Assembly (NCBI GenBank): GCA_036502405.1
Contig: DASXYP010000049.1
Span: 44,596-108,595, forward strand
Length of the DNA stretch: 64,000 nt
From: Acidimicrobiia bacterium
GTDB taxonomy: Bacteria > Actinomycetota > Acidimicrobiia > IMCC26256 > JAENVU01
Direction: 5' to 3'
In this document: piece by piece, positions 1 to 64,000 of the stretch
Layout of the letters: every line of letters starts with the position of its first letter
How positions within the stretch are numbered: the first letter of the stretch is position 1
Translations under genes and position numbers: made by a program
Notes under the pieces: generated by a model
Seen by the model: the letters and a program-made list of their open reading frames with translations, nothing else
Told to the model about the DNA's origin: nothing
Databases searched by the model: none

Positions 1-201
1 CGTCGTCATCCACGCGCGTGATCAGATCGTTCCGGCTCGCCGCCAGCTCGCGCTCGCGTCATCAGTGCCCGGCGCGACGACCCACGTCGTCGACGCCGAC
101 CACTTCGCCGTCATCCGCGAACGCGAACGATTCGTCGATACCCTCGTACGCGCGGTCGACCAGGTCGTGCTCCATCCCGGGACTGCTTCGAGGCACGCGG
201 C

Positions 202-646
202 TTAGGGTCCGGGCTCCGCGCCGCTCGCTTGCTGATCGGGGGACGGCGGCACGGGGAACACAGCCTGCAACGCCGTGCCCACGCCCGCTCGGCTGTCGAC
301 GACCAACGTCCCTCCCATGGCTTCGACCCGATCCAGAAGCCCGATCAACCCGGACCCTCGAGTCGGGTCGGCGCCGCCCGTCCCGTCGTCTCGGATCTCG
401 AGCCGGAGAAGGCCGGTCACGCTCTTCGACGACGACGTGCACCTCCGACGCGCGCGTGTGCTTGACCACGTTCGTCAGCGCCTCCGAGACCACGTAGTAC
501 GCGGCGATCTCGATCGAATCGGGCAGGGTCCGATCGATGCGCACCTCCAGCTCGACGGGAACGGCCGCGCGACGGCGGAGGTTCCTGAGCGCCCCTGCTC
601 TGCCTGCTGACCTCCATGTGCCTACCGGCGCAACCCTCCGCGACCT
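202..646 (-). pseudogene. Remnant of a NarL/LuxR-class sensor histidine kinase (ATPase domain only), 5'-truncated and frameshifted
   Basis: The minus frame ending at 544 reads ...GALRNLRRRAAVPVELEVRIDRTLPDSIEIAAYYVVSEALTNVVKHTRASEVHVVVEER. The kinase then continues in a different frame (202..420: TGLLRLEIRDDGTGGADPTRGSGLIGLLDRVEAMGGTLVVDSRAGVGTALQAVFPV). The frame break is near 411-420. An in-frame stop at 647-649 and the lack of any H-box/dimerisation segment upstream indicate loss of the N-terminal half. Confidence 0.6.
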
Positions 647-696
647 TCACGCGAAACGCCCTTGCGGGCACTTGAAGGAGCATCGGGCCGGCGCAC

Positions 697-713
697 CTGA
701 AGGTGCGCTGAAC
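697..713 (+). promoter_or_regulatory. Phased direct repeat CTGAAG-N5-CTGAAC (11-bp spacing), candidate OmpR-family regulator site
   Basis: CTGAAG at 697-702 and CTGAAC at 708-713. The site is intergenic, upstream of the membrane protein gene (starts at 739/760/793). It belongs to the same pentamer family as the sites at 1572, 3864 and 6002. Confidence 0.4.
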
Positions 714-792
714 GGGTGCGCTTCACGAGCCCGGACGCGTGGGCTGTACTGCACCGACCATGGATTCGCATCGCAGCCGGCTCGGCCGGCGC

Positions 793-1575
793 ATGACCAC
801 GCGCGGGCGGCTGCGGGTCCCGGAGGTCGCCGCCTCGTTCTGGATCGTCAAGGGACTCTCGACCGCGATGGGTGAGTCGACGTCCGACTATCTGGTCCAT
901 CGCATCGACCCCGTTCCCGCCGTCCTGTTGGGCTTCGTCGGATTCGTGATCGCGCTCGCGTTGCAGCTCCGCATGAGGCGCTATCTCGCCACGACCTACT
1001 GGTTCGCCGTGGTCATGGTCGGCGTCTTCGGAACGATGTGTGCCGACGTGCTGCACGTGGGGTTCGGCATCCCCTATGCGGCGTCGACGACGCTGTGCGT
1101 GCTCGGCCTCGCGCTGGTGTTCGGATCGTGGCAGCGCACCGAAGGAACGCTCTCGATCCACAGCATCGACACCGAGCGCCGCGAGCTCTTCTACTGGGCC
1201 GCGGTCGTGCTCACGTTCGCGCTCGGGACCGGGCTCGGAGATCTCATGGCGGTGACGTTCAACCTCGGGTACTTCGCGTCGGCGGTGCTCTTTGCCGCGA
1301 TCCTGCTGGTGCCCGTGGTCGGGTACGCGCGGCTGCACTGGAACCCCGTCTTCTCGTTCTGGTTCGCGTACGTGCTCACCCGTCCCCTCGGCGCATCGAT
1401 CGCCGACTGGCTCGGCAAGCCGCAGGACGCCGGCGGCCTGGGCTGGGGATCGGGATGGGTGAGCCTCGGCCTGACCGCGCTGATCGTCGGAGCCGTCGCC
1501 TACCTCGCCGTGACCCGCTCGGATGTCCAGCGCACCGGCGGCGAACCCGCGCGGCGACCAGCGGCCGAGGCCTGA
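793..1575 (+). CDS. Integral membrane protein, COG4705-like (uncharacterised membrane-anchored protein family)
   Basis: ORF 739..1575 with multiple hydrophobic helices. The N-terminal 'VPEVAASFWIVKGLSTAMGESTSDYL' and later 'FWFAYVLTRPLGASIADWL' resemble the internally repeated COG4705 family (from memory). Start is ambiguous: GTG 739, ATG 760 or ATG 793. Confidence 0.8.
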   Translation: MTTRGRLRVPEVAASFWIVKGLSTAMGESTSDYLVHRIDPVPAVLLGFVGFVIALALQLRMRRYLATTYWFAVVMVGVFGTMCADVLHVGFGIPYAASTTLCVLGLALVFGSWQRTEGTLSIHSIDTERRELFYWAAVVLTFALGTGLGDLMAVTFNLGYFASAVLFAAILLVPVVGYARLHWNPVFSFWFAYVLTRPLGASIADWLGKPQDAGGLGWGSGWVSLGLTALIVGAVAYLAVTRSDVQRTGGEPARRPAAEA

Positions 1576-1588
1576 ACCGGGGCTGAAC
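1572..1588 (+). promoter_or_regulatory. Phased direct repeat CTGAACCGG x2 (11-bp spacing), candidate OmpR-family regulator site
   Basis: A perfect 9-nt repeat CTGAACCGG at 1572-1580 and 1583-1591. The site ends 42 nt before ATG 1633. A TAGCGT -10-like hexamer at 1620-1625 ends 7 nt before that ATG. Confidence 0.45.
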
Positions 1589-1632
1589 CGGCGCGCTGTC
1601 GGACGCGCCCGCGGCGCCGTAGCGTCACCGGC

Positions 1633-2829
1633 ATGCCATCAGGAGCGGGCTCCGCACCCGGGCTCGGGCGGGCAACGGGCTTGCTGGCGCTCGTCGTGGC
1701 GTTGGTCATCGCCGCCTGCGGTTGCTCGGCGACCGGAGGTGGACGCGCCGGCGCCGAGCGTCGCAAGCCGCCGTCGACTTCGTCGACCTCGACGACGACG
1801 ACCGCTCCGGTCGCGGATCCGAACCCGCTGACCGGCGCCGGCCCTGGTGTCGACGTCTACCAGCACACCCGAGCCGGGATGCTCAGCCCCGCGGTGCTCG
1901 GCGTGCCGGCGCGGGTCTACGTGCCGAACAGCCTCTCGAACACGGTCGACGTGATCGACCCGACGACGTTTCGAGTCGTGGAACACTTCGCGGTCGGCGC
2001 GAAGCCCCAGCACGTCGTGCCGTCGTACGATCTCTCGACGCTTTACGTGAACAACAACGCCGGGAACTCGCTCACACCGATCAACCCGCGGACGGCGGCG
2101 CCCGGTCCGCCGATCACGGTGCCGGACCCGTACAACCTGTATTACACACCGGACGGCAGCCGCGCGATCGTGATGGCGGAACGCAACGGTGAGATCGACG
2201 TGCGGGACCCGCACACGTGGGCGCTCGTCGAGGCGATCCGCGTCCCGCACGCCGGGGTCAACCACGCCGACTTCACGCCGAACGGTCGCGTCATGATCGT
2301 CAGCTGCGAGTTCTCCGGCTGGCTCGTGCGCATCGACCTGACGACGCTGACGATCACCGGCGAGCTCCACGTCGGTGGCGCCCCGATCGACGTGCGGTCC
2401 TCTCCGGACGGGAGCGTCATGTACGTTGCGAACCAGGAGCGCTCCGGCGTCTCGGTGATCGACCCGGCGACGATGCGCGAGCTGTCGTTCATCCCGACGG
2501 GGAGGGGAGCCCACGGTCTCTACCCGAGCCGCGACGGGACGAAGCTGTACGTGAGCAACCGGATGGCCGGCTCCGTCTCCGTGATCGACTTCGCCACCCA
2601 GGCGGTCGTGGCGACCTGGCCGATCGGCGGGACGCCCGACATGGGTGGCGTCTCGGCCGACGGCGGCCAGCTCTGGCTGACCGGTCGCTACAGCAACGCG
2701 GTCTACGTGATCGACACCGCGACCGGCCGGCTGCTCCACACCGTCCCGGTCGGTCTCGGCCCCCACGGGCTGTGCTTCTTCCCCCAGCCGGGCCGGTTCA
2801 GCCTCGGGCACACGGCCAACTACCGGTGA
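1633..2829 (+). CDS. Secreted lipoprotein with YVTN/YncE-type beta-propeller repeats
   Basis: 398 aa. Signal peptide plus lipobox (LVIAACGC), then a Ser/Thr/Pro linker. Repeated 'P.G....PDG..LYV.N..S..VSVID' units follow (e.g. SNTVDVIDPTT, GVSVIDPAT, GSVSVIDFAT, NAVYVIDTAT). Confidence 0.9.
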   Translation: MPSGAGSAPGLGRATGLLALVVALVIAACGCSATGGGRAGAERRKPPSTSSTSTTTTAPVADPNPLTGAGPGVDVYQHTRAGMLSPAVLGVPARVYVPNSLSNTVDVIDPTTFRVVEHFAVGAKPQHVVPSYDLSTLYVNNNAGNSLTPINPRTAAPGPPITVPDPYNLYYTPDGSRAIVMAERNGEIDVRDPHTWALVEAIRVPHAGVNHADFTPNGRVMIVSCEFSGWLVRIDLTTLTITGELHVGGAPIDVRSSPDGSVMYVANQERSGVSVIDPATMRELSFIPTGRGAHGLYPSRDGTKLYVSNRMAGSVSVIDFATQAVVATWPIGGTPDMGGVSADGGQLWLTGRYSNAVYVIDTATGRLLHTVPVGLGPHGLCFFPQPGRFSLGHTANYR

Positions 2830-3845
2830 GCGTCGACAACCGCGCGGCAATGGCGGCCCTCGGGCTGGCGCTGCTCGTGCTGTCGAGCGCCTGCGGAGGC
2901 GGAGGCGGAGGCCCGAGCAGGGCGCGCGGTCCGGCCTCGACCGCGACCAGGCCGGCTCCGCAACCCGTCGCACCCGTGACCACCACGCCACCCGCGACGG
3001 CGCCGACGCAGCGGATGGAGCCCGCGCTCCCGGCGGCGGTGCAGGAGTCGGGCGGCACGAGCGCCGACGGCCGGATGTACGTCGTCGGCGGCTACGACGC
3101 TTCCCGGTCGAGCACCGCGACGGTCTGGGTGTTCGACGGCCGCACGTGGCAGGCCGGGCCGGCGCTCCCGCTCCGGTTGAACCACCCTGGGGTCGCCGCA
3201 CTCGCGGGCGACGTCTACGTGGCCGGCGGGTTCACCCCGGACGGGCAGGCGTCGACCCGGGTGTTCGTGCTGCGGCGCGGCACGCTCCAATGGACGGAGC
3301 TGCCCGCGATGCACCGGCCGCGTGGTGCGCTCGCGCTCGTCGCCGTGTCCGGTGCGCTCCTGGCGATCGGCGGACGGGCCGGCACGCAGCAGATCGGCGT
3401 CGGAGAGCGCTTCGACCCGGCGACGCGCGTGTGGTCCGACCTCCCGGCAATGCCGAGCCCGCGCAACCACCTCGCGGGTTACGTCGAGGGTGGCCGGGCC
3501 TGCGTCGCGGGCGGCCGCACGCCGGCGACGACGGGTGGGGTGGACTGCTACGACCCCATCACCAACGGGTGGATCGCCGTGCCTCCGCTGGCGGTGCCGA
3601 CCTCCGGCGCGGGTGCGGCCGTGCTCCCCGACGAGCCGGTGGTCATGGGTGGCGAGACGGCAAACGAGACGTCGATCCTCGGGATCGTCCAGTGGCTCGC
3701 GGGTTCCGCGTGGAGCCAGACGCCGATGCTCGTCCCCCGCCACGGGGTGGCCGCCGCGGTCTTCGAGGGCCGGGTATGGGCGTGCGGAGGTGCGACGGCG
3801 CCCGGGTTCCACGCGGTCGCGGACTGCACCTCCCTCGGCCGCTGA
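2826..3845 (+). CDS. Kelch-repeat beta-propeller lipoprotein
   Basis: In-frame tail of ORF 2217..3845. The GTG at 2826 overlaps the upstream stop (GTGA); the alternative start is ATG 2850. Lipobox LVLSSACGG and a Pro/Thr linker are followed by repeated 'GG......W..LP.M...R' Kelch-like units (MYVVGGY, VYVAGGF, LLAIGGR, ACVAGGR, VVMGGE, VWACGG). Confidence 0.85.
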   Translation: MSVDNRAAMAALGLALLVLSSACGGGGGGPSRARGPASTATRPAPQPVAPVTTTPPATAPTQRMEPALPAAVQESGGTSADGRMYVVGGYDASRSSTATVWVFDGRTWQAGPALPLRLNHPGVAALAGDVYVAGGFTPDGQASTRVFVLRRGTLQWTELPAMHRPRGALALVAVSGALLAIGGRAGTQQIGVGERFDPATRVWSDLPAMPSPRNHLAGYVEGGRACVAGGRTPATTGGVDCYDPITNGWIAVPPLAVPTSGAGAAVLPDEPVVMGGETANETSILGIVQWLAGSAWSQTPMLVPRHGVAAAVFEGRVWACGGATAPGFHAVADCTSLGR

Positions 3846-3863
3846 AGAACCGGCGCCGGGCGT

Positions 3864-3890
3864 CTCAGCCGCGGTTCAGCCCACGTTCAG
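3864..3890 (+). promoter_or_regulatory. Three phased repeats CTCAG-N6-TTCAG-N6-TTCAG (11-bp spacing), candidate autoregulatory site
   Basis: Pentamers start at 3864, 3875 and 3886, in the 88-nt gap between the Kelch gene stop (3845) and the response regulator ATG (3934). The 21-mer at 3871-3891 matches the reverse complement of 1571-1591 at 18/21 positions. Confidence 0.45.
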
Positions 3891-3933
3891 GATGCGGCGC
3901 GACGATGGGAGCCCACCGCGAAGAGGACCCCGC

Positions 3934-4611
3934 ATGCGAGTGCTCATCGTCGAGGACGAGAAGAAGATCGCCGCGGCCCTGCGGCGTGGGCTCGAAGCCG
4001 AAGGATTCGCGGTCGACGTCGCGCTCGACGGCACCGACGGCCTGTGGATGGCAACCGAGCACGCGTACGACGTCATCGTGCTCGACATCATGTTGCCGGG
4101 CATGAACGGCTTCAAGGTGTGCGAGAGCCTCCGCGAAGCGCGGAACTGGACACCGATTCTGATGCTCACTGCGAAGGACGGCGAATACGACCAGGCCGAG
4201 GCGCTCGACACCGGGGCGGACGACTACCTCACGAAGCCGTTCTCCTTCGTCGTGCTGCTCGCCCGCATCCGCGCGCTGCTGCGGCGCAGCGGGCGGTCCG
4301 AGCCGGTCGTCTACAGGGCCGGCGACCTGACCGTCGACCCGGTCACGCACCACTGCAGGCGGGCAGACGTGTCGATCCCACTCACCGCACGCGAGTTCGC
4401 GGTCCTCGAGTTCCTCATGCGGCGAGCGGGCGAGGTCGTGTCGAAGTCCGAGATCCTCGACAACGTCTGGGACTTCGCGTTCGAGGGTGATCCGAACATC
4501 GTCGAGGTGTACGTGCGCCACCTGCGCCGCAAGCTGGACGAGCCGTTCGGCCGCCAGCTGATCGACACCATTCGCGGTGCGGGGTACCGGCTCAATCCGA
4601 CGGGCGGCTGA
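3934..4611 (+). CDS. OmpR/PhoB-family response regulator
   Basis: MRVLIVEDE...VIVLDIMLPGMNG...LMLTAKD (receiver domain) followed by a winged-helix C-terminus (LTAREFAVLEFLMRRAGEVVSKSEIL...VEVYVRHLRRKL...IRGAGYRL). Confidence 0.95.
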   Translation: MRVLIVEDEKKIAAALRRGLEAEGFAVDVALDGTDGLWMATEHAYDVIVLDIMLPGMNGFKVCESLREARNWTPILMLTAKDGEYDQAEALDTGADDYLTKPFSFVVLLARIRALLRRSGRSEPVVYRAGDLTVDPVTHHCRRADVSIPLTAREFAVLEFLMRRAGEVVSKSEILDNVWDFAFEGDPNIVEVYVRHLRRKLDEPFGRQLIDTIRGAGYRLNPTGG

Positions 4612-4617
4612 AGCCGC

Positions 4618-5970
4618 GTGCGGCACTTCGCGACCGTTCGGATCCGGGTCACCATCGCGTCGGTCATCGTCGTCGGCATCTCGCTGGCGCTCGGGAGCCT
4701 GTGGCTGTTGAACGCGCACCGGAGCGCGCTGACCCAGGGGATCGAGACGAACGCTCGCCTCCGATCGCGCGACATCGCCGCGACCGTGGCCGACGGGGCG
4801 TTCCCTGCGACGCTCGCGGTGCCACGGGGCGACGACAACCTGGTCCAGGTCGTCGACGCCGCCGGACACGTCGTCGCGTCGTCGGAGAACATCCGGAACG
4901 AGCAGCGGTTCAGCCGGCTGCAGCCGGATGACGACGGGTACGCGGCGCGCAGCGTGAGCGACCTGGACGGCGAAGGCCCGTTCCGCGTCGTCGCCCGGCG
5001 GGTCCGGACCAAGGCCGGGGTCCTCACCGTGTACGTGGCGGGCAGCCTGGCGCCCGTCGACTCGAGCGAGGACAGCCTCGAGCGGCTCCTCCTGCTCGGC
5101 TTGCCGATGCTGCTGCTGCTCGTCGGCGCCACCACCTGGGTCGTCACCGGTCGTGCGCTGCACCCAGTCGAGGACATCCGACGGGAGGTCGAGGCGATCG
5201 GCGGCGAGGATCTCCACCGCCGCGTCCCGGAGCCCGGGACTGCGGACGAGATCGGGCGTCTCGCGCGCACGATGAACGCGATGCTCGGGCGGCTCGAGCA
5301 CGCCACCGATCGCCAGCAGCGGTTCGTGGCGGACGCGAGCCACGAGCTGCGCAGCCCCCTCACGGGCATCCGGGCACAGCTCGAGGTCGACCTGGCCCAC
5401 CCCGAGCGCGCGGACTGGGAGAGCACCGAACGGGACGTGCTCGTGGACACGATCCGGTTGCAGCGGCTGGTCGAGGACCTCCTCGCGCTGGCCACCGCCG
5501 ACGCGAGGCCGAATGACGCCGCGCACCGGGAGACCGTCGACCTCGACGAGATCGTCCTCTCCGAGGCGCGGCGCCTGCGGAGCCGGAGCCCCCATGAGGT
5601 CGACAGCTCGGCGGTCTCGGGGGCGCAGCTGCTCGGCAACCCGGACCAGCTGACCCGGGCGGTCAGGAACCTCCTCGACAACGCGGACCGCCACGCCGGC
5701 ACGACGGTGACGGTCGCGCTGATCGAACACGACGACACGGTGCGGCTCACGGTCGTCGACGACGGGCCGGGCATCCCGGTGGAAGAGCAGTCGCGGATCT
5801 TCGAGCGGTTCACCCGGCTCGACGACGCGCGGGCCCGCGACAACGGTGGGAGCGGGCTCGGGCTCGCGATCACGCGGGAGGTCGTCACCGCACACGGTGG
5901 GACGATCGCGATCGACAACGCGCCGGGCGCCCGGTTCACGGTCGCGCTCCCCCGCCAGCCGGGGGCCTAG
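4618..5970 (+). CDS. Sensor histidine kinase (HAMP-HisKA-HATPase_c)
   Basis: 450 aa. Two TM segments flank a ~130-aa extracytoplasmic region. H-box FVADASHELRSPLTGI, N-box LLDNADRHA, G-boxes DDGPGIP and GGSGLGLAI. Starts 7 nt after the regulator stop. Confidence 0.95.
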   Translation: MRHFATVRIRVTIASVIVVGISLALGSLWLLNAHRSALTQGIETNARLRSRDIAATVADGAFPATLAVPRGDDNLVQVVDAAGHVVASSENIRNEQRFSRLQPDDDGYAARSVSDLDGEGPFRVVARRVRTKAGVLTVYVAGSLAPVDSSEDSLERLLLLGLPMLLLLVGATTWVVTGRALHPVEDIRREVEAIGGEDLHRRVPEPGTADEIGRLARTMNAMLGRLEHATDRQQRFVADASHELRSPLTGIRAQLEVDLAHPERADWESTERDVLVDTIRLQRLVEDLLALATADARPNDAAHRETVDLDEIVLSEARRLRSRSPHEVDSSAVSGAQLLGNPDQLTRAVRNLLDNADRHAGTTVTVALIEHDDTVRLTVVDDGPGIPVEEQSRIFERFTRLDDARARDNGGSGLGLAITREVVTAHGGTIAIDNAPGARFTVALPRQPGA

Positions 5971-6001
5971 GCGCGGAACGCGACCGCGCGCGGTCGTGGG
6001 C

Positions 6002-6017
6002 TTCAGCGGCTGTTCAG
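6002..6017 (+). promoter_or_regulatory. Phased direct repeat TTCAG-N6-TTCAG (11-bp spacing), candidate OmpR-family regulator site
   Basis: TTCAG at 6002-6006 and 6013-6017, in the 70-nt gap between the HK stop (5970) and the PAP2 ATG (6041). A degenerate third unit (CTGAG/CTCAG) lies at 6022-6031. Confidence 0.4.
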
Positions 6018-6040
6018 CCACCTGAGCTCAGAGTCGCACC

Positions 6041-6736
6041 ATGCACCGGGCCCAGGTCGTCCGCACCACCGTCGTGGCGCTGCTGCTCGGAGTCGCGTTC
6101 GTGGCCCTGGCCTCGTGGATCGCGGCCTCCAGCGCCCCGTCGGCGACCGACCGGACACTCGGACTTGCGTTGCTCGCGGCCCCGTCGACGTGGGGCTTCC
6201 GCGCCGCAACCGCAGTGAGCTTCCTCGGGTCGCCCGTGATCGTCACCGCGCTCAGCGTCCTCGCCGGACTGGTGTGCTGGCGGCGCGGCGGCGACGTCCG
6301 GCTCGCGGCGCTGTGCGTTGGAGCGCCCGCGGTCGCCGCCCTGGTCGAGGTCGTCACCAAACAGGTCGTGGCGCGGCCACGGCCGCCGACCCGCGTCCTC
6401 ACCGGTGCATCGGGATTCGGCTTCCCGTCCGGCCACACCACCGGCGCGGCCGCCTTGGCCGTCGTCGCCATGGTCGCCGCGCAGCTGCTGATCACGGACC
6501 GCCGGCTCCGGCGCCGGGTGTGCATGGTGGCCGTGACGTATGCGGTCACGGTGGGGATCAGCCGGGTCGTCGTCGGCGCCCACTACCCGTCCGACGTCGT
6601 CGGCGGTCTGCTCGTCGGAACGGCCGCCGCGCTCGGCTGCGCGCTGGTGCTGACCCGGCACCGGCGCGCGCCGCAGGCCGCGGCGCCTGCGCCGGACCCG
6701 CGTGCGCTCTCACGATCGTCCGGCCTCGCCGCGTGA
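6041..6736 (+). CDS. PAP2-family (type 2 phosphatidic acid / polyprenyl-diphosphate) phosphatase, membrane-bound
   Basis: 231 aa, multi-TM. The three PAP2 motifs are present: KQVVARPRP, PSGH and SRVVVGAHYPSD. Confidence 0.9.
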   Translation: MHRAQVVRTTVVALLLGVAFVALASWIAASSAPSATDRTLGLALLAAPSTWGFRAATAVSFLGSPVIVTALSVLAGLVCWRRGGDVRLAALCVGAPAVAALVEVVTKQVVARPRPPTRVLTGASGFGFPSGHTTGAAALAVVAMVAAQLLITDRRLRRRVCMVAVTYAVTVGISRVVVGAHYPSDVVGGLLVGTAAALGCALVLTRHRRAPQAAAPAPDPRALSRSSGLAA

Positions 6737-7995
6737 CCGCGTTGCGCACCGAACCCCCCGCCGTCGTTCCCGCGCGCTCGCCGATCATCCACGACCGCCG
6801 ACGGGCGTGGATGATCGCGGGCGCGACGGGTATCACCCTCGTCGCGGCGCTCCTGCTCCAGCTCGCGTTCGTCGGCCACCACGGCCACAACTCGCTGAGC
6901 GATCTGCCCCGCGTGTTCGCGCACCGCCGGGTCGGAACGGGTGGTTTGCCCTACGTCGACCGGATGATCGAATACCCGGTCGTCGCCGGCGAGCTGCTCT
7001 ACCTTGCGGCAACCGTCTGGCCGACGCCGACCGGCGTCCTCGTCGTCACCGCCGCGGCCGCGAGCGTCGTCGGCGTGATACTCGCGCTCGTCCTCGAACG
7101 CCGGGTCGGCGCACGGGCGTGGCGCTGGGCGGTCGGCACGCCACTGCTGCTGTACGCGTTCCAGAACTGGGACGTCTTCGCGATCGCGGCGCTCGTCGCC
7201 GGCCTCGTCGCGTTCGAACGCAAGCGCAACGGGTGGTCCGGCGTCGCCCTGGGCCTCGGCGCCGCGATCAAGCTGTTCCCGGCGGTCGCGGTGCCGCCGC
7301 TGGTCGCGATCCGGCTCGCCCGGGGGGACCGGCGCGGCGCCGTGCGGCTCGCGGGCGCGGCCATCGCCACCTTCGCCGCGCTCAACCTGCCGTTCGCGGT
7401 AGCGCGCCCGTCCGGATGGTGGTGGCCGTTCGCGTTCCAGGGGCGACGCAACGCAACCTGGGGAAGCGCCTGGTTCTACGCGCTCCGCCTCGTCGGCGCG
7501 CCCGTGCACGGCACGGCCGGCGCGCACCTGGCGAACGCCGTCTCGCTCGTCGCTCTCACCCTCGCGATCGCCGTCCTGGTGCTCGTGACCGTGAGGAACC
7601 GGCTGTCCGCATGGCCTGCAGTGGCCGCCGCGGTCGCCCTCTTCATCCTCGCGAACAAGGTCTACTCCCCCGCCTACGACCTCTGGCTCGTCGTGTTCTT
7701 CGTGATGCTGCCGGTGAGCCGCCGGCTCTGGCTCGGCTTCTGCGCGGTGGACCTGGCGATGTACCTCACGGTCTTCGGGCACTTCCACGGCTACGACTCG
7801 CCCTACCTCACCCACAACCTGCTGCCTGCGCTCGTCGTGATCCGCACCTGCCTGCTCGTGACGTTCGTGCTCGTCGCGGTTCGGCAACGCGTCACCGCCG
7901 ACCCCGTAGCCCGAGCCACGACCCCGGCCCCGACGAGCCGGCAGCAGCCCGCCGCGACCATGCCGGAGCTCGTCTCGTCCCGGGGACGCCGATGA
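6733..7995 (+). CDS. GT87/DUF2029-like polyprenyl-phosphate-sugar dependent glycosyltransferase (PimE-like membrane protein)
   Basis: In-frame tail of ORF 6115..7995. The GTG at 6733 overlaps the PAP2 stop (GTGA). About 10 TM helices. The first-loop motif 'LPYVDRMIEYPVVAG' resembles the GT87 catalytic Asp loop, and 'GAAIKLFPA' is typical of the family (from memory). Confidence 0.8.
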   Translation: MTALRTEPPAVVPARSPIIHDRRRAWMIAGATGITLVAALLLQLAFVGHHGHNSLSDLPRVFAHRRVGTGGLPYVDRMIEYPVVAGELLYLAATVWPTPTGVLVVTAAAASVVGVILALVLERRVGARAWRWAVGTPLLLYAFQNWDVFAIAALVAGLVAFERKRNGWSGVALGLGAAIKLFPAVAVPPLVAIRLARGDRRGAVRLAGAAIATFAALNLPFAVARPSGWWWPFAFQGRRNATWGSAWFYALRLVGAPVHGTAGAHLANAVSLVALTLAIAVLVLVTVRNRLSAWPAVAAAVALFILANKVYSPAYDLWLVVFFVMLPVSRRLWLGFCAVDLAMYLTVFGHFHGYDSPYLTHNLLPALVVIRTCLLVTFVLVAVRQRVTADPVARATTPAPTSRQQPAATMPELVSSRGRR

Positions 7996-9485
7996 CCACG
8001 TTGCTCGGAGGCTCGCGGCTGCGGTCGAGAGGCCCGGACCAGACCGCAGAGCCGCGTCCCCTCGCACCCCCTGAGCGACCGGTCGACGTCCGGCGCTCCG
8101 GGAGGGCCACGGCATGGTGTCTCGTCGCCCTCGTGGCCGCCGCGGCCGGGCTCCGCCTGTGGGGTCTCGGCGCGTCCCGCCTGAGCTACGACGAATCCTT
8201 CACCGCCATGGCGGGCCGGCTCCCGCTCGGCTCGCTCTTCGCGTATCTCACGCAGCACGACTCCCACCCACCGCTCGACTACCTCCTCCACCTACCGCTC
8301 GCCCGCGCGGGGGTGAGCGAGCTGTGGTTCCGCGTGCCGTCGGTGCTGTGCTCGGTCGCGGCAGTCGGTCTCTTCGCGTGGTGGCTCCGCGCCCGGGGAC
8401 GCCTCGCGGTCCTGGCGACCGCGCTGCTCGCGGTCAACACGTTCCAGGTCGTGCACGGTCGCCAGGCCCGCATGTACGCCGAGCTCGAGCTCCTCGGCGT
8501 GGGAATCGCGGTCTTGGCGAGTGCGTGGCTGGTGCGTCCGCGCCGCGTGCACGCGGTGCTGCTCGGTGTGCTCGTGTTCGCGGGCCTCATGACCCACACG
8601 TCCATGTTCCTGCTCGGCGCCGGTCTGCTCGTGCTCCCGGGCGTCCGGTCCGATCGCGCCGCGTGGCAGTGGCGCAGTGCGCTCCTTCTCGCGGTGGCGA
8701 GTTGGGCCGCGCTCTGGGGCGCCGCGTTCGTCACCCAGGCCGGCGGTGGGCACTCCGCGTGGATCCCGCGGACGACACCGGCGACCCTGGTGACCGCGCT
8801 CGGATCCCTCCTCGGCGCCCCGCCCGACTTCGCGATTCCGGCGCTCGTGCTGATGCTGCTCGGCGCGGTCGTGCTCCTCCGCCGCCGTGACGGACTGGGC
8901 CGGGTCTGGATCTGCTGTTTCGCCGTGCCCGTCGCCCTGGCCGCGGTCGCGGGCCTCTTCGCCCCGGTCGTGCTCGACCGCACCTTCACCCTGATGGCAT
9001 GGGCCCCCGTGCTCGCGGTCGCGTGCCTCCTCGATGCGCTGATCGCGCGCCGCGCGTGGCTCGGTGCACCCGCGGCCGCGCTGGTGCTGGTTTTCGCCCT
9101 CGCACCGACGATCGGCGCCCTCACGAGCGCGACCGGTCCGAACGCGCCGTTCCGCTACCTCGCGGCGCAGGTCCGACCCGGCGATGTCGTCGCGGTGCGT
9201 CCGGCGACCAAGGCACCCGAGCTCCAGTGGTCGTTGGGCGTGTCCACCGGCTCGTCGACCGGTCGCGTGCCGGTGCCGACGTTCTCGCCCAGCTTCGGCA
9301 TCCGGATCGGTCACGCGACACCCACCGGGCGCCTCTGGACGTTCGACTGGCACGCGCGCGGCACGAGCTCCTTCCCGGCGAGCAACGCGTGCCACCGACA
9401 CTGGACCTGGGGTCACGTCCAGATCCACTGTGTGGACATCGCAGCTTCGACGGTCTCGGCCTCGCCGGTCCGGACAGGCACGTGA
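7992..9485 (+). CDS. GT-C fold glycosyltransferase, GT39/ArnT (PMT_2)-like
   Basis: In-frame tail of ORF 6702..9485, with an ATGA overlap to the upstream stop. Polytopic N-terminal domain with 'RLWGLGASRLSYDESFTAMAG' (a DE motif in the first loop, as in PMT/ArnT enzymes) and a ~130-aa soluble C-terminus. There is a paralog at 20185..21723. Confidence 0.8.
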   Translation: MTTLLGGSRLRSRGPDQTAEPRPLAPPERPVDVRRSGRATAWCLVALVAAAAGLRLWGLGASRLSYDESFTAMAGRLPLGSLFAYLTQHDSHPPLDYLLHLPLARAGVSELWFRVPSVLCSVAAVGLFAWWLRARGRLAVLATALLAVNTFQVVHGRQARMYAELELLGVGIAVLASAWLVRPRRVHAVLLGVLVFAGLMTHTSMFLLGAGLLVLPGVRSDRAAWQWRSALLLAVASWAALWGAAFVTQAGGGHSAWIPRTTPATLVTALGSLLGAPPDFAIPALVLMLLGAVVLLRRRDGLGRVWICCFAVPVALAAVAGLFAPVVLDRTFTLMAWAPVLAVACLLDALIARRAWLGAPAAALVLVFALAPTIGALTSATGPNAPFRYLAAQVRPGDVVAVRPATKAPELQWSLGVSTGSSTGRVPVPTFSPSFGIRIGHATPTGRLWTFDWHARGTSSFPASNACHRHWTWGHVQIHCVDIAASTVSASPVRTGT

Positions 9486-9522
9486 GTCCGCGAGGCGCGC
9501 GAGCTGTGGTCCCCGCCGGGCC

Positions 9523-11091
9523 GTGAACCTCGCGCCCGCGCTGCGCCCGAGGTCACGCGTCGGAAGCTGGTACGCGGCGCCGGTGGTCGCAGTCATCGTC
9601 GCGGGCCTTGCGATGCAGCTCGGCTGGCACGGCGTCGACTGGCCGGCGCAGCTCTACCGGGTGCACCTGTTCCGAACGAACGGGTGGGTCGGGTACGACA
9701 CCGGCTGGTACGGCGGCAACGTCCCGCTCGCGTACAGCACCTTGTACCCGCCGCTCGCCGCGGCCCTCGGCGTGCAGCTCGTCGCGATCGGCAGCGTCGC
9801 GGTGTCGGCGTGGGCCTTCGACCGCCTCGTCCGCGCCGGGTTCGGCAGCGCGGCGCGGGTCGGCTCCGTGTGCTTCGCCGCGGGCCTGGTGGTGCAGGTC
9901 GTGATCGGACAGCTCTCGTTCCTGCTCGGGCTCGCCCTGGGGCTCACGGCGCTCCTCGCGCTGCGGAACCGGCGGACCCGGGTCGGCGCGGTCCTTGCGA
10001 TCGCGTGCTCGCTCGCCAGCTTCGTCGCCGGCCTCTTCCTGTTCCTCGGGACGGTCGCGGCGTGGTGCACCGCACGGCCGGAAGATCGGCGCACGGCGGC
10101 GATCCTCACCGCGGCCGCCGCGGCACCGATCCTCCTGATCGCCGTCGCCTACCACCAGGCCGGCCGCTTCCCGTTCCCCCTGAGCACCCTGGGCGCACTG
10201 CTCGTCGCGTGCGCCGGCCTGCTGGTCGCGCTCCCGGCCTCCCGGCGGACCCTTCGCCTCGCGGTGTGGCTGTACGCAGCGAGCGCGGTCGCGCTCTTCA
10301 TCGTCCCGACTCCGGTCGGAGCGAACGTCGCGCGCGCCGCGACGGTGGCTGCGGCCCCACTGCTGCTCTGCGTCGCTCGGCGGCGCGCCGTCGTCGCGGT
10401 GTTCGTGACGTTTCTCGTCGTCTGGCAGCTCGCGCCGGCACTCAGGACGGTCACGGCCGACCCGGCCGCGTCGACCACGCGTGCGTTCTACGTCCCGCTG
10501 CTCGCCGAGCTCGCGCGCGTCGCTCCGGCGCCGTCCCGGCTCGAGATCCCGTTGACCCTCGAGCACTGGGAGGCAGCCTGGGTCGCACCCACGATCCCGC
10601 TCGCTCGCGGATGGGAACGCCAGCTCGACATCGTCGACAACCCGCTCTTCTACCGCGACGGTCCCCTGACACCGTCGGCCTACCGCGCCTGGCTCGCGAA
10701 GAACGGCATCGGATGGGTCGCGCTGCCCCGAGCGCCGCTCGACTACTCCGCCCGGGCGGAAGCCCACCTGCTCCGCGCGGGCCCGTCGTACCTGCAACCG
10801 ACGTGGAGCGATCGCGACTGGACGTTGTGGCGCGTCGTCGGGACGCACGGGATGGTCACCGGACCCGCCCGGCTCACCGCCCTCGACGCCGCGAGCTTCA
10901 CCGTCGTCGCCCGTCGGGCCGGCGCGGCGGTCGTGCGGATCCGGTACTCCCCCACCTGGTCGATCGTCGACGCCGACGGCGCGAGCTGCCTCGGCAGCAC
11001 GTCCGACTCGTGGACGCGGCTCCGGTTCCGGCACGCCGGACCGATTCGTGTGGAGGCCCAGCTCCTCCCGCGCGCGGCCAGCGCATGTTGA
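9523..11091 (+). CDS. Large polytopic membrane protein with C-terminal extracytoplasmic domain (possible third GT-C-type enzyme)
   Basis: Tail of ORF 9064..11091. About 10 hydrophobic helices are followed by a ~200-aa soluble domain (PLARGWERQLDIVDNPLFY...WLAKNGIGWVALPRAPLD). An N-terminal loop reads 'GYDTGWYGGNVPLAYSTLYPPLAAALG'. The family was not recognised with certainty. Start is uncertain (GTG 9523 chosen; ATG 9614 possible). Confidence 0.7.
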   Translation: MNLAPALRPRSRVGSWYAAPVVAVIVAGLAMQLGWHGVDWPAQLYRVHLFRTNGWVGYDTGWYGGNVPLAYSTLYPPLAAALGVQLVAIGSVAVSAWAFDRLVRAGFGSAARVGSVCFAAGLVVQVVIGQLSFLLGLALGLTALLALRNRRTRVGAVLAIACSLASFVAGLFLFLGTVAAWCTARPEDRRTAAILTAAAAAPILLIAVAYHQAGRFPFPLSTLGALLVACAGLLVALPASRRTLRLAVWLYAASAVALFIVPTPVGANVARAATVAAAPLLLCVARRRAVVAVFVTFLVVWQLAPALRTVTADPAASTTRAFYVPLLAELARVAPAPSRLEIPLTLEHWEAAWVAPTIPLARGWERQLDIVDNPLFYRDGPLTPSAYRAWLAKNGIGWVALPRAPLDYSARAEAHLLRAGPSYLQPTWSDRDWTLWRVVGTHGMVTGPARLTALDAASFTVVARRAGAAVVRIRYSPTWSIVDADGASCLGSTSDSWTRLRFRHAGPIRVEAQLLPRAASAC

Positions 11092-11125
11092 GTCACCGCG
11101 GCCCCGACCCGGGCGGCGGCGAGCG

Positions 11126-11269
11126 GTGAGCGAGATCGAGGCGCGCATCGCCGAGATGTGGCGGTCCGGGCGGCTGCTCCCCCGCATCCTGCTCGTGCTG
11201 CTCGCCTTCGCGGCGATCGTCGTCACCGGGACCGTGATCTACTCGTTCCTGCTCCCCGTGACGGGGTAG
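11126..11269 (+). CDS. Small single-TM protein (hypothetical)
   Basis: Tail of ORF 11048..11269: VSEIEARIAEMWRSGRLLPRILLVLLAFAAIVVTGTVIYSFLLPVTG. One clear TM helix, positioned last in the + strand gene string. Start is uncertain (GTG 11126 or ATG 11156). Confidence 0.35.
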   Translation: MSEIEARIAEMWRSGRLLPRILLVLLAFAAIVVTGTVIYSFLLPVTG

Positions 11270-11293
11270 TCCGCCAACCTGCGGCGTGCGCAG

Positions 11294-12118
11294 CTAGGCC
11301 ACGAGGAGCGCAGCCGCGAGCAGCGCAGCGGTCACGACCACGATCGCGTCGGCGTGGCCCATTCGACTCGTGGGGTCATCGAAGTTGGGCGCTCCGCCAC
11401 GCGCCTCCATCGCGTCGCCGACGTCTTCGGCGTGGCGGATCGCGACTCGGATCGCGGCGATCACGAGACCGTTGAACTCGTGCGCGCCACGCTTCAACGA
11501 TGCTCTCGACCGACGCGACGATGGCACCCGTCGCAGGCGTCGGGCGGCGAGCAGCGTTCGAGATTCGGTGACCAACAGCGGCAGCGAGCGGATCGAGAGG
11601 GCGACCGCCGTGATCCACTCGTCGACCGGGAGGCGCGTCCAACGGATCGGCCGGACGAGGCGAGTCAGCGCCGGCGCGATCTCGCCCAACGGCGTCGTCC
11701 AACCGACGAGTCCCGCGACGAGGACGAGCTCCGCAGTGAGCAGCGTGAGCCGAGCCCAGTCCGAGAGTCCTCCGAGACTGAGCTTCACGCCGAGCACGTC
11801 GACCAGCGGCGCGGCGCTGGACCGCAGGCTGAGTGCCGCTCCGAGGAGCAGGAACGCGAAGAACCACCGAGGGAGGCGGGGCAGCGCCGACGGCGGCACG
11901 CGTCCGACGACGAACCCACCGACCACCACGACCGCGAGCGCGATCAGGGTCAGCCAGGTCGGCCGGAGCGAGGCGACCAGCGACACGATCCCGACGACGA
12001 TCAGCTTGGTCCCGGCCCAGAGCCGATGGACGGGCGAGCTCCCGGGGACCAGACGCAGGAACGTGATCTCCGGTTCCCGATGCTTGGTGCCCGGCACAGC
12101 ACGCGATTCGTCGATCAT
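11294..12118 (-). CDS. ecfT: ECF transporter transmembrane (T) component, EcfT/CbiQ family
   Basis: 274 aa, multi-TM, with the characteristic 'SIRSLPLL...ARRLR' coupling-helix region (ALSIRSLPLLVTESRTLLAARRLR). ATGA overlap with the upstream ATPase gene. Confidence 0.9.
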   Translation of the reverse strand: MIDESRAVPGTKHREPEITFLRLVPGSSPVHRLWAGTKLIVVGIVSLVASLRPTWLTLIALAVVVVGGFVVGRVPPSALPRLPRWFFAFLLLGAALSLRSSAAPLVDVLGVKLSLGGLSDWARLTLLTAELVLVAGLVGWTTPLGEIAPALTRLVRPIRWTRLPVDEWITAVALSIRSLPLLVTESRTLLAARRLRRVPSSRRSRASLKRGAHEFNGLVIAAIRVAIRHAEDVGDAMEARGGAPNFDDPTSRMGHADAIVVVTAALLAAALLVA

Positions 12119-14175
12119 CGTTCGGCTGCGTCCGGCTTCGTCGGCCGGTCGTCGTCGGCCGCGTGTCGGCCCGCCTCGAGCCGGACCCGACGTTCTGCCA
12201 CTCCGTCCGGGACCACTTCTTCGTGCGAGATGACGATCAACGTGGTGCCGAGCTCCCCGCGCAGCCCGACGAGGACGTCGACGATCTGGGCGCGACCAGG
12301 CAGGTCGAGCCCGGCGAACGGCTCGTCGAGCACGAGGACGGGAGTCCGCCGGGCGAGCATTCCGGCGATGGCGACTCGACGTTGCTCGCCTCCACTCAGC
12401 TGGTCGACGGCTCGCGACGCGAAGGTCGCGGGGTCGAGCGCGACGGCACGGAGCGCATCGTGCGCGACGCTCGGTCCGACGCCGGCAGTCGAGCAGATCT
12501 CTGCCTCCACGGTGCGCTGCAGGAGCTGGAGTCGTGCGTGCTGGAAGGAGAGTCCGACCCGGCCCACCGACTGGTCGATCGGCGTGTCGTCGACGAGCAC
12601 ACGACCACTCGACGGCACCAGAAGCCCCGCGATGATCCAGGCCAGGGTGGACTTTCCGGAGCCGTTGTGCCCCGTGACGAGGACACCGGTGCCCGCCGGG
12701 AGCTCGAGGTCGATCCCGTCCAGCGCCCGGTGCTCCCAGGGAGTGCCCGCGGAGTACCGGTGGCCCACCCCTCGGACCGAGACGCGTCCCGCACGACCGG
12801 GAGCGAGGCGCGGCCGCGATCGGGTCGCTGCCGGGCCGGCCGGGCGTGGCCGATCGACGACCCGACCGGCATCGAGCGCGATCGTTCGGTCCGCTCGGGC
12901 CGCCTCCTCCGGGTCGTGGGTGATGTGAACGACAGTGACGCCCTCCTCGGCGAACGAGCGCAGCAGAGCCAGAAGCTCGCGGCGCCCGTCGGGATCGAGC
13001 ATCGACGTCGCTTCGTCGCAGATGAGGAGCTGGGGTGTGCGCGCGCTCGCCGACGCGACCGCCAGCCGCTGGAGCTCCCCGCCGGACAGCGTCGCCGTCT
13101 CACGCGACGCGAACCCGGCCAGGCCGACTCGAGCGAGGAGCACATCGACATCGAGCGGTTCCGTGCTCGGCAGCCCCCAGCGCAGATCGTCCACGACACG
13201 AACGCCGAGGACCTGCGCATCGGGCCGCTGAAAGACGACGGCGCTCCCCCCGCGCTTCCCGAGCCCGGCGGGACCCGCTCGGAGCACCTGCCCCTCCGTC
13301 GGAGCGGCACCGATCAGGACGCGCGCCAGCGTGGACTTTCCCGAGCCGTTGGCGCCGACGACCGCAACGAGCTCTCCGCGGCCGATTCGGACGTCGACAT
13401 CCCGCAACGCCCAGGTCCGGGCCCCCGGGAACCTGACCGACACCCGGTCGAGCACAACCGGCACGGGTGCGGGTCGCCTCCCGTCGGCGACATCCGTGGC
13501 GAGGACCGCGGGTTCGCGTGACACGACGAACGCGCCCAGGATCCGGCGTCCGATCAACCACCCGAACCCGCAGCCGGCCACGATCGCGGCGCCGAGCACC
13601 AGCGGGACGACGATCCACCAATGGGAGATCGACCAGGACACCACGTCGTCGCCCCACTGCGCCGGGCGATCCCAGCCGAGGTCGCGAATCGTCCGACTCG
13701 CACCCTCCCAGGAGTTGCGCAGCTGATCGAGGGACAACCGGCGCAGCTCCGTGAACAGCGACAGCACTGCGAGCGCGACGAGAGAACCTGGCATCCAGAA
13801 GAGGGCGAGGCCCGCGAGGACCGTTCGCACGACACCCCAGCCGCGCCGGTACGCCTCTCCGACCAGTGCGCCCAGCGCCGTGCAGACGCCGACGGTGATC
13901 ACCAGGTCGAACCCCGCGACGAGGAACCCCACGACCGCGGCGGCCAGACCTCCGACCAGCGCGGCGCGCACCCGCCGACGCGACGCGATCGCCGCCATGG
14001 GCACGATCCCGATCGCCACGAGCGCTCCCCCGAACGGCACGAAGCGGCTGACCACGCACAACGCGAGCGTGAGGTCGGCGAGCACGACGCCCTCGGCCAG
14101 CTCCACCGCGCGCAGAGGACCGCGCGGGCGGGCGTCGTCGCGACTCATCGGCACTGACGTCGAGCGTTCGGACAT
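12115..14175 (-). CDS. Fused ECF-type protein: N-terminal ~235-aa polytopic membrane domain plus two ABC ATPase domains (EcfA-EcfA')
   Basis: ORF 12115..14226. Two Walker A motifs (GANGSGKST, GHNGSGKST), two signatures (LSGGELQRLAV, LSGGEQRRVAI) and two Walker B motifs (LLICDEATSMLD, VLVLDEPFAGLD). At least 5 hydrophobic helices precede the first ATPase. The start was chosen at ATG 14175 to avoid overlap with the HK; 14226 or 14148 are possible. Confidence 0.9.
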   Translation of the reverse strand: MSERSTSVPMSRDDARPRGPLRAVELAEGVVLADLTLALCVVSRFVPFGGALVAIGIVPMAAIASRRRVRAALVGGLAAAVVGFLVAGFDLVITVGVCTALGALVGEAYRRGWGVVRTVLAGLALFWMPGSLVALAVLSLFTELRRLSLDQLRNSWEGASRTIRDLGWDRPAQWGDDVVSWSISHWWIVVPLVLGAAIVAGCGFGWLIGRRILGAFVVSREPAVLATDVADGRRPAPVPVVLDRVSVRFPGARTWALRDVDVRIGRGELVAVVGANGSGKSTLARVLIGAAPTEGQVLRAGPAGLGKRGGSAVVFQRPDAQVLGVRVVDDLRWGLPSTEPLDVDVLLARVGLAGFASRETATLSGGELQRLAVASASARTPQLLICDEATSMLDPDGRRELLALLRSFAEEGVTVVHITHDPEEAARADRTIALDAGRVVDRPRPAGPAATRSRPRLAPGRAGRVSVRGVGHRYSAGTPWEHRALDGIDLELPAGTGVLVTGHNGSGKSTLAWIIAGLLVPSSGRVLVDDTPIDQSVGRVGLSFQHARLQLLQRTVEAEICSTAGVGPSVAHDALRAVALDPATFASRAVDQLSGGEQRRVAIAGMLARRTPVLVLDEPFAGLDLPGRAQIVDVLVGLRGELGTTLIVISHEEVVPDGVAERRVRLEAGRHAADDDRPTKPDAAER

Positions 14176-14194
14176 CGCCGCGGACGACGAAGCA

Positions 14195-15493
14195 TCAGAC
14201 CGGACCTGACGGTGACACGAACGCATCGAGGGGCAGGATCAAGGCGAACACTGTCGGCCCCGTGTGCTCCAGCACCAGCCGGCCGCCCTCGGCCTCGGCC
14301 AGCGCCCGGGCGAGCGCGAGCCCGACCCCGTGGCCGCGCCCCGATCGCCGCTCGAAGATCCGGCGCGGATCGAGGGGCGGCGAACCCTCGTCACGCACCT
14401 CGATCACGAGCGCCGGCGGCGTGGTGCCGCGCGCGCTGATGGATACGACCCCCACCCCGTGCCGGCCGGCATTGGCAATCAGCACGTCGATGATCTGGCG
14501 GACCGCCGGCACGGCGACGGTCGGAGCAGGAACGTCCTCGTCGACGTGCACGCGCAAGGGTCGGCCCTGGGCGGCGAATCGGCCGTGCCAGTGCTCCTCG
14601 GTGTCGCGCACCAGGCTACGGATCTCGAGCGGGACCCGTTCGACGTCGGTGTCGCGGGCCAGCCGGAGGAGATCGTCGACGGTTGCCTCGAGGCGGTCAA
14701 TCGGCGGGAGCAGGTCCTCGAGCACCGCGCGCGCGTCGCCCTCCGGCTCCAGCAGGGCCGTCTCGACCTGCACGCGGAGCCCGGCAATCGGCGTCCGGAG
14801 CTGATGCGACGCGTCGGCGCTGAACGCGCGCTCGCGGCTGATGAGGTTGCCAAGGCGCGCCGAGGTGCCGTCCAGCGCATCGCCGAGCTGGTCGAGCTCG
14901 TCGATGCCGGAGGACTCGGTGCGGGCCGAGAGGTCTCCCGCGCCGAGCCGTTGCGCGGTATCGACCAGGCTGTCGATCGGATGGGTGAGTCGGCGGGCCT
15001 GCCACCACGCGAGCACCGTGGCCACTGCGACCGCGCCCGCCGCGATCACGAGCATGACGAGCCAGGCGTGTCTCGTGCGATCGACGACGAGGTCCGCGGG
15101 CCCGTTGGCGCGCAACGCGCCGACCACTGTGCCGTCGCCATTGATCGGAACCGCCGCCACGGTGCGGCTTCCGATCCGCGTGTCCGCGGCGTCGCCGCCG
15201 AGCGCGCTTCGAGTCGCCACATCGGCGCGTGCCGGTCCAGACCCACCGATGCGCCGTCCGGCGGCGTCGTAGACGCCGAAGTGCGTCGAGCCGTCGGGGC
15301 GAATACGCACGGCACGACCATGCACGACGTCGCGGGTGGAAACCGACGAACGGGCCTCGTTTGCGGTGCGTTCGAGCTGGAGCACGGCTTCACCTTCATA
15401 CAGGTGCGCAATCGCGAACGAGAGCGGAACCCCCAGGACGAGCAGCGCCACCACCGTCACACCGACGATCGATGCGACGACCCGACGCCTCAA
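14195..15493 (-). CDS. Sensor histidine kinase (HAMP-HisKA-HATPase_c) with no cognate regulator adjacent
   Basis: 432 aa with a TTG start. Two TM helices flank a ~130-aa periplasmic-type domain. HAMP region, H-box FSADASHQLRTPIAGL and G-box GRGHGVGLALA. No receiver-domain ORF was found on either side. Confidence 0.9.
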   Translation of the reverse strand: MRRRVVASIVGVTVVALLVLGVPLSFAIAHLYEGEAVLQLERTANEARSSVSTRDVVHGRAVRIRPDGSTHFGVYDAAGRRIGGSGPARADVATRSALGGDAADTRIGSRTVAAVPINGDGTVVGALRANGPADLVVDRTRHAWLVMLVIAAGAVAVATVLAWWQARRLTHPIDSLVDTAQRLGAGDLSARTESSGIDELDQLGDALDGTSARLGNLISRERAFSADASHQLRTPIAGLRVQVETALLEPEGDARAVLEDLLPPIDRLEATVDDLLRLARDTDVERVPLEIRSLVRDTEEHWHGRFAAQGRPLRVHVDEDVPAPTVAVPAVRQIIDVLIANAGRHGVGVVSISARGTTPPALVIEVRDEGSPPLDPRRIFERRSGRGHGVGLALARALAEAEGGRLVLEHTGPTVFALILPLDAFVSPSGPV

Positions 15494-15706
15494 CCGGCAC
15501 CTGCAGGGTCAGCGGCGCGTAGTAGGGATCGCGTCGCGTCGCCCGCGTGCACTCCCGCGCTCATCGAGTCAGGGTACGAGACCCCGTCACGGGCGCGACA
15601 CACCGCAGGCGCAGAAATTGCCGTTCGATAACCCGCGTCGCAGGGGTCGCTGTCGTCGTCGTTCCTAAGTTCGACGAGCATCGTCGCCGACCTCCGGAAC
15701 GCTTCC

Positions 15707-16285
15707 ATGATCCGTCGCACTGTGGCCGCCGCGATCGTCCTTGCGCTTTCCGTCGCGACAGGCGCGTGCAGCTCGAGCTCGTCGTCCGGCACCAGCGCGT
15801 CCTCGAAGGCCCAGGACGTGAGTCCCGCCGGGGATATCCCCGACACGCAGGCGTTCGTGGCGTACTCGGTTCCTGGCGGCTACGCGATCAAGGTGCCCGA
15901 AGGGTGGGCGCGCGCGACCCTTGGGACGGAGACGACGTTCACCAACCACTTCAACACGGTGTCCGTCGGCACGATGCCGGGCGCGGCGCCGACGCCGGCG
16001 ACCGTCCGCGCGGGAGTTGTCCCGGCGCTTCGGCGCAGCGTCCCCGGTTTCGTGCTGGGTCGGGTCGACACCGTGCCGGTCCCCGCCGGTGCGGCGGTCG
16101 TGACCAGCTACCGCGCCGAGTCGCCCGCCGACTCCGTCACCGGCAAGCGCGTCGCGCTCGACGTGCAGCGCTACGACGTCGCCCACGCCGGCACCGTCGC
16201 GACCATCACGGTCTCTGCGCCGCACGGTTCCGACAATGTCGACGCCTGGAGGACGATCACGAGATCGTTCACGTGGACGCCGTGA
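15707..16285 (+). CDS. Secreted lipoprotein, function unknown
   Basis: 192 aa. Signal peptide plus lipobox (LSVATGAC), followed by a Ser-rich linker. First gene of the ABC string. Confidence 0.75.
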   Translation: MIRRTVAAAIVLALSVATGACSSSSSSGTSASSKAQDVSPAGDIPDTQAFVAYSVPGGYAIKVPEGWARATLGTETTFTNHFNTVSVGTMPGAAPTPATVRAGVVPALRRSVPGFVLGRVDTVPVPAGAAVVTSYRAESPADSVTGKRVALDVQRYDVAHAGTVATITVSAPHGSDNVDAWRTITRSFTWTP

Positions 16286-16947
16286 CGGCCTTGCTCGAGG
16301 CCCGTGATCTCTATCGCTTCTACCACTCGGCCACCGAGGAGACGCTGGCGCTGCGCGGCGTCTCGTTGCACGTCGACGCGGGTGAGATCGTCGCGGTGAC
16401 CGGCCCGTCCGGTTCGGGCAAGTCCACCCTGCTCGCCTGCCTGGCCGGGCTGGACGAGCCGGACGGTGGCTCGGTCCGGGTCGACGGCGAGATCCTCTCG
16501 CACCGCCCCGAAGCGAGCCGGGCCGCGGTCCGGGCGGCGCGGATCGGCGTGCTGTTCCAATCGGTGAACCTGCTCCAGCACCTCACCGTGGCTCAGAACA
16601 TCCGGCTCGCGCAGCAGCTCGCGCCGGGCTCCCGACGAGCGGAGTCACTGGACGCGATCCTGACCGAGCTCGACATCGAGACTCGCCGCCGGGCCTACCC
16701 GTCCGAGCTGTCGGGGGGTGAGCTCGCACGTGCGGGACTCGCCGTCGCGGTCGCGAACGACCCGGTGCTGCTGCTCGCCGACGAACCGACCGGTGAGCTC
16801 GACCAGGAGACGGCGAGCCACGTCATCACGCACCTTCGACGTCGTGCCCGCGCCGGCACCGCGACGGTCGTGGTGACGCACAGTGACGAGGTCGCGGCGG
16901 CGGCCGATCGCGTGATCGCGCTCCGGGACGGGCGGATCGCGTCATGA
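16282..16947 (+). CDS. ABC transporter ATP-binding protein (MacB/LolD-type, variant signature motif)
   Basis: Tail of ORF 15547..16947. The GTG at 16282 overlaps the lipoprotein stop (GTGA); GTG 16273 is an alternative. Walker A GPSGSGKST, Q-loop FQS, signature LSGGELARAG (non-canonical), Walker B LLLADEPTGELD, H-loop VTHS. Confidence 0.9.
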   Translation: MTALLEARDLYRFYHSATEETLALRGVSLHVDAGEIVAVTGPSGSGKSTLLACLAGLDEPDGGSVRVDGEILSHRPEASRAAVRAARIGVLFQSVNLLQHLTVAQNIRLAQQLAPGSRRAESLDAILTELDIETRRRAYPSELSGGELARAGLAVAVANDPVLLLADEPTGELDQETASHVITHLRRRARAGTATVVVTHSDEVAAAADRVIALRDGRIAS

Positions 16948-17651
16948 CCGACGCCGCGCTGGCCCGGTGCTCGAACGTGGCCCGGACGTACGGGTCCGGA
17001 CGCGGCGCGGTCGTTGCGCTCCACCGGGCCTCGTGCGCGATTGCGCCGGGCGACCGCATCGCGATCATCGGACCGTCGGGCTCGGGCAAGTCGACGCTGC
17101 TCCACCTGATCTCGGGCCTCGACACCCCGACCACCGGCACGGTCACCTGGCCGGCGATCGGGCCCCGAGACGCGCTCCGGCCCGGTCCGGTCGCGCTCGT
17201 GCTCCAGGGACCGAGCCTGCTTCCGCCGCTGAACGTCCTGGAGAACGTCGCGCTCCCGCTGCTCCTCCAAGGCGTGAAGCTCGAGGAGGCGAACACCCGC
17301 GCCGTCGCCGCGCTCGCCCGGCTGGACCTCGCCGAGCTGGGCGACCAGCTCCCCGAAGAGCTGTCAGGGGGTCAGGCCCAGCGGGTGTCGATCGCGCGTG
17401 CGATCAGCCCCCGTCCGCGCCTGCTGCTCGCCGACGAGCCGACCGGTCAGCTCGATCAGGCCACCGCCGCGACCATCGCGGAGACACTCGTCGCGGTGGC
17501 GGACGAGATCGGGGCAGCCCTCGTCGTCGCCACTCACGACCTCACGGTCGCGGACCATCTGGACCAGGTGTGGTCCATGCGCGACGGACGGCTCACGAGC
17601 CCGTCGTCCGCGGGCGGCGACGATCGCCGCGAGGAATCGTGCCCAGCCTGA
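16944..17651 (+). CDS. ABC transporter ATP-binding protein (MacB/LolD-type, canonical motifs)
   Basis: 235 aa with an ATGA overlap. GPSGSGKST, LSGGQAQRVSIARA, LLLADEPTGQLD, ATHD. Confidence 0.95.
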   Translation: MTDAALARCSNVARTYGSGRGAVVALHRASCAIAPGDRIAIIGPSGSGKSTLLHLISGLDTPTTGTVTWPAIGPRDALRPGPVALVLQGPSLLPPLNVLENVALPLLLQGVKLEEANTRAVAALARLDLAELGDQLPEELSGGQAQRVSIARAISPRPRLLLADEPTGQLDQATAATIAETLVAVADEIGAALVVATHDLTVADHLDQVWSMRDGRLTSPSSAGGDDRREESCPA

Positions 17652-20293
17652 CCTGGCTGCGGGCGCTCGTCACGCGCCAGGGCGCCCGGGTGGTCGCGAC
17701 TGCGGCGGGCGTTGCCGTGGCGGTCGCGCTCTTCGCATCGATCGGAGCGTTCCTCGCCGCCTCGAAGGCCACCATGACCCGTCGGGCCGTGCAGAGCGTG
17801 ACCGTCGACTGGCAGGTCGAGGTGCAACCGAACGCGAGCACCCCGGCGATCCTGCGGGCGGTCCGCTCTCGTGCCACCGCCACCGCCACCGTCGGCGTCG
17901 CGTCCACGACCGGCCTCCAGGCCCGGACGGGCGGTTCGACGCAGGCCACGGGACCAGGGGTCGTGCTCGGCCTCCCGTCGCGCTACCCCGCGACGTTCCC
18001 GGGGGTGATCCGCCGGCTCGCGGGCACCCCGAGCGGCGTGCTCGTGACCCAGCAGACCGCAGCGAACCTGCACGTGACCCCGGGTGACCCGATCACCATC
18101 GGGCGTGACGGCCTCCCCGTGGCCACCGTTCGCGTGCAGGGCGTCGTCGACCTCCCGCAGGCCGACTCGCTCTTCCAGCGCGTGGGCGCGCCGCCGGGCA
18201 GCCAGCCGCAGGCTCCCCCCGACAACGTCGTCCTGCTCCCCGCTCCCGCCTGGCACACGGTGTTCGACCCGCTCGCGGCGCGCCGCCCGGACCTCGTCCA
18301 CACACAGATCCACGCCCGGCTCCCCCGCGACCTCCCGGCCGACCCGGCCGCCGCGTTCACCCGCGTGGACGGGGCGGCCCACAACCTCGAGGCGTCGGTG
18401 TCCGGCGGGGCACTGGTCGGCGACAACCTCGGCGCGACGCTCAGCGCGGCTCGGGACGACGCGCTCTATGCACAGGTGCTGTTCCTGTTCCTCGGCGTCC
18501 CCGGGATCGCGCTCGCCGCGCTGTTGACCGCGGCAGTCGCGCGCTCGGGGGCGCAGCGGCGGCGGCGCGAGCAGGCCCTGGTGCGGACCCGTGGCGCCAC
18601 GCCGGCCCTCATCGTCCGCTTCGCGCTCGCCGAGGCGCTCGTCGTCGGCGGGCTCGGCGCAGTGCTCGGCATCGGTGCCGCGCTCGCAGTCGGGGCGACG
18701 AGCTTCGGCGACGCCGGGTTCGGCGCCACGGGGCATGCGGCCGCGGTCTGGTTCGCGGCGGCCGCCGCGGTCGGGCTCGGGATCGCGGTTGCGGTCATCG
18801 TCGTGCCGACCTGGCTGGACTCGCGCCGACTGACGGTCGCGCGGGCGCGGCTGACGTTCGGGGCAGAGCGCGCGCCACGGTGGCTCCGCGGCGGACTCGA
18901 CCTGCTGCTGCTCGCCGCCGCGTACATCGTGTTCTGGCTCACCAGCCGCAACGGATACCAGCTGGTCCTGGCCCCCGAAGGGACGCCCGCGATCTCGGTC
19001 AGCTACTGGGCGCTCGCGGGGCCGGCCCTCCTCTGGCTGGGCGCCGGCCTGCTCGCGTGGCGGCTCGCGTACTGGGGCCTCGCGGCCGGGCGGGCCGTGG
19101 TCACGCGCGTCATCCGTCCTGTCGCCGGCGGCCTGTCCGGGACCGTGGCCGCCACCATGGCGCGGCAGCGCCGCCTGTTGGCCGGCGCCCTGGCGCTCGT
19201 GGCGCTCAGCGTGGCGTTCGCAGGTTCGACCGCCGGGTTCAACCGCACCTACCGGACCCAGGCCGAGGTCGACGCTCAGCTGACGAACGGCGGCGACGTC
19301 ACCGTGAGCGAGGCCCCCGGCTCCACCTCTGGTCCGAGCGTCGCCCGCCTGGCAGCCATCCACGGTGTGCGTCGCGTCGAGCCGCTCGTGCACCGCTACG
19401 CGTATGTCGGTGCGGACCTGCAGGACCTCTACGGTGTCCGGACGAGCACCATCGTCGACGCCACGCACCTGCAGGACGCGTACTTCCAGGGGGGCAGTGC
19501 CCGCTCGCTGATCACGCGCCTCGGCCGCCAACCCGACGGGGTGCTCGTGAGCGCAGAGACGGTCAAGGACTTCCAGCTCCGGCCGGGCGACCCGCTACAC
19601 CTGCGTCTCCCGGGCCACGGCCGCGGGTCACTGGTGCAGGTCCCGTTCCACTACGTCGGCATCGCGAAGGAGTTCCCCACGGCTCCCCGCGACAGCTTTC
19701 TCGTCGCGAACGCGAGCTACGTGGCGGCCAGGACCGGCAACCCTGCCATCGGGGCGTATCTCATCGACACCGGCGGGCGCTCGACCGCGACCGTCGCACA
19801 TGCGGTCCGCCGGTACGTGGGACCGACGGCGACCGTGACCGACCTCGCCACGACCCGAAAGGTCGTCGGCTCGTCGCTGACCGCGGTGGACCTCTCGGGA
19901 CTGACGAAGGTCGAGCTCGGCTTCGCAATCGTGCTCGCCGTGGCCGCGGCGGGGCTCGTGCTCGGACTCGGGCTTGCCGAGCGCCGCCGAACCTTCGCGA
20001 TCGCGGCCGCGCTCGGCGCGCGGCCCGCGCAGCTCGGTGGGTTCGTCTGGAGCGAGGCCGGCTTCGTGCTTCTGGGCGGCGTCGCCGCCGGCGGCTGCAT
20101 CGGGTGGGCCCTGGCCGCGATGTTGGTCAAAGTCCTGACGGGAGTCTTCGACCCGCCGCCCGACCACCTGTCGGTCCCATGGGGCTACCTGGCCACCGTC
20201 GCCGCGGCCGTCACCGCCGCCGTAGCGGTCGCAGCGGCCATCACCGTCCGCCGCGCCGCGAGCGCTCCCCTCACCGAGCTGCGCGACCTCTGA
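17639..20293 (+). CDS. Large FtsX-family ABC permease with two FtsX modules and large extracytoplasmic domains
   Basis: Tail of ORF 16967..20293, with a GTG at 17639 overlapping the ATPase 3' end. About 884 aa. There are two blocks of 4-TM FtsX-like helices (e.g. LFLFLGVPGIALAALLTAAV...RTRGATPALIVRF and FAIVLAVAAAGLVLGLGLAERRRTFAIAAALGARPAQL), each preceded by a large soluble loop. Confidence 0.9.
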   Translation: MPSLTWLRALVTRQGARVVATAAGVAVAVALFASIGAFLAASKATMTRRAVQSVTVDWQVEVQPNASTPAILRAVRSRATATATVGVASTTGLQARTGGSTQATGPGVVLGLPSRYPATFPGVIRRLAGTPSGVLVTQQTAANLHVTPGDPITIGRDGLPVATVRVQGVVDLPQADSLFQRVGAPPGSQPQAPPDNVVLLPAPAWHTVFDPLAARRPDLVHTQIHARLPRDLPADPAAAFTRVDGAAHNLEASVSGGALVGDNLGATLSAARDDALYAQVLFLFLGVPGIALAALLTAAVARSGAQRRRREQALVRTRGATPALIVRFALAEALVVGGLGAVLGIGAALAVGATSFGDAGFGATGHAAAVWFAAAAAVGLGIAVAVIVVPTWLDSRRLTVARARLTFGAERAPRWLRGGLDLLLLAAAYIVFWLTSRNGYQLVLAPEGTPAISVSYWALAGPALLWLGAGLLAWRLAYWGLAAGRAVVTRVIRPVAGGLSGTVAATMARQRRLLAGALALVALSVAFAGSTAGFNRTYRTQAEVDAQLTNGGDVTVSEAPGSTSGPSVARLAAIHGVRRVEPLVHRYAYVGADLQDLYGVRTSTIVDATHLQDAYFQGGSARSLITRLGRQPDGVLVSAETVKDFQLRPGDPLHLRLPGHGRGSLVQVPFHYVGIAKEFPTAPRDSFLVANASYVAARTGNPAIGAYLIDTGGRSTATVAHAVRRYVGPTATVTDLATTRKVVGSSLTAVDLSGLTKVELGFAIVLAVAAAGLVLGLGLAERRRTFAIAAALGARPAQLGGFVWSEAGFVLLGGVAAGGCIGWALAAMLVKVLTGVFDPPPDHLSVPWGYLATVAAAVTAAVAVAAAITVRRAASAPLTELRDL

Positions 20294-21723
20294 TCGACGG
20301 CGTCGCGCCAGCACACGACGTGCAGCGCGCCGAACGTCCGGTCCCGCGCGCAACGGGGCTTCCCCGTTTCGTGAATCGGGCCGTTGGACTCGAGCAGCCA
20401 CGTCCGTCCGGTCAAGGGTCCGTCGCCCACGGCTACGCCCAGGGAATTGCCGAGCCCCGCGAGGCGAACGCCCCGCGCCGGCTCGTGCCGACGAACGCTG
20501 ACGGACCAGAGGAGGAGATGGAGCCGGTTGCCGGGCCGGCTCGCGATGACGTCCCCGGGACGAGCGACGGCCTCGATCCGTCGGACGGCGAGGTCGACGT
20601 TCGATGACGCGGTGACGGTGTCGACCGCGGACGGGAGAAGGAGCACCGCAGCAGTCATGAGCGCGACGACGCCGAGCACCCGCGACCGGTGCAGGAGGTG
20701 CGCGACGAGGAAGCCGAACGCCATGCACGGACCCCACGACCACAAGGTCATCGTGCGATCCAGGAGGACCGGCGCGACGAGCCCCGCGAGCGACGCGAGC
20801 ACGGCAGGTGCGAGTGCACAACAGACGAAGACCCGGCTCAGTCGCGTCCGAGACTGCCAGACCAGCACGCTTCCGGCCACCACGGCCGCGAACGCTGCGA
20901 GCTGCAAGCTCGCGCTTGGTGTGACCAACGCGCCGAACGTCCGGATGAGGCCGTCCACCGTCGTGCGCGGGATCCAGCTCGAGTGACCACCTCGAGACTG
21001 GACGAGGAAGGTCGGGCCCCAGAGGACCGCCCAACCGACGAGCGCGGCGAGGAGCGCAGCTCGCCAGCGCCACGCGTCACGGTCCCGGCGCAGCCCGGCC
21101 AGCAGCGCGAGCCCGGCGACGAGTAGGAACATCGAGACGTGCGTCATCAGTCCGACGAAGCTCAACGCGCCGATCGCGGGTGCGTGCCATGACCTCGGCT
21201 CGTGCAACCAGGCCTCCGCCATGACCGCGACAACGACACCGATGAGCTCGAGCTCCGCGTACATGCGCGCCTCGCGGCCGAACGTGATCTGGAAGGCGCT
21301 GGCCGCCAGGAGCGCCGTGGCGACGACGCCGGCGACGCCGCGCCTGCGCATCCACCAGGCGAACACCGCGAGGGCCGCGACCGAGCAGATCACGGACGGC
21401 AGCCGGAAGACCAGCTCGCTGGCGCCGGCTCGGGCCAGGGGCGCGCGCAGGAGGTAGTCCAGAGGTGGGTGGGAGTCCCGCACGCGCAGGTACGCGAACA
21501 GGCTTCCGAGCGGCTTTCGCCCGGCCATCGCGGTGAAGGCCTCGTCGAAGCCCAGCCGCGGCGCGCCCAGCCCCCAGACCCGCACGAGCCCGCCGAGCGC
21601 GACGATCACCACGAGGGCGATGGACGACGGTCGTCTGCGGGACCGAGGCGCCGCACTGACAGCTCCGATCGGCACGCCGAACGTCGCCTTCTTCTCGGGC
21701 AGGATCGTGGGCGGCGATCGCAT
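20185..21723 (-). CDS. GT-C fold glycosyltransferase, GT39/ArnT-like (paralog of 7992..9485)
   Basis: Part of ORF 20185..22146. The start is ATG 21723, with GAAGGGG 6 nt upstream. 'RVWGLGAPRLGFDEAFTAMAGRKPLGSLFAYLRVRDSHPPLDYLLRAPLARAGASELVFRLPSVICSVAA' is near-collinear with the 7992 gene product. The 3' end overlaps the convergent permease gene by 109 nt. Confidence 0.8.
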   Translation of the reverse strand: MRSPPTILPEKKATFGVPIGAVSAAPRSRRRPSSIALVVIVALGGLVRVWGLGAPRLGFDEAFTAMAGRKPLGSLFAYLRVRDSHPPLDYLLRAPLARAGASELVFRLPSVICSVAALAVFAWWMRRRGVAGVVATALLAASAFQITFGREARMYAELELIGVVVAVMAEAWLHEPRSWHAPAIGALSFVGLMTHVSMFLLVAGLALLAGLRRDRDAWRWRAALLAALVGWAVLWGPTFLVQSRGGHSSWIPRTTVDGLIRTFGALVTPSASLQLAAFAAVVAGSVLVWQSRTRLSRVFVCCALAPAVLASLAGLVAPVLLDRTMTLWSWGPCMAFGFLVAHLLHRSRVLGVVALMTAAVLLLPSAVDTVTASSNVDLAVRRIEAVARPGDVIASRPGNRLHLLLWSVSVRRHEPARGVRLAGLGNSLGVAVGDGPLTGRTWLLESNGPIHETGKPRCARDRTFGALHVVCWRDAVDQRSRSSVRGALAARRTVMAAATATAAVTAAATVAR

Positions 21724-21849
21724 TTCGCGCCCCTTCAGGCCGCGGTTCGATGCGGCGAGCTGAAGCGAGGCCCTCGCCCGTGAACCAGGGTCATCCCACC
21801 GTTGTACCCACCCCGACCTGAAGACGTGCTGAAGCACTCCCGGCTCCTC

Positions 21850-21874
21850 GACGCTTCGGCACGCCGAAGTCGTC
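21850..21874 (-). terminator. GC-rich hairpin downstream of the SDR gene
   Basis: gacg-CTTCGG-cacg-CCGAAG-t-cgtc (6+4 bp stem), 25 nt past the stop at 21899-21901. There is no U-tract. Confidence 0.35.
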
Positions 21875-21898
21875 CTCGACCACTGACCGCGACTTCCT

Positions 21899-22627
21899 CT
21901 ACTCGCCGGGAAAGCGAAACTCGGCCTGCCACGGGCCGTCGGTCTGGACGACGTCCCAATAGCGCTCGGCAATCGGCTCCGGGTCGAACGCGGTACCAGC
22001 AACGATCTGTCCGTCGATCGTGAGCGTCGCCACTCGGATGCCGTCCGGTTCCAGGTCGGTCCCGAGCATCGTCGCGGCCGATCGGAGCGCGGCTTTGCCG
22101 AGAGAGACCGTCGCGAGCGCTGAGATCGGATGATCAGCGAATCCACCGCCCGTGACGATCAAGGTGCCGAATCCCGCGGCTTTCATGGCCGGGGCGGCCA
22201 CCTGCGCGACGACGATCGCACCGATCACGTCGACTGCATAGGCCGCCTGCAGGTGCGCAGCGCTCGCACTCAACAGCTGATCCGGCGCGCCCATGACCGC
22301 GTTGTAGATGATGACTCCCGGTGCATCGTTCCCGCGGTAGAGCTCGGTCATCCGGGCACTCAGGTCCTCGGGATCGCCTGCGTCCGCCTCGATCGTGCCG
22401 ATCTCGGCGCCAGTGTCAGACAAGCTGCCTGCGAGCTCGGCCAGATGGTCGATGCTCCGGGCGACCAACGTGACTCGGTACCCGCCGACCGCGAAGCGGC
22501 GGGCGACGGCCATGCCCAGACCGGGCCCGGCGCCGACCAGGAGCAGGTGACGGCGGTCGACCGTGCCGACGCCAACTGCCCCGCCGCTCGGGCTTCGGTC
22601 AGCGTCGCTCGTAGGTGTGCCTGTCAT
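21899..22627 (-). CDS. Short-chain dehydrogenase/reductase (SDR)
   Basis: 242 aa. Rossmann motif LLLVGAGPGLGMAVARRF and the NAV..G motif; length and layout are typical of classical SDRs. Confidence 0.9.
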   Translation of the reverse strand: MTGTPTSDADRSPSGGAVGVGTVDRRHLLLVGAGPGLGMAVARRFAVGGYRVTLVARSIDHLAELAGSLSDTGAEIGTIEADAGDPEDLSARMTELYRGNDAPGVIIYNAVMGAPDQLLSASAAHLQAAYAVDVIGAIVVAQVAAPAMKAAGFGTLIVTGGGFADHPISALATVSLGKAALRSAATMLGTDLEPDGIRVATLTIDGQIVAGTAFDPEPIAERYWDVVQTDGPWQAEFRFPGE

Positions 22628-22876
22628 GCGGCGCTCCTGACTCGATCGAGGCGGCGTTCACATTTCAGGAACGCCGTGCTGCGTGCCATCGAGAAATCCC
22701 TGAAGCTCAGTGTTGCATCCGAGTCGCCCCTCCATCTCGTCCCAGGTCGAAGCGCGCACCGCGTGCAGGCGGTCTTCGACTGCCGTGGTCCGACGTCGCG
22801 AACTCGGGCCGAAGTGTCGGGTCAACAGGCCGGCGAAGCTTGCAAGCGCGCGGATGGCGCACGATGCTGGGCCGGC

Positions 22877-23593
22877 ATGCACCCCGACCGTGCGCACGCG
22901 TCCGAGGACGCCGGGGACGCGCCGATCCGCGACCCGGCGGCGACGGCGCCGCCCGAGGAGGGCTTCCGGGTGCGGTCGTTCCTCAACGGCAGCGTCGCGC
23001 TCGACGTCGTGGTGCCGATCGTGGCGTACCAGGCGATGGTCCAGCTCCTCGGAGTGTCCCGGGTGCCTGCGCTGGTGCTCAGCGGCGCGTTCCCGGCGAT
23101 GAACGTGGTGCGCCGCTACGTGCGGGACCGGCGTGTGGATCCGATCGGTGTCATCGTGCTCGTGAGCATCCTCGTCGGGGCGGTGGTGTCGCTCGCCTCC
23201 GGTAGCGAGAAGCTCACGCTGCTTCGCGAGTCGTTCCTCACCGCCGCCTTCGGTGTGGCATTCCTCGTGTCGCTCGCGGTCGGCAAGCCCGTCATGTTCC
23301 TGCTCGTCCGACAGTTCGTGGCCCAGGAGGACGAGCATCGGCTCGCCGAGTGGGACGCGATGTGGTCCGACGTTCCCGAGTTCCGGCGGGTGATGCGTCA
23401 GATGACCGCAGTGTGGGGCGTCGCACTGCTCTCGGAGTTCGCACTGAAGGTGCTGATGATCGAGACGCTGTCGACCGATGTCGTGCAGGCGGTCTCAGGT
23501 CCGCTGCTCCTCTGCGTCATCGCCCTGCTGATCGTCGTGTCGATCCGGTGGGGTCGCCGGGCCCGTGAGCGCGGTGAAGAGGTCCCGAGCTGA
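22877..23593 (+). CDS. Integral membrane protein, function unknown
   Basis: Tail of ORF 22130..23593 from ATG 22877. About 6 hydrophobic helices after a short polar N-terminus. No catalytic motif recognised. Confidence 0.75.
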   Translation: MHPDRAHASEDAGDAPIRDPAATAPPEEGFRVRSFLNGSVALDVVVPIVAYQAMVQLLGVSRVPALVLSGAFPAMNVVRRYVRDRRVDPIGVIVLVSILVGAVVSLASGSEKLTLLRESFLTAAFGVAFLVSLAVGKPVMFLLVRQFVAQEDEHRLAEWDAMWSDVPEFRRVMRQMTAVWGVALLSEFALKVLMIETLSTDVVQAVSGPLLLCVIALLIVVSIRWGRRARERGEEVPS

Positions 23594-23662
23594 CGCGGTG
23601 CGCTCCGCGACGTTCTGGTCGCTGACCAGCACCACGTCGTCATCGTGGAAGAACCGCGGCTG

Positions 23663-24142
23663 TCACTGCTCGTGGAGCACGGCTCTTCCCTCGTCGAGTC
23701 GGAGCCCTTCGACGAACGCGCGCTGCTCCTCTGCTCGGCGCGCGAGATCGTCGAGGTCCACCAGCGGGAGTGCTTCGGGAGCGAACGCGACCTCGAGCGC
23801 GCGCCAGAGCGCGAGCTTGCCGGAGATCCCGAGGCTCAGCGCCTCGAGCTCCATGAACAGCACCAGCTGGGGCTGGCCGGTCAACGGCCCGAGCTTGAGC
23901 CGGGCCGCCTTCTCGCCGAGCCAGCCCATCGCGGCCTTCACCGCGCTCCGGTCGACGCCGAGCCGGTCGAGGATCGCCGCGAGGCTCTCCCGGTCAGCAT
24001 CGATGTCCGCCGCCAGCGAACGGACCTGGGTCTCGACTTCGGCGCCGGCGTAGTGGTCGACGATCCGGTTCGCGAGCTCCGCGCCGGCTGTCGCGCCGGC
24101 CCAGTGGTCCTGCAGGTACACCTCGAGCGCACGCTCGGCCAT
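23663..24142 (-). CDS. Hypothetical all-helical protein (159 aa)
   Basis: Part of ORF 23663..24316. ATG 24142 is preceded by GGAGG (ggaggtgtgATG). The N-terminus is 'MAERALEVYLQDHWAGATAGAELANRI'. Family not recognised. Confidence 0.7.
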   Translation of the reverse strand: MAERALEVYLQDHWAGATAGAELANRIVDHYAGAEVETQVRSLAADIDADRESLAAILDRLGVDRSAVKAAMGWLGEKAARLKLGPLTGQPQLVLFMELEALSLGISGKLALWRALEVAFAPEALPLVDLDDLARRAEEQRAFVEGLRLDEGRAVLHEQ

Positions 24143-24385
24143 CACACCTCCGGAGTTCGCGCCACGGGCACTCGAGGGTTCCGCTTCCCGAAACGGATGC
24201 GCCGGAAACCTCGGCGCGCCTGCGCGAGTTTTCCCGTCGAGACCGCCGGGTAATCGCAGCGCGCATGGTCGAGCGACCGAACGGAGCAGCGATGGCGGAC
24301 GTGCACCTCGGCGCATCGGAGATCACCGGCCTCGATTTCGAACCCGAGGGGCGGACCCCGGCGCACGACACCGTAGGAGGACCGC

Positions 24386-26200
24386 GTGCAGACGGTCAGT
24401 GACTTCGTGATCGACCGGCTCATCGAGTGGGATCTCCACCGGTTCTACGGCTACCCGGGCGACGGCATCGGCGGCTTCGACGGCGCGCTCGGCCGCGCCG
24501 AGGCCGGCGGCAAGGCGTTCCGGTACCTCCGGCCGACCCACGAGGAGATGGCGGCACTGATGGCGTGCGCGCACGCGAAGTTCACCGGCGAGGTGGGCGT
24601 CTGCATCGCGACCTCGGGGCCGGGCGCGGTGCACCTCATGAACGGCCTGTACGACGCGAAGTGCGACAACCAGCCGGTGGTCGCGATCGTCGGCCAGCAG
24701 GGACGCGCCGCGATGGGAAGCGACTTCCAGCAGGAGCTCAACATGGAGCGGCTCTTCGGCGACGTGGCCGAGTACGTCGAGACGGTCACCACGCCGATGC
24801 AGGCACAGCTCGTCGTGGACCGGGCCGTCCGCATCGCCCGCGCGTACCGCGGGCCGACCGTGGTCATCCTTCCGACGGACGTGCAGGAACTCGAGATGGA
24901 GGAGCCGGCGGTCGCCCACGGGGTGTCGCGCACCGGTGTGGGTCACGCGTCGACGCGGCTCGTCCCGCCGGAGGACGAGCTGTCCCGCGCCGCAACGGTG
25001 CTGAACGCCGGCAACAAGGTGGCGATGTTGGTAGGTGCAGGCGCGCTCGACGCCACTGATGAGATCCTCGCGATAGCCGGGCGGCTCGGCGCGGGAATCT
25101 GCACCGCGCTGCTCGGGAAGGGCGCCGTGCCCGGCGACGTCCCGTTCCACACCCAGCAGCTCGGTCTGCTCGGCTCGAAGCCGAGCTACGACATGATGCA
25201 GGACTGCGACACGCTGCTCATGGTCGGCAGCAACTTCCCGTACGGCGAGTTCCTCCCGCCGTCCGGCCAGGCCCGCGGCGTGCAGATCGACCTCAGCGCT
25301 CGCCATCTGAGCCTTCGCTACCCGATGGAGGTGAGCCTCTGGGGTGACGCGAAGACCACGCTCGCCGCGCTCCTGCCGCTTCTGGAGCAGACCGCGGACT
25401 CGAGCTGGCAGCAGACGGTCGTGGAGGGGATGCAGCGGTGGAACAGAACCTTGGCTGCGGTCGCGAAGACGAAGGCCGATCCGATCAATCCGCGGCTGGT
25501 CTTCCACACGCTGAACGAGCGCCTGCCGGAGCATGCGATCATCACCGCGGACGCCGGCACGACCGCGGACTGGTACGGCCATCACATCCGGTTGGGGCGG
25601 GACATGATGGGAAGCCTGTCGGGCCGGCTCGCGACCATGCTGGCTGCGATGCCGTATGCGCTCGCGGCGAAGTTCGCGTTTCCGGACCGGCCCGTCATCT
25701 GCACGATCGGTGACGGCGCGTTCCAGATGCTCGGCATGAACGAGCTGATCACGATCAAGCGTCACTGGCAGGAGTGGGACGACCCGACGTTCGTCGTCGT
25801 GATCCTCCACAACGACGACCTGACCCAGGTGTCCTGGGAGATGCGCGAGGTCGGCGACCCCCGCTACGACACGAGTCAGCTGCTCGAGGACGTCGACTAC
25901 GCCGGGTACGCGAACCTGCTCGGGCTCCGCGGCATCCGGATCGAGGATCCGGATCGGCTCGGGGCCGCGTGGGACGAGGCGTTCGCGGCTGACCGGCCCG
26001 TCGTGCTCGACGTCGTGACGGACAAGAACGTGCCGCCGCTGCCTGCCCACGTGACCTTCGAGCAGGCCAAGGGGGTCGCTCAGTCGCTGTTGCGGGGCGA
26101 TCCGGACGCGGGCCGGGTGGTCCAGAACAGCGCGCGAGCGGTCGCGGCCCAGATGTTCGCAAAGGTGCGCGACGTCGCGGGCTCGGAGGACGGCGCCTGA
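24386..26200 (+). CDS. Thiamine-diphosphate/FAD enzyme, pyruvate oxidase / pyruvate:quinone dehydrogenase (PoxB)-like
   Basis: 604 aa. Collinear by eye with E. coli PoxB: N-terminal 'GYPGDGIGG', 'ATSGPGAVHLMNGLYDA', TPP motif 'GDGAFQMLGMNELITI...NND', and C-terminal 'PPLPAHVTFEQAKG'. Confidence 0.9.
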   Translation: MQTVSDFVIDRLIEWDLHRFYGYPGDGIGGFDGALGRAEAGGKAFRYLRPTHEEMAALMACAHAKFTGEVGVCIATSGPGAVHLMNGLYDAKCDNQPVVAIVGQQGRAAMGSDFQQELNMERLFGDVAEYVETVTTPMQAQLVVDRAVRIARAYRGPTVVILPTDVQELEMEEPAVAHGVSRTGVGHASTRLVPPEDELSRAATVLNAGNKVAMLVGAGALDATDEILAIAGRLGAGICTALLGKGAVPGDVPFHTQQLGLLGSKPSYDMMQDCDTLLMVGSNFPYGEFLPPSGQARGVQIDLSARHLSLRYPMEVSLWGDAKTTLAALLPLLEQTADSSWQQTVVEGMQRWNRTLAAVAKTKADPINPRLVFHTLNERLPEHAIITADAGTTADWYGHHIRLGRDMMGSLSGRLATMLAAMPYALAAKFAFPDRPVICTIGDGAFQMLGMNELITIKRHWQEWDDPTFVVVILHNDDLTQVSWEMREVGDPRYDTSQLLEDVDYAGYANLLGLRGIRIEDPDRLGAAWDEAFAADRPVVLDVVTDKNVPPLPAHVTFEQAKGVAQSLLRGDPDAGRVVQNSARAVAAQMFAKVRDVAGSEDGA

Positions 26201-26357
26201 GCGAAGGGATCAGACCCCGGTCTGGCGCTGACCGAGCAGTCCTCCCACGAGCGATGTCTCGCGAAATCAACGGGACCCCGCAGCCGGTCGCTCCCATGTT
26301 TGATCGGTGCGGACCGTTGGGTAGCGGCGCGCGGTTCGCAAACGAGGAGGAGACGAC

Positions 26358-27566
26358 ATGCGTGCAGTGGTGTGGAAGGGCCCGCGGGAAATCGCGGTGG
26401 AGAACGTGGACGACGTCCGGATGGTCGAGCCGACGGACGCGATCCTGCGCCTGACCTCCGCCGCGATCTGCGGCAGCGACCTGCATCCCTACGAGGGCCG
26501 GGCGCCGGCCGAGCCGGGAACGGTGTTCGGGCACGAGAACCTCGGCGTCATCGAGGAGGTCGGGCCCGGCGTGCGCACCATCGCGCCCGGCGACCGGGTG
26601 GTGCTGCCGTTCAACATCTCGTGCGGCTTCTGCTTCAACTGCACCCGCGGGTACTCGAACGCGTGCCTGATCACGAACCCGCAGGCGCACGGCGGCGGGT
26701 ACGGCTACAGCGGCATGGGGCCTCACCGAGGCGGACAGGCCGAGTACGTCCGCGTCGCGTACGCGGACTACAACGCGTTGAAGCTCCCCGGCGAGCCCGG
26801 CGACCAGCACGAGGACGACTTCGTCCTGCTTGCCGACATCTTCCCGACCGGCTATCACGCCACCGAGCAGGCCAAGGTCCGGTCGGGTGACAGCGTCGCG
26901 ATCTTCGGAGCCGGCCCCGTCGGGTTGCTCGCGGCCCTGAGCGCGCGCCTCAAGGGAGCGGCGGAGATCTACGTCGTCGACGCGGTCGACGACCGACTCG
27001 ACCTCGTCGAGCAGATCGACGGCGCAGTGCCGGTCGACCTGCGCACGGGCGACCCGGTCGAGCAGATCATCGACCTGCGGGAGCCGCATCGCCGCTCGGT
27101 CCAGGATCTCCGCGGCGACTCGGGCGAGAAGATGCCGGGCGTCATGTGCACGATCGACGCCGTCGGCTACGAGGCGTGGGACCGCCAGGCCGTCGGCGAG
27201 AAGCAGAACCCGACCCAGCTCCTCGACCAGCTCGTCCGGGTGACGAATCCCACCGGTCACATCGGGCTCATCGGCGTCTACTTCCCTGAGGACCCGGGGG
27301 CACCGGACGAGGACTCCAAGCAGGGACGCTTCACCGTGTCGCTCGGCGCGGCGTGGAACAAGGGCATCGCGATCGAGACCGGGCAGGCACCGGTCAAGCG
27401 CTACAACGTCTACCTGCGCGACCTGATCCTCCAGGGACTCGCCAAGCCGAGCTTCATCGTGTCCCAGGACCTTCCGCTCGATGCCGCGCCCGACGCCTAC
27501 GCGAAGTTCGACGAGCGCGCGCCCGGCTACAGCAAGGTCGTTCTCAAGCCCTTCGCGGCTGCATAG
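26358..27566 (+). CDS. Zn-dependent dehydrogenase, glutathione-independent formaldehyde dehydrogenase (FdhA)-like
   Basis: 402 aa. 'AICGSDLHPYEG', 'GHENLGVIEEVG', the structural-Zn loop 'CGFCFNCTRGYSNAC', 'GGGYGYSGMGPHRGGQAEYVRV' and 'GAGPVGLLAA'. Collinear with Pseudomonas FdhA (from memory). Confidence 0.9.
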   Translation: MRAVVWKGPREIAVENVDDVRMVEPTDAILRLTSAAICGSDLHPYEGRAPAEPGTVFGHENLGVIEEVGPGVRTIAPGDRVVLPFNISCGFCFNCTRGYSNACLITNPQAHGGGYGYSGMGPHRGGQAEYVRVAYADYNALKLPGEPGDQHEDDFVLLADIFPTGYHATEQAKVRSGDSVAIFGAGPVGLLAALSARLKGAAEIYVVDAVDDRLDLVEQIDGAVPVDLRTGDPVEQIIDLREPHRRSVQDLRGDSGEKMPGVMCTIDAVGYEAWDRQAVGEKQNPTQLLDQLVRVTNPTGHIGLIGVYFPEDPGAPDEDSKQGRFTVSLGAAWNKGIAIETGQAPVKRYNVYLRDLILQGLAKPSFIVSQDLPLDAAPDAYAKFDERAPGYSKVVLKPFAAA

Positions 27567-27705
27567 CGGGGCGACAACCTGGATCCGTCGCCACGAGGCA
27601 ACGGCGTGGGCCCCGGCGGCCGAGACGCCCTTCGACCGAGTCGTCAGTTCAGGCATCGGCGGTTTGGGGAACGCTGACACGGGCGCAACGCGAAAGGAAT
27701 GACCC

Positions 27706-28374
27706 GTGGCCGAGCGAGTCGACACCGAGCAGGTCCGCGCCCTCGCGCGTGAGGGCGCGGTCCTCATCGAGGTGCTGCCGCGCGATGCGTACGAGGCCGA
27801 GCACCTGCCGGGGGCGCTCAGCATCCCGCTGGAGGAGCTGAACCGCGACGCGGTGGCCGAGCTCGATCCCACTCGGCCGACGGTGACCTACTGCTACGAC
27901 TACCAGTGCGATCTCAGTGCGCGCGCGGCACGGCGGCTCGAGACCTTGGGGTTCGATCGCGTCTACGACTACACCGCGAGCAAGGTCGCATGGTTCGCCG
28001 AAGGCCTCCCGACAGCGGGTCGCATCCGCGACGAGCGGCGGGCCGGCGCGGTCGCCCGACCCGTCCCGACCTGCTCGCTCTCGGACACGGTCGCCGAGCT
28101 GGCCCAGCCGATGGCCGATCACGACCGGACGGTGGTGACCGACGACTCCGGCGTCGTGCTCGGCCTGGTGCGGCGCGAGGTGCTCGCGCTCCCGCCGGGC
28201 ACCGCCGTCGAGCGCGTGATGCAGCTTGCGCCGCCGACGGTGCGCCCGAGCATCCAGGTCGACGAGCTGGCCGACAGCATGGAGCGCGACGGGCGCAGCT
28301 ACGTGCTGGTCAGCCACCTCGACGGCACCCTCGTCGGGCTCATCGAGCGTGCAGACCTCGATGGCCGTCACTGA
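27706..28374 (+). CDS. Rhodanese-domain protein fused to a CBS-domain pair
   Basis: 222 aa with a GTG start. The N-terminal ~100 aa are rhodanese-like (EHLPGALSIPL...VTYCYDYQCDLSARAARRL). The C-terminal ~110 aa have two CBS-like segments (VVTDDSGVVLGLVRR..., VLVSHLDGTLVGLIERADL). Confidence 0.85.
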   Translation: MAERVDTEQVRALAREGAVLIEVLPRDAYEAEHLPGALSIPLEELNRDAVAELDPTRPTVTYCYDYQCDLSARAARRLETLGFDRVYDYTASKVAWFAEGLPTAGRIRDERRAGAVARPVPTCSLSDTVAELAQPMADHDRTVVTDDSGVVLGLVRREVLALPPGTAVERVMQLAPPTVRPSIQVDELADSMERDGRSYVLVSHLDGTLVGLIERADLDGRH

Positions 28375-29347
28375 CGCGCTCGGCCGCGGGCCCGAGCTCG
28401 GCTACTGGATCTCGAGCGAGGAGCATCCGCCGGACCGCCTGGTCGATCACGCCGCCGCGGCAGAAGCCGCCGGGTTCCGGACCGCGATGATCTCGGACCA
28501 CTTCCATCCGTGGACACCGGGACAGGGGCAGAGTGGGTTCGTGTGGTCGGTGCTCGGCGCGATCGCGGCCCGCACCGCAGCGTTGCGGGTCGGCACCGGC
28601 GTGACCGCACCGATCGCCCGCGTCCATCCGGTCGTCATCGCGCACGCCGCGGCCACGGTCGAGCTGCTCATGCCGGGTCGGTTCTTCCTCGGTCTCGGCG
28701 CGGGCGAGCGCATCAACGAGCAGGTGGTGGGGCGCCACTGGCCGACCGGGCGCGTGCGGCGCGAGATGGTCGAGGAAGCGGCCGGGGTGATCCGCCGGCT
28801 CTGGTCCGGCAGCACGGTCACCCACGAGGGCGAGCACTTCCGCGTCGAGCGCGCCCGCCTCTACAGCCGCCCCGACACCGTGCCGCCGATCGTGGCCGCC
28901 GCGGGCGGGCGGAAGTCGGCCCAGCTCGCGGGTCGGATCGCCGACGGGCTCGTCGGGGTGGCGCCCGACCCCGACCTGGTCGATGCGTTCGAAGGGTCCG
29001 GTGGCGCGGGGAAGCCGCGCCTGGCGCAGCTCCACGTCTGCTGGGCCGAGTCCGAGACCGAGGCGCGGCGCACGGCGCACGAGTGGTGGCCGAACGCGGC
29101 GCTTCCCCCGGCGTTGCTCGGTGAGCTGGCAGTGCCGACGCAATTCGCAGCGGCGGCATCGCTCGTGACGGAGGATGCCGTGGCGGAGCAGGTGGTGTGC
29201 GGCCCCGATCCGGCGCGCCACCGTGCCGCGATCGACCGCTTCGTGGCCGCCGGCTTCACCACGGTCTACGTGCACCAGATCGGGCCCGACCAGCAGGGCT
29301 TCCTCGACTTCGCGCGTCGGGAGCTGCTCGACCACCTCAGCGCCTGA
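28361..29347 (+). CDS. Luciferase-like monooxygenase (LLM) class F420-dependent oxidoreductase
   Basis: Tail of ORF 28226..29347 from ATG 28361 (14-nt overlap with the upstream gene). 'ISDHFHPW...GQSGFVWSVLGAIAA', 'GRFFLGLGAGE..NE' and a C-terminal 'GFTTVYVHQIGPDQ' are typical of the F420/glucose-6-phosphate-dehydrogenase-related LLM family (from memory). Confidence 0.85.
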   Translation: MAVTDALGRGPELGYWISSEEHPPDRLVDHAAAAEAAGFRTAMISDHFHPWTPGQGQSGFVWSVLGAIAARTAALRVGTGVTAPIARVHPVVIAHAAATVELLMPGRFFLGLGAGERINEQVVGRHWPTGRVRREMVEEAAGVIRRLWSGSTVTHEGEHFRVERARLYSRPDTVPPIVAAAGGRKSAQLAGRIADGLVGVAPDPDLVDAFEGSGGAGKPRLAQLHVCWAESETEARRTAHEWWPNAALPPALLGELAVPTQFAAAASLVTEDAVAEQVVCGPDPARHRAAIDRFVAAGFTTVYVHQIGPDQQGFLDFARRELLDHLSA

Positions 29348-29479
29348 CCCGCCGGCGAGTCACGGTCCGAAGCGCGAGGCCGACGCCGGCGACTCGGAGC
29401 TGGACGACGACTCCGACCGCGATGCAACGGCAGTCAGTTGGGTACGGTCCCCCGGTTCCGAGCAACCGAGAGGGATGGC

Positions 29480-29959
29480 ATGGCCCAGCAGGTGGACGCG
29501 CGGCAGCGGCGCCTCGGCTCCGCGCTCGAGGGTGCCGCCGTGCAGGTCGCGGTCGCCGAGTCACTGACCGGAGGCGAGCTGGCCGCCCGGTTCGCCGTCA
29601 CCCCGGGATCCGCGGCGTGGTTCCGAGGCGGCGTCGTCGCGTACTCGAGCACCGTCAAGCACGCGCTGCTCGGCGTCCCACCCGGGCCGGTCGTGTCGGA
29701 GCAGGCCGCAGACGCGATGGCGCGAAGCGTGTGCGAGATCATGAACGCCGACCTGAGCGTCGCGGTGACCGGCGTCGCCGGCCCCGACCCCCAGGACGGC
29801 GAGCCACCCGGCACCGTGTGGATGGCTCTTCGCCACAACGGCACGACGGAGACCCGTCGCCTGCACCTGCCGGGTGACCCTTCGGCGGTCGTCGACGCGA
29901 CCTGCGAGCAGGCGCTCGAATGGGTCATCGACCGGATCGAGGACGCGAGTGCCGCCTGA
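29480..29959 (+). CDS. CinA C-terminal domain / PncC-type nicotinamide-nucleotide amidohydrolase family protein
   Basis: ORF 29438..29959; ATG 29480 is preceded by GAGAGGGA. '[16 protein letters not shown]...[14 protein letters not shown]...K...LGV' and '[20 protein letters not shown]' match the CinA_C/PncC fold. Confidence 0.85.
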
Positions 29960-32048
29960 CCTGCCCGCCGCAACCGCGCGGCTGCCGTTCGACTCGATCT
30001 ACACGCACGGGTTCGTTCGGATCGCCGCGGCGATCCCGAACGTGCGGGTGGGCGACGTCGAGCACAACGTCGCCCGCACCATCGATCTCATCGTGCGGGC
30101 CGACGCCGACGACGTGGCGTTGGTGACGTTCCCGGAGCTCGGCCTGGTCGGCTACACCGCGCAGGACCTGTTCCACCAGGACGCGATGCTCCAGGCCGTC
30201 CTCGCCGGGCTGCTCGACATCCAGCACGCGACGTCCGCGCTCCTCCCCCTCGTGGTCGTCGGCGCGCCCGCCCGCTTCGGTCACGCCCTCTTCAACACCG
30301 CGTTCGTGATGCACCGCGGGCGGCTCCTCGGCGTCGTCCCGAAGAGCTACCTGCCCAACTACCGCGAGTTCTACGAGAAGCGGCACTTCAGCCCCGCGCG
30401 CCAGGCCACCTTCGGAACGGTCGAGGTGCTCGGACAGGGCGTTCCGTTCGGCCCTGACCTGCTGTTCGCAGCGAAGGACGTCGACGACCTCGTGGTGAGC
30501 GTCGAGATCTGCGAGGACCTCTGGGTGCCGATCCCTCCGAGCACCTACGCCGCGATGGCCGGTGCCACGGTGGTCGCCAACCCGTCGGCGAGCAACATCA
30601 CGGTCGCCAAGGCCGGCTACCGGCGTCAGCTCTGCTCGGCGCAGTCGGCGCGAACGTTCTGCGCGTACGTCTATGCGGGCGCCGGCCGGGGCGAGTCCAC
30701 CACCGACCTCGCCTGGGACGGGCACGGGCTCGTGGCCGAGAACGGCACCGTGATCGCCGAGAGCGAGCGGTTCGCGCCGCACGAGCAGCTGGTGACCGCC
30801 GACGTCGATCTCGGGCGCCTGATCGCCGACCGCATCAGGACCACCAGCTTCGGCGACTCCGTCCACGATCACCGTGCTGCAGTGGGCCACCGCCGGATCG
30901 AGCTCGAGCTCGGCGTCCCGAGGGGACCCGTGCCGCTGCGCCGGGAGATCTCACGCTTCCCGTTCGTCCCGGCCGACCCGGCCGAGCGCGACGAGCGGTG
31001 CGCCGAGGTGTACGACATCCAGCGCACCGGACTGGGCACCCGGCTCCGTTCCACGGGAATCGACAAGGTCGTGATCGGCGTCTCCGGCGGCCTGGACTCG
31101 ACCCAGGCCCTCCTCGTCGCGGTGCGCACGATGGACGAGCTCGGCCTCCCGAGGACGAACGTCCTCGGCTACACGCTGCCGGGCTTCGCGACGAGCGATT
31201 CCACACGGGCCAACGCCCACCGCCTCATGGACGCGCTCCGCATCAGCCACGACGAGATCGACATCCGCCCGGCCGCGCTGCAGATGCTCCGGGACATCAA
31301 CCACCCGGCGGCGGACGGTGCGCCCGTCTACGACGTGACCTACGAGAACGTGCAGGCCGGGGCGCGTACGTCCGTCCTGTTCCGACTCGCGAACCAGCAT
31401 GACGCGATCGTCGTGGGCACCGGTGACCTGTCCGAGCTGGCGCTCGGCTGGTGCACCTACGGCGTCGGGGACCAGATGTCGCACTACGGCGTCAACGGCT
31501 CGGTACCGAAGACGCTCATCAAGTACCTCGTGCGCTGGGTCGCGGAGGCCGAGGATCCCGGTGGCGACGCGCGCGAGGTGCTCGAGTCGATCCTGGCCAC
31601 CGAGATCTCGCCCGAGCTCGTTCCCGGCGATGGCACGGGCGGACCGCACCAACGCAGCGAGGACTTCGTGGGCCCGTACGATCTGCAGGACTTCCACCTG
31701 TACTACGTGCTCCGCTTCGGGTACCGACCGTCCAAGGTCGCGTTCCTCGCGAACCATGCGTGGGGAGACCGCACGCGAGGCGTCTGGCCGGACACGATCG
31801 AGCCGGGATCACGCAATGAGTACGACCTCGCCACCGAGCGTCGATGGCTGGGCGAGTTCCTCCGCCGGTTCTTCGGGGAGAGTCAGTTCAAGCGCTCCGC
31901 GCTCCCCGACGGACCGAAGGTCGGCTCGGGTGGCTCCCTCTCGCCGCGCGGGGATTGGCGGGCACCGAGCGACGGGACGGCCGCCGCGTGGCTCGACGAG
32001 CTCGAGAGCCAGTCGAGCGACGAACCGCGACGACCAAGGAGCCCGTGA
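29949..32048 (+). CDS. nadE: Glutamine-dependent NAD+ synthetase (large, nitrilase-domain fused type)
   Basis: Tail of ORF 29874..32048, with GTG 29949 (11-nt overlap). The N-terminal CN-hydrolase domain has '[10 protein letters not shown]', '[16 protein letters not shown]' and 'EICEDLWVP'. The C-terminal synthetase domain has the P-loop '[14 protein letters not shown]' and '[27 protein letters not shown]'. Confidence 0.95.
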
Positions 32049-32089
32049 ACCCTCTCGTGGGCCCGATGCCGCCGACCACTGCGAGGGGA

Positions 32090-33808
32090 CTACTCGCGCC
32101 CGTCGCCCCGCCGCCGGGTGACGCCCCGGCGATCCATCTCCTCGAGCAACGGCAACGCGTGCTTGCGCGTGATCCCGAGCGCGGCACGCAGTGCGGAGGT
32201 CGTCTGCGGGCCGTCGGCGTCGATGCGAGCCCGGACGATCCGTACGGCCTCGTCGAAGTCGGCCCGGCGGTAGGCGAAGGGGCCCGCCATCACGAGCACG
32301 CCGTCGCGGACGAGCGCGCGCAGCAGCCTCGCGGACGCGTCGAGCTCGGCGGCCGGCGGAGGTGCGAGGCCCGATGCCGCGAGCGTTCCTTCCAACGCAT
32401 CCGTCGGCGCTCGTCGGCCCGGGGCGTGCACCGTCTCGCCGTCGCTCACGAGCTCGGTGCGGGCGAGCACCGCGCCTAGAGCACCATCGGGAACCTGCAG
32501 CGTGCGACCGAGGCGAGCGACAGGAACCCCCGGCTCCGAGGGATGCTCGTCGTGGTGCCTCGCGACCGCATCGGTCGCCGCCTGCCCGAGCCGGTCGAGC
32601 GTCTCGGGCGCCGTCAAGAAGGCCCCGGCGCGCTCGGCGCGCGTCGAGCCCCCCGGCGCCAGCGCTTCCGCATCGGCGGTCGGGACGAAGTCGCGCTCCG
32701 CGAGCAGGACGTCGAGCAGCTCCCGCTCCGGAGCCGCGGCTTCGCGCCGTCGTAGCCGACCGGGGTCGATCGGCCCGGCCGGATCGACGTCGAGCACCGC
32801 ACCTCCCGCGACGACGCGGCCTCGGCCGGTGTCCCGGACGACGAACCGGTCGCCGACCGCGATCGGTAGCGGCCGAGACAGGCGCAGCCGGGCCATGCCG
32901 TGCGCGGGGAGGCTCCGGATCCGCGCCGGGACCACCGCGGTACCCAGGTAGAGGAGGTAGGCGCCGCGAGCGTCCAGACGGGCACCGGCAGTCACGGTGA
33001 CACGCGCGTCGACGCAGTCGGACATCCACCACTGCGAGCCGAGGCAGACCGCGTCACCGCGCCGCACGTTGCGATGGTCGACGCCGACGAGGTTCAGAGC
33101 CACCCGGCTCCCGGCCACGGCGACGTCGCGTGCGCGCTCGTGGGTCTGGATGGTCCGGACCCGCGCTCGGAGCCGGCGGTCGCCCATGACGTCGACTTCT
33201 TCGTCGACCTGCAGCGACCCGCCTTGCAACGTCCCGGTGACGACGGTGCCCGCGCCGCGCACGGTGAAGCTCCGGTCCACCCAAAGGCGCGGCCGGGTGC
33301 CGGCATCGGGCGGCACGGATGCCTGGAGCCGGTCGAGGGCGGCGCGGAGCTCGGCGAGCCCCGCGCCCGTGCGCGCGGACACCTCGACGATCGGCCACCG
33401 GCGGGCGGCTCGCTCGGCGATCTGGCTCTGCACGGCGGCGCAGCGGTCCGGCTCCACGAGGTCGGTCTTCGTGATCGCGACGATCCCGCGTTCGACCTCG
33501 AGCAGCCGGAGGACCTCGTGGTGCTCCTCGGTCTGGGGCATCCATCCCTCGTCGGCCGCGACCACGAGCAGGGCGCTGCGCACGCCGCCCACCCCGGCGA
33601 GCATGTTGCCGATGAACCGCTCGTGACCCGGCACGTCGACGAAGCCGAGCTCCGAACCCGAGGGCAGGACGGTCCAGGCGAAGCCGAGGTCGATGGTGAG
33701 CCCGCGCCGCTTCTCCTCCGCGAACCGATCAGGGTCGCGACCGGTCAGCGCGACGATGAGGGTGGACTTCCCGTGATCGACGTGACCCGCGGTTGCGATG
33801 ACGTCCAC
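32090..33808 (-). CDS. selB: Selenocysteine-specific translation elongation factor SelB
   Basis: 3' part of ORF 32090..35155. GTG 33808 is preceded by GAGAGGA. G-domain 'ATAGHVDHGKSTLIVALTG', 'DVPGHERF' and 'TKTD', followed by beta-barrel domains and a long winged-helix C-terminus ending '...ALGITRKHALPLLEEMDRRGVTRR'. Confidence 0.9.
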   Translation of the reverse strand: MDVIATAGHVDHGKSTLIVALTGRDPDRFAEEKRRGLTIDLGFAWTVLPSGSELGFVDVPGHERFIGNMLAGVGGVRSALLVVAADEGWMPQTEEHHEVLRLLEVERGIVAITKTDLVEPDRCAAVQSQIAERAARRWPIVEVSARTGAGLAELRAALDRLQASVPPDAGTRPRLWVDRSFTVRGAGTVVTGTLQGGSLQVDEEVDVMGDRRLRARVRTIQTHERARDVAVAGSRVALNLVGVDHRNVRRGDAVCLGSQWWMSDCVDARVTVTAGARLDARGAYLLYLGTAVVPARIRSLPAHGMARLRLSRPLPIAVGDRFVVRDTGRGRVVAGGAVLDVDPAGPIDPGRLRRREAAAPERELLDVLLAERDFVPTADAEALAPGGSTRAERAGAFLTAPETLDRLGQAATDAVARHHDEHPSEPGVPVARLGRTLQVPDGALGAVLARTELVSDGETVHAPGRRAPTDALEGTLAASGLAPPPAAELDASARLLRALVRDGVLVMAGPFAYRRADFDEAVRIVRARIDADGPQTTSALRAALGITRKHALPLLEEMDRRGVTRRRGDGRE

Positions 33809-33904
33809 GATCGTCCTCTCGCCTGCAGTCCGGCCGTCGACCGGGGTTGCTTTCGGGTCCGCTGGGTACCTTCCGGCGGTGCAACCGGCGCCGAGGTCCT
33901 GGAC

Positions 33905-34903
33905 ATGACGGGCACGGCGGCCGCGTTCCGGCTCACTGAGCATGCTCACGGCGGCGGCTGCGCATGCAAGATCCCTCCGGACGAGCTCGAGCGGCTCACC
34001 GACGGCCTCGTTCCGGACCGCTCGGACCCCCGGCTCCTCGTCGGCATCGACACCGGCGACGACGCGGCGGCGGTCGACGTCGGCGGCGGAGAAGCGATCA
34101 TCATGACGACCGACTTCTTCCCGCCGGTGGTGGACGACGCCTACGACTGGGGCCGGATCGCGGCTGCGAACGCGCTCTCCGACGTGTACGCCATGGGCGG
34201 CGAGCCGTTCGTCGCCGTCAATCTCCTCGGGTGGCCGCGGACGGCGCTCCCGATGGAGCTCGCCGCCGAGGTGCTCCGCGGCGGCCACGACGTCGCCCGG
34301 CAGGCCGGCTGCCTGCTCGCGGGTGGACACTCGATCGACGACGCCGAGCCGAAGTACGGCCTGGCGGTCACGGGGCGCGCCCGCATCGACCAGCTCCTGC
34401 AGATCGACGCCGGGCGGGCCGGCCTGCCGCTCTCGCTGACGAAGCCACTCGGCGTCGGGACGCTCAACACCCGCCACAAGGTGACCGGGACCGTCTTTCA
34501 CGACGCGATCTCCGTGATGACGACCTTGAACGCCGACGCGAGCCGGGCCGCGGTGGCCGCCGGGATCCGCTGCGCGACCGACGTCACCGGCTTCGGGCTG
34601 CTCGGCCACCTCAAGAAGCTGACGCGTGCGAGCGGCGTCTCCGCGGTCGTCGACCGCGCGGCCGTGCCGTATCTCGACGGGGCCGTCGCGTCGGTCCGGG
34701 ACGGGTTCGTGAGCGGCGGCACGCGCCGGAACCTCGAGTGGGTGCGTGACGTCCTCGACCCCGGCGGCGCCGACGAAGCCGAGCTGCTGCTGCTCGCGGA
34801 CGCACAGACCTCGGGCGGGCTCCTCGTCGTCGGCGAGATCCCGGGTGCGCCGGTCATCGGCGAGCTCGTCCACCGAACCGACGCGCAGCTCGTGCTGCGA
34901 TGA
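33905..34903 (+). CDS. selD: Selenide, water dikinase (selenophosphate synthetase), Cys-type
   Basis: Tail of ORF 32900..34903 from ATG 33905. 'LTEHAHGGGCACKIPP' is the glycine-rich active-site loop, here with Cys rather than Sec. 'GDDAAAV' and 'TTDFFPPVVDDAYDWGRIAAANALSDVYAMGG' are AIR-synthase-related motifs. Confidence 0.9.
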   Translation: MTGTAAAFRLTEHAHGGGCACKIPPDELERLTDGLVPDRSDPRLLVGIDTGDDAAAVDVGGGEAIIMTTDFFPPVVDDAYDWGRIAAANALSDVYAMGGEPFVAVNLLGWPRTALPMELAAEVLRGGHDVARQAGCLLAGGHSIDDAEPKYGLAVTGRARIDQLLQIDAGRAGLPLSLTKPLGVGTLNTRHKVTGTVFHDAISVMTTLNADASRAAVAAGIRCATDVTGFGLLGHLKKLTRASGVSAVVDRAAVPYLDGAVASVRDGFVSGGTRRNLEWVRDVLDPGGADEAELLLLADAQTSGGLLVVGEIPGAPVIGELVHRTDAQLVLR

Positions 34904-34909
34904 CCTCAG

Positions 34910-35004
34910 GGAGGCGTCAGGGGCCTGGTGGCCCCCGCGGTCTTCAACACCGTGGTGATCGAGTCTCTCGGTCAGGCGGGTTCGATTCCCGTCCGCCTCC
35001 GCCA
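34910..35004 (+). tRNA. selC: tRNA-Sec (anticodon UCA)
   Basis: 95 nt. Acceptor GGAGGCG/CGCCTCC followed by G-CCA. 6-bp D-stem GGGGCC/GGCCCC with the 4-nt loop TGGT. 6-bp anticodon stem CGCGGT/ACCGTG with loop CTTCAAC (TCA at 34944-34946). Long variable arm TGATCGAG-tct-CTCGGTCA. T-arm GGCGGG-TTCGATT-CCCGTC. Acceptor plus T stem total 13 bp, as in bacterial tRNA-Sec. Starts 7 nt after the selD stop. Confidence 0.93.
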
Positions 35005-35037
35005 TCCGCGAGCTCGGACCCCGCGACGGCCCGCACC

Positions 35038-36315
35038 ATGCCGTCCGTGGACCGGCTCGCCCGCGACCTCGCCGGCGCGGGCAACCCGCTCCCCCATGCG
35101 CTCCTGGTCGACGTCGCACGCGAAGCCATCCGGGTGCGGGACCCGGCGTCGGCACGTGCCGGAGCCGACCGCGCCCGTCGAACGCTCCTGCACCGGGTCG
35201 TCAACGCGACGGGCGTCCTGCTCCACACCAACCTCGGACGGGCGCCCGGCTCCGAAGACCGCGTCGACGACATGGGGTACGTCAACCTCGAGATCGATCT
35301 CGAGACCGGCCGCCGGGGGCGCCGGGGCGCGTCGGTGGCGACGCTGCTCCGGCTGCTGACGGGCGCCGAGGATGCGCTGGTCGTGAACAACGGCGCGGCC
35401 GCGATCCTCCTCGTGCTGACCGCGCTCGCGGCGGGCTCGACCGTGGCGGTGAGCCGGGGACAGCTGGTCGAGATCGGCGGCGGGGTCCGCATCCCGGACG
35501 TGCTCGAGACGAGCGGTGCCCGGCTCGCGGAGGTGGGCACCACCAACATCACCCGCGCGGCGGACTTCGCCCGCGCGCTCCACGAGACGGCCGACGGCGT
35601 CGCGGCACTGCTCGTCGTGCACCAGGCCAACTTCGAGATGCGCGGGTTCGTCCGCCAGCCGGCGCTGAGCGAGCTGGTGTCGCTCGGCCGTCCGGTGATC
35701 GTGGACCTCGGCTCGGGATTGCTCGACGCCACCACGCCGTGGCTCGAGGGCCCGACGCCGGGCTGGCTGGCGCACGAGCCGGCGGTCCGTCAGACGCTCG
35801 CGGGCGGAGCCGCGGTCGTCACGTTCTCGGGCGACAAGCTGCTCGGCGGCCCCCAGGCGGGCATCATCGCGGGAAGCCACGATCTCGTCGACGCCTGCCG
35901 TACCCATGCCCTCGCCCGGGCGCTCCGGGCCGGTCGGGTCGCGCTCCGCCAGCTCCAGGACCTGCTGCTCGCCTACGCGGACCGGAACGCCACGGCGATC
36001 CCCTTCTGGAGGATGGCGACGGTGCCCTGCGCCGAGCTGCGGGCCCGCGCCGAGGCCGTCTCGGCCGCCACCGGGGCACGGGTCGTCGAGTGCCGCTCGG
36101 TGCCGGGTGGAGGAAGCGCCCCCGACGCCGAGATCGATTCCGTCGGTGTGTGCCTCCCCGGTGACGTGAGCGCCGCGTTGCGCGCCCAGGATCCACCCGT
36201 CATCGCTCGGGTGACCGACGGCACCACGGTCTGCGATCTCCGCACCGTCGACCCGGAGGACGACGCGCACCTGGCTGCGGCACTCGTCGCCGCGGCATCG
36301 AAGCCTGCTCCCTGA
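35038..36315 (+). CDS. selA: L-seryl-tRNA(Sec) selenium transferase SelA
   Basis: Tail of ORF 34900..36315 from ATG 35038. 'VVNATGVLLHTNLGRAP', 'VNNGAAAILL' and the PLP-lysine motif 'FSGDKLLGGPQAGII'. Confidence 0.9.
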   Translation: MPSVDRLARDLAGAGNPLPHALLVDVAREAIRVRDPASARAGADRARRTLLHRVVNATGVLLHTNLGRAPGSEDRVDDMGYVNLEIDLETGRRGRRGASVATLLRLLTGAEDALVVNNGAAAILLVLTALAAGSTVAVSRGQLVEIGGGVRIPDVLETSGARLAEVGTTNITRAADFARALHETADGVAALLVVHQANFEMRGFVRQPALSELVSLGRPVIVDLGSGLLDATTPWLEGPTPGWLAHEPAVRQTLAGGAAVVTFSGDKLLGGPQAGIIAGSHDLVDACRTHALARALRAGRVALRQLQDLLLAYADRNATAIPFWRMATVPCAELRARAEAVSAATGARVVECRSVPGGGSAPDAEIDSVGVCLPGDVSAALRAQDPPVIARVTDGTTVCDLRTVDPEDDAHLAAALVAAASKPAP

Positions 36316-36378
36316 CGGTCCCAAGGTTTGGAAGCGGATCCGTCCTGGGTAGCGGAGCGCCGACGAGGAGGCGTGGCG

Positions 36379-39300
36379 ATGGCATCAGAGATCGGCTCGT
36401 GGCCGGTGCTGCGGCAGCTCCGCGGTGGAGACCGCTCCGGCCGTGGTGCTGCGGTCAGGAGCCGCGCCACCGAGGAGATCCGACCGCGGGTGGCGGCCGC
36501 CACCGAGGTCGTGAAGTCCGTGTGCCCGTACTGCGCGGTCGGATGCGGACAGGACGTCTACGTCCGCGACGGGAAGGTCACGCAGATCGAAGGGGATCCT
36601 GACTCCCCCATCAGCCGCGGGCGGCTCTGCCCGAAGGGCTCCGCGTCGATGCAGCTGACGACCGGCCCGGCTCGCGAGTACCGCGTCAAGCACCGCCGGC
36701 CGCACTCCATGGAATGGGAGGATCTCCCGCTCGAGACCGCGATGGACATGATCGCCGACCGGGTGATCGAGAGCCGCCGCAAGGGCTGGCAGTGGGAGCA
36801 CGAGGGCAACCGGGTGCGCCGCACGCTGGGCTTCGCGCATCTCGGTGGGGCGACGCTCGACAACGAGGAGAACTACCTCATCAAGAAGCTGTTCACCGCC
36901 CTCGGCGCGATCCAGATCGAGAACCAGGCCCGCATATGACACAGCTCCACCGTCCCCGGTCTGGGGACATCGTTCGGGAGAGGTGGTGCGACGACGTTCC
37001 AGCAGGACCTGCAGAACAGCGACTGCATCGTCATCGAGGGCTCGAACATGGCGGAGTGCCATCCGGTCGGGTTCCAGTGGGTGATGGAGGCCAAGGCCCG
37101 TGGCGCGACCCTGATCCACGTCGATCCCCGCTTCACCCGGACGAGCGCGCTCGCCGACGTCCACGTGCCGATCCGTCCCGGCACGGACATCGCATTCCTC
37201 GGCGGCATCGTGAACTACGTGCTCGAGCACGACGCCTACTTCCATGATTACGTCGTTGCGTACACGAACGGCCCGGTGATCCTGCACGAGGACTTCTCCG
37301 ACACCGAGGACCTTGACGGCGTGTTCTCGGGCTTCGACCCCGAGACCCGCTCGTACGACACGTCGACGTGGCAGTACGAAGGCTCGGACGTGCACCCGTC
37401 GGCGGGCGAGCGGGATCAGGGCGGCGGCCCGTCGAGCGGCGGCTCCAACGGGCTGAAGGCGGCCGCGCGCGGCGAGTCGTACGGATCGGGCGGCGCGTCC
37501 ATCGGGACGACCGAGCCGCGGCGCGACGAGACCATGCAGCACCCGCAGTGCGCGTTCCAGGTGCTGAAGCGCCACTTCGCCCGGTACACCCCGGAGATGG
37601 TGGAAGAGATCTGCGGCATCCCTCCGGATCTCTTCGCGACGGTCTGCGAGACCGTGGCCCGCAACTCCGGTCGCGACCGCACCACCGCGTTCGCGTACGC
37701 GGTCGGGTGGACCCAGCACACCGTCGGGGTGCAGTACATCCGGACCGCCGCGATCCTCCAGACCCTGCTCGGCAACATCGGGCGGCCCGGCGGCGGGATC
37801 CTCGCGCTCCGCGGCCACGCCTCGATCCAGGGATCCACCGACATCCCGACCCTCTTCAACATCCTCCCCGGGTACATCCCGATGCCCCACGCCCATCAGG
37901 ACGAGGACCTGGACACCTTCATCGAGGCCACCGCGGCGAAGAAGGGCTTCTGGGGCAACATGCGCGCCTACACCGTGAGCCTGCTCAAGGCGTACTTCGG
38001 CGACGCCGCCACGGCCGAGAACGACTTCTGCTTCGACCACCTGCCCCGCCTGACCGGCAGCCACAGCACCTACGAGACCGTCGTCAACCAGATCGACGGC
38101 ACGTGCACCGGATACTTCGTGATGGGGGAGAACCCGGCGGTCGGCTCGGCGAACGCACGGATGCAGCGGTTCGGGATGGCAAAGCTCGACTGGCTGGTCG
38201 TCCGGGACTTCTCGCTCATCGAGAGCGCGACCTGGTGGAAGGACGGTCCGGAGATCGCGTCCGACGAGATGCGCACCGAGGACATCGGGACCGAGGTGTT
38301 CTTCCTCCCGGCCGCCGCACACACGGAGAAGGACGGCAGCTTCACCAACACCCAGCGCCTCCTGCAGTGGCATCACGCCGCGGTGGAACCCCAAGGCGAC
38401 GCCCGCAGCGAGCTGTGGTTCATGTACCACCTCGGCCTGCGCATCCGCGAGCGGCTGGCCGCGTCCGACGATCCGATGGACCAACCGGTGCTCGACCTGA
38501 CGTGGGACTACCCGACGAAGGGCAGGATCGGTGAGCCGGATGCCGAAGCGGTGCTCGCCGAGATCAACGGCCACGACCACGACGGCAACCCGTTGTCGGC
38601 GTACACCGAGCTGGCCGACGACGGCTCCACGTCGTGCGGGTGCTGGATCTACTGCGGGTCCTACGCCGACGGCCACAACCAGCCGGCTCGACGCAAGCCG
38701 GGCACCGAGCAGAGCTGGGTCGCGCCGGAGTGGGGATGGGCGTGGCCGGCGAACCGCCGGCTGCTCTACAACCGCGCGTCGGCCGATCCCGAAGGCAAGC
38801 CCTGGAGCGACCGCAAGGCGTACGTCTGGTGGGACGCCGATCGCGCGCAGTGGACCGGCCACGACGTGCCCGACTTCAAGCCGGACATGACGCCCGACCA
38901 TGTGCCCCCACCCGACGCGACGGGACCGGACGCCCTCGGCGGGCGCGATCCGTTCATCATGCAGGCGGACGGCAAGGCGTGGCTCTTCGTTCCTGCCGGT
39001 CTCGTGGACGGGCCTCTGCCCACGCACTACGAACCTCAGGAGTCGCCCTTCCCGAACGCGCTCTACGGGTACGAGCACAACCCCACGCGGCAGATGGTCG
39101 GCCCGACCGGTGGGCTCAACCTCTTCCATCCCGGCAGCGACGACCCCGCCAACGCGACGTTCCCGTTCGTCGCGTCGACCTACCGCCTCACCGAGCATCA
39201 CACCGCCGGGGGGATGTCCCGCTGGCTGCCGTACCTCTCGGAGCTTCAACCGGAGATGTTCTGCGAGGTCTCACCCGAGCTCGCCGCCGAACGAGGGCTC

Positions 39301-39636
39301 GAGCACCTGGGGTGGGCGACGATCGTCACCGCGCGCAGCGCGATCGAGGCACGCGTGCTGGTGACCGACCGGCTGCCGAGCCTGAACGTCGGCGGCCGCC
39401 GGATCCACCAGGTCGGCCTCCCGTACCACTGGGGTCCGAACGGCTATTCGACGGGCGACGCCGCGAACGAGCTGGCCCACCTCTCACTGGACCCGAACGT
39501 GCACATCCAGGAGGTGAAGGCGTTCACCGTCGACGTACGCCCAGGGCGACGACCTCGGGGCGCCGAGCGCGTGGCCTTCGTCGAGGAGTACCGGCGGCGC
39601 GCGGGCATCACCGACGCGACCGGGCGGGAGACCTGA
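36379..39636 (+). CDS. fdnG: Formate dehydrogenase catalytic (molybdopterin) subunit, FdnG-like selenoprotein; TGA at 36937-36939 decoded as Sec
   Basis: ORFs 36328..36939 and 37048..39636 are in the same frame, with no other stop between them. The joined product reads ...ENQARI-U-HSSTVPGLGTSFGRGGATTFQQD...ECHPVGFQW, collinear with E. coli FdnG around its Sec (NQARVUHGPTV). The FeS motif is CPYCAVGCGQ, and the many downstream blocks include RDETMQHPQC, WIYCGSY and WGWAWPANRRLLYNRASAD. ATG 36379 is preceded by GAGGAGG. Confidence 0.9.
36940..36986 (+). promoter_or_regulatory. Bacterial SECIS element (Sec insertion hairpin) immediately 3' of the UGA
   Basis: Upper stem GTCCCC (36952-57) / GGGGAC (36963-68) with apical loop GGTCT (36958-62). 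The loop begins 21 nt after the U of UGA, the same spacing and GGUC loop as I recall for the E. coli fdhF SECIS. A possible lower stem is CCACC (36947-51) / GGTGG (36982-86). Confidence 0.75.
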
Positions 39637-39637
39637 G

Positions 39638-40489
39638 ATGGCGTGGAACCTCCGGCCCGACGGCGTGAGCGATCCCGCGAGCGCCGTCGGCTACGAATCG
39701 CCTCCCGGACGCGTCGGGTTCTTCACCGACACCAGCGTCTGCATCGGCTGCAAGGCGTGCGAGGTCGCGTGCAAGGAGTGGAACCACGTCCCCGAGGACG
39801 GGCTCAGGCTCACCGGCATGTCCTACGACAACACGGAGGGGCTCGGAGCTGACACCTGGCGCCACGTGGCGTTCATCGAGCAGCGCAAACCGCTCGGGGA
39901 TCAGGAGCCGGGTCAGCGCGACGAGCTCCGATGGCTGATGTCGAGCGACGTGTGCAAGCACTGCACCCACGCCGCGTGCCTGGACGTCTGCCCGACCGGG
40001 TCGCTGTTCCGCACCGAGTTCGGCACCGTGGTCGTGCAGGAGGACATCTGCAACGGGTGTGGGTACTGCATCAGCGCGTGTCCGTTCGGCGTCATCGACC
40101 AGCGCCAGGATGACGGCCGCGCGTGGAAGTGCACCCTCTGCTACGACCGGCTGACCGTCGGCATGGAACCGGCATGCGCGAAGGCGTGCCCGACCGAGTC
40201 GATCCAGTTCGGCCCGCTCGACGAGCTGCGGGAGCGCGCGGCACACCGGGTCGAGCAGCTGCACGACGCCGGCGTCGCCGACGCCCGGCTCTACGGCCAC
40301 GATCCGAACGACGGTGTGGGCGGCGACGGCGCGTTCTTCCTCCTGCTCGATGAGCCCGAGACCTACGGACTCCCACCCGACCCGGTCGTCACCACGCGAG
40401 ACCTCCCGGCGATGTGGCGCAAGGTCGGGCTCGCGGCCCTCTCGCTGGCGGGCGCAACGTTGGTCGCGTTCGCCGGGCGACGCCCATGA
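39638..40489 (+). CDS. fdnH: Formate dehydrogenase iron-sulfur (beta) subunit, FdnH-like, with C-terminal TM anchor
   Basis: 283 aa. Four ferredoxin-type Cys clusters (CIGCKACEVAC, CKHCTHAACLDVC, CNGCGYCISAC, CTLC...CAKAC). The C-terminal hydrophobic helix is WRKVGLAALSLAGATLVAFAG. Confidence 0.95.
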   Translation: MAWNLRPDGVSDPASAVGYESPPGRVGFFTDTSVCIGCKACEVACKEWNHVPEDGLRLTGMSYDNTEGLGADTWRHVAFIEQRKPLGDQEPGQRDELRWLMSSDVCKHCTHAACLDVCPTGSLFRTEFGTVVVQEDICNGCGYCISACPFGVIDQRQDDGRAWKCTLCYDRLTVGMEPACAKACPTESIQFGPLDELRERAAHRVEQLHDAGVADARLYGHDPNDGVGGDGAFFLLLDEPETYGLPPDPVVTTRDLPAMWRKVGLAALSLAGATLVAFAGRRP

Positions 40490-41505
40490 GCTCGGAGGTC
40501 ACGAAGGACGGGATGCAGGGCCGGCGCCCCGGGCGTGACGCGACCGTCGGCACCGATGCCGGACGCGGGCGGCGACGCAAGCGCGGCGGCGAGCAGCCGG
40601 TCGTCCCCGATGCCGAGTTCTCCTCCTACTACGGCCTGCCGGTGCTCAACGCGCCGGTCTGGCACAGCCGCGAGATCGCGGGCTACTTCTTCCTCGGCGG
40701 CTTGTCCGGTGCCTCGTCCCTCCTCGCGGCCGGCGCCCAGCTGACCGGTCGCCCCGCGCTCGCGAGCCGGGCCAAGATCGTGGCGAGCGCGGCCATCGCG
40801 CTCGGTGGCGTCGCGCTGGTCAAGGATTTGGGCCGACCGTCGCGCTTCGTCAACATGCTCCGGGTGCTGAAGCCGACGTCGCCGATGAGCGTCGGCTCCT
40901 GGCTGCTCGCGGCGTACGGACCGACGACCGCGGTCGCCGCGGCGGCGGCGTTGACCCATCGAGGTCGAAGGGCCGGCACGGCGGCGACCGCGGCGACCGC
41001 GGTGCTCGGTCCGCTCGTCGCGACCTACACCGCCGCGCTCGTCGGTGACACCGCGGTACCGGCCTGGCACGAAGGTCACCGGGAGCTGCCGTTCGTGTTC
41101 GCCGGCTCCAGCGCGACCGCTGCGGGCGGGATCGGGCTCGTGTGCGCACCGCTCGCACAGGCGGCACCGGCGCGGCGGCTCGCGCTGGTCGGTGCGGCGC
41201 TCGAGGCGTTCGCCGCGCGCACGATGCAGCGGCGTGCGGGACTCGTCGGCGAGCCCTACCGGCAAGGCCGCGCCGGCCGGCTGATGAAGCTCGGCCAGCT
41301 CCTGACTGCGATCGGCCTCGTCGCGGCGTTCGCGGGACGCCGCCGACGGGTCGCGACGATCGGGGCGGGGCTGGCGCTCACGGCCGCTTCCGCGGTGACC
41401 CGCTTCGGGATCTTCGAGGCCGGCCGCCAGTCGGTTGCGGACCCGCGCTACGTCGTCGAGCCGCAACGGTCGCGCTGCGCCGATGCAGCCGACCGCGCCG
41501 GTTGA
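40486..41505 (+). CDS. NrfD/PsrC-family polytopic membrane subunit (quinone-interacting anchor)
   Basis: Tail of ORF 40414..41505 with an ATGA overlap. After a basic N-terminal extension come 'YYGLPVLNAPVWHSREIAGYFFLGGLSGAS' and 'KDLGRPSRFVNMLRVLKPTSPMSVGSW', which are typical NrfD-family segments. About 8 TM helices. Confidence 0.85.
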   Translation: MSSEVTKDGMQGRRPGRDATVGTDAGRGRRRKRGGEQPVVPDAEFSSYYGLPVLNAPVWHSREIAGYFFLGGLSGASSLLAAGAQLTGRPALASRAKIVASAAIALGGVALVKDLGRPSRFVNMLRVLKPTSPMSVGSWLLAAYGPTTAVAAAAALTHRGRRAGTAATAATAVLGPLVATYTAALVGDTAVPAWHEGHRELPFVFAGSSATAAGGIGLVCAPLAQAAPARRLALVGAALEAFAARTMQRRAGLVGEPYRQGRAGRLMKLGQLLTAIGLVAAFAGRRRRVATIGAGLALTAASAVTRFGIFEAGRQSVADPRYVVEPQRSRCADAADRAG

Positions 41506-41522
41506 CGAGTTCGTCCGTTTGA

Positions 41523-41544
41523 GACGCCGCTGCACCGCGGCGTC
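41523..41544 (+). terminator. GC hairpin after the fdh operon
   Basis: GACGCCGC-tgcacc-GCGGCGTC (8-bp perfect stem), starting 18 nt after the stop at 41505. There is no U-tract. Confidence 0.45.
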
Positions 41545-41641
41545 GGCGAAGTCAACCCGTTCGGGGGGTGGCTCCACGTTGCGAAGACGCGGGCGTGCGC
41601 GCCAGGGTGAAAGGAGGTTCAGCAGCCAGCCGAAGTCCGAA

Positions 41642-41779
41642 CGTGTCCGCACCCGTCGGAGGTTCCGCTTGGCCTCGCTCCGCCCCGTCATCAGCGCCCC
41701 GGCGCCCAGGATGCGCGCGGTCCCACGGTTCGCCGACCGGCGACGAAAGAGCGCGACCTGGCCGTGTCCGCACCCGTCG
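41642..41779 (+). repeat. 17-nt exact direct repeat CGTGTCCGCACCCGTCG, two copies 121 nt apart
   Basis: Copies lie at 41642-41658 and 41763-41779, followed by similar tails (gaGGTTC / acGTTC). The two copies are in different reading phases relative to the open frame, so this is a nucleotide-level repeat. Confidence 0.8.
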
Positions 41780-42085
41780 ACGTTCTCGATCCTCGTGGTG
41801 TTCGAGCTGCACGACATCGTGCTCCAGCTGAGCGGCGAGCTCGACATCGCCAGCACCGTGCATCTCGACAAATGCGTGCAGGTCGCCCTCGACGAACACC
41901 CTCGCCGGCTGATCGTCGACGCATCGGGGCTCGAGTTCGCGGACGTCGTCGGGCTGGGATGCCTCCTGCGCACGTGCCGGAAGGCCGAGCGCGTCAACGC
42001 CGAGGTGGTGCTGGCGTCCCCGAACGCATTGCTGCGACGGTTGATCGACGCGGCAGGCGTCGCGAACCGCTTCCGGATCCGCTGA
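41711..42085 (+). CDS. STAS-domain protein (anti-sigma-factor antagonist family)
   Basis: Tail of ORF 41435..42085. 'FSILVVFELHDIVLQLSGELDIASTVHLDKCV...RLIVDASGLEFADVVGLGCLL...VVLASPNALLRRLIDAAGV' fits the SpoIIAA/RsbV-like fold. Start is uncertain (ATG 41711 chosen; GTG 41795 possible). Confidence 0.7.
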   Translation: MRAVPRFADRRRKSATWPCPHPSTFSILVVFELHDIVLQLSGELDIASTVHLDKCVQVALDEHPRRLIVDASGLEFADVVGLGCLLRTCRKAERVNAEVVLASPNALLRRLIDAAGVANRFRIR

Positions 42086-42134
42086 TCGACCCACCGCGTG
42101 TTTCTCCCGCGAGCCTTTGGGCATGGTTGTCAGC

Positions 42135-42209
42135 ATGTATATCGGAGTTGGAACCCTGGTCGTCATCCTCATCATCGTCGCCATCATCTACTTCGCTCGG
42201 CGTGCGTAG
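42135..42209 (+). CDS. Candidate 24-aa hydrophobic micro-protein (28 aa if started at ATG 42123)
   Basis: Read directly from the sequence; it is below the ORF-track size cutoff. ATG TAT ATC GGA GTT GGA ACC CTG GTC GTC ATC CTC ATC ATC GTC GCC ATC ATC TAC TTC GCT CGG CGT GCG TAG = MYIGVGTLVVILIIVAIIYFARRA. It has one TM helix and a basic C-terminus. No clear Shine-Dalgarno sequence. Confidence 0.3.
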   Translation: MYIGVGTLVVILIIVAIIYFARRA

Positions 42210-42304
42210 CGGTTCCGACGCCGCCGGTGCGGCGCGGACACATCGACCGGTCGTTCCGTCGAGCAACCTTCGCCGGATGGCCGATGCGCGACTCTGAAGC
42301 ACCG

Positions 42305-43429
42305 ATGACCCTCGGCGCGGAAGAGGAGTTCTTCGTCGTCGACGTCGAGAGCAGAGAGCTGGCCGGTTCGAACCCGCTCATGGAGGTCGCCGGGCAGAGG
42401 TTCGGCAGCTCGGTGACCCCCGAGCTCAACCTGTGTCAGATCGAGATCGCCTCGAAGGTCTGCTCCGGGCTCGACGAGCTCGGAGCGGATCTTCGCCGGT
42501 TGCGGCAAGGCCTCGCCGAGGCCGGCGCGCCACTCGGCCTCGGGATCGCTGCGGCCGGCACCCACCCGTTCTCGCCGTGGGGCGATCAGGAGGTCAACCG
42601 CCAGCACGACCGCTACGCCCAGATGGAACACCGGTTCCAGATCGTCGCCCGCCAACAGGTGATCTGCGGGTGCCACATCCACATCGGCTTCGACGATCCC
42701 GAGCTGGCGGTGGCAACGATGAACCGTGCGCGGCCATGGCTTCCCATCCTGCTCGCGCTCTCCGCGAACTCACCGTTCTGGAGTGGTCACGACACCGGCT
42801 TCCAGAGCTACCGCACGGAGGTATGGCAACGCTGGCCGACGGCCGGGTTCGGTCCGGTGCTCGAGTCCCGGGCCCACTTCGACGAGATCATCGCCGAGCT
42901 CCAGGCCATCGAAGCGATCGAGGACGGCACGCATCTCTACTGGTACATGCGACCGTCATCGCGGTACCCAACCGTCGAGTTCCGGATCTGCGATGTTCCT
43001 CTGCTCGAGGAGGACACCGTGACACTCGCCGGGCTCGTACGGGCGCTCGCCTGGTCGTGTCGCCGGGACGCGCTCTGCGACCGACCGCTGCCACGGCGAG
43101 ACACGCAGACCCTCGAGGCCGCGATGTGGCAGGCCGCGCGCCATGGCGTGCGCGGCAAGCTGGTCGACCCGGCCCGACCTCGGCTCGCGCCGGCGATCGA
43201 GCTCGTCGAACAGCTGCTGGACTTCGTCGCCGATGGGCTCGAGGCGCACGGCGACCAGTCCACGGTCAGGCGCGCGGTCGCGGCCATCCTCGAACGAGGG
43301 ACCGGTGCCGATCTCCAGCTGGCGGTGTTCGCCGGCGCCGGGACCATGGAAGCCGTCGTCGACGCGATCGTGGCCCGGACTGCGAACGCCGCCCCCACCG
43401 AGCCAAGGGTCGGAGCACATGCCCGGTGA
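42305..43429 (+). CDS. Carboxylate-amine ligase, glutamate-cysteine ligase family 2 (GCS2/YbdK-like)
   Basis: Tail of ORF 42098..43429. 'TLGAEEEFFVVD', 'PELNLCQIEI', 'AAGTHPF', 'CGCHIHIG', 'ALSANSPFW.G.DTGFQSYR' and 'YWYMRPSSRYPTVEFRICD' are hallmark GCS2 blocks. Start is ATG 42305 or 42284. Confidence 0.9.
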   Translation: MTLGAEEEFFVVDVESRELAGSNPLMEVAGQRFGSSVTPELNLCQIEIASKVCSGLDELGADLRRLRQGLAEAGAPLGLGIAAAGTHPFSPWGDQEVNRQHDRYAQMEHRFQIVARQQVICGCHIHIGFDDPELAVATMNRARPWLPILLALSANSPFWSGHDTGFQSYRTEVWQRWPTAGFGPVLESRAHFDEIIAELQAIEAIEDGTHLYWYMRPSSRYPTVEFRICDVPLLEEDTVTLAGLVRALAWSCRRDALCDRPLPRRDTQTLEAAMWQAARHGVRGKLVDPARPRLAPAIELVEQLLDFVADGLEAHGDQSTVRRAVAAILERGTGADLQLAVFAGAGTMEAVVDAIVARTANAAPTEPRVGAHAR

Positions 43430-43576
43430 CGAAGCCTCGGATCCCGAGCAGGCACCCGCGGCAGTCCACGCACGCACGCTCGAACCGATCCTCCAACGAA
43501 CGAGCGAGCGCGGTTGCTCGGGTCATCCCCGGGGCATCGGTGCCCGAACGTCGGATCACTGAGGAGCACTGCGCCC

Positions 43577-44191
43577 ATGCCGGAACCGCTCACCTACTTC
43601 GGCCTGAACTGCACGCTCAAGCGCTCACCGAGCGAGTCGAGCACGGAGGTGCTCCTGTCGGAGATCACCCGGCGCCTCGACGAGCGTGGAGCGCAGGGCA
43701 GCTCCGAGCGAGTCGTCGACCACGATGTCCGGTTCGGCATCTCGTCCGATGAAGGTGGGGGCGACGGCTGGCCCGCGCTTCGCCGCAAGATCCTCGACGC
43801 CGATGTGTTCGTGCTCGCGACGCCGATCTGGATGGGCCATCCCTCGAGCGTGGCGCAGATGGTCCTCGAGCGCGTCGACGCGTTCCTCAGCGAGGAAGAC
43901 GATCTCGGCCGCCCCATCGCCTATGACCGCGTCGCGACCGTCGGCGTCGTGGGCAACGAGGATGGTGCACACCACGTGGGCGCCGAGCTGTTCCAAGGCC
44001 TCGACGACGTCGGGTTCACGATCCCGGCCGGCGGGATGACGTACTGGGTCGGCGAGGCCATGCATCAGACCGACTTCAAGGACCTCTCACCGTTGCCCGA
44101 GAAGACGCTGGAGACCGCTGACCAGATGGTGGACAACGCGCTGCATCTCGCCTCACTGCTCCGCGCCGACCCGTACCCGAAGCGGTCGTGA
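43577..44191 (+). CDS. Flavodoxin-like fold NAD(P)H-dependent FMN reductase family protein
   Basis: Tail of ORF 43514..44191 from ATG 43577 (GAGGAG 10 nt upstream). 'LNCTLKRSPSESST' is the phosphate-binding loop region, with 'ADVFVLATPIWMGHPSS' and 'VGNEDGAHH' also present. Confidence 0.85.
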   Translation: MPEPLTYFGLNCTLKRSPSESSTEVLLSEITRRLDERGAQGSSERVVDHDVRFGISSDEGGGDGWPALRRKILDADVFVLATPIWMGHPSSVAQMVLERVDAFLSEEDDLGRPIAYDRVATVGVVGNEDGAHHVGAELFQGLDDVGFTIPAGGMTYWVGEAMHQTDFKDLSPLPEKTLETADQMVDNALHLASLLRADPYPKRS

Positions 44192-44273
44192 GCCAGACCC
44201 TCGCCACCGCGTGTGATCGGCACTGAGCACTCCCCTTCCCCCGCACGCCAAACCGTGGGCCGATGACCACGAG

Positions 44274-44588
44274 TTGAGCCGCTTCCAGCGCGAAGTCGTC
44301 CTGGCCGTGCGCGCCCTGGGCCCCGGTGACCTGGCGACATACGCGGACATCGCGGAAGAGATCGGGCACCCCGGCGCCGGGCAGGCGGTCGCGAACGTGC
44401 TGCGGAGCGCGACCGAAGTGCCGTGGTGGAGGGTCGTCCCCGCCGACGGGCGCCTCTATCGCAGCCATGCGCGGGTCCAGGGCCCGCTGCTGGAGGCAGA
44501 AGGCCACTTCATCGACGAGCATCGCCGCGTGCAGGCGAGCGCCGATCCTCCTCGGTTCGGTCCCACGATCAGTGATGAACGCGCGTGA
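44274..44588 (+). CDS. MGMT-family DNA-binding protein lacking the acceptor cysteine (alkyltransferase-like, ATL-type)
   Basis: 104 aa with a TTG start. 'GDLATYADIAEEIGHPGAGQAVANVL' is the HTH region. 'VPWWRVV' occupies the position of the PCHRVV active site of O6-alkylguanine transferases. Confidence 0.8.
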   Translation: MSRFQREVVLAVRALGPGDLATYADIAEEIGHPGAGQAVANVLRSATEVPWWRVVPADGRLYRSHARVQGPLLEAEGHFIDEHRRVQASADPPRFGPTISDERA

Positions 44589-44724
44589 GATCTCCGGATT
44601 GCACCCGTGACGACGTCATGAGGCTCCACAAACCGGCCACACGGCGGTGACGCCGGCGGGCGGCCACACCCGCACGACCCACGATCCGAGATTGCCGAGC
44701 GGAGCCGTCGGGTAGGGCTCGGCG

Positions 44725-45399
44725 ATGGCCACTGGTCGCGCCGGCGTCCTCGTCGACTGTGACGGGACGCTCCTCGACACGAACTACCTCCATACGCTCG
44801 CGTGGTCTCGCGCGCTGCGCGAGGTCGGCGCGTGGGCGCCGATGAACGCGATTCATCGGTTGATCGGCATGGGTGGCGACCAATTGGTTCCGGAGCTGAT
44901 CGGCCACCCTCTGGAAGGCGTGAACGAAGCCCACGATCGTCGCTACGCGGAGCTGAAATCCGAGATACGTCCGTTCCCAGGAGCGGGCAGGCTCCTTCGC
45001 CGCATCCATGAGGCCGGACTCATCGTCGTGCTTGCGAGCTCGGCGTCCGAAGACGACCTCGAGGACATGCGCAAAGCCCTCGATGCCGACGACGCGATCG
45101 ACGCGGCGATCAATGCCGACGATGTCGAACGGTCGAAACCTGACCCCGCGATCTTCTTGACTGCACGCGAGAAGGGCGACATCGACCCGGCATTGACGCT
45201 CGCGATCGGAGACACCGTCTGGGACGTACGGGCGGCCACTGCCGCGGGCATGGGCTGCGTGTGCGTCGAGAGCGGCGGCTCGAGTCGACACGAGCTGACG
45301 GAAGCGGGCGCGCTCGCGGTGTACCGCGACGTCGAAGAGCTCGGCGACCAGCTCACCACAAGTCCCGTCGGAGTGCTCGCCGCTCACCGCGTCCGCTGA
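44725..45399 (+). CDS. HAD-superfamily hydrolase (subfamily IA)
   Basis: 224 aa. Motif I 'VLVDCDGTLLDT', motif II 'VVLASSA', and motifs III/IV 'K...GDTVWDVRAA'. Confidence 0.9.
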   Translation: MATGRAGVLVDCDGTLLDTNYLHTLAWSRALREVGAWAPMNAIHRLIGMGGDQLVPELIGHPLEGVNEAHDRRYAELKSEIRPFPGAGRLLRRIHEAGLIVVLASSASEDDLEDMRKALDADDAIDAAINADDVERSKPDPAIFLTAREKGDIDPALTLAIGDTVWDVRAATAAGMGCVCVESGGSSRHELTEAGALAVYRDVEELGDQLTTSPVGVLAAHRVR

Positions 45400-45412
45400 C
45401 CAGTACCGCGGA

Positions 45413-46483
45413 TCACCGTTTCGAGGTCCCCGGCCTCGAGCCGATCGATGTGGATCGATCCACCCGGACCTTCTCGTTCGAGTAATGCCGGTCGAGCTCG
45501 TTGGCGTAGCGGATGCCGAGCACGCTGGCGTTTGCCGCAAGCCAATCCGAGAGCGCCGTGGAACCCGTGGCGGGACCGTCCGTGTCGGCGAGGCCGGCAG
45601 CCATCGCCCGGTACTCGTCGCGGGTGAGCAGCACATCGTGAAGCGCGACCCCCAGGAGCCGTGCGAAGAGCGGAACCGTCGCCCCGGGCACGTGAACGAT
45701 GCGTGCACGACTTCCGACGAGGTCTCGGATGGCCGTGACCAGCTCCAAGAACGTTGGCCGCTCAGGTCCGACCGCGTCGCTCACGCTGTCACCGCGTTCG
45801 GCACCTTTCTCGACGCAGAGGCGGGCCAGGTCGTCCACGTGGATGCCCCGCACCCGGTAATCGCCGCGCCCGCCGACCGCGAACACCGGGAGACGGCGCA
45901 TCAGCCAGGCGATGTTGTTGAGCAGCACGCCATCCCCGCCGAAGAGGATGGCCGGCCGCAGGATGGCGTACGGCACCTCGCCTTCCACGAGGAATCGCTC
46001 GACGAGAGCCTTGCCCCGGAAGTACGGAAACGGCGAGTCGGCGCTGGGGTGGGTGATGCTGACGTGCACGATCCGCCGGACCCCCGCCTCCCGGGCCGCG
46101 CGAAAGAGGATTCGAGAATTCTCGACCGCTTGGTCGTGGTTGGTGAGGTCGTGAGCGAAGCGCACCCAATACGTGTTGTACAGCGTGGTCGTCCCTTGGA
46201 GGGCCGAGACGAGCCCGGCACGATCATCGAAGTTGAACGGCCGAACGTCGATCGGCGAACCGCGCCCCCGCCGCTCGGGGTGTCCGGTCACGGTGCGCAC
46301 GTGCCGTCCCGACGCGATCAGCGCCGCGGCGATGGCGCTCCCCGAATAGCTGAACGCTCCAGTGACGAGATCGAGGCCGGTGTCGGTGATCTCTCCGTTC
46401 CTGGGACGGTCGTGCCGGTCGGACGCCGCGCTCACGCCGCGTCCCGAAGGTGCATCACCTGTGGATCCGAGAGGACGTGACAT
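45413..46483 (-). CDS. NAD(P)-binding epimerase/dehydratase (atypical SDR, NmrA/complex-I 39 kDa-like)
   Basis: 356 aa. Rossmann 'LVTGAFSYSGSAIAAAL' and 'YFRGKALVE'. Start is uncertain: ATG 46483 overlaps the upstream gene by 29 nt, and GTG 46435 is the alternative. Confidence 0.8.
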   Translation of the reverse strand: MSRPLGSTGDAPSGRGVSAASDRHDRPRNGEITDTGLDLVTGAFSYSGSAIAAALIASGRHVRTVTGHPERRGRGSPIDVRPFNFDDRAGLVSALQGTTTLYNTYWVRFAHDLTNHDQAVENSRILFRAAREAGVRRIVHVSITHPSADSPFPYFRGKALVERFLVEGEVPYAILRPAILFGGDGVLLNNIAWLMRRLPVFAVGGRGDYRVRGIHVDDLARLCVEKGAERGDSVSDAVGPERPTFLELVTAIRDLVGSRARIVHVPGATVPLFARLLGVALHDVLLTRDEYRAMAAGLADTDGPATGSTALSDWLAANASVLGIRYANELDRHYSNEKVRVDRSTSIGSRPGTSKR

Positions 46484-47738
46484 GCGTTCCGATCCAATGC
46501 CGATCCGCGCTTCGAGCAGTCAGCATGCGCCCCAGACCGGCCGCGGCCGTCGCGGCACCGGTTGCGATGCCGGGCTGCGCACCGTCGAGAAGGTCGTTCC
46601 ACATGATCGACCAACCGCCGGCCAGGAGGCGCCCGACGCCAGGTGAGGTCAGCCCGCGGGTGAGCGCGGCCACGAGCTTCGGCCTGCGCAGGAGCGATCG
46701 GTGGACGGGCGCCGTCGTCGACAGGTACGGCCCGTACGTGCACGCCACGTGCGCGTGGTACCGATCGGCCGCTTGGCCGATGCCGCCCAGGATTGCTTCG
46801 GCGGCGGCGCGGCCGCTGTCCATTGCTTGCGCGATGCCTTCGCCCTGCAGCGGATTCACCAAGCCCGAGGCGTCACCGACAAGGAGGACGCGATCCCGCG
46901 CTGGGGTCGTACCCACGAGTCCCATCTTGAGCCATGCACCGAGAGGCGGCGCCGGCGGTCGCGCGACCGCTCGGCCGCCGAGAACACCGACGTGCGCCGC
47001 GTGTTCCAGGAACGCGTCGAGGTCGTGTGCGGCGCGTCGGCCTGCGGTGCGATCAGCGAGCACCCCGACCCCGAGTCCGACGTTCACCCGCCCCGCACCT
47101 GCGGGAAACACCCATCCGTATCCTGGGAACGCGGTCCCCGCAACTGGCGTCCACAACATGATGTGTGGCTCGTTGACCGCCACGTCGAGATAGGTGCGAA
47201 CTGCGAACCCCCAGAGCACCCGACCCGGATCCACAAGACCCGCGACTGCAGCGACCCGACTGGTCGCACCATCGGCGCCGACGACCGCGTCGGCACGCAC
47301 GCGGGTCTTCGACGACAGCGAGAAGCCGCCGAGTCGACCGTCGTCGTCGATGGGGTCGTCGGCGCGCCCCTCGAAGAACTCGGCACCCGCCGAGACCGCG
47401 GCCAGCCGCAGCATCGCGTCGAACTGCGATCGCTGCACGACGATCCCGTAGCCGGGATAGGTACGCCCGGGCGCCCCGGGCAGTCGCACGCGATTGCCCG
47501 TCGGTCCGACGACGATCATGTCGCTGACTCGCGTGGCGTGCGGAACGTCGAGCATCAGATCGTGGAGGAGCTGCACACCCCGAGGCCCGATCAGGTCTCC
47601 GCAGGCCTTGTCACGCGGGAACGCGGCCTTGTCGACCAGCGCCACCCGCGCGCCCGCCCGCGCCAGGACCAGGGCGGCGATGCTCCCCGCCGGGCCCGAA
47701 CCGACGACGATCACGTCGAACGACGTCTCGATCATCAC
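46455..47738 (-). CDS. FAD-dependent geranylgeranyl reductase family oxidoreductase (MenJ-like)
   Basis: 427 aa. 'FDVIVVGSGPAGSIAALVLARAGARVALVDK', 'PRDKACGD' and 'LLVGDASGLVNPLQGEGI'. Confidence 0.9.
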   Translation of the reverse strand: MMIETSFDVIVVGSGPAGSIAALVLARAGARVALVDKAAFPRDKACGDLIGPRGVQLLHDLMLDVPHATRVSDMIVVGPTGNRVRLPGAPGRTYPGYGIVVQRSQFDAMLRLAAVSAGAEFFEGRADDPIDDDGRLGGFSLSSKTRVRADAVVGADGATSRVAAVAGLVDPGRVLWGFAVRTYLDVAVNEPHIMLWTPVAGTAFPGYGWVFPAGAGRVNVGLGVGVLADRTAGRRAAHDLDAFLEHAAHVGVLGGRAVARPPAPPLGAWLKMGLVGTTPARDRVLLVGDASGLVNPLQGEGIAQAMDSGRAAAEAILGGIGQAADRYHAHVACTYGPYLSTTAPVHRSLLRRPKLVAALTRGLTSPGVGRLLAGGWSIMWNDLLDGAQPGIATGAATAAAGLGRMLTARSADRHWIGTHVTSSRIHR

Positions 47739-47788
47739 TCTTTCCTCATCCGAACCCGAACTGTACGGTCAGGATTCGAGGAGGATCC

Positions 47789-48520
47789 GTGCCGAGAACC
47801 CTTGCCGATCCGAACCGCTTCGCCCAGGACCTGTTCCGGCCGCTCCCGCGTCGCTACGACGTGCTCGAAGAGCTGCTCTCCTTCGGACAGAACGGACGTT
47901 GGCGGCGCGAGATGGTCGCCCACGTCGAGGACGGCGGTCCGAGCACCATCCTCGACGTCGCCACGGGGACCGCCGGTGTGGCGCTCGCGCTCACCCGCCG
48001 TACCGACGCCCACATCACCGGCATCGACATCACCGAGGCGATGCTGCGCCAGGGCCACGAGCGGGTCGAGCACGCCGGAGCGGCAGGCCGCGTCCGGCTC
48101 GCCGTCGGACAAGCCGAACGGCTCCCCTTCCCCGACGGCTCGTTCGACGCGCTGACGTTCACCTATCTGTTGCGCTACGTGGCTGATCCCGCCGCGACGC
48201 TGCGCGAGCTCGCTCGGGTCCTCAAACCTGGCGCGACGATCGCCAGCCTGGAGTTCTCGGTCCCTCCGAGCCGGTTCTGGCGATTCTGGTGGTGGCTGTA
48301 CACGCGGGGCGTGCTGCCCGTTGCGGGCTACCTGACCGGCGGTCGTGAGTGGAGCCGGGTAGGACGCTTTCTCGGGCCCAACATCTCGGCGCACTACGAC
48401 CGCTATCCCGTTGCCTGGACCATCCGAGCGTGGCAGGACGCAGGACTCGCGGACGTCGGCCTCCGGTCGATGAGCCGTGGTGGTGGACTGGTGATGTGGG
48501 CTCGGAAGCCCGAGCGCTGA
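47789..48520 (+). CDS. Class I SAM-dependent methyltransferase, UbiE/MenG (demethylmenaquinone methyltransferase) family
   Basis: 243 aa with a GTG start. 'RRYDVLEELLSFGQNGRWRREMV' is the UbiE N-terminal motif. SAM motif 'ILDVATGTAGVAL' and 'LKPGATIASLEFS'. Divergent from the geranylgeranyl reductase gene. Confidence 0.9.
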   Translation: MPRTLADPNRFAQDLFRPLPRRYDVLEELLSFGQNGRWRREMVAHVEDGGPSTILDVATGTAGVALALTRRTDAHITGIDITEAMLRQGHERVEHAGAAGRVRLAVGQAERLPFPDGSFDALTFTYLLRYVADPAATLRELARVLKPGATIASLEFSVPPSRFWRFWWWLYTRGVLPVAGYLTGGREWSRVGRFLGPNISAHYDRYPVAWTIRAWQDAGLADVGLRSMSRGGGLVMWARKPER

Positions 48521-48522
48521 GC

Positions 48523-49245
48523 ATGGCGCGGCCGGCGTACTACGCGGCGCGTCCCGGGGGCTGGCGCGACTGGTGGACACTGCTTCACGCGCCGTACACG
48601 TCGTGGCACCTCTCGTACGTCGTCATCGGCGCGACCCTCGCACCGCACACCGACGGCGTACGCCTCGTCGGGACACTGCTCGCGTTCTTCTTCGCCGTAG
48701 GCGTCGCGGCCCACGCACTCGATGAGCTGCACGGCCGGCCGCTGCACACCACGATTCCGGCGGGATGGCTCGTCGCCCTCGGAGCCGGTGGTCTGCTGAT
48801 CGCGTGCGCGCTCGGCTTCGTCGGCGTCGCAAGGGTCGGGCCCGGGCTGCTCGTGTTCATCGCGATCGGTCCACTGCTCGTCTTGGGCTACAACCTCGAG
48901 CTGTTCGGCGGCTGGATGCACACCGACCTCGGGTTCGCTGCCGCATGGGGGGCATTCCCGGTGCTCGTCGCCTACTTCGTGCAGGCCGAGCGGCTCGACC
49001 TCACGGCCGTGCTGGCAGCTACCGCAGCTCTGGGTCTCTCGCTCGCGCAGCGGTGGTTGAGCACACCGGCCCGGGTTCTGCGCCGCCGGGTGGCGCGCCT
49101 CGAAGGCCGCGTCACGTTGCACGACGGAAGCGTGCACGAGCTCGACGCGCCGACGCTCCTCAGGCCGCTCGAACGTGCGCTGAGCTCGATGTCGTGGGCG
49201 ATGCTCGCGCTCGCGCTCGCGCTCGTGATCGATCGGGTTCTCTGA
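48523..49245 (+). CDS. Integral membrane protein, function unknown (co-transcribed with UbiE-like gene)
   Basis: Tail of ORF 48349..49245 from ATG 48523, 2 nt after the upstream stop. About 6-7 TM helices. 'AAHALDELHGRP' is polar within helix 2. Family not recognised. Confidence 0.75.
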   Translation: MARPAYYAARPGGWRDWWTLLHAPYTSWHLSYVVIGATLAPHTDGVRLVGTLLAFFFAVGVAAHALDELHGRPLHTTIPAGWLVALGAGGLLIACALGFVGVARVGPGLLVFIAIGPLLVLGYNLELFGGWMHTDLGFAAAWGAFPVLVAYFVQAERLDLTAVLAATAALGLSLAQRWLSTPARVLRRRVARLEGRVTLHDGSVHELDAPTLLRPLERALSSMSWAMLALALALVIDRVL

Positions 49246-49407
49246 GGGCTGGTCCTGCTTCGCCCACGGACTTGTCCGCGAAACCGGCTTGCTCGTACCT
49301 CGAGTCGGCATCAGTGCCCGTCACGGTGTCGCGGATCGACCCGCGCGGACGTGGAAGACGAGGGCGAGCTTCGCTGGTCTGATGCGCGTCGACGTCGTCG
49401 AACACCG

Positions 49408-49821
49408 TCAACCGACCCGCTGCTTGACCTGTTCGATGCGCGCCGCGAGCCCATCGAGCTGCTCGGGAGTCGCCTTCTTCGCCAGTCTCGGGAGCAGGTT
49501 GCGCTCCTCGTCGGCGACATGGTCCGTGACCGCGGCTCGCAGCGCCGCGATGGCGTCGGTCAGCGGCGCGCCTTCCAGTGCCGACAGGTGCTCGATCAGC
49601 TTCTTGACCTTGGAGTGCGCCCGAGCCGAACGCGCGATCAGCTTTTCGTCGCCGAGCACCACGCCCACCAACGGATAGAGCGCCGCGTGCTCCGCGTCGT
49701 CGTGCGCGGTGAGCGCATCGACGATCTGGCCGATCACCGTGGCGTCGGCAGTTGCTTCGAACCCGTCGAACAGGTCGTTGACCCGCTCGTGGTCCGCCAG
49801 GATCAGCTCGATGCCGTTCAT
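49408..49821 (-). CDS. Hemerythrin HHE cation-binding domain protein
   Basis: 137 aa. 'LILADHERVNDLF', 'HDDAEHAALYP', 'H..V..L' and 'VTDHVADEERNLLP' show the spacing of the His/Glu ligands of hemerythrin-like domains. ATGA overlap with the katE stop. Confidence 0.85.
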   Translation of the reverse strand: MNGIELILADHERVNDLFDGFEATADATVIGQIVDALTAHDDAEHAALYPLVGVVLGDEKLIARSARAHSKVKKLIEHLSALEGAPLTDAIAALRAAVTDHVADEERNLLPRLAKKATPEQLDGLAARIEQVKQRVG

Positions 49822-52040
49822 GCCAGGTCTCCGGTGAGTAGGCGGGTGGGATGCGTGGCGACGCGCTCCCAGTGACGATGCTTCGCGAGCTCGGAGAGGA
49901 ACTCCGCGGCGAAGGCGTCGGTGCTGCGCTCGGAAGCGACGACGCCGGCCTCCTCGACGCCCGCGCCGGCCCGGTTGAGCAGCTCGACACCATCACCCCA
50001 GGCGGCCAAGGTCTTGTGGTGGCGGTACGCCGACTCGATGTAGCTCCGCGCGACCGGGTCGTCGGCGAGCGCCGCACCGTCGGCCACGACGATCGCGTCG
50101 GCCTCGGCCGACGATGCGGTGTGGAACGACCGGTCGACGGTGAGCTCATCGGGACCGTCGTGCCCAACCCCGCGAGGACCGGCGATCGCTCCCTTGTGGG
50201 TCGCGATCACGTGCGGCGCCGCGCCCGAAGCGACGACCGCTTCGCGCAAGCTGTCGATGCCGGCGAGGTCGGCACCGTCGTTGGCCAAGATGTGGACCAC
50301 CCGTCCGTCGACCGGGAAGACCTCGTCGGTGATCATCGACAAGCTCGGCGACTCCTCGGTCGCTTCGGCCGACTCGCCGCCCACCTCCACCAGGATGCCA
50401 AGGCCGACGCCGACCCGTTGCGCCAGATCGCCGTCGATCAGGGTCAGCCGTTCCAGCATCCGTTCGACGACCGGCGCGACGTCGCACTTTCCGAGCTCGA
50501 AGGTGAACGCGTCGACGATGTGGTCCTGCTCGACCTCGGTCATGCTGTGCCAGAACATCGTGGCCTGCGCGTATTCGTCATCGGGCCCCCGCTCTCTCAC
50601 CTTGACGCCGTCCACCGGTCGCGGCACGTGGATGTACCCGCGGTCCTCGTCCCCGGCGAGGAACGGGCAGCCACCCCCGATCGCGTTCGGGAGGTACGGC
50701 GACCGGCCGGCAGGCACGGCCTGCTGGTGGAACCCGTCGCGGTGGTTGTCGTTGACCGGGCTGTGGGGACGGTTGATCGGGATCTGCGAGAAGTTCGGGC
50801 CGCCCAATCGGGTGAGCTGGGTGTCGAGGTAGCTGAACAGGCGCGCCTGCAGCAGCGGGTCGTCGGTCACGTCGATGCCCCGCACCACGTGGCCGGCGTG
50901 GAACGCGACCTGCTCGGTCTCCGCGAAGAAGTTCGTCGGGTTGCGGTTGAGGGTCAGCCGGCCGATCGTCTGGACCGGCGCCAGCTCCTCGGGAACGAGC
51001 TTCGTCGCATCGAGGAGGTCGATGCCCTCGAAGTACTGGTCATCGGTGTCGGGAAGGACTTGGATCCCGAGCTCCCACTCGGGAAACGCGCCGGCGCCGA
51101 TCGCGTTGTAGAGGTCGCGTCGGTGGAAGTCGGGATCTACTCCCGAGAGGGTGAGCGCTTCGTCCCAGACCAGGCCATGCACCCCGAGCACCGGCTTCCA
51201 GTGGAACTTCACCAATGCCGTCTCACCATCGGCGTTGACCAAGCGGAACGTGTGAACTCCGAAACCTTCCATCATCCGGTACGAGCGTGGGATCGCCCGG
51301 TCGGACATCACCCACATGAGCATGTGCGGCGACTCGGGAATCATCGAGACGAAGTCCCAGAAGGTCGAATGCGCGGTTTGCGCCTGTGGGATCTCGCGAT
51401 CGGGCTCGGGTTTCGCCGCGTGGATCAGGTCGGGGAACTTGATGCCGTCCCGGATGAAGAACACCGGGATGTTGTTGCCCACGAGATCGAAGACTCCGTC
51501 GTCCGTGTAGAACTTCACCGCGAAGCCGCGGACATCGCGGACGGTGTCGGCGGAGCCTCGCGACCCGACGACGGTGGAGAACCGGGTGAAGACCGGCGTC
51601 ACGCGACCGGCTTGGAGGAAGTCCGCGCACGTGATGTCGCCCACGTTGCCGTACGCCTCGAAGACTCCGTGCACACCCACGCCACGGGCGTGAACGACGC
51701 GCTCGGGGATGCGCTCGTGATCGAAGTGCATGACCTTCTCGCGCAGGTGGAAGTCCTCGAGCAGGCTCGGCCCTCTCGGTCCCGCCTTGAGGGAGTCATC
51801 GGTGTGTTCGAGCCGCACGCCCTGCGCGGTCGTCAAGAAGTCGCTGTCCTGCGCCGGGACCTTGCTGACTCTCGGCGCCAGGATCGGTTGAGCGTCGAGG
51901 GTGCCGACCAGCCGCCCTCGTGCGCCCTGCTGTGGGCGCGCCCGGGTCTCTGAGCTCGCGGACTTCTTGGCTGCCTTCTTGGCGGCCTTCTTGACGGGGC
52001 GTGCCGTCGACTTCTTCGGGGCGTCGTGTCGTGCGGCCAT
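49818..52040 (-). CDS. katE: Large-subunit monofunctional catalase (HPII-type, with C-terminal flavodoxin/DJ-1-like domain)
   Basis: Part of ORF 49818..52280. ATG 52040 is preceded by GGAGG. 'GPRGPSLLEDFHLREKVMHFDHERIPERVVHARG', 'FSTVVGSRGSADTVRDVRGFAVKFYT', 'RLFSYLDTQLTRLGGPNF' and a ~150-aa extra C-terminal domain; 740 aa. Confidence 0.95.
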   Translation of the reverse strand: MAARHDAPKKSTARPVKKAAKKAAKKSASSETRARPQQGARGRLVGTLDAQPILAPRVSKVPAQDSDFLTTAQGVRLEHTDDSLKAGPRGPSLLEDFHLREKVMHFDHERIPERVVHARGVGVHGVFEAYGNVGDITCADFLQAGRVTPVFTRFSTVVGSRGSADTVRDVRGFAVKFYTDDGVFDLVGNNIPVFFIRDGIKFPDLIHAAKPEPDREIPQAQTAHSTFWDFVSMIPESPHMLMWVMSDRAIPRSYRMMEGFGVHTFRLVNADGETALVKFHWKPVLGVHGLVWDEALTLSGVDPDFHRRDLYNAIGAGAFPEWELGIQVLPDTDDQYFEGIDLLDATKLVPEELAPVQTIGRLTLNRNPTNFFAETEQVAFHAGHVVRGIDVTDDPLLQARLFSYLDTQLTRLGGPNFSQIPINRPHSPVNDNHRDGFHQQAVPAGRSPYLPNAIGGGCPFLAGDEDRGYIHVPRPVDGVKVRERGPDDEYAQATMFWHSMTEVEQDHIVDAFTFELGKCDVAPVVERMLERLTLIDGDLAQRVGVGLGILVEVGGESAEATEESPSLSMITDEVFPVDGRVVHILANDGADLAGIDSLREAVVASGAAPHVIATHKGAIAGPRGVGHDGPDELTVDRSFHTASSAEADAIVVADGAALADDPVARSYIESAYRHHKTLAAWGDGVELLNRAGAGVEEAGVVASERSTDAFAAEFLSELAKHRHWERVATHPTRLLTGDLA

Positions 52041-52282
52041 GCGGATGAACCTCCATGCTGGGGTCGAAAGCGGCTGAACCGAAGCGTTGCGTCGTCGCGA
52101 CTCGGAGCGAGGGATCACGTGGTCGACCCGGACGAGGGATACGCCGACCGGAGCGACTCCGTCGAACGAGGACGATGAGCTCGTCGTCGTTGGAGACGGA
52201 AGCGCGTGCCGGTTCATCGCCAGGTCGGCTTGTAGCCATGCCGGCGCGCTCCTAATCACCCCCGACCGGGGGGAGTTCACGC

Positions 52283-52711
52283 ATGAGGCAGGCCGAGCGG
52301 TCCGGGCAATCTCTGGTGCGGTTCACGGCGGACGACCTTCACTCCCTGGGCGCCGTGAGACCAGCGGGCCCCGGCCCGAGACCCGAAGGCGCGGAGCGGG
52401 CGCGGGAGCTCATGCGAGCGCCAGAGCGCCGCGGTTTCCCGACTGCGCACGCGGGGTACGGCGGCGCCATGACGGACAAGCCGACCGGCCCCACCGACCC
52501 CTTGTACGACTTGATCCTGCTCACCCAGCAGGCGCTGGAGGACCGCCTCCGGTATGAGCACTGCGCCGGCGACGCACGCGACGCGGGCGACGTGGAGCTC
52601 GCGGACTTCTTCGAGGAGCTCAGCGAGAACGACCGCGATGTCGCCGCGCGCGCGAGGAACATGTTGCGCGTTCGGCTGAACGATGAAAGCCGCGAGCACG
52701 CCCCTTCGTGA
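52283..52711 (+). CDS. Hypothetical small helical protein (conserved core is the last ~80 aa)
   Basis: ORF 52283..52711. ATG 52283 has GGGGGAG 7 nt upstream. The convincing coding part starts at ATG 52469 (MTDKPTGPTDPLYDLILLTQQALEDRLRYEHCAGDARDAGDVELADFFEELSENDRDVAARARNML). The start is therefore uncertain. Confidence 0.55.
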   Translation: MRQAERSGQSLVRFTADDLHSLGAVRPAGPGPRPEGAERARELMRAPERRGFPTAHAGYGGAMTDKPTGPTDPLYDLILLTQQALEDRLRYEHCAGDARDAGDVELADFFEELSENDRDVAARARNMLRVRLNDESREHAPS

Positions 52712-52744
52712 ACGCGCACCCATCACGAAACTGAGGAGGTTCCC

Positions 52745-53323
52745 ATGGCCGTATCCACGAAGCACGACAGCGCTGTCGACGTCATCGACGCGATCCTCGA
52801 GGACCACCGCCGGATCAAGGAGCTGATGAGCGAGGTAGACGCCGCACCGCCGGACGGGCGAGACGAACCCTTCCAGCGCCTCGTCGCGATGCTGGCGGTC
52901 CACGAGACGGCCGAAGAGGAGGTCGTGCATCCTCTCGCCCGCAAGGCCTCGGGCGGTGACGCGATCGTGGAAGCCCGCCTGGCCGAGGAGGCCAAGGGGA
53001 AGGAAGCGCTCGCCCGACTGGAGAAGACCGGACCGCAGAGGGCCGACTTCGACGAGCTGTTCGAGCAGCTGCGTGACGACGTGCTGGCGCACGCGGAGCA
53101 CGAGGAGACCGAAGAGCACCCGAAGCTGCGGGAGGCGACAGACGCGCAGCGCAGGCGCGACCTCACCCGCATCTTCCGGGCCGCCGAGTCGACCGCTCCG
53201 ACCCACGGGCACGCGCACGCGCCCGAGAGCGCGACGGGCAACATGCTCGTCGGGCCGTTCGTCGCCATCGCGGACCGGGCACGCGACGCGATTCGCAAGG
53301 CACGCGACGGCGGGGACGACTGA
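52745..53323 (+). CDS. Hemerythrin HHE cation-binding domain protein
   Basis: 192 aa, with GAGGAGG upstream. 'ILEDHRRIKELM', 'VHETAEEEVVHP' and 'HAEHEETEEHPKL'. The C-terminal tail is His-rich (THGHAHAPE). Confidence 0.85.
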   Translation: MAVSTKHDSAVDVIDAILEDHRRIKELMSEVDAAPPDGRDEPFQRLVAMLAVHETAEEEVVHPLARKASGGDAIVEARLAEEAKGKEALARLEKTGPQRADFDELFEQLRDDVLAHAEHEETEEHPKLREATDAQRRRDLTRIFRAAESTAPTHGHAHAPESATGNMLVGPFVAIADRARDAIRKARDGGDD

Positions 53324-53592
53324 GCCTCACGCACGGAGCGATGCCTGCCCGCGCGTCCCGACCGTGTCGACCGCCGGAACGGTCCCGCACGGGAGCCGAT
53401 CGACTGGGTGCGGCGGGGTCACGTCGCCGGGTAGTGCGGAGGAGAACGCACGCGACAAGGAGGCCTGCCAGTCGCGACCGGCTGCACGGGGCCGTCTCCT
53501 TCGGCTTCGCGCGGGGAAAGCACTCGACGGGGAAGGTCCCCCACACCCGCGCGCCGGCCCGGCAGCTACGTGCGCGCCCCTTCATTCCGCGC

Positions 53593-53623
53593 GCGGTCGC
53601 GCAGGACGCGCCGTGGCGACCGC
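53593..53623 (-). terminator. GC hairpin abutting the SDR stop codon
   Basis: GCGGTCGC (53593-600) / GCGACCGC (53616-23), an 8-bp stem with a 15-nt loop, directly downstream of the minus-strand stop at 53624-26. Confidence 0.4.
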
Positions 53624-54430
53624 TCAGCCACCGTCCGCCGATCCGGGTTCGCTCATCGACGCGTGCAGCGTGGCGGCGACCTTCTCGGGGAGCAGCTTGG
53701 CCACGCCGGCCTGCAGCTTGTTCCGCGCGGAACCGGCGACCACGTGGTCCTTGCCGGCCATCAGTGCTTCGAACCCGTCGCGGGCGACGTCTCGGGGATC
53801 GTCCTTCTCGCTCTGGCCGAGCTTCGTGTCCTCCATCCCGGCGCGCTCGAAGAACCGCGTGTCGGTGGGCCCGGGCATCAGCGCCGTCACCGTCACGCCG
53901 GTTTCCTCGAGCTCGACCCTGATCGCCTCGGCGAACGAGAAGAGAAACGCCTTGGAAGCCGCGTAGGTGGACTCGTACGGACCGGGCATCGTGGCCGCGA
54001 TCGACGACGTCAGCAGGAGCCCGCCCTGACCGCGCCGGACCATGCCCGGGAGCAGGAGTCCCGCGAGGTGCACGGCCCCGGTGACGTTCAGCTCGATCAG
54101 CCGCAGGTGGTCGGCGAGCGGTGTCTCCACGAAGTGGCCCGAGACCCCGACACCGGCGTTGATGGCCAGGACGTCGACCGGGCGACCCGCCGCCTGGACC
54201 CGGCGCGCCAGCTCTTCGACGCCGTTCGGCGTGGCGAGGTCGACGCGTGCGGCCACCACCTCGGCCCCGCTCTCGGCCCCCAAGGTCCGCGCCGTCTCGT
54301 CGATCCCGGTTCCGGCGGACGCGACCACCAGGTCGAAGCCGTGCTCGGCGAACTGGCGCGCCAACTCGAATCCGATGCCGCTCGACGCACCCGTGACCAC
54401 TCCGAACGACCGCTGTGCGCGCTGATCCAT
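53624..54430 (-). CDS. Short-chain dehydrogenase/reductase (SDR)
   Basis: Part of ORF 53624..54586. ATG 54430 is preceded by AAGGATGGAG. 'VVTGASSGIGFELARQF', 'NAGVG' and the catalytic 'YAASKAF'. Confidence 0.9.
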   Translation of the reverse strand: MDQRAQRSFGVVTGASSGIGFELARQFAEHGFDLVVASAGTGIDETARTLGAESGAEVVAARVDLATPNGVEELARRVQAAGRPVDVLAINAGVGVSGHFVETPLADHLRLIELNVTGAVHLAGLLLPGMVRRGQGGLLLTSSIAATMPGPYESTYAASKAFLFSFAEAIRVELEETGVTVTALMPGPTDTRFFERAGMEDTKLGQSEKDDPRDVARDGFEALMAGKDHVVAGSARNKLQAGVAKLLPEKVAATLHASMSEPGSADGG

Positions 54431-54528
54431 GTCCGCTCCATCCTTCGGTGATGCCCGACCGCGGCGCTGTACCCGTGACGCGCGCAGGCAAACACCATCG
54501 CGTCCGACCTCGGACGCGTCGGTCGCCG

Positions 54529-54720
54529 TCAGCGATCGGCGGAGCCGGGAGCGGGCGGGCGCGGCGGGGTCTCGGGGTCCGGCCACTCGCCCCCGCCCGC
54601 CATGTTCTCCTTGCCGAGGTTCATCTGCTGCGGCCGTCGGACTCCCTCGTCGGTCTCGAGCGGCTCACCCGTGTACATCTTCTCGTCTCCGGTCAGCTCG
54701 TCGTCGTTGCGCTCCATCAT
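54529..54720 (-). CDS. Small acidic hypothetical protein (63 aa)
   Basis: MMERNDDELTGDEKMYTGEPLETDEGVRRPQQMNLGKENMAGGGEWPDPE..., with GAGAGGAG directly upstream of the start. Family not recognised. Confidence 0.55.
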   Translation of the reverse strand: MMERNDDELTGDEKMYTGEPLETDEGVRRPQQMNLGKENMAGGGEWPDPETPPRPPAPGSADR

Positions 54721-55010
54721 CTGCTCCTCTCGAGCCCGGTCGGCACCGCGGAGCCGCCGTAGTCACCAGGCCGTCGACGGCGGCTCGAAGACCGAGATCC
54801 GTCGCGTGCGCATGGAGGACGTTTTCCGCCCGCACCAGGCCTGAAACCGCGTGGCCAGATCCCCCGGACGGGGGAAATCGCGTCTCCGTCCCGCCATAGA
54901 ACTGGACGAGTGCCGCGCAATCGCGCGTACCGGCCCGGAAGCGGGCGACACGCGAGTTTGTCTCTGGACCGCGCGGGTACCCGCACATCTCCCGACCGAG
55001 GAGGTCCACC

Positions 55011-55667
55011 ATGGCGACGAGTACGCAGACGACCGGCACGCAGTCGGCATCCGACGCGAGCCGTGCGGCGTCCGACATCAAGGATGCGGCCGGCGCGCAG
55101 GCCGGCCAGCTGAAGGATGCCGCAACCGAGCATGCCGGCGAGCTCGTGGGCGAGATGAAGGAGCAGGCGCGGCAGGTGACGGATGACGCGCGTGACGAGA
55201 TCCAGCGCCAGCTCGACCAACAGGGTCGCCGGCTCGGCGAGTCGCTCGGTGGTGCGAGCCGGCAGCTGCACTCGATGGCCGAAGCCGGCGAACCGGGTCT
55301 CGTACAGGACCTGACCGGACAGCTCGCCGACCGCCTCGGACGCGTCGCGGACACGGTCGACCGGGGCGGGGTGCAGGCGGTCGCCGAAGACCTGCGTCGG
55401 TTCGCTCGGCGCCAACCCGGCGTGTTCCTCGTCGGCGCGATCGCGGTCGGCTTCGTGGGCGCCCGCCTACTGCGAGCGGGAGCGAGCTCGCGGTCGGACG
55501 GCGACCGCAGCGGCGGCACCCTCTCCGGCGCCACCGGCGCGGCCGCGCGTCCGGTGAACCCCGCGTCGGGTTCCGTCCCGGCCGCGGCGCCGACCGGTGA
55601 GCTCGGCGCGGTGCCGGCGGTCGAGATCCCCGTCGGTGCCGTGGCTCCCGAAGGACTCGTGCCGTGA
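55011..55667 (+). CDS. Hypothetical protein with amphipathic-helix repeats and one C-terminal TM segment
   Basis: 218 aa, with GAGGAGG upstream. It has LEA/apolipoprotein-like repeats (AASDIKDAAGAQAGQLKDAATEHAGELVGEMKEQARQVTDDARDE) and the helix 'GVFLVGAIAVGFVGARLL'. First gene of a three-gene coupled set. Confidence 0.7.
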   Translation: MATSTQTTGTQSASDASRAASDIKDAAGAQAGQLKDAATEHAGELVGEMKEQARQVTDDARDEIQRQLDQQGRRLGESLGGASRQLHSMAEAGEPGLVQDLTGQLADRLGRVADTVDRGGVQAVAEDLRRFARRQPGVFLVGAIAVGFVGARLLRAGASSRSDGDRSGGTLSGATGAAARPVNPASGSVPAAAPTGELGAVPAVEIPVGAVAPEGLVP

Positions 55668-56065
55668 CCGTCCAGCAACCGAGCCGACCGGACGAGTCGC
55701 TCGGGACGCTCTTCTCCGACCTGTCGCGTGATCTGAGCGCGCTGATGCGCGACGAGGTGCGGCTCGCCAAGACGGAGATCACCGAAGATGCGGGGCGCAT
55801 GGCGCGCGCCGGCGGGATGCTCGGCGCCGCCGGCTTCGCCGGCTACATGGTGATCGTGCTGCTCTCGTTCGCGGCGGCCTGGGGACTGGCGGGGGTCGTG
55901 CCGATCGGCGTCGCGTTCCTCATCGTCGGCGTCGTGTGGGCCGCGGCCGCGGCGGTGCTCTTCGGCATGGGAAGGCAACGACTCAGGACGGCAAACCTCA
56001 GACCCGATCAGACCATCGAGACGATGCAGGAGAACGTGCAATGGGCCAAACAGCAGAAGAGCTGA
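55664..56065 (+). CDS. Small two-TM membrane protein of the 'actinobacterial holin-X / DUF1469' type
   Basis: 133 aa with a GTGA overlap. 'LFSDLSRDLSALMRDEVRLAKTEI' is followed by two hydrophobic helices, an architecture typical of that family (from memory). Confidence 0.75.
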   Translation: MTVQQPSRPDESLGTLFSDLSRDLSALMRDEVRLAKTEITEDAGRMARAGGMLGAAGFAGYMVIVLLSFAAAWGLAGVVPIGVAFLIVGVVWAAAAAVLFGMGRQRLRTANLRPDQTIETMQENVQWAKQQKS

Positions 56066-56637
56066 GAACCGACATCGAGCGCCGCCGCGAGAACATGTCC
56101 GGCACCGTGGACGCGATCGAAGACCGCGTGCTCCCGGGCCGCATCATCGACCGGCGGAAGCAAGCCGCCCGAAGCTGGTTCGGCAACACGAAGGACCGGG
56201 TCATGGGCACCGGCGACGACATGCGCGAGAGGGTCGCCGACGCGACGGGAAGCGCCGCGTCGAGCGCCCAACACGTCGCGGAGGGCATCACGGACGCCCC
56301 GAACCAGCTGATGGACCAGACCCGGGGTGCTCCGCTCGTCGCCGGAGCCGTGGCGGTCGGCGTGGGAGCGCTGTTGGCGCTCGTGCTGCCGGAGAGCGAG
56401 CCGGAGCGGCGCCTCGCCGAGACGCTCCAGCCGCAGATCGCCGCCGCGACCGACGCCGCGAAGTCGGCCGGCCAGCAGACGCTGGAGGCGGCAAAGAGCT
56501 CGGCGCAGGACGCGGCCGGCGAGCTGAAGGAGGCCGCGACCGAGCACGCCCAGGACGTCGCCGAGCAGGCGAAGGGCGCAGCGCAGCAGGTGGGCGACAC
56601 GGCGCAGACGAAGGTGGACGACGTTCGCAACAGCTGA
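56041..56637 (+). CDS. DUF3618-like protein
   Basis: Tail of ORF 55936..56637 from ATG 56041. The N-terminal 'AEELRTDIERRRENMSGTVDAIEDRV' is the DUF3618 signature as I recall it. There is one central TM helix and a C-terminal amphipathic repeat region. Confidence 0.75.
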   Translation: MGQTAEELRTDIERRRENMSGTVDAIEDRVLPGRIIDRRKQAARSWFGNTKDRVMGTGDDMRERVADATGSAASSAQHVAEGITDAPNQLMDQTRGAPLVAGAVAVGVGALLALVLPESEPERRLAETLQPQIAAATDAAKSAGQQTLEAAKSSAQDAAGELKEAATEHAQDVAEQAKGAAQQVGDTAQTKVDDVRNS

Positions 56638-56644
56638 TCGCCGC

Positions 56645-56698
56645 CGCACCGCTTCCGCCCCGGCTTCGCGCGAGACGCGTGGCCGGGGCGGCGGTGCG
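56645..56698. terminator. Long GC hairpin between convergent genes (putative bidirectional terminator)
   Basis: CGCACCGC-ttc-CGCCCCGGC ... GCCGGGGCG-GCGGTGCG: a 9-bp plus 8-bp stem with a 3-nt bulge, plus 4 more bp (CGCG/CGCG) inside the loop. It lies 8 nt after the stop at 56637 and 30 nt after the minus-strand stop at 56728. Confidence 0.55.
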
Positions 56699-56727
56699 AT
56701 CCGGTTGCTATGGCGCGAGCACGCAGG

Positions 56728-56871
56728 CTACGTCGGGCGACCGCGTCCGCCCGCGCCATGCTCGCCGCGTCCGAGGTCAGGATCGCCTCTCACCTGGCCA
56801 CCCCGCCTCGTCGCGACCACGGCAGCCGCGGTCAGCACCACCAGCGCGAGGACGATGATCACGAACCACAT
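56728..56871 (-). CDS. Candidate 47-aa single-TM protein
   Basis: Read directly from the sequence; it is below the ORF-track cutoff. MWFVIIVLALVVLTAAAVVATRRGGQVRGDPDLGRGEHGAGGRGRPT. A strong SD GGGAAGGAG lies 7 nt upstream of ATG 56871, and the ORF starts 37 nt downstream of the 56909 gene stop. Confidence 0.4.
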   Translation of the reverse strand: MWFVIIVLALVVLTAAAVVATRRGGQVRGDPDLGRGEHGAGGRGRPT

Positions 56872-56908
56872 CGCAAAGCTCCTTCCCTCGTGACCCGGCG
56901 TGCGCCGA

Positions 56909-57190
56909 CTACGCGCGGAGCCGATCGGTCAGCTGCTCGCGAAAGCCACGGTCCCCACCCCACCGTGATCCGAGATCGACGCTCGGCGCGAGCGGGGTTC
57001 CGTCGCCGTCCTCCATCAGCAGCTGGATCGATGCCCGGATCACCTCGCGCGCGTCGTCCGGCGACCGCCCGAGCTCGGTCAGCATCTCCTTCGACAGGTC
57101 CACCCGGTGGTCGGTGACGTGGTCGCCGTCCTGGAACTGCAGGACGTACTCGCCGCTGCTCATCGGAATCACGACCATCTCGGTCATCAC
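56909..57190 (-). CDS. Hypothetical small soluble protein (93 aa)
   Basis: MMTEMVVIPMSSGEYVLQFQDGDHVTDHRVDLSKEMLTELGRSPDDAREVIRASIQLLMEDGDGTPL..., with GGAGG upstream. Family not recognised. Confidence 0.6.
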   Translation of the reverse strand: MMTEMVVIPMSSGEYVLQFQDGDHVTDHRVDLSKEMLTELGRSPDDAREVIRASIQLLMEDGDGTPLAPSVDLGSRWGGDRGFREQLTDRLRA

Positions 57191-57314
57191 TGCACCTCCG
57201 CGTCGGGTCTGCCGTCTGAGAAGACCGCTGGTACCCCCTGGTCGCGGGTCGAAACCTCGCGGCGCCTTCGGGAGCTCCGAACCGGCCGGGAGCCGCGACT
57301 CCCGGTGGGTGAGG

Positions 57315-58505
57315 TCACTGCTCTGGATGGAACACCACCTTGATCGCGCCGTCCTTCTTCTTCTGAAACATCTCGTAGGCGGCCGGGGCTTCGGACAACG
57401 GCAGGTGATGCGTCGCGAAGGTGTCCACGCCGAGAGGGTCGTCCGAACCCGTGACCAGAGGCATGAGATCGTCGATCCACCGCTTGACGTTGGCCTGACC
57501 CATGCGGAGCTGGATCTGCTTGTCGAAGAGCGTCAACAGCGGAAGCGGATCCGACATGCCACCGTACACGCCTGACAACGAGATGGTCCCGCCGCGCCGC
57601 ACCATGTCGATCGCGAGCATCACCGCGTTGAGACGGTCGACACCGGCCTTCTTCATGAGCTTCGCAGCGACGGCATCGGGCAGCAGCCCGGTCGCCTGCT
57701 GCGCGAACCTCGCGGCGTTGGAACCGTGCGCCTCCATCCCCACCGCATCGATCACCGCATCCGCGCCGCGTCCGTGCGTGAGCTCGCGGACCGCGTCCGC
57801 CGGGTCGTCCACGTCGTTCAGGTCGATCGTGTCGATCCCCCATTCCCGCGCGCGCTCCAGCCGTTCGGGGACGAGGTCGATGCCGATCACCAGCGAGGCG
57901 CCCAGATGCCGTGCCACCCGCGCCGACATCGAGCCGATGGGGCCCTGCCCGAGCACCACCACGTTGCCGCCCGGTGGGATGCTCGCGTACTGCACGGCCT
58001 GCCAGGCCGTCGGCAGCACGTCGGACAGGAACACGAACCGGTCGTCCGCCGGACCTTCGGGAACCTTGATCGGGCCGAACTGCGCCTGCGGGACCCGCAA
58101 CAACTCGGCCTGGCCGCCGGGAATCTGTCCGTAGAGCTTCGTGTAGCCGAACAGCGAGCCGCCGGTCCCCTGCGCCGTGTTCTGCGTGGTCTCACACTGC
58201 GAGTAGAGCGCCTGGTCGCACATGAAGCAGGTGCCGCACGAGATGTTGAACGGGATCACGACGCGGTCACCCGGCACCAGTCCCGGAACGGCCGCGCCGA
58301 CCTCCTCCACGATGCCCATCGGCTCATGGCCCAGGATGTCGCCCTCGCCGAGGAACGCCGTCAGCACCTCGTACAGGTGCAGATCCGAACCGCACAGTCC
58401 GGTGGACGTCACGCGTACGATCGCGTCGGTCGGCTCCTCGATCTTGGGATCCGGCACCTCTTCGACCCGCACATCACGCTTGCCGTGGAACGTCACCGCC
58501 TTCAT
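57315..58505 (-). CDS. Zn-dependent alcohol/formaldehyde dehydrogenase family protein (paralog of 26358..27566)
   Basis: 396 aa. 'GLCGSDLHLYE', 'GHEPMGIVEEVG', the structural Zn loop 'CGTCFMCDQALYSQC' and 'GQGPIGSMSA'. Confidence 0.9.
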   Translation of the reverse strand: MKAVTFHGKRDVRVEEVPDPKIEEPTDAIVRVTSTGLCGSDLHLYEVLTAFLGEGDILGHEPMGIVEEVGAAVPGLVPGDRVVIPFNISCGTCFMCDQALYSQCETTQNTAQGTGGSLFGYTKLYGQIPGGQAELLRVPQAQFGPIKVPEGPADDRFVFLSDVLPTAWQAVQYASIPPGGNVVVLGQGPIGSMSARVARHLGASLVIGIDLVPERLERAREWGIDTIDLNDVDDPADAVRELTHGRGADAVIDAVGMEAHGSNAARFAQQATGLLPDAVAAKLMKKAGVDRLNAVMLAIDMVRRGGTISLSGVYGGMSDPLPLLTLFDKQIQLRMGQANVKRWIDDLMPLVTGSDDPLGVDTFATHHLPLSEAPAAYEMFQKKKDGAIKVVFHPEQ

Positions 58506-58700
58506 CGCACCGCCCTCTCGAGCGCGTCGCGCTCACGTCGTCACTGACCTTCCGACCGCGCGCCGTACCCGCGCCCCAGGTCCGCCAAACGGCCGCGGCC
58601 ACGTCCCGAAGCCTTGCCCCGACGGACCCAAGGCGGCTCGTGCTCGAGCATTCGAGGCGTCGTCGAATGTGTTCGTGTCGCTGGACCGCGCTCTGGCGCC

Positions 58701-59681
58701 TCAGGTCGTGACGACGAGCTTCCCGGCTGCGCTTCCGGCTTCCATGGCGGTGTGCGCTTCGACGATCTGGTCGAAGCCGTAGACGCGGTCGATCGGTACG
58801 ACCGCGTCGCCGGCAGCGACCGCATCAAGGAATTCCTGCAGCACCGATCGGGGCAGGTCTTCGGCTTCGCCGTGGTAGGCAGTCAGCCGCACTCCTCGGG
58901 GCAGGTACTCGATCGGGTAGAAGTCCCGGACGGTCCAGACGTTGGACAGCATCCCGGTGAAGCACACGACCCCGTGCAGCCGAGTCGAGTGCAGCGTGTC
59001 CGGCAGGGTCGGCGTGCCAACGAGCTCGAGCGCGATGTCGACCCCGTCTCGGAGGATCTCGCGTACCTGCTGGGCGACGTTGCCGTCGTCGACCAGGACG
59101 TGCTCCACGCCGAGATCGATCAGCGCTGCGGTCTTGTTCGCGCTTCGGGTCGTCGAGAGCACGGTCATCTTCCGCTGCCGGGCGAGGACTGCTGCCGCCA
59201 TGCCCACTGAAGAGGTGCCGCCGCGGATGAGGATCGACTGCCCGGGCTTCGCGTCGAGACCGACGGTGAGCGAGCCGTAGGCGGTCTGCAGCATCTCGGG
59301 CACTGCGCCGAGGGTCGACCACTCGAGAGCACTTGCGAATGGGATCACCTGACTCGCAGGCACGCACGTGTAGTCGGCGTAGCCCCCGTCGAAGGTGCGC
59401 CCCATTCCACCCATCATGGTGACGACCTGCTGGCCGATGGGGAGCTCCCCGCCCGGGCATCGGGCGACGAGGCCGGCAGCCTCGATGCCCAGAACCCGCG
59501 GGAACGTCACACCGGACGCGAGGCCCTCCCGGGTCTGCAACTCGGATCGGTTCAACCCGAACGCCTTGACCTCGATCAGCACCCAACCGACCGCCGGCGT
59601 CGGGACCGGCAGCTCCCGGACCGTCAGCGTCTCAGGTGGGCCCGGCGCGTCGAGGACGATCGCTCGCATGGTCTCTGTCAT
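58701..59681 (-). CDS. Medium-chain dehydrogenase/reductase, quinone-oxidoreductase-like
   Basis: 326 aa. 'VLIEVKAFGLNRSE', 'PRVLGIEAAGLV' and 'ILIRGGTSSVGMAAAVLA'. No structural-Zn Cys loop. Confidence 0.9.
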   Translation of the reverse strand: MTETMRAIVLDAPGPPETLTVRELPVPTPAVGWVLIEVKAFGLNRSELQTREGLASGVTFPRVLGIEAAGLVARCPGGELPIGQQVVTMMGGMGRTFDGGYADYTCVPASQVIPFASALEWSTLGAVPEMLQTAYGSLTVGLDAKPGQSILIRGGTSSVGMAAAVLARQRKMTVLSTTRSANKTAALIDLGVEHVLVDDGNVAQQVREILRDGVDIALELVGTPTLPDTLHSTRLHGVVCFTGMLSNVWTVRDFYPIEYLPRGVRLTAYHGEAEDLPRSVLQEFLDAVAAGDAVVPIDRVYGFDQIVEAHTAMEAGSAAGKLVVTT

Positions 59682-59721
59682 CCAACCTCCTGGGCTCTGA
59701 CCGTCGACTCGGAACGATGGC

Positions 59722-60834
59722 CTACAGCTTCACGCGTCTTCCTGACGCAGCAGACCTCTCGATGGCAGCGGTGACCTCGTGGCGCCGGACGGCATCCGCG
59801 AAGTCGGGGACGGTGTGCTTCCCGGTATCAATGTCTGCCGCGAACGCGGCGTAGACGCGCCCGACGTTGAAGGCTGGCGCGCCTTGCAGGCTGGTGAGGG
59901 CAGGCCACTTCCGAGTCAGTCCCTCCGGTACCGCCAGCGCGGCGGGTTCGTTTCGGCCCTGCGCCCCCGCGATGCTCAATGGAAAGATCCCGGGGAGCGG
60001 GCCGTCAGCGGTGATCCGCAACGTTCCCACCGTTCCGTTGATCTCCCACTGGAAACCAATGCCGCCGGCCACCGCCTCGCGAATGTGAACACTGACCGTC
60101 GCGCCGGAGCGGAGGGCGCCGATCACCGCGACTTGGTCGGCTGCTGTCTTCGCGAGCTTCTCGCCGGTCTCTTCGACCTTGATGACCGGCCGGCGGAGGT
60201 CCGACACCGCCGAGAGGTCGGCGAACTCGCCCAGCACGTAGTTGAGGGTGTCCAGGCTGTGGCCCACCGCGATCGTGAGCAGGTTGGCCCCGTTCGTGTT
60301 GTCGAGCATGTAGGCGTTTGCGTTGACCACGGCGTCGCCCGCGATCGACACCCCGATCATGGTCGTTGACAGAACCTCGCCGACGTACCCGTCGTGGACC
60401 AGTTCGCTGACGAACTCGATGGCCGGGGATTGTCGCCCCTGCAATCCGACGACGGACCGAACGCGCTGCTCGGCGGCGAGCGCGGCCATCGCCCGCGCGT
60501 CGTCGAGGTCGCGCCCCAGGGGCCACTCGCAGTAGACGGCCTTGCCGGCGTCAAGTGCGGCGGAAACGAGCTCTCGGTGGTGCGGAACTTTGACCGTCAC
60601 CACAACCAGGTCGATGTCGGGCTGGGTGACCAGCTGCTCGTGGTCCGAGAACGCTGTGCTGACCCCGAACACTTCACCCGCGGCGGCAGCAGCTTCTGCG
60701 CTGTGCGCGCTGAGCGCGCGGATTTCGTAGTTCGGCAGAGCTCGCAGCGCCGGGATGTGGGCGGTGGCGGCCCAACCCCGGCTGGGGCTGACGCCGATGA
60801 TCCCGACACCCAACTTCGATGGTGCAGATGTCAT
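59722..60834 (-). CDS. Gfo/Idh/MocA-family NAD(P)-dependent oxidoreductase
   Basis: Part of ORF 59722..61044. ATG 60834 is preceded by GAGGAGG. 'LGVGIIGVSPSRGWAATAHIPAL', 'DLVVVTVKVPHHRELVSAALDAGKAVYCEWPL'. Confidence 0.9.
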   Translation of the reverse strand: MTSAPSKLGVGIIGVSPSRGWAATAHIPALRALPNYEIRALSAHSAEAAAAAGEVFGVSTAFSDHEQLVTQPDIDLVVVTVKVPHHRELVSAALDAGKAVYCEWPLGRDLDDARAMAALAAEQRVRSVVGLQGRQSPAIEFVSELVHDGYVGEVLSTTMIGVSIAGDAVVNANAYMLDNTNGANLLTIAVGHSLDTLNYVLGEFADLSAVSDLRRPVIKVEETGEKLAKTAADQVAVIGALRSGATVSVHIREAVAGGIGFQWEINGTVGTLRITADGPLPGIFPLSIAGAQGRNEPAALAVPEGLTRKWPALTSLQGAPAFNVGRVYAAFAADIDTGKHTVPDFADAVRRHEVTAAIERSAASGRRVKL

Positions 60835-61043
60835 TCGAACCTCCTCGTCCGCGAGTGCGCCGGGCGACGTACATGCCGGCGACGCGAGCGCGCGGGCAGC
60901 CCCCTTTGACGACCTCTCCAGAGTACGTGGTGGTCGATGACGCGTCAACAAACCTTCCGAGAGCCCGGCCCCAATACGGCGGCTCGCCGTAGGACCGTTT
61001 GCATTTCCATTGCTGCGGGTATTCCATGCTCCACTTCGGGGCA

Positions 61044-63140
61044 ATGCTCGGGGAGCGGGGGCGGGCGGTGGGGCAAGAGCAGGCGGTGCAGCAAGTCGGG
61101 ACGGCCACAGAGCCTTCGAGCGAGGCGCGCACCGGGAGGGCGCTGGGCGACCGGCCGCGATTGATCCTCCTGAGCTTCCTCATGCTCTTTGTCGAGCTGG
61201 CACTCATACGGTGGCTCGGCTCGAACATCCTCTACCTCTCGTACTTTTCGAACTTCGTGCTTCTCGGCAGCTTTCTCGGAATCGGGCTCGGCTTCTTGCA
61301 TGCGGGTCGGCGGCCGGTGTTGTTCCCGTGGTCGCCCGTCGCTCTCGCTGTACTCGTGGTCTTCGTGCGGACATTCCCGGTGACCGTTCGCAACACGGGC
61401 ACCGACCTCATCTACTTCGGCGAGCTCAAGAGCTCCGGGCCACCGCGCGAGCTGGTCCTCGTGGTGATCTTCCTCGCAGTCGCGGCGACGCTTGCGTTCG
61501 TCGCCGACGGCGTAGCGAGAACGTTCATGCGCTTCGAGGCGCTCGAGGCCTACAAGCTCGACCTGATCGGCAGCGTGTTCGGGATCGCGGTCTACGTTCT
61601 CGTCTCGTTCCTCGGCGCGCCCCCATTGGTCTGGGGAATCATCGTCGCAGCCGCATTCCTCGCGCTCATGCTGCCCGAGCGGCGACTGATCCCGATCGGT
61701 GCCCTGCTCCTGCTCGTGCTGGTGCTGGGCATCGAGTCGTTCGCGGCGAACACCAGCTGGTCGCCGTATTACAAGATCGAAACGGCGCCGAACGTCGGAA
61801 GTCCCGGCGTCAGCGTCAAAGTCAATGGCGTTCCCCATCAGGCCGAGCTGAGCGCGGCGAAGAACCCGCTGTACTCGGCGGCATACAGCCGCGCCAAGGT
61901 CGCCGCGCTCGATGATGTGCTCGTCGTCGGCGCCGGCACCGGCAACGATGTCGCGGTCGCGCTGCGCAACGGTGCGAAGCACATCGACGCGGTCGAGATC
62001 GATCCCCGCATTCGAGAGATCGGTGGCGAGACCCATCCGGACCGGCCGTATTCGGATGCGCGGGTGCATACGCACATCAACGACGGCCGGGCATACCTCG
62101 AGAACTCCGATCGCAAATACGACCTCATCCTGTTCGCGCTCCCCGACTCGATCACGTTGATCCAGGGCCAATCGTCACTGCGGCTCGAGAGCTACCTCTT
62201 CACGAAAGAGTCGATCGAATCGGCGCGCTCACACCTGAAGCGCAATGGCGTGTTCGCCATGTACAACTACTACCGCGAGCAATGGCTCGTGGACCGCTAC
62301 GCAAACACGCTGGACCAGGCCTTCAACCGGTCGCCGTGTGTCGTCTCGATCGGTCCCCCCGGCACGGGGGCCCTCGCGATTCTCATGGACGCGCCCAAGG
62401 CGAGCTCCGTCGACTGCGAGACCCCCGCACCGGCGGGCGGCACCGCAGGGGTCTGGCAGCGGCCGGCGAGGGTCGAGCAACCCGCGACCGACGACCACCC
62501 CTTCCCATACCTCAAGGGGCGAAGTCTGCCGTCGTTCTACGTGGTGACCATCCTGCTCATCCTCTTGTTCTCCGCCATCGCCGTGCGAGTGGTCGGAGGG
62601 CCGCTGCGGCCGATGGTGCGCTACATCGATCTCTTCTTCATGGGCGCGGCCTTTCTCCTGCTCGAGACCAAGAGCGTGGTCCAATTCGCGTTGCTCTTCG
62701 GCACGACCTGGTTCGTGAACGCGCTCGTGTTCCTCGGAGTGCTCGGCACCGTCCTGCTCGCGGTGCTCATCGCCCAGCGCGTCACCTTCCGACATCCCGC
62801 GCGCCTGTACCTGGTGCTGCTCGCCTCGCTCGTTCTCGCTTGGCTCGTGCCGCCGGATCAGCTGCTCGGGCTTCCAGCCCCGACGCGATTCCTCGCTGCC
62901 ACGGCGCTCGCCTTCCTTCCGATCTTCACCGCGAACCTGGTCTTTGCCTCGCGGTTCAAGGAGACCGCACACATCGCAACGGCGTTCGGGGCGAACCTGC
63001 TCGGAGCGATGTTCGGCGGTCTGCTCGAGTACGCGTCGCTCGTCGTGGGCTACCGCGCGCTCCTGTTTCTCGTTGCGCTGCTCTACGGTCTGGCGTTCCT
63101 CACCGGCCGGACGCATCTACGCGCCGGGGTCGCGGCCTGA
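61044..63140 (+). CDS. Spermidine-synthase-like (aminopropyltransferase fold) domain flanked by polytopic membrane domains
   Basis: ORF 60999..63140. An N-terminal ~7 TM region is followed by the central 'VLVVGAGTGNDVAVALRNGAKHIDAVEIDP...YDLILFALPDS' methyltransferase/spermidine synthase fold, then a C-terminal ~6 TM region. Start is uncertain (TTG 60999, ATG 61026 or ATG 61044). Confidence 0.85.
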   Translation: MLGERGRAVGQEQAVQQVGTATEPSSEARTGRALGDRPRLILLSFLMLFVELALIRWLGSNILYLSYFSNFVLLGSFLGIGLGFLHAGRRPVLFPWSPVALAVLVVFVRTFPVTVRNTGTDLIYFGELKSSGPPRELVLVVIFLAVAATLAFVADGVARTFMRFEALEAYKLDLIGSVFGIAVYVLVSFLGAPPLVWGIIVAAAFLALMLPERRLIPIGALLLLVLVLGIESFAANTSWSPYYKIETAPNVGSPGVSVKVNGVPHQAELSAAKNPLYSAAYSRAKVAALDDVLVVGAGTGNDVAVALRNGAKHIDAVEIDPRIREIGGETHPDRPYSDARVHTHINDGRAYLENSDRKYDLILFALPDSITLIQGQSSLRLESYLFTKESIESARSHLKRNGVFAMYNYYREQWLVDRYANTLDQAFNRSPCVVSIGPPGTGALAILMDAPKASSVDCETPAPAGGTAGVWQRPARVEQPATDDHPFPYLKGRSLPSFYVVTILLILLFSAIAVRVVGGPLRPMVRYIDLFFMGAAFLLLETKSVVQFALLFGTTWFVNALVFLGVLGTVLLAVLIAQRVTFRHPARLYLVLLASLVLAWLVPPDQLLGLPAPTRFLAATALAFLPIFTANLVFASRFKETAHIATAFGANLLGAMFGGLLEYASLVVGYRALLFLVALLYGLAFLTGRTHLRAGVAA

Positions 63141-63304
63141 GGCCGGCTTGCCATTCTCGCACTGCGACGTCACGTTCGAGCGTGACGCCGGTGGGCTAGT
63201 GGTCGAGGTCGATGACCTCTCGGTCCATCGCAAGCCACTCAGTGCCCGTGGCGAGGACACGCCAGAGCGGGCAAGATGCGCCCGATAGGCGCGGGGAGGG
63301 CTCG

Positions 63305-64000
63305 ATGGCGGGCAGTCAGCAGGACGTTTCGCGTGTGGTTGTTCAGTCCGTACACGAGTTCCTCGGTGGCCCCACGCCGGAAGGCGACGAATGGCGTTTC
63401 GAGTTCGGCGCGCATCTGAACAGCAACTGGGGTGCGGTATACGGCGGTGCACTCGCCGCCGGGGCGCTCGCCGTAGCGCGATCGATCGCACCGGAGCGCT
63501 CGCCGCGCTCCATGCACATCCAGATGGTGCGGTCCGTTCCGAGCGGACGCGCGTTTGCGGCGGCCACGGTACGGCACCCCGGCCGGAGCGTGGCAACCGT
63601 CGAAGTCGACCTCTATGACACGCGGCGCAAGCTCGCAGCGATCGCGCTCTTGACAATGGTGACACCTGAAGCTGTCGCCGCTGAACACGACCGCAGCGCC
63701 GCAACACCGCCGTTTCGCCTCATCGAGACACCGATCGGTGTGGACGATGAGCTCCCAGGGGCGGTCGCGGCCGGGATCGTCGCAACCCTCGGACTCAACC
63801 GACGCTTCGCTGCGCGCAACACCCTCCCAAGGGCGGAGAACTTCCGGCAGAGCGTCGATGGGTCGGCCGCGAGCGCGATGGAGTGCACGGTCCCGTGGGA
63901 CGACCTCGAACACGCCGGGCCGGAAGCCGCGTGCCTCATCGCAGACTCGGCCGTCGCCATGCCGATCTTGAACTCCTACATCCCCGTCGAGAACATCGGA
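63305..64000 (+). CDS. Acyl-CoA thioesterase (TesB-like double hot-dog) family protein, 3'-partial (runs off the window)
   Basis: Not in the ORF track because it has no stop within the window. ATG 63305 is preceded by GGGGAGGG, and the frame is open to 64000 (232 codons): MAGSQQDVSRVVVQSVHEFLGGPTPEGDEWRFEFGAHLNSNWGAVYGGALAAGALAVARS...MHIQMVRSVPSGRAFAAATVRHPGRSVATVEVDLYD.... High GC3. Confidence 0.7.
   Translation, partial: MAGSQQDVSRVVVQSVHEFLGGPTPEGDEWRFEFGAHLNSNWGAVYGGALAAGALAVARSIAPERSPRSMHIQMVRSVPSGRAFAAATVRHPGRSVATVEVDLYDTRRKLAAIALLTMVTPEAVAAEHDRSAATPPFRLIETPIGVDDELPGAVAAGIVATLGLNRRFAARNTLPRAENFRQSVDGSAASAMECTVPWDDLEHAGPEAACLIADSAVAMPILNSYIPVENIG

Follow-up and report, generated by a model that had tools for sequence, protein, structure and literature searches.

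The TTCAG-N6-TTCAG pairs found in intergenic DNA around an OmpR/PhoB-type two-component system are very probably the operator boxes of its response regulator (3934-4611), the mechanism proposed below included. The window, by which we mean the whole 64,000-nt stretch of Acidimicrobiia DNA analyzed, had been read before from its letters alone; this sequence-only reading took the 11-bp direct repeats as a putative operator of the adjacent OmpR/PhoB-type regulator with a small local regulon, and the comparative data now strongly support that proposal. The core of the operator reading is supported by (i) the recurrence of the pair at orthologs; (ii) its fixed distance to a -10 hexamer; (iii) the nearly invariant recognition helix of the regulator; and (iv) the recurring target genes. 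We infer the assignment of the boxes to this regulator from their co-occurrence in 80 or more loci. The element itself is of an ordinary kind, and no description of the box sequence or its regulon was found in the literature searched.

Box pairs and candidate promoters in the window

Five exact TTCAG-N6-TTCAG pairs were detected on the two strands of the 64-kb window, all five of them intergenic, compared with a mean of 0.02 expected from 100 dinucleotide shuffles of the window; the phased pair is thus far more frequent than in shuffled sequence, a comparison that the sequence-only reading had proposed. When the 52 TTCAG pentamers of the window were scanned at spacings of 0 to 15, spacing 6 held five pairs and spacing 10 held one, while the others were empty. 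Only spacing 6 is therefore enriched, which gives head-to-tail half-sites with a repeat period of 11 bp; third units, where present, stand at 10-11 bp. Spacers vary between the copies, and no Rfam family, tandem repeat, or longer dispersed repeat was found behind the boxes. Four of the sites had been reported before and were recovered at the same positions, and on recheck 3871-3891 did match 1571-1591, taken as its reverse complement, at 18/21 positions. The rest of the window had been described as holding weaker relatives only, an account that missed the fifth exact pair (site 5) and listed in its place a weaker 12-bp-spaced neighbor from the same spacer, near the GT39-like paralog. The weaker relatives carry no weight, as two-mismatch versions of the pair occur elsewhere in the window at chance level (22 seen versus 17 expected). 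The coordinates of the boxes, hexamers, and genes are collected in Table 1.

Table 1. Positions of boxes, -10-like hexamers, and genes in the window
Feature	Position	Strand	Remarks
Site 1	697..712	-	exact pair, minus-strand reading TTCAGCGCACCTTCAG; 697-713 is CTGAAGgtgcgCTGAAC
DUF347 (COG4705-type) membrane protein gene	739..1575	+	Pfam PF03988, four repeats, E=1.9e-45; candidate target
Site 2	1572..1587	-	exact pair, minus-strand reading TTCAGCCCCGGTTCAG; 1572-1588 is CTGAACcggggCTGAAC
-10-like hexamer TAGCGT	1620..1625	+	ends 7 nt before ATG 1633
YncE-like (YVTN) lipoprotein gene	1633..2829	+	seven-bladed beta-propeller; PF21783 E=5e-35; TIGR02276 repeats
Kelch-repeat lipoprotein gene	2826..3845	+	Pfam Kelch_1 E=4.9e-33
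Site 3	3864..3890	+	CTCAG-N6-TTCAG-N6-TTCAG, three phased units upstream of regulator gene; putative autoregulatory box
-10-like hexamer GACGAT	3901..3906	+	10 nt past site 3
OmpR/PhoB-family response regulator (UipR-like)	3934..4611	+	Pfam Response_reg and Trans_reg_C; proposed binder
Cognate sensor histidine kinase	4618..5970	+	HAMP-HisKA-HATPase_c
Site 4	6002..6017	+	exact pair TTCAGcggctgTTCAG, also given as TTCAGCGGCTGTTCAG; directly 3′ of kinase gene
-10 hexamer CAGAGT	6029..6034	+	11 nt past site 4, 6 nt before ATG 6041
Predicted target operon	6041..11091	+	PAP2, GT87-like, GT39-like, membrane protein
PAP2 phosphatase	6041..6736	+	Pfam PAP2
GT87-like protein	6733..7995	+	Pfam GT87, weak match E=3e-7
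GT39-like putative GT-C protein	7992..9485	+	homologs named 'glycosyltransferase family 39' or 'mannosyltransferase' (source names only)
Polytopic membrane protein	9523..11091	+	no family given; last gene of PAP2 operon
GT39-like paralog	20185..21723	-	47-48% identical to 7992-9485 protein
Site 5	21818..21833	-	exact pair TTCAGCACGTCTTCAG, direct orientation, 94 nt upstream of ATG 21723

The canonical layout is seen at sites 3 and 4, and site 5 comes close to it. A search of 500-6200 gave no sigma-70-type -35/-10 consensus promoter; instead, sites 3 and 4 have the class II layout of PhoB and BqsR, in which the box lies approximately 10 bp before the -10 hexamer and over the -35 position. Site 3 ends 43 nt before the ATG of the regulator gene (counted from 3890), as had been reported, and the predicted leader after GACGAT is approximately 21-27 nt long and contains a Shine-Dalgarno sequence, GAAGAGGA. 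At site 4 the distance from box to start codon is 23 nt, which is the commonest geometry among the regulator-homolog loci, and the sequence indicates CAGAGT as a candidate leaderless promoter of the PAP2 operon. The gap at site 5, 11 nt, is right, but the -10 hexamer that follows, TACAAC, is imperfect. Both GT39-like paralogs of the window sit behind a box. Sites 1 and 2 depart from the class II layout in being inverted and in having a 32-nt gap.

Conservation of the boxes among actinobacterial loci

A sample of 80 loci (1.14 Mb in total) carrying homologs of the OmpR-type regulator of the window at 63-87% identity contained 117 exact pairs compared with 0.5 expected, mostly placed immediately before the regulator gene and a second time immediately past the kinase gene. 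The loci belong to many actinobacterial genera, and their surrounding genes differ. In 48 of the 80 loci the 160 nt before the regulator gene include a plus-oriented exact pair, and most of the remaining loci had variants with one or two mismatches (CTCAG, GTCAG, TTTAG) at an unchanged spacing to the -10 hexamer. Shortly 3′ of the kinase gene, 41 plus-oriented exact sites were found in 40 of the 80 loci, and likewise in L087, whose regulator is 92% identical to that of the window. Thus the sites proved to be conserved at orthologs, both upstream of the regulator gene and past the kinase gene, in most of the 80 loci. The recognition helix GDPNIVEVY of the regulator, whose two domains are full length in the window (PF00072 E=3e-30; PF00486 E=2e-26), is nearly invariant across these loci.

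The position of the box relative to the promoter is equally regular. An nAnnnT -10 hexamer was found 10-12 nt past the box for 112 of 122 exact pairs; the gap was 11 nt for 93 pairs of the loci and 10 nt for 14, with other offsets at background, and in the aligned sites A stood at +28 in 81% and T at +32 in 81%. The start codon often follows 6-7 nt past the -10 hexamer, and for 22 of the 48 regulator genes the distance from box to start codon is 22-24 nt; leaderless transcripts are therefore indicated. These alignments suggest that the box takes the place of the -35 element, in a layout of the PhoB/BqsR type.

The target classes named by the sequence-only reading recur behind boxes as well. 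L087 keeps sites 3 and 4, the former with all three units and the identical -10 sequence GACGATGGG, while L088 has boxes before its regulator, GT87, GT2-GtrA, and GT39-like genes, and in L098 the stretch from a GT87/MptA_B-family gene to a Kelch-YncE operon contains boxes placed back to back. Homologs of the PAP2-operon genes lie behind boxes in L002, L087, L088, and L098, and GT87/GT39-like genes in these four and in L001; canonical pairs precede DUF347 homologs in L028 and L030, and Kelch/YncE genes follow boxes in L091 and L098. A Kelch/YncE pair adjoins the homologous two-component system in L087, L088, and L098. Most YncE orthologs sampled (L081-L086, L092-L094, L097) had no box; in general they stand behind a Kelch gene within an operon, or their contig is short. 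In the window the YncE-like stop codon and the start of the Kelch gene overlap, and a lipobox, IAAC, is visible in the YncE-like translation. GT2, with or without GtrA, adjoins homologous genes in L088 and L090; the PAP2 operon of the window includes neither. In most loci the target past the kinase gene encodes a PepSY protein, one of which matches UipA (PDB 7ATH).

Proposed mode of action and alternative readings

We propose that the kinase phosphorylates the regulator, which would then bind as a head-to-tail dimer; each TTCAG would take up one winged-helix domain, and the two domains would stand 11 bp from each other on the same face of the DNA. In sites 3 and 4, and probably 5, the box lies 10-11 bp before an nAnnnT -10 hexamer and spans approximately -39 to -24. 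This is the usual place of the -35 element and no -35 consensus is found there, so that the bound dimer would recruit RNA polymerase as PhoB and BqsR do. Site 3, with its three units, would mediate positive autoregulation of the regulator-kinase operon, site 4 would mediate induction of the leaderless PAP2/GT87/GT39-like/membrane-protein operon, and site 5 would mediate induction of the GT39-like paralog, with transcription predicted to start at approximately 3913, 6041, and approximately 21794, respectively. We infer activation rather than repression, as well as these start sites.

The short length of the pentamers and the high GC content that the spacers share with the rest of the genome could be expected if the repeats arose from base composition or chance, or were copies of a small dispersed element, with no regulatory role. 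The excess of exact pairs in both the window and the loci, the differing spacers with no Rfam family or longer repeat behind them, and a placement that is constant from genus to genus with respect to -10 hexamers and start codons effectively refute this reading, to which we give next to no credence. It is also improbable, though less extremely so, that the boxes are real operators bound by another regulator, for example a transcription factor encoded elsewhere. The TTCAG-like half-sites do resemble those of several OmpR-family regulators, such as the TTAAG of BqsR, the TKTTAAGAAM of Corynebacterium glutamicum MprA, and the TGAAGATTT of CopR (PMC3140484), but the box lies upstream of the regulator's own gene and directly past its kinase gene in dozens of genera with differing surroundings, and where the same target genes stand beside a different regulator (39% identity) the box is absent and another repeat is found instead. 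Moreover, tblastn detected no second response regulator in the window, in agreement with the sequence-only reading that 3934-4611 encodes the only one.

Sites 1 and 2 are not built like sites 3 and 4, as the repeat of site 2 is inverted and lies approximately two helical turns further upstream. Site 2 shares bases with the DUF347 stop codon and runs opposite to the YncE-like gene, the order being box, 32 nt, TAGCGT, 7 nt, and ATG 1633; on its own strand no -10 was found at the canonical offset. The sequence-only reading had correctly placed TAGCGT 7 nt before ATG 1633, and the hexamer is a candidate leaderless promoter of the YncE-like/Kelch pair, but the repeat is not over the -35 position, as had been suggested, because it lies 32 nt upstream of the hexamer, at approximately -61 to -46; its distance to the ATG is 44 nt from 1588, not 42. 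Site 1 is inverted relative to the DUF347 gene (gene start ATG 760; ORF limit GTG 739). Its own strand lacks a canonical -10 at 10-11 nt and has only GATGCT at the background-level offset of 12 nt, and on the plus strand TGTACT (745-750) lies 32 nt and TACTGC 34 nt downstream, either of which, though weak, may be tentatively assumed as the -10. We regard sites 1 and 2 as true boxes in a second layout, centered near -53, and think it probable that the regulator acts there from upstream. It is possible, though less likely than not, that the regulator binds both sites yet does not activate the downstream plus-strand genes; the sites could then be remnants of promoters that were rearranged, could serve in repression or as roadblocks, or could be antisense starts into the DUF347 gene. 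Consistent with such a reading are the inverted orientation of both sites to the adjacent genes with no -10 at 10-11 nt in either, the decayed, frameshifted kinase fragment that is all that lies to the left of site 1 and suggests rearrangement, and the direct-orientation canonical boxes at the DUF347 genes of L028 and L030 and the Kelch-YncE operon of L098. Against it, two exact pairs compared with 0.02 expected per window make neutral relics unlikely, and the box of L091, the sole other locus with the inverted layout, resembles site 2 in its orientation and in its order of box, 33 nt, TACGGT (a TAnnnT hexamer like TAGCGT), 7 nt, and GTG before a YncE ortholog of 78% identity, although the flanking genes of the two loci are unrelated. 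At site 1, as at site 2, a T-ending hexamer stands at an offset of 32 nt, and the two flanks resemble each other (CTGAAC-sGG-nGCGC).

Relation to known OmpR-family systems

The E. coli pho box consists of two direct repeats 11 bp apart, placed approximately 10 bp upstream of the -10 and replacing the -35. The gap measured here, 10-11 nt, is like that of PhoB; half-site, signal, and regulon differ, many of the present targets are predicted to be leaderless, and there is a second, inverted layout (sites 1 and 2, L091). PmrA/BasR, also of the OmpR family, acts through a TTAA-type direct repeat and drives the lipid A modification genes ArnC-ArnE/F-ArnT, which encode a polyprenyl-phosphate GT2, a flippase of small size, and a GT-C transferase. 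The boxes before GT2-GtrA, GT87, and GT39-like genes in Acidimicrobiia loci recall this arrangement as a functional analogy, not as a claim of membership.

Judged by sequence, the two-component system is homologous to UipRS of Microbacterium, which lies upstream of the uranium/iron-binding PepSY protein UipA. The regulator is 64-67% and the kinase 40-43% identical to those of Microbacterium loci; for Microbacterium oleivorans (L079) the regulator identity is 65%, and the downstream PepSY protein matches UipA (PDB 7ATH) at E=1.9e-26. The box of the window, TTCAG-N6-TTCAG, precedes both the regulator gene and the uipA-like gene in the Microbacterium loci. Unlike UipRS-UipA, the gene past the kinase in the window begins the PAP2/glycosyltransferase operon rather than encoding a PepSY protein; the neighbors of the system are Kelch upstream and PAP2 downstream, and a tblastn search of low sensitivity, run with the target-neighbor proteins of the loci (33 PepSY proteins among them), gave no PepSY homolog within the window. 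We found no publication giving a DNA box for UipRS, and a 2022 review notes that no role of UipRS in sensing uranium had been demonstrated (PMC8963506).

BqsR/CarR of Pseudomonas aeruginosa, also of the OmpR family, recognizes pentamers in direct repeat that are likewise separated by N6 (PMC4358008; PMC12714742). It binds TTAAG(N)6TTAAG overlapping the -35 (PMC4358008), a half-site one base apart from TTCAG. As proposed here, its box overlaps the -35 and the system is autoregulated, and its module includes the PepSY genes bqsP/Q (PMC4358008; PMC12714742). It differs in belonging to another phylum, in being a distant sequence relative (CarR DNA-binding domain E=7e-15), and in its regulon; BqsS senses Fe(II) through an RExxE motif. 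The CopRS/CusR/PcoR subfamily is nearest among curated families (TIGR01387, cztR_silR_copR), and PcoR, Mtb PhoP, and CarR are the nearest PDB entries for the DNA-binding domain, with PcoR first among solved structures. Membership in this heavy-metal family was rejected, as the regulator scored 255.8 bits, under the 279.2 cut-off, and no metal-handling genes, copper-handling ones included, are among the targets. CopR of C. glutamicum binds an 11-bp-period direct repeat, TGAAGATTTnnTGAAGATTT, whose complement contains CTTCA (PMC3140484); its half-site has another sequence and is longer. The signal may, by analogy with UipA, BqsS, and CopS, be a metal cation or envelope stress.

Overall, the predicted targets in the Acidimicrobiia lineage are genes for PAP2, GT87, GT39-like, and GT2/GtrA proteins, the Kelch and YncE-like lipoproteins, and the DUF347 protein, and the regulator described here would thus control cell-envelope glycosyltransferase and lipoprotein genes.

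Exact phased TTCAG pairs in the window

Both strands of the window were searched for TTCAG-N6-TTCAG (the box, with each TTCAG pentamer a half-site), and five exact matches were found compared with 0.02 expected from dinucleotide shuffles, which rules out chance or base composition as the source of the pairs. All five were intergenic, and only 52 TTCAG pentamers were present across the entire 64 kb of about 70% G+C. When spacings of 0 to 15 between TTCAGs were compared, five pairs were detected at a spacing of 6 and only one other, at a spacing of 10. Allowing one mismatch gained only the third unit of site 3 (CTCAG at 3864), while the two-mismatch versions (22 versus about 17 expected) were at chance level. 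The four sites of the sequence-only reading were present in the sequence exactly as it described them, and its question of whether they are commoner than in shuffled sequence is answered by these counts for the exact pair. Its statement that the rest of the window held only weaker relatives did not stand, as the exact fifth pair (site 5) had been missed and the relatives it named are at chance level, like all two-mismatch matches.

Boxes and genes of the window
Feature	Position	Strand	Remark
Site 1	697-712	-	
Site 2	1572-1587	-	
Site 3	3864-3890	+	three units
Site 4	6002-6017	+	
Site 5	21818-21833	-	
DUF347 membrane protein	739/760-1575	+	
YncE-like (YVTN) beta-propeller lipoprotein	1633-2829	+	
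Kelch lipoprotein	2826-3845	+	
OmpR/PhoB-type response regulator	3934-4611	+	
HAMP-HisKA-HATPase kinase	4618-5970	+	
PAP2 phosphatase	6041-6736	+	
GT87-like protein	6733-7995	+	
GT39-like membrane protein	7992-9485	+	name from sources of homologs
Membrane protein of unknown type	9523-11091	+	
Paralog of the 7992-9485 protein	20185-21723	-	47-48% identity

Because a GC3-based caller erred on several genes (e.g., 6115-7995), the gene limits were assigned manually, guided by Pfam matches and by start and stop codons that overlap; a counterpart 100% identical to a window protein is annotated in an Acidimicrobiia MAG. The GT39-like and GT87-like proteins are putative GT-C enzymes, as judged from the names that sources give to homologs and from one weak match in Pfam. 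In agreement with the earlier reading that the regulator is the only one of OmpR type in the window, no second response regulator was detectable there by tblastn. A second histidine kinase (14195-15493, minus strand) is 29% identical to the regulator's cognate kinase over 283 residues, and tblastn found no response-regulator partner for it in the window. An Rfam scan of the window identified a selenocysteine tRNA (34910-35000, plus strand; RF01852, 75.6 bits) and nothing else.

Conservation and promoter architecture of the box

Conservation was examined in 80 fetched loci encoding regulator homologs of 63-87% identity, drawn from MAGs and isolates (e.g., Microbacterium, Curtobacterium, Agromyces, Nocardioides, Nonomuraea, Planomonospora, Micromonospora, and Ilumatobacteraceae). 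These 1.14 Mb held 117 exact pairs compared with 0.5 expected. In the orthologous intergenic regions, where the sequence-only reading had proposed to look, the pair recurs: in 48 of the 80 loci, the 160 nt preceding the regulator gene held an exact pair in plus orientation, and most other loci had pairs with one or two mismatches (CTCAG, GTCAG, TTTAG) and unchanged downstream geometry. An additional 41 exact pairs were detected downstream of the kinase gene; where a gene is divergent from the regulator gene, two boxes are positioned back to back, one for each promoter. The GDPNIVEVY recognition helix of the regulator was nearly invariant among the loci compared, which matches the invariant half-site. 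One 16.7-kb Ilumatobacteraceae locus (L030) was found to carry seven exact pairs inside 6.4 kb (5103-11445), preceding genes for a metallophosphoesterase, a VTT/DedA-domain protein, a small TrbL-like membrane protein, a DUF347 protein, and the regulator, which suggests that the local regulon is larger there.

Alignment of 115 unique box sites revealed an A at +28 and a T at +32 (81% each), corresponding to an nAnnnT hexamer (-10) that begins 11 nt past the proximal TTCAG. This hexamer was present at a gap of 10-12 nt in 112 of 122 exact pairs (11 nt in 93 and 10 nt in 14), with every other offset at background (1-4 pairs each). The fixed distance would place the box over about -39 to -24. The box lies 22-24 nt from the start codon in 22 of the 48 regulator genes; that is, the codon is 6-7 nt past the -10, and leaderless mRNAs are thus implied by the sequence. 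A box upstream of the -10 in the -35 position is the pho-box arrangement, and a class II activator box of OmpR/PhoB type is a textbook mechanism. A consensus scan of 500-6200 detected no -35/-10 promoter, as is expected for activator-dependent promoters. Standard class II activation by an OmpR/PhoB-type regulator is the predicted mechanism.

Three of the window sites were compared with this layout: (i) site 4 (TTCAG, 11 nt, CAGAGT, 6 nt, ATG 6041) is a fully canonical, leaderless predicted promoter; (ii) site 3, whose three units are followed by 10 nt and GACGAT with a predicted leader of about 21-27 nt, is likewise canonical as a predicted promoter and identical in design to that of locus L087, the regulator of which is 92% identical; and (iii) site 5 is in direct orientation, with the right gap of 11 nt to TACAAC, a hexamer that is missing the terminal T. 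Transcription is predicted to start at 6041 (leaderless) for site 4, at about 3913 for site 3, and at about 21794 for site 5. Between site 5 and ATG 21723 (21733-21765), isolated half-sites (TTCAG ... TCGAA ... CTGAAG), individually at chance level, and a small palindrome, CGAGGGCCTCG, were also observed.

Inverted boxes at sites 1 and 2

Sites 1 and 2 are inverted relative to the neighbouring plus-strand genes, and neither has a -10 at 10-11 nt on its own strand. At site 2 the box is followed by 32 nt, TAGCGT, 7 nt, and ATG 1633. The hexamer ending 7 nt before this ATG is as the sequence-only reading had it; its placement of the repeat over the -35 region is wrong, since the 32-nt interval centres the box near -53. 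At site 1, 32 nt lead to TGTACT and a further 9 nt to ATG 760, or 34 nt to TACTGC and a further 7 nt to the same ATG. The predicted transcription starts here are 1632-1633 for site 2 and about 757-760 for site 1. Service as minus-strand promoters was considered for both and rejected: site 2 for want of a -10, and site 1 because its GATGCT stands at 12 nt, a gap of background frequency in the family, and only a kinase fragment lies downstream. This fragment (202-600, minus strand), immediately left of site 1, is the C-terminal HATPase part of a NarL-type histidine kinase with an internal frameshift and without the N-terminal half, and results from either gene decay or misassembly. Site 1 has its left half-site inside a perfect palindrome at 691-708, GCGCACCTGAAGGTGCGC (7-bp stem, 4-nt centre), and an identical 16-mer, TTCAGCGCACCTTCAG, occurs as a canonical box in a regulator-homolog locus (L056, at 7897, minus strand). 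Sites 1 and 2 may instead act by activation from upstream, may act by repression, or may be relics.

The inverted layout was found once more, at a YncE ortholog (L091, 78% identity) whose neighbourhood is unrelated: the gene follows aspS, and no two-component system is encoded within 10 kb. There, an exact inverted pair overlaps the upstream stop codon; next come 33 nt, TACGGT, 7 nt, and a GTG that is in frame and opens a plausible signal peptide. A pattern search of all collected sequence detected this composite layout nowhere besides site 2 and L091. No box was found at other YncE orthologs, most of which come after a Kelch gene in the same operon or are found on contigs that are cut short; the metagenome YncE homologs (L081-L086), considered as a record of site 2 conservation, were set aside, as both boxes and two-component system were absent. 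In a further locus (L098), the box of a Kelch-YncE operon is canonical and direct and stands back to back with that of a GT87/MptA_B-family gene, and the DUF347 genes of L028 and L030 have canonical boxes. Across these loci, the predicted target gene families are conserved, and the architecture of sites 1 and 2 has a single replicate.

Predicted targets and identity of the two-component system

In 33 loci, the gene behind the box that follows the kinase clustered as a PepSY protein, and the boxed PepSY protein of Microbacterium oleivorans matched UipA (PDB 7ATH) with an E-value of 1.9e-26, a match which identifies the family as UipRS. The role of UipRS was undemonstrated according to a 2022 review (PMC8963506), and modules of PepSY proteins with two-component systems are widespread (e.g., DbfQRS and BqsPQRS; PMC12714742). 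The regulator scored best against the heavy-metal (copper/silver) regulator subfamily, yet below the cut-off, and membership was rejected on that score; PcoR was nearest to its DNA-binding domain among solved structures. The boxed genes of the window's lineage differ, encoding a GT87/GT2 fusion (L002), GT87 then GT39-like proteins (L087), and GT87, GT2-GtrA, and GT39-like proteins (L088), a gene content that suggests regulated glycosylation of the envelope in place of a PepSY partner. In another two genomes of Acidimicrobiia (L095 and L096), a Kelch-YncE operon and GT87 flank a different OmpR-type two-component system. These were rejected as syntenic counterparts, as the regulator (39% identity) and the repeat are different: no TTCAG pairs were found in L095 2755-2945 and 670-800 or L096 2750-2940, and both spacers carry the repeat TTTGCC-N4/5-GTTGACCCG. 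From these sequences, this set of genes appears to be connected to a regulator of a second type.

Among known systems, the BqsR box TTAAG(N)6TTAAG was shown experimentally to overlap the -35 (PMC4358008); its half-site is one base off TTCAG and its promoter arrangement is the same. The complement of the Corynebacterium glutamicum CopR box shares TTCA at 11-bp phasing. A closest relationship to MprA, based on a CTCAG-type box, was unconfirmed, the published C. glutamicum MprA motif being TKTTAAGAAM. An exact-phrase search of the literature, incomplete in its coverage, did not find TTCAG-N6-TTCAG. As the predicted operator, with its regulon, of a conserved actinobacterial two-component system, the box is well supported and probably undescribed. 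More tentatively, as a reading we would sooner doubt than assert, it may define an undescribed UipRS-type regulon across Actinomycetota that Acidimicrobiia rewired from PepSY to inducible envelope glycosylation (PAP2, GT87, GT39-like GT-C, GT2/GtrA, Kelch, and YncE-like lipoproteins), via a direct box at -35 and an inverted one near -53. If true, the rewired system would parallel, in Gram-positive bacteria, the Arn-type surface remodelling controlled by PmrA.

A two-component system widespread in Actinomycetota thus gains a testable operator sequence and promoter architecture. Its Microbacterium member, UipRS, adjoins the uranium/iron-binding protein UipA, and the UipRS-uipA link is now directly testable. 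Furthermore, the box permits genome-by-genome prediction of regulons, with PepSY proteins predicted in Actinomycetes and envelope glycosyltransferases and lipoproteins in Acidimicrobiia.
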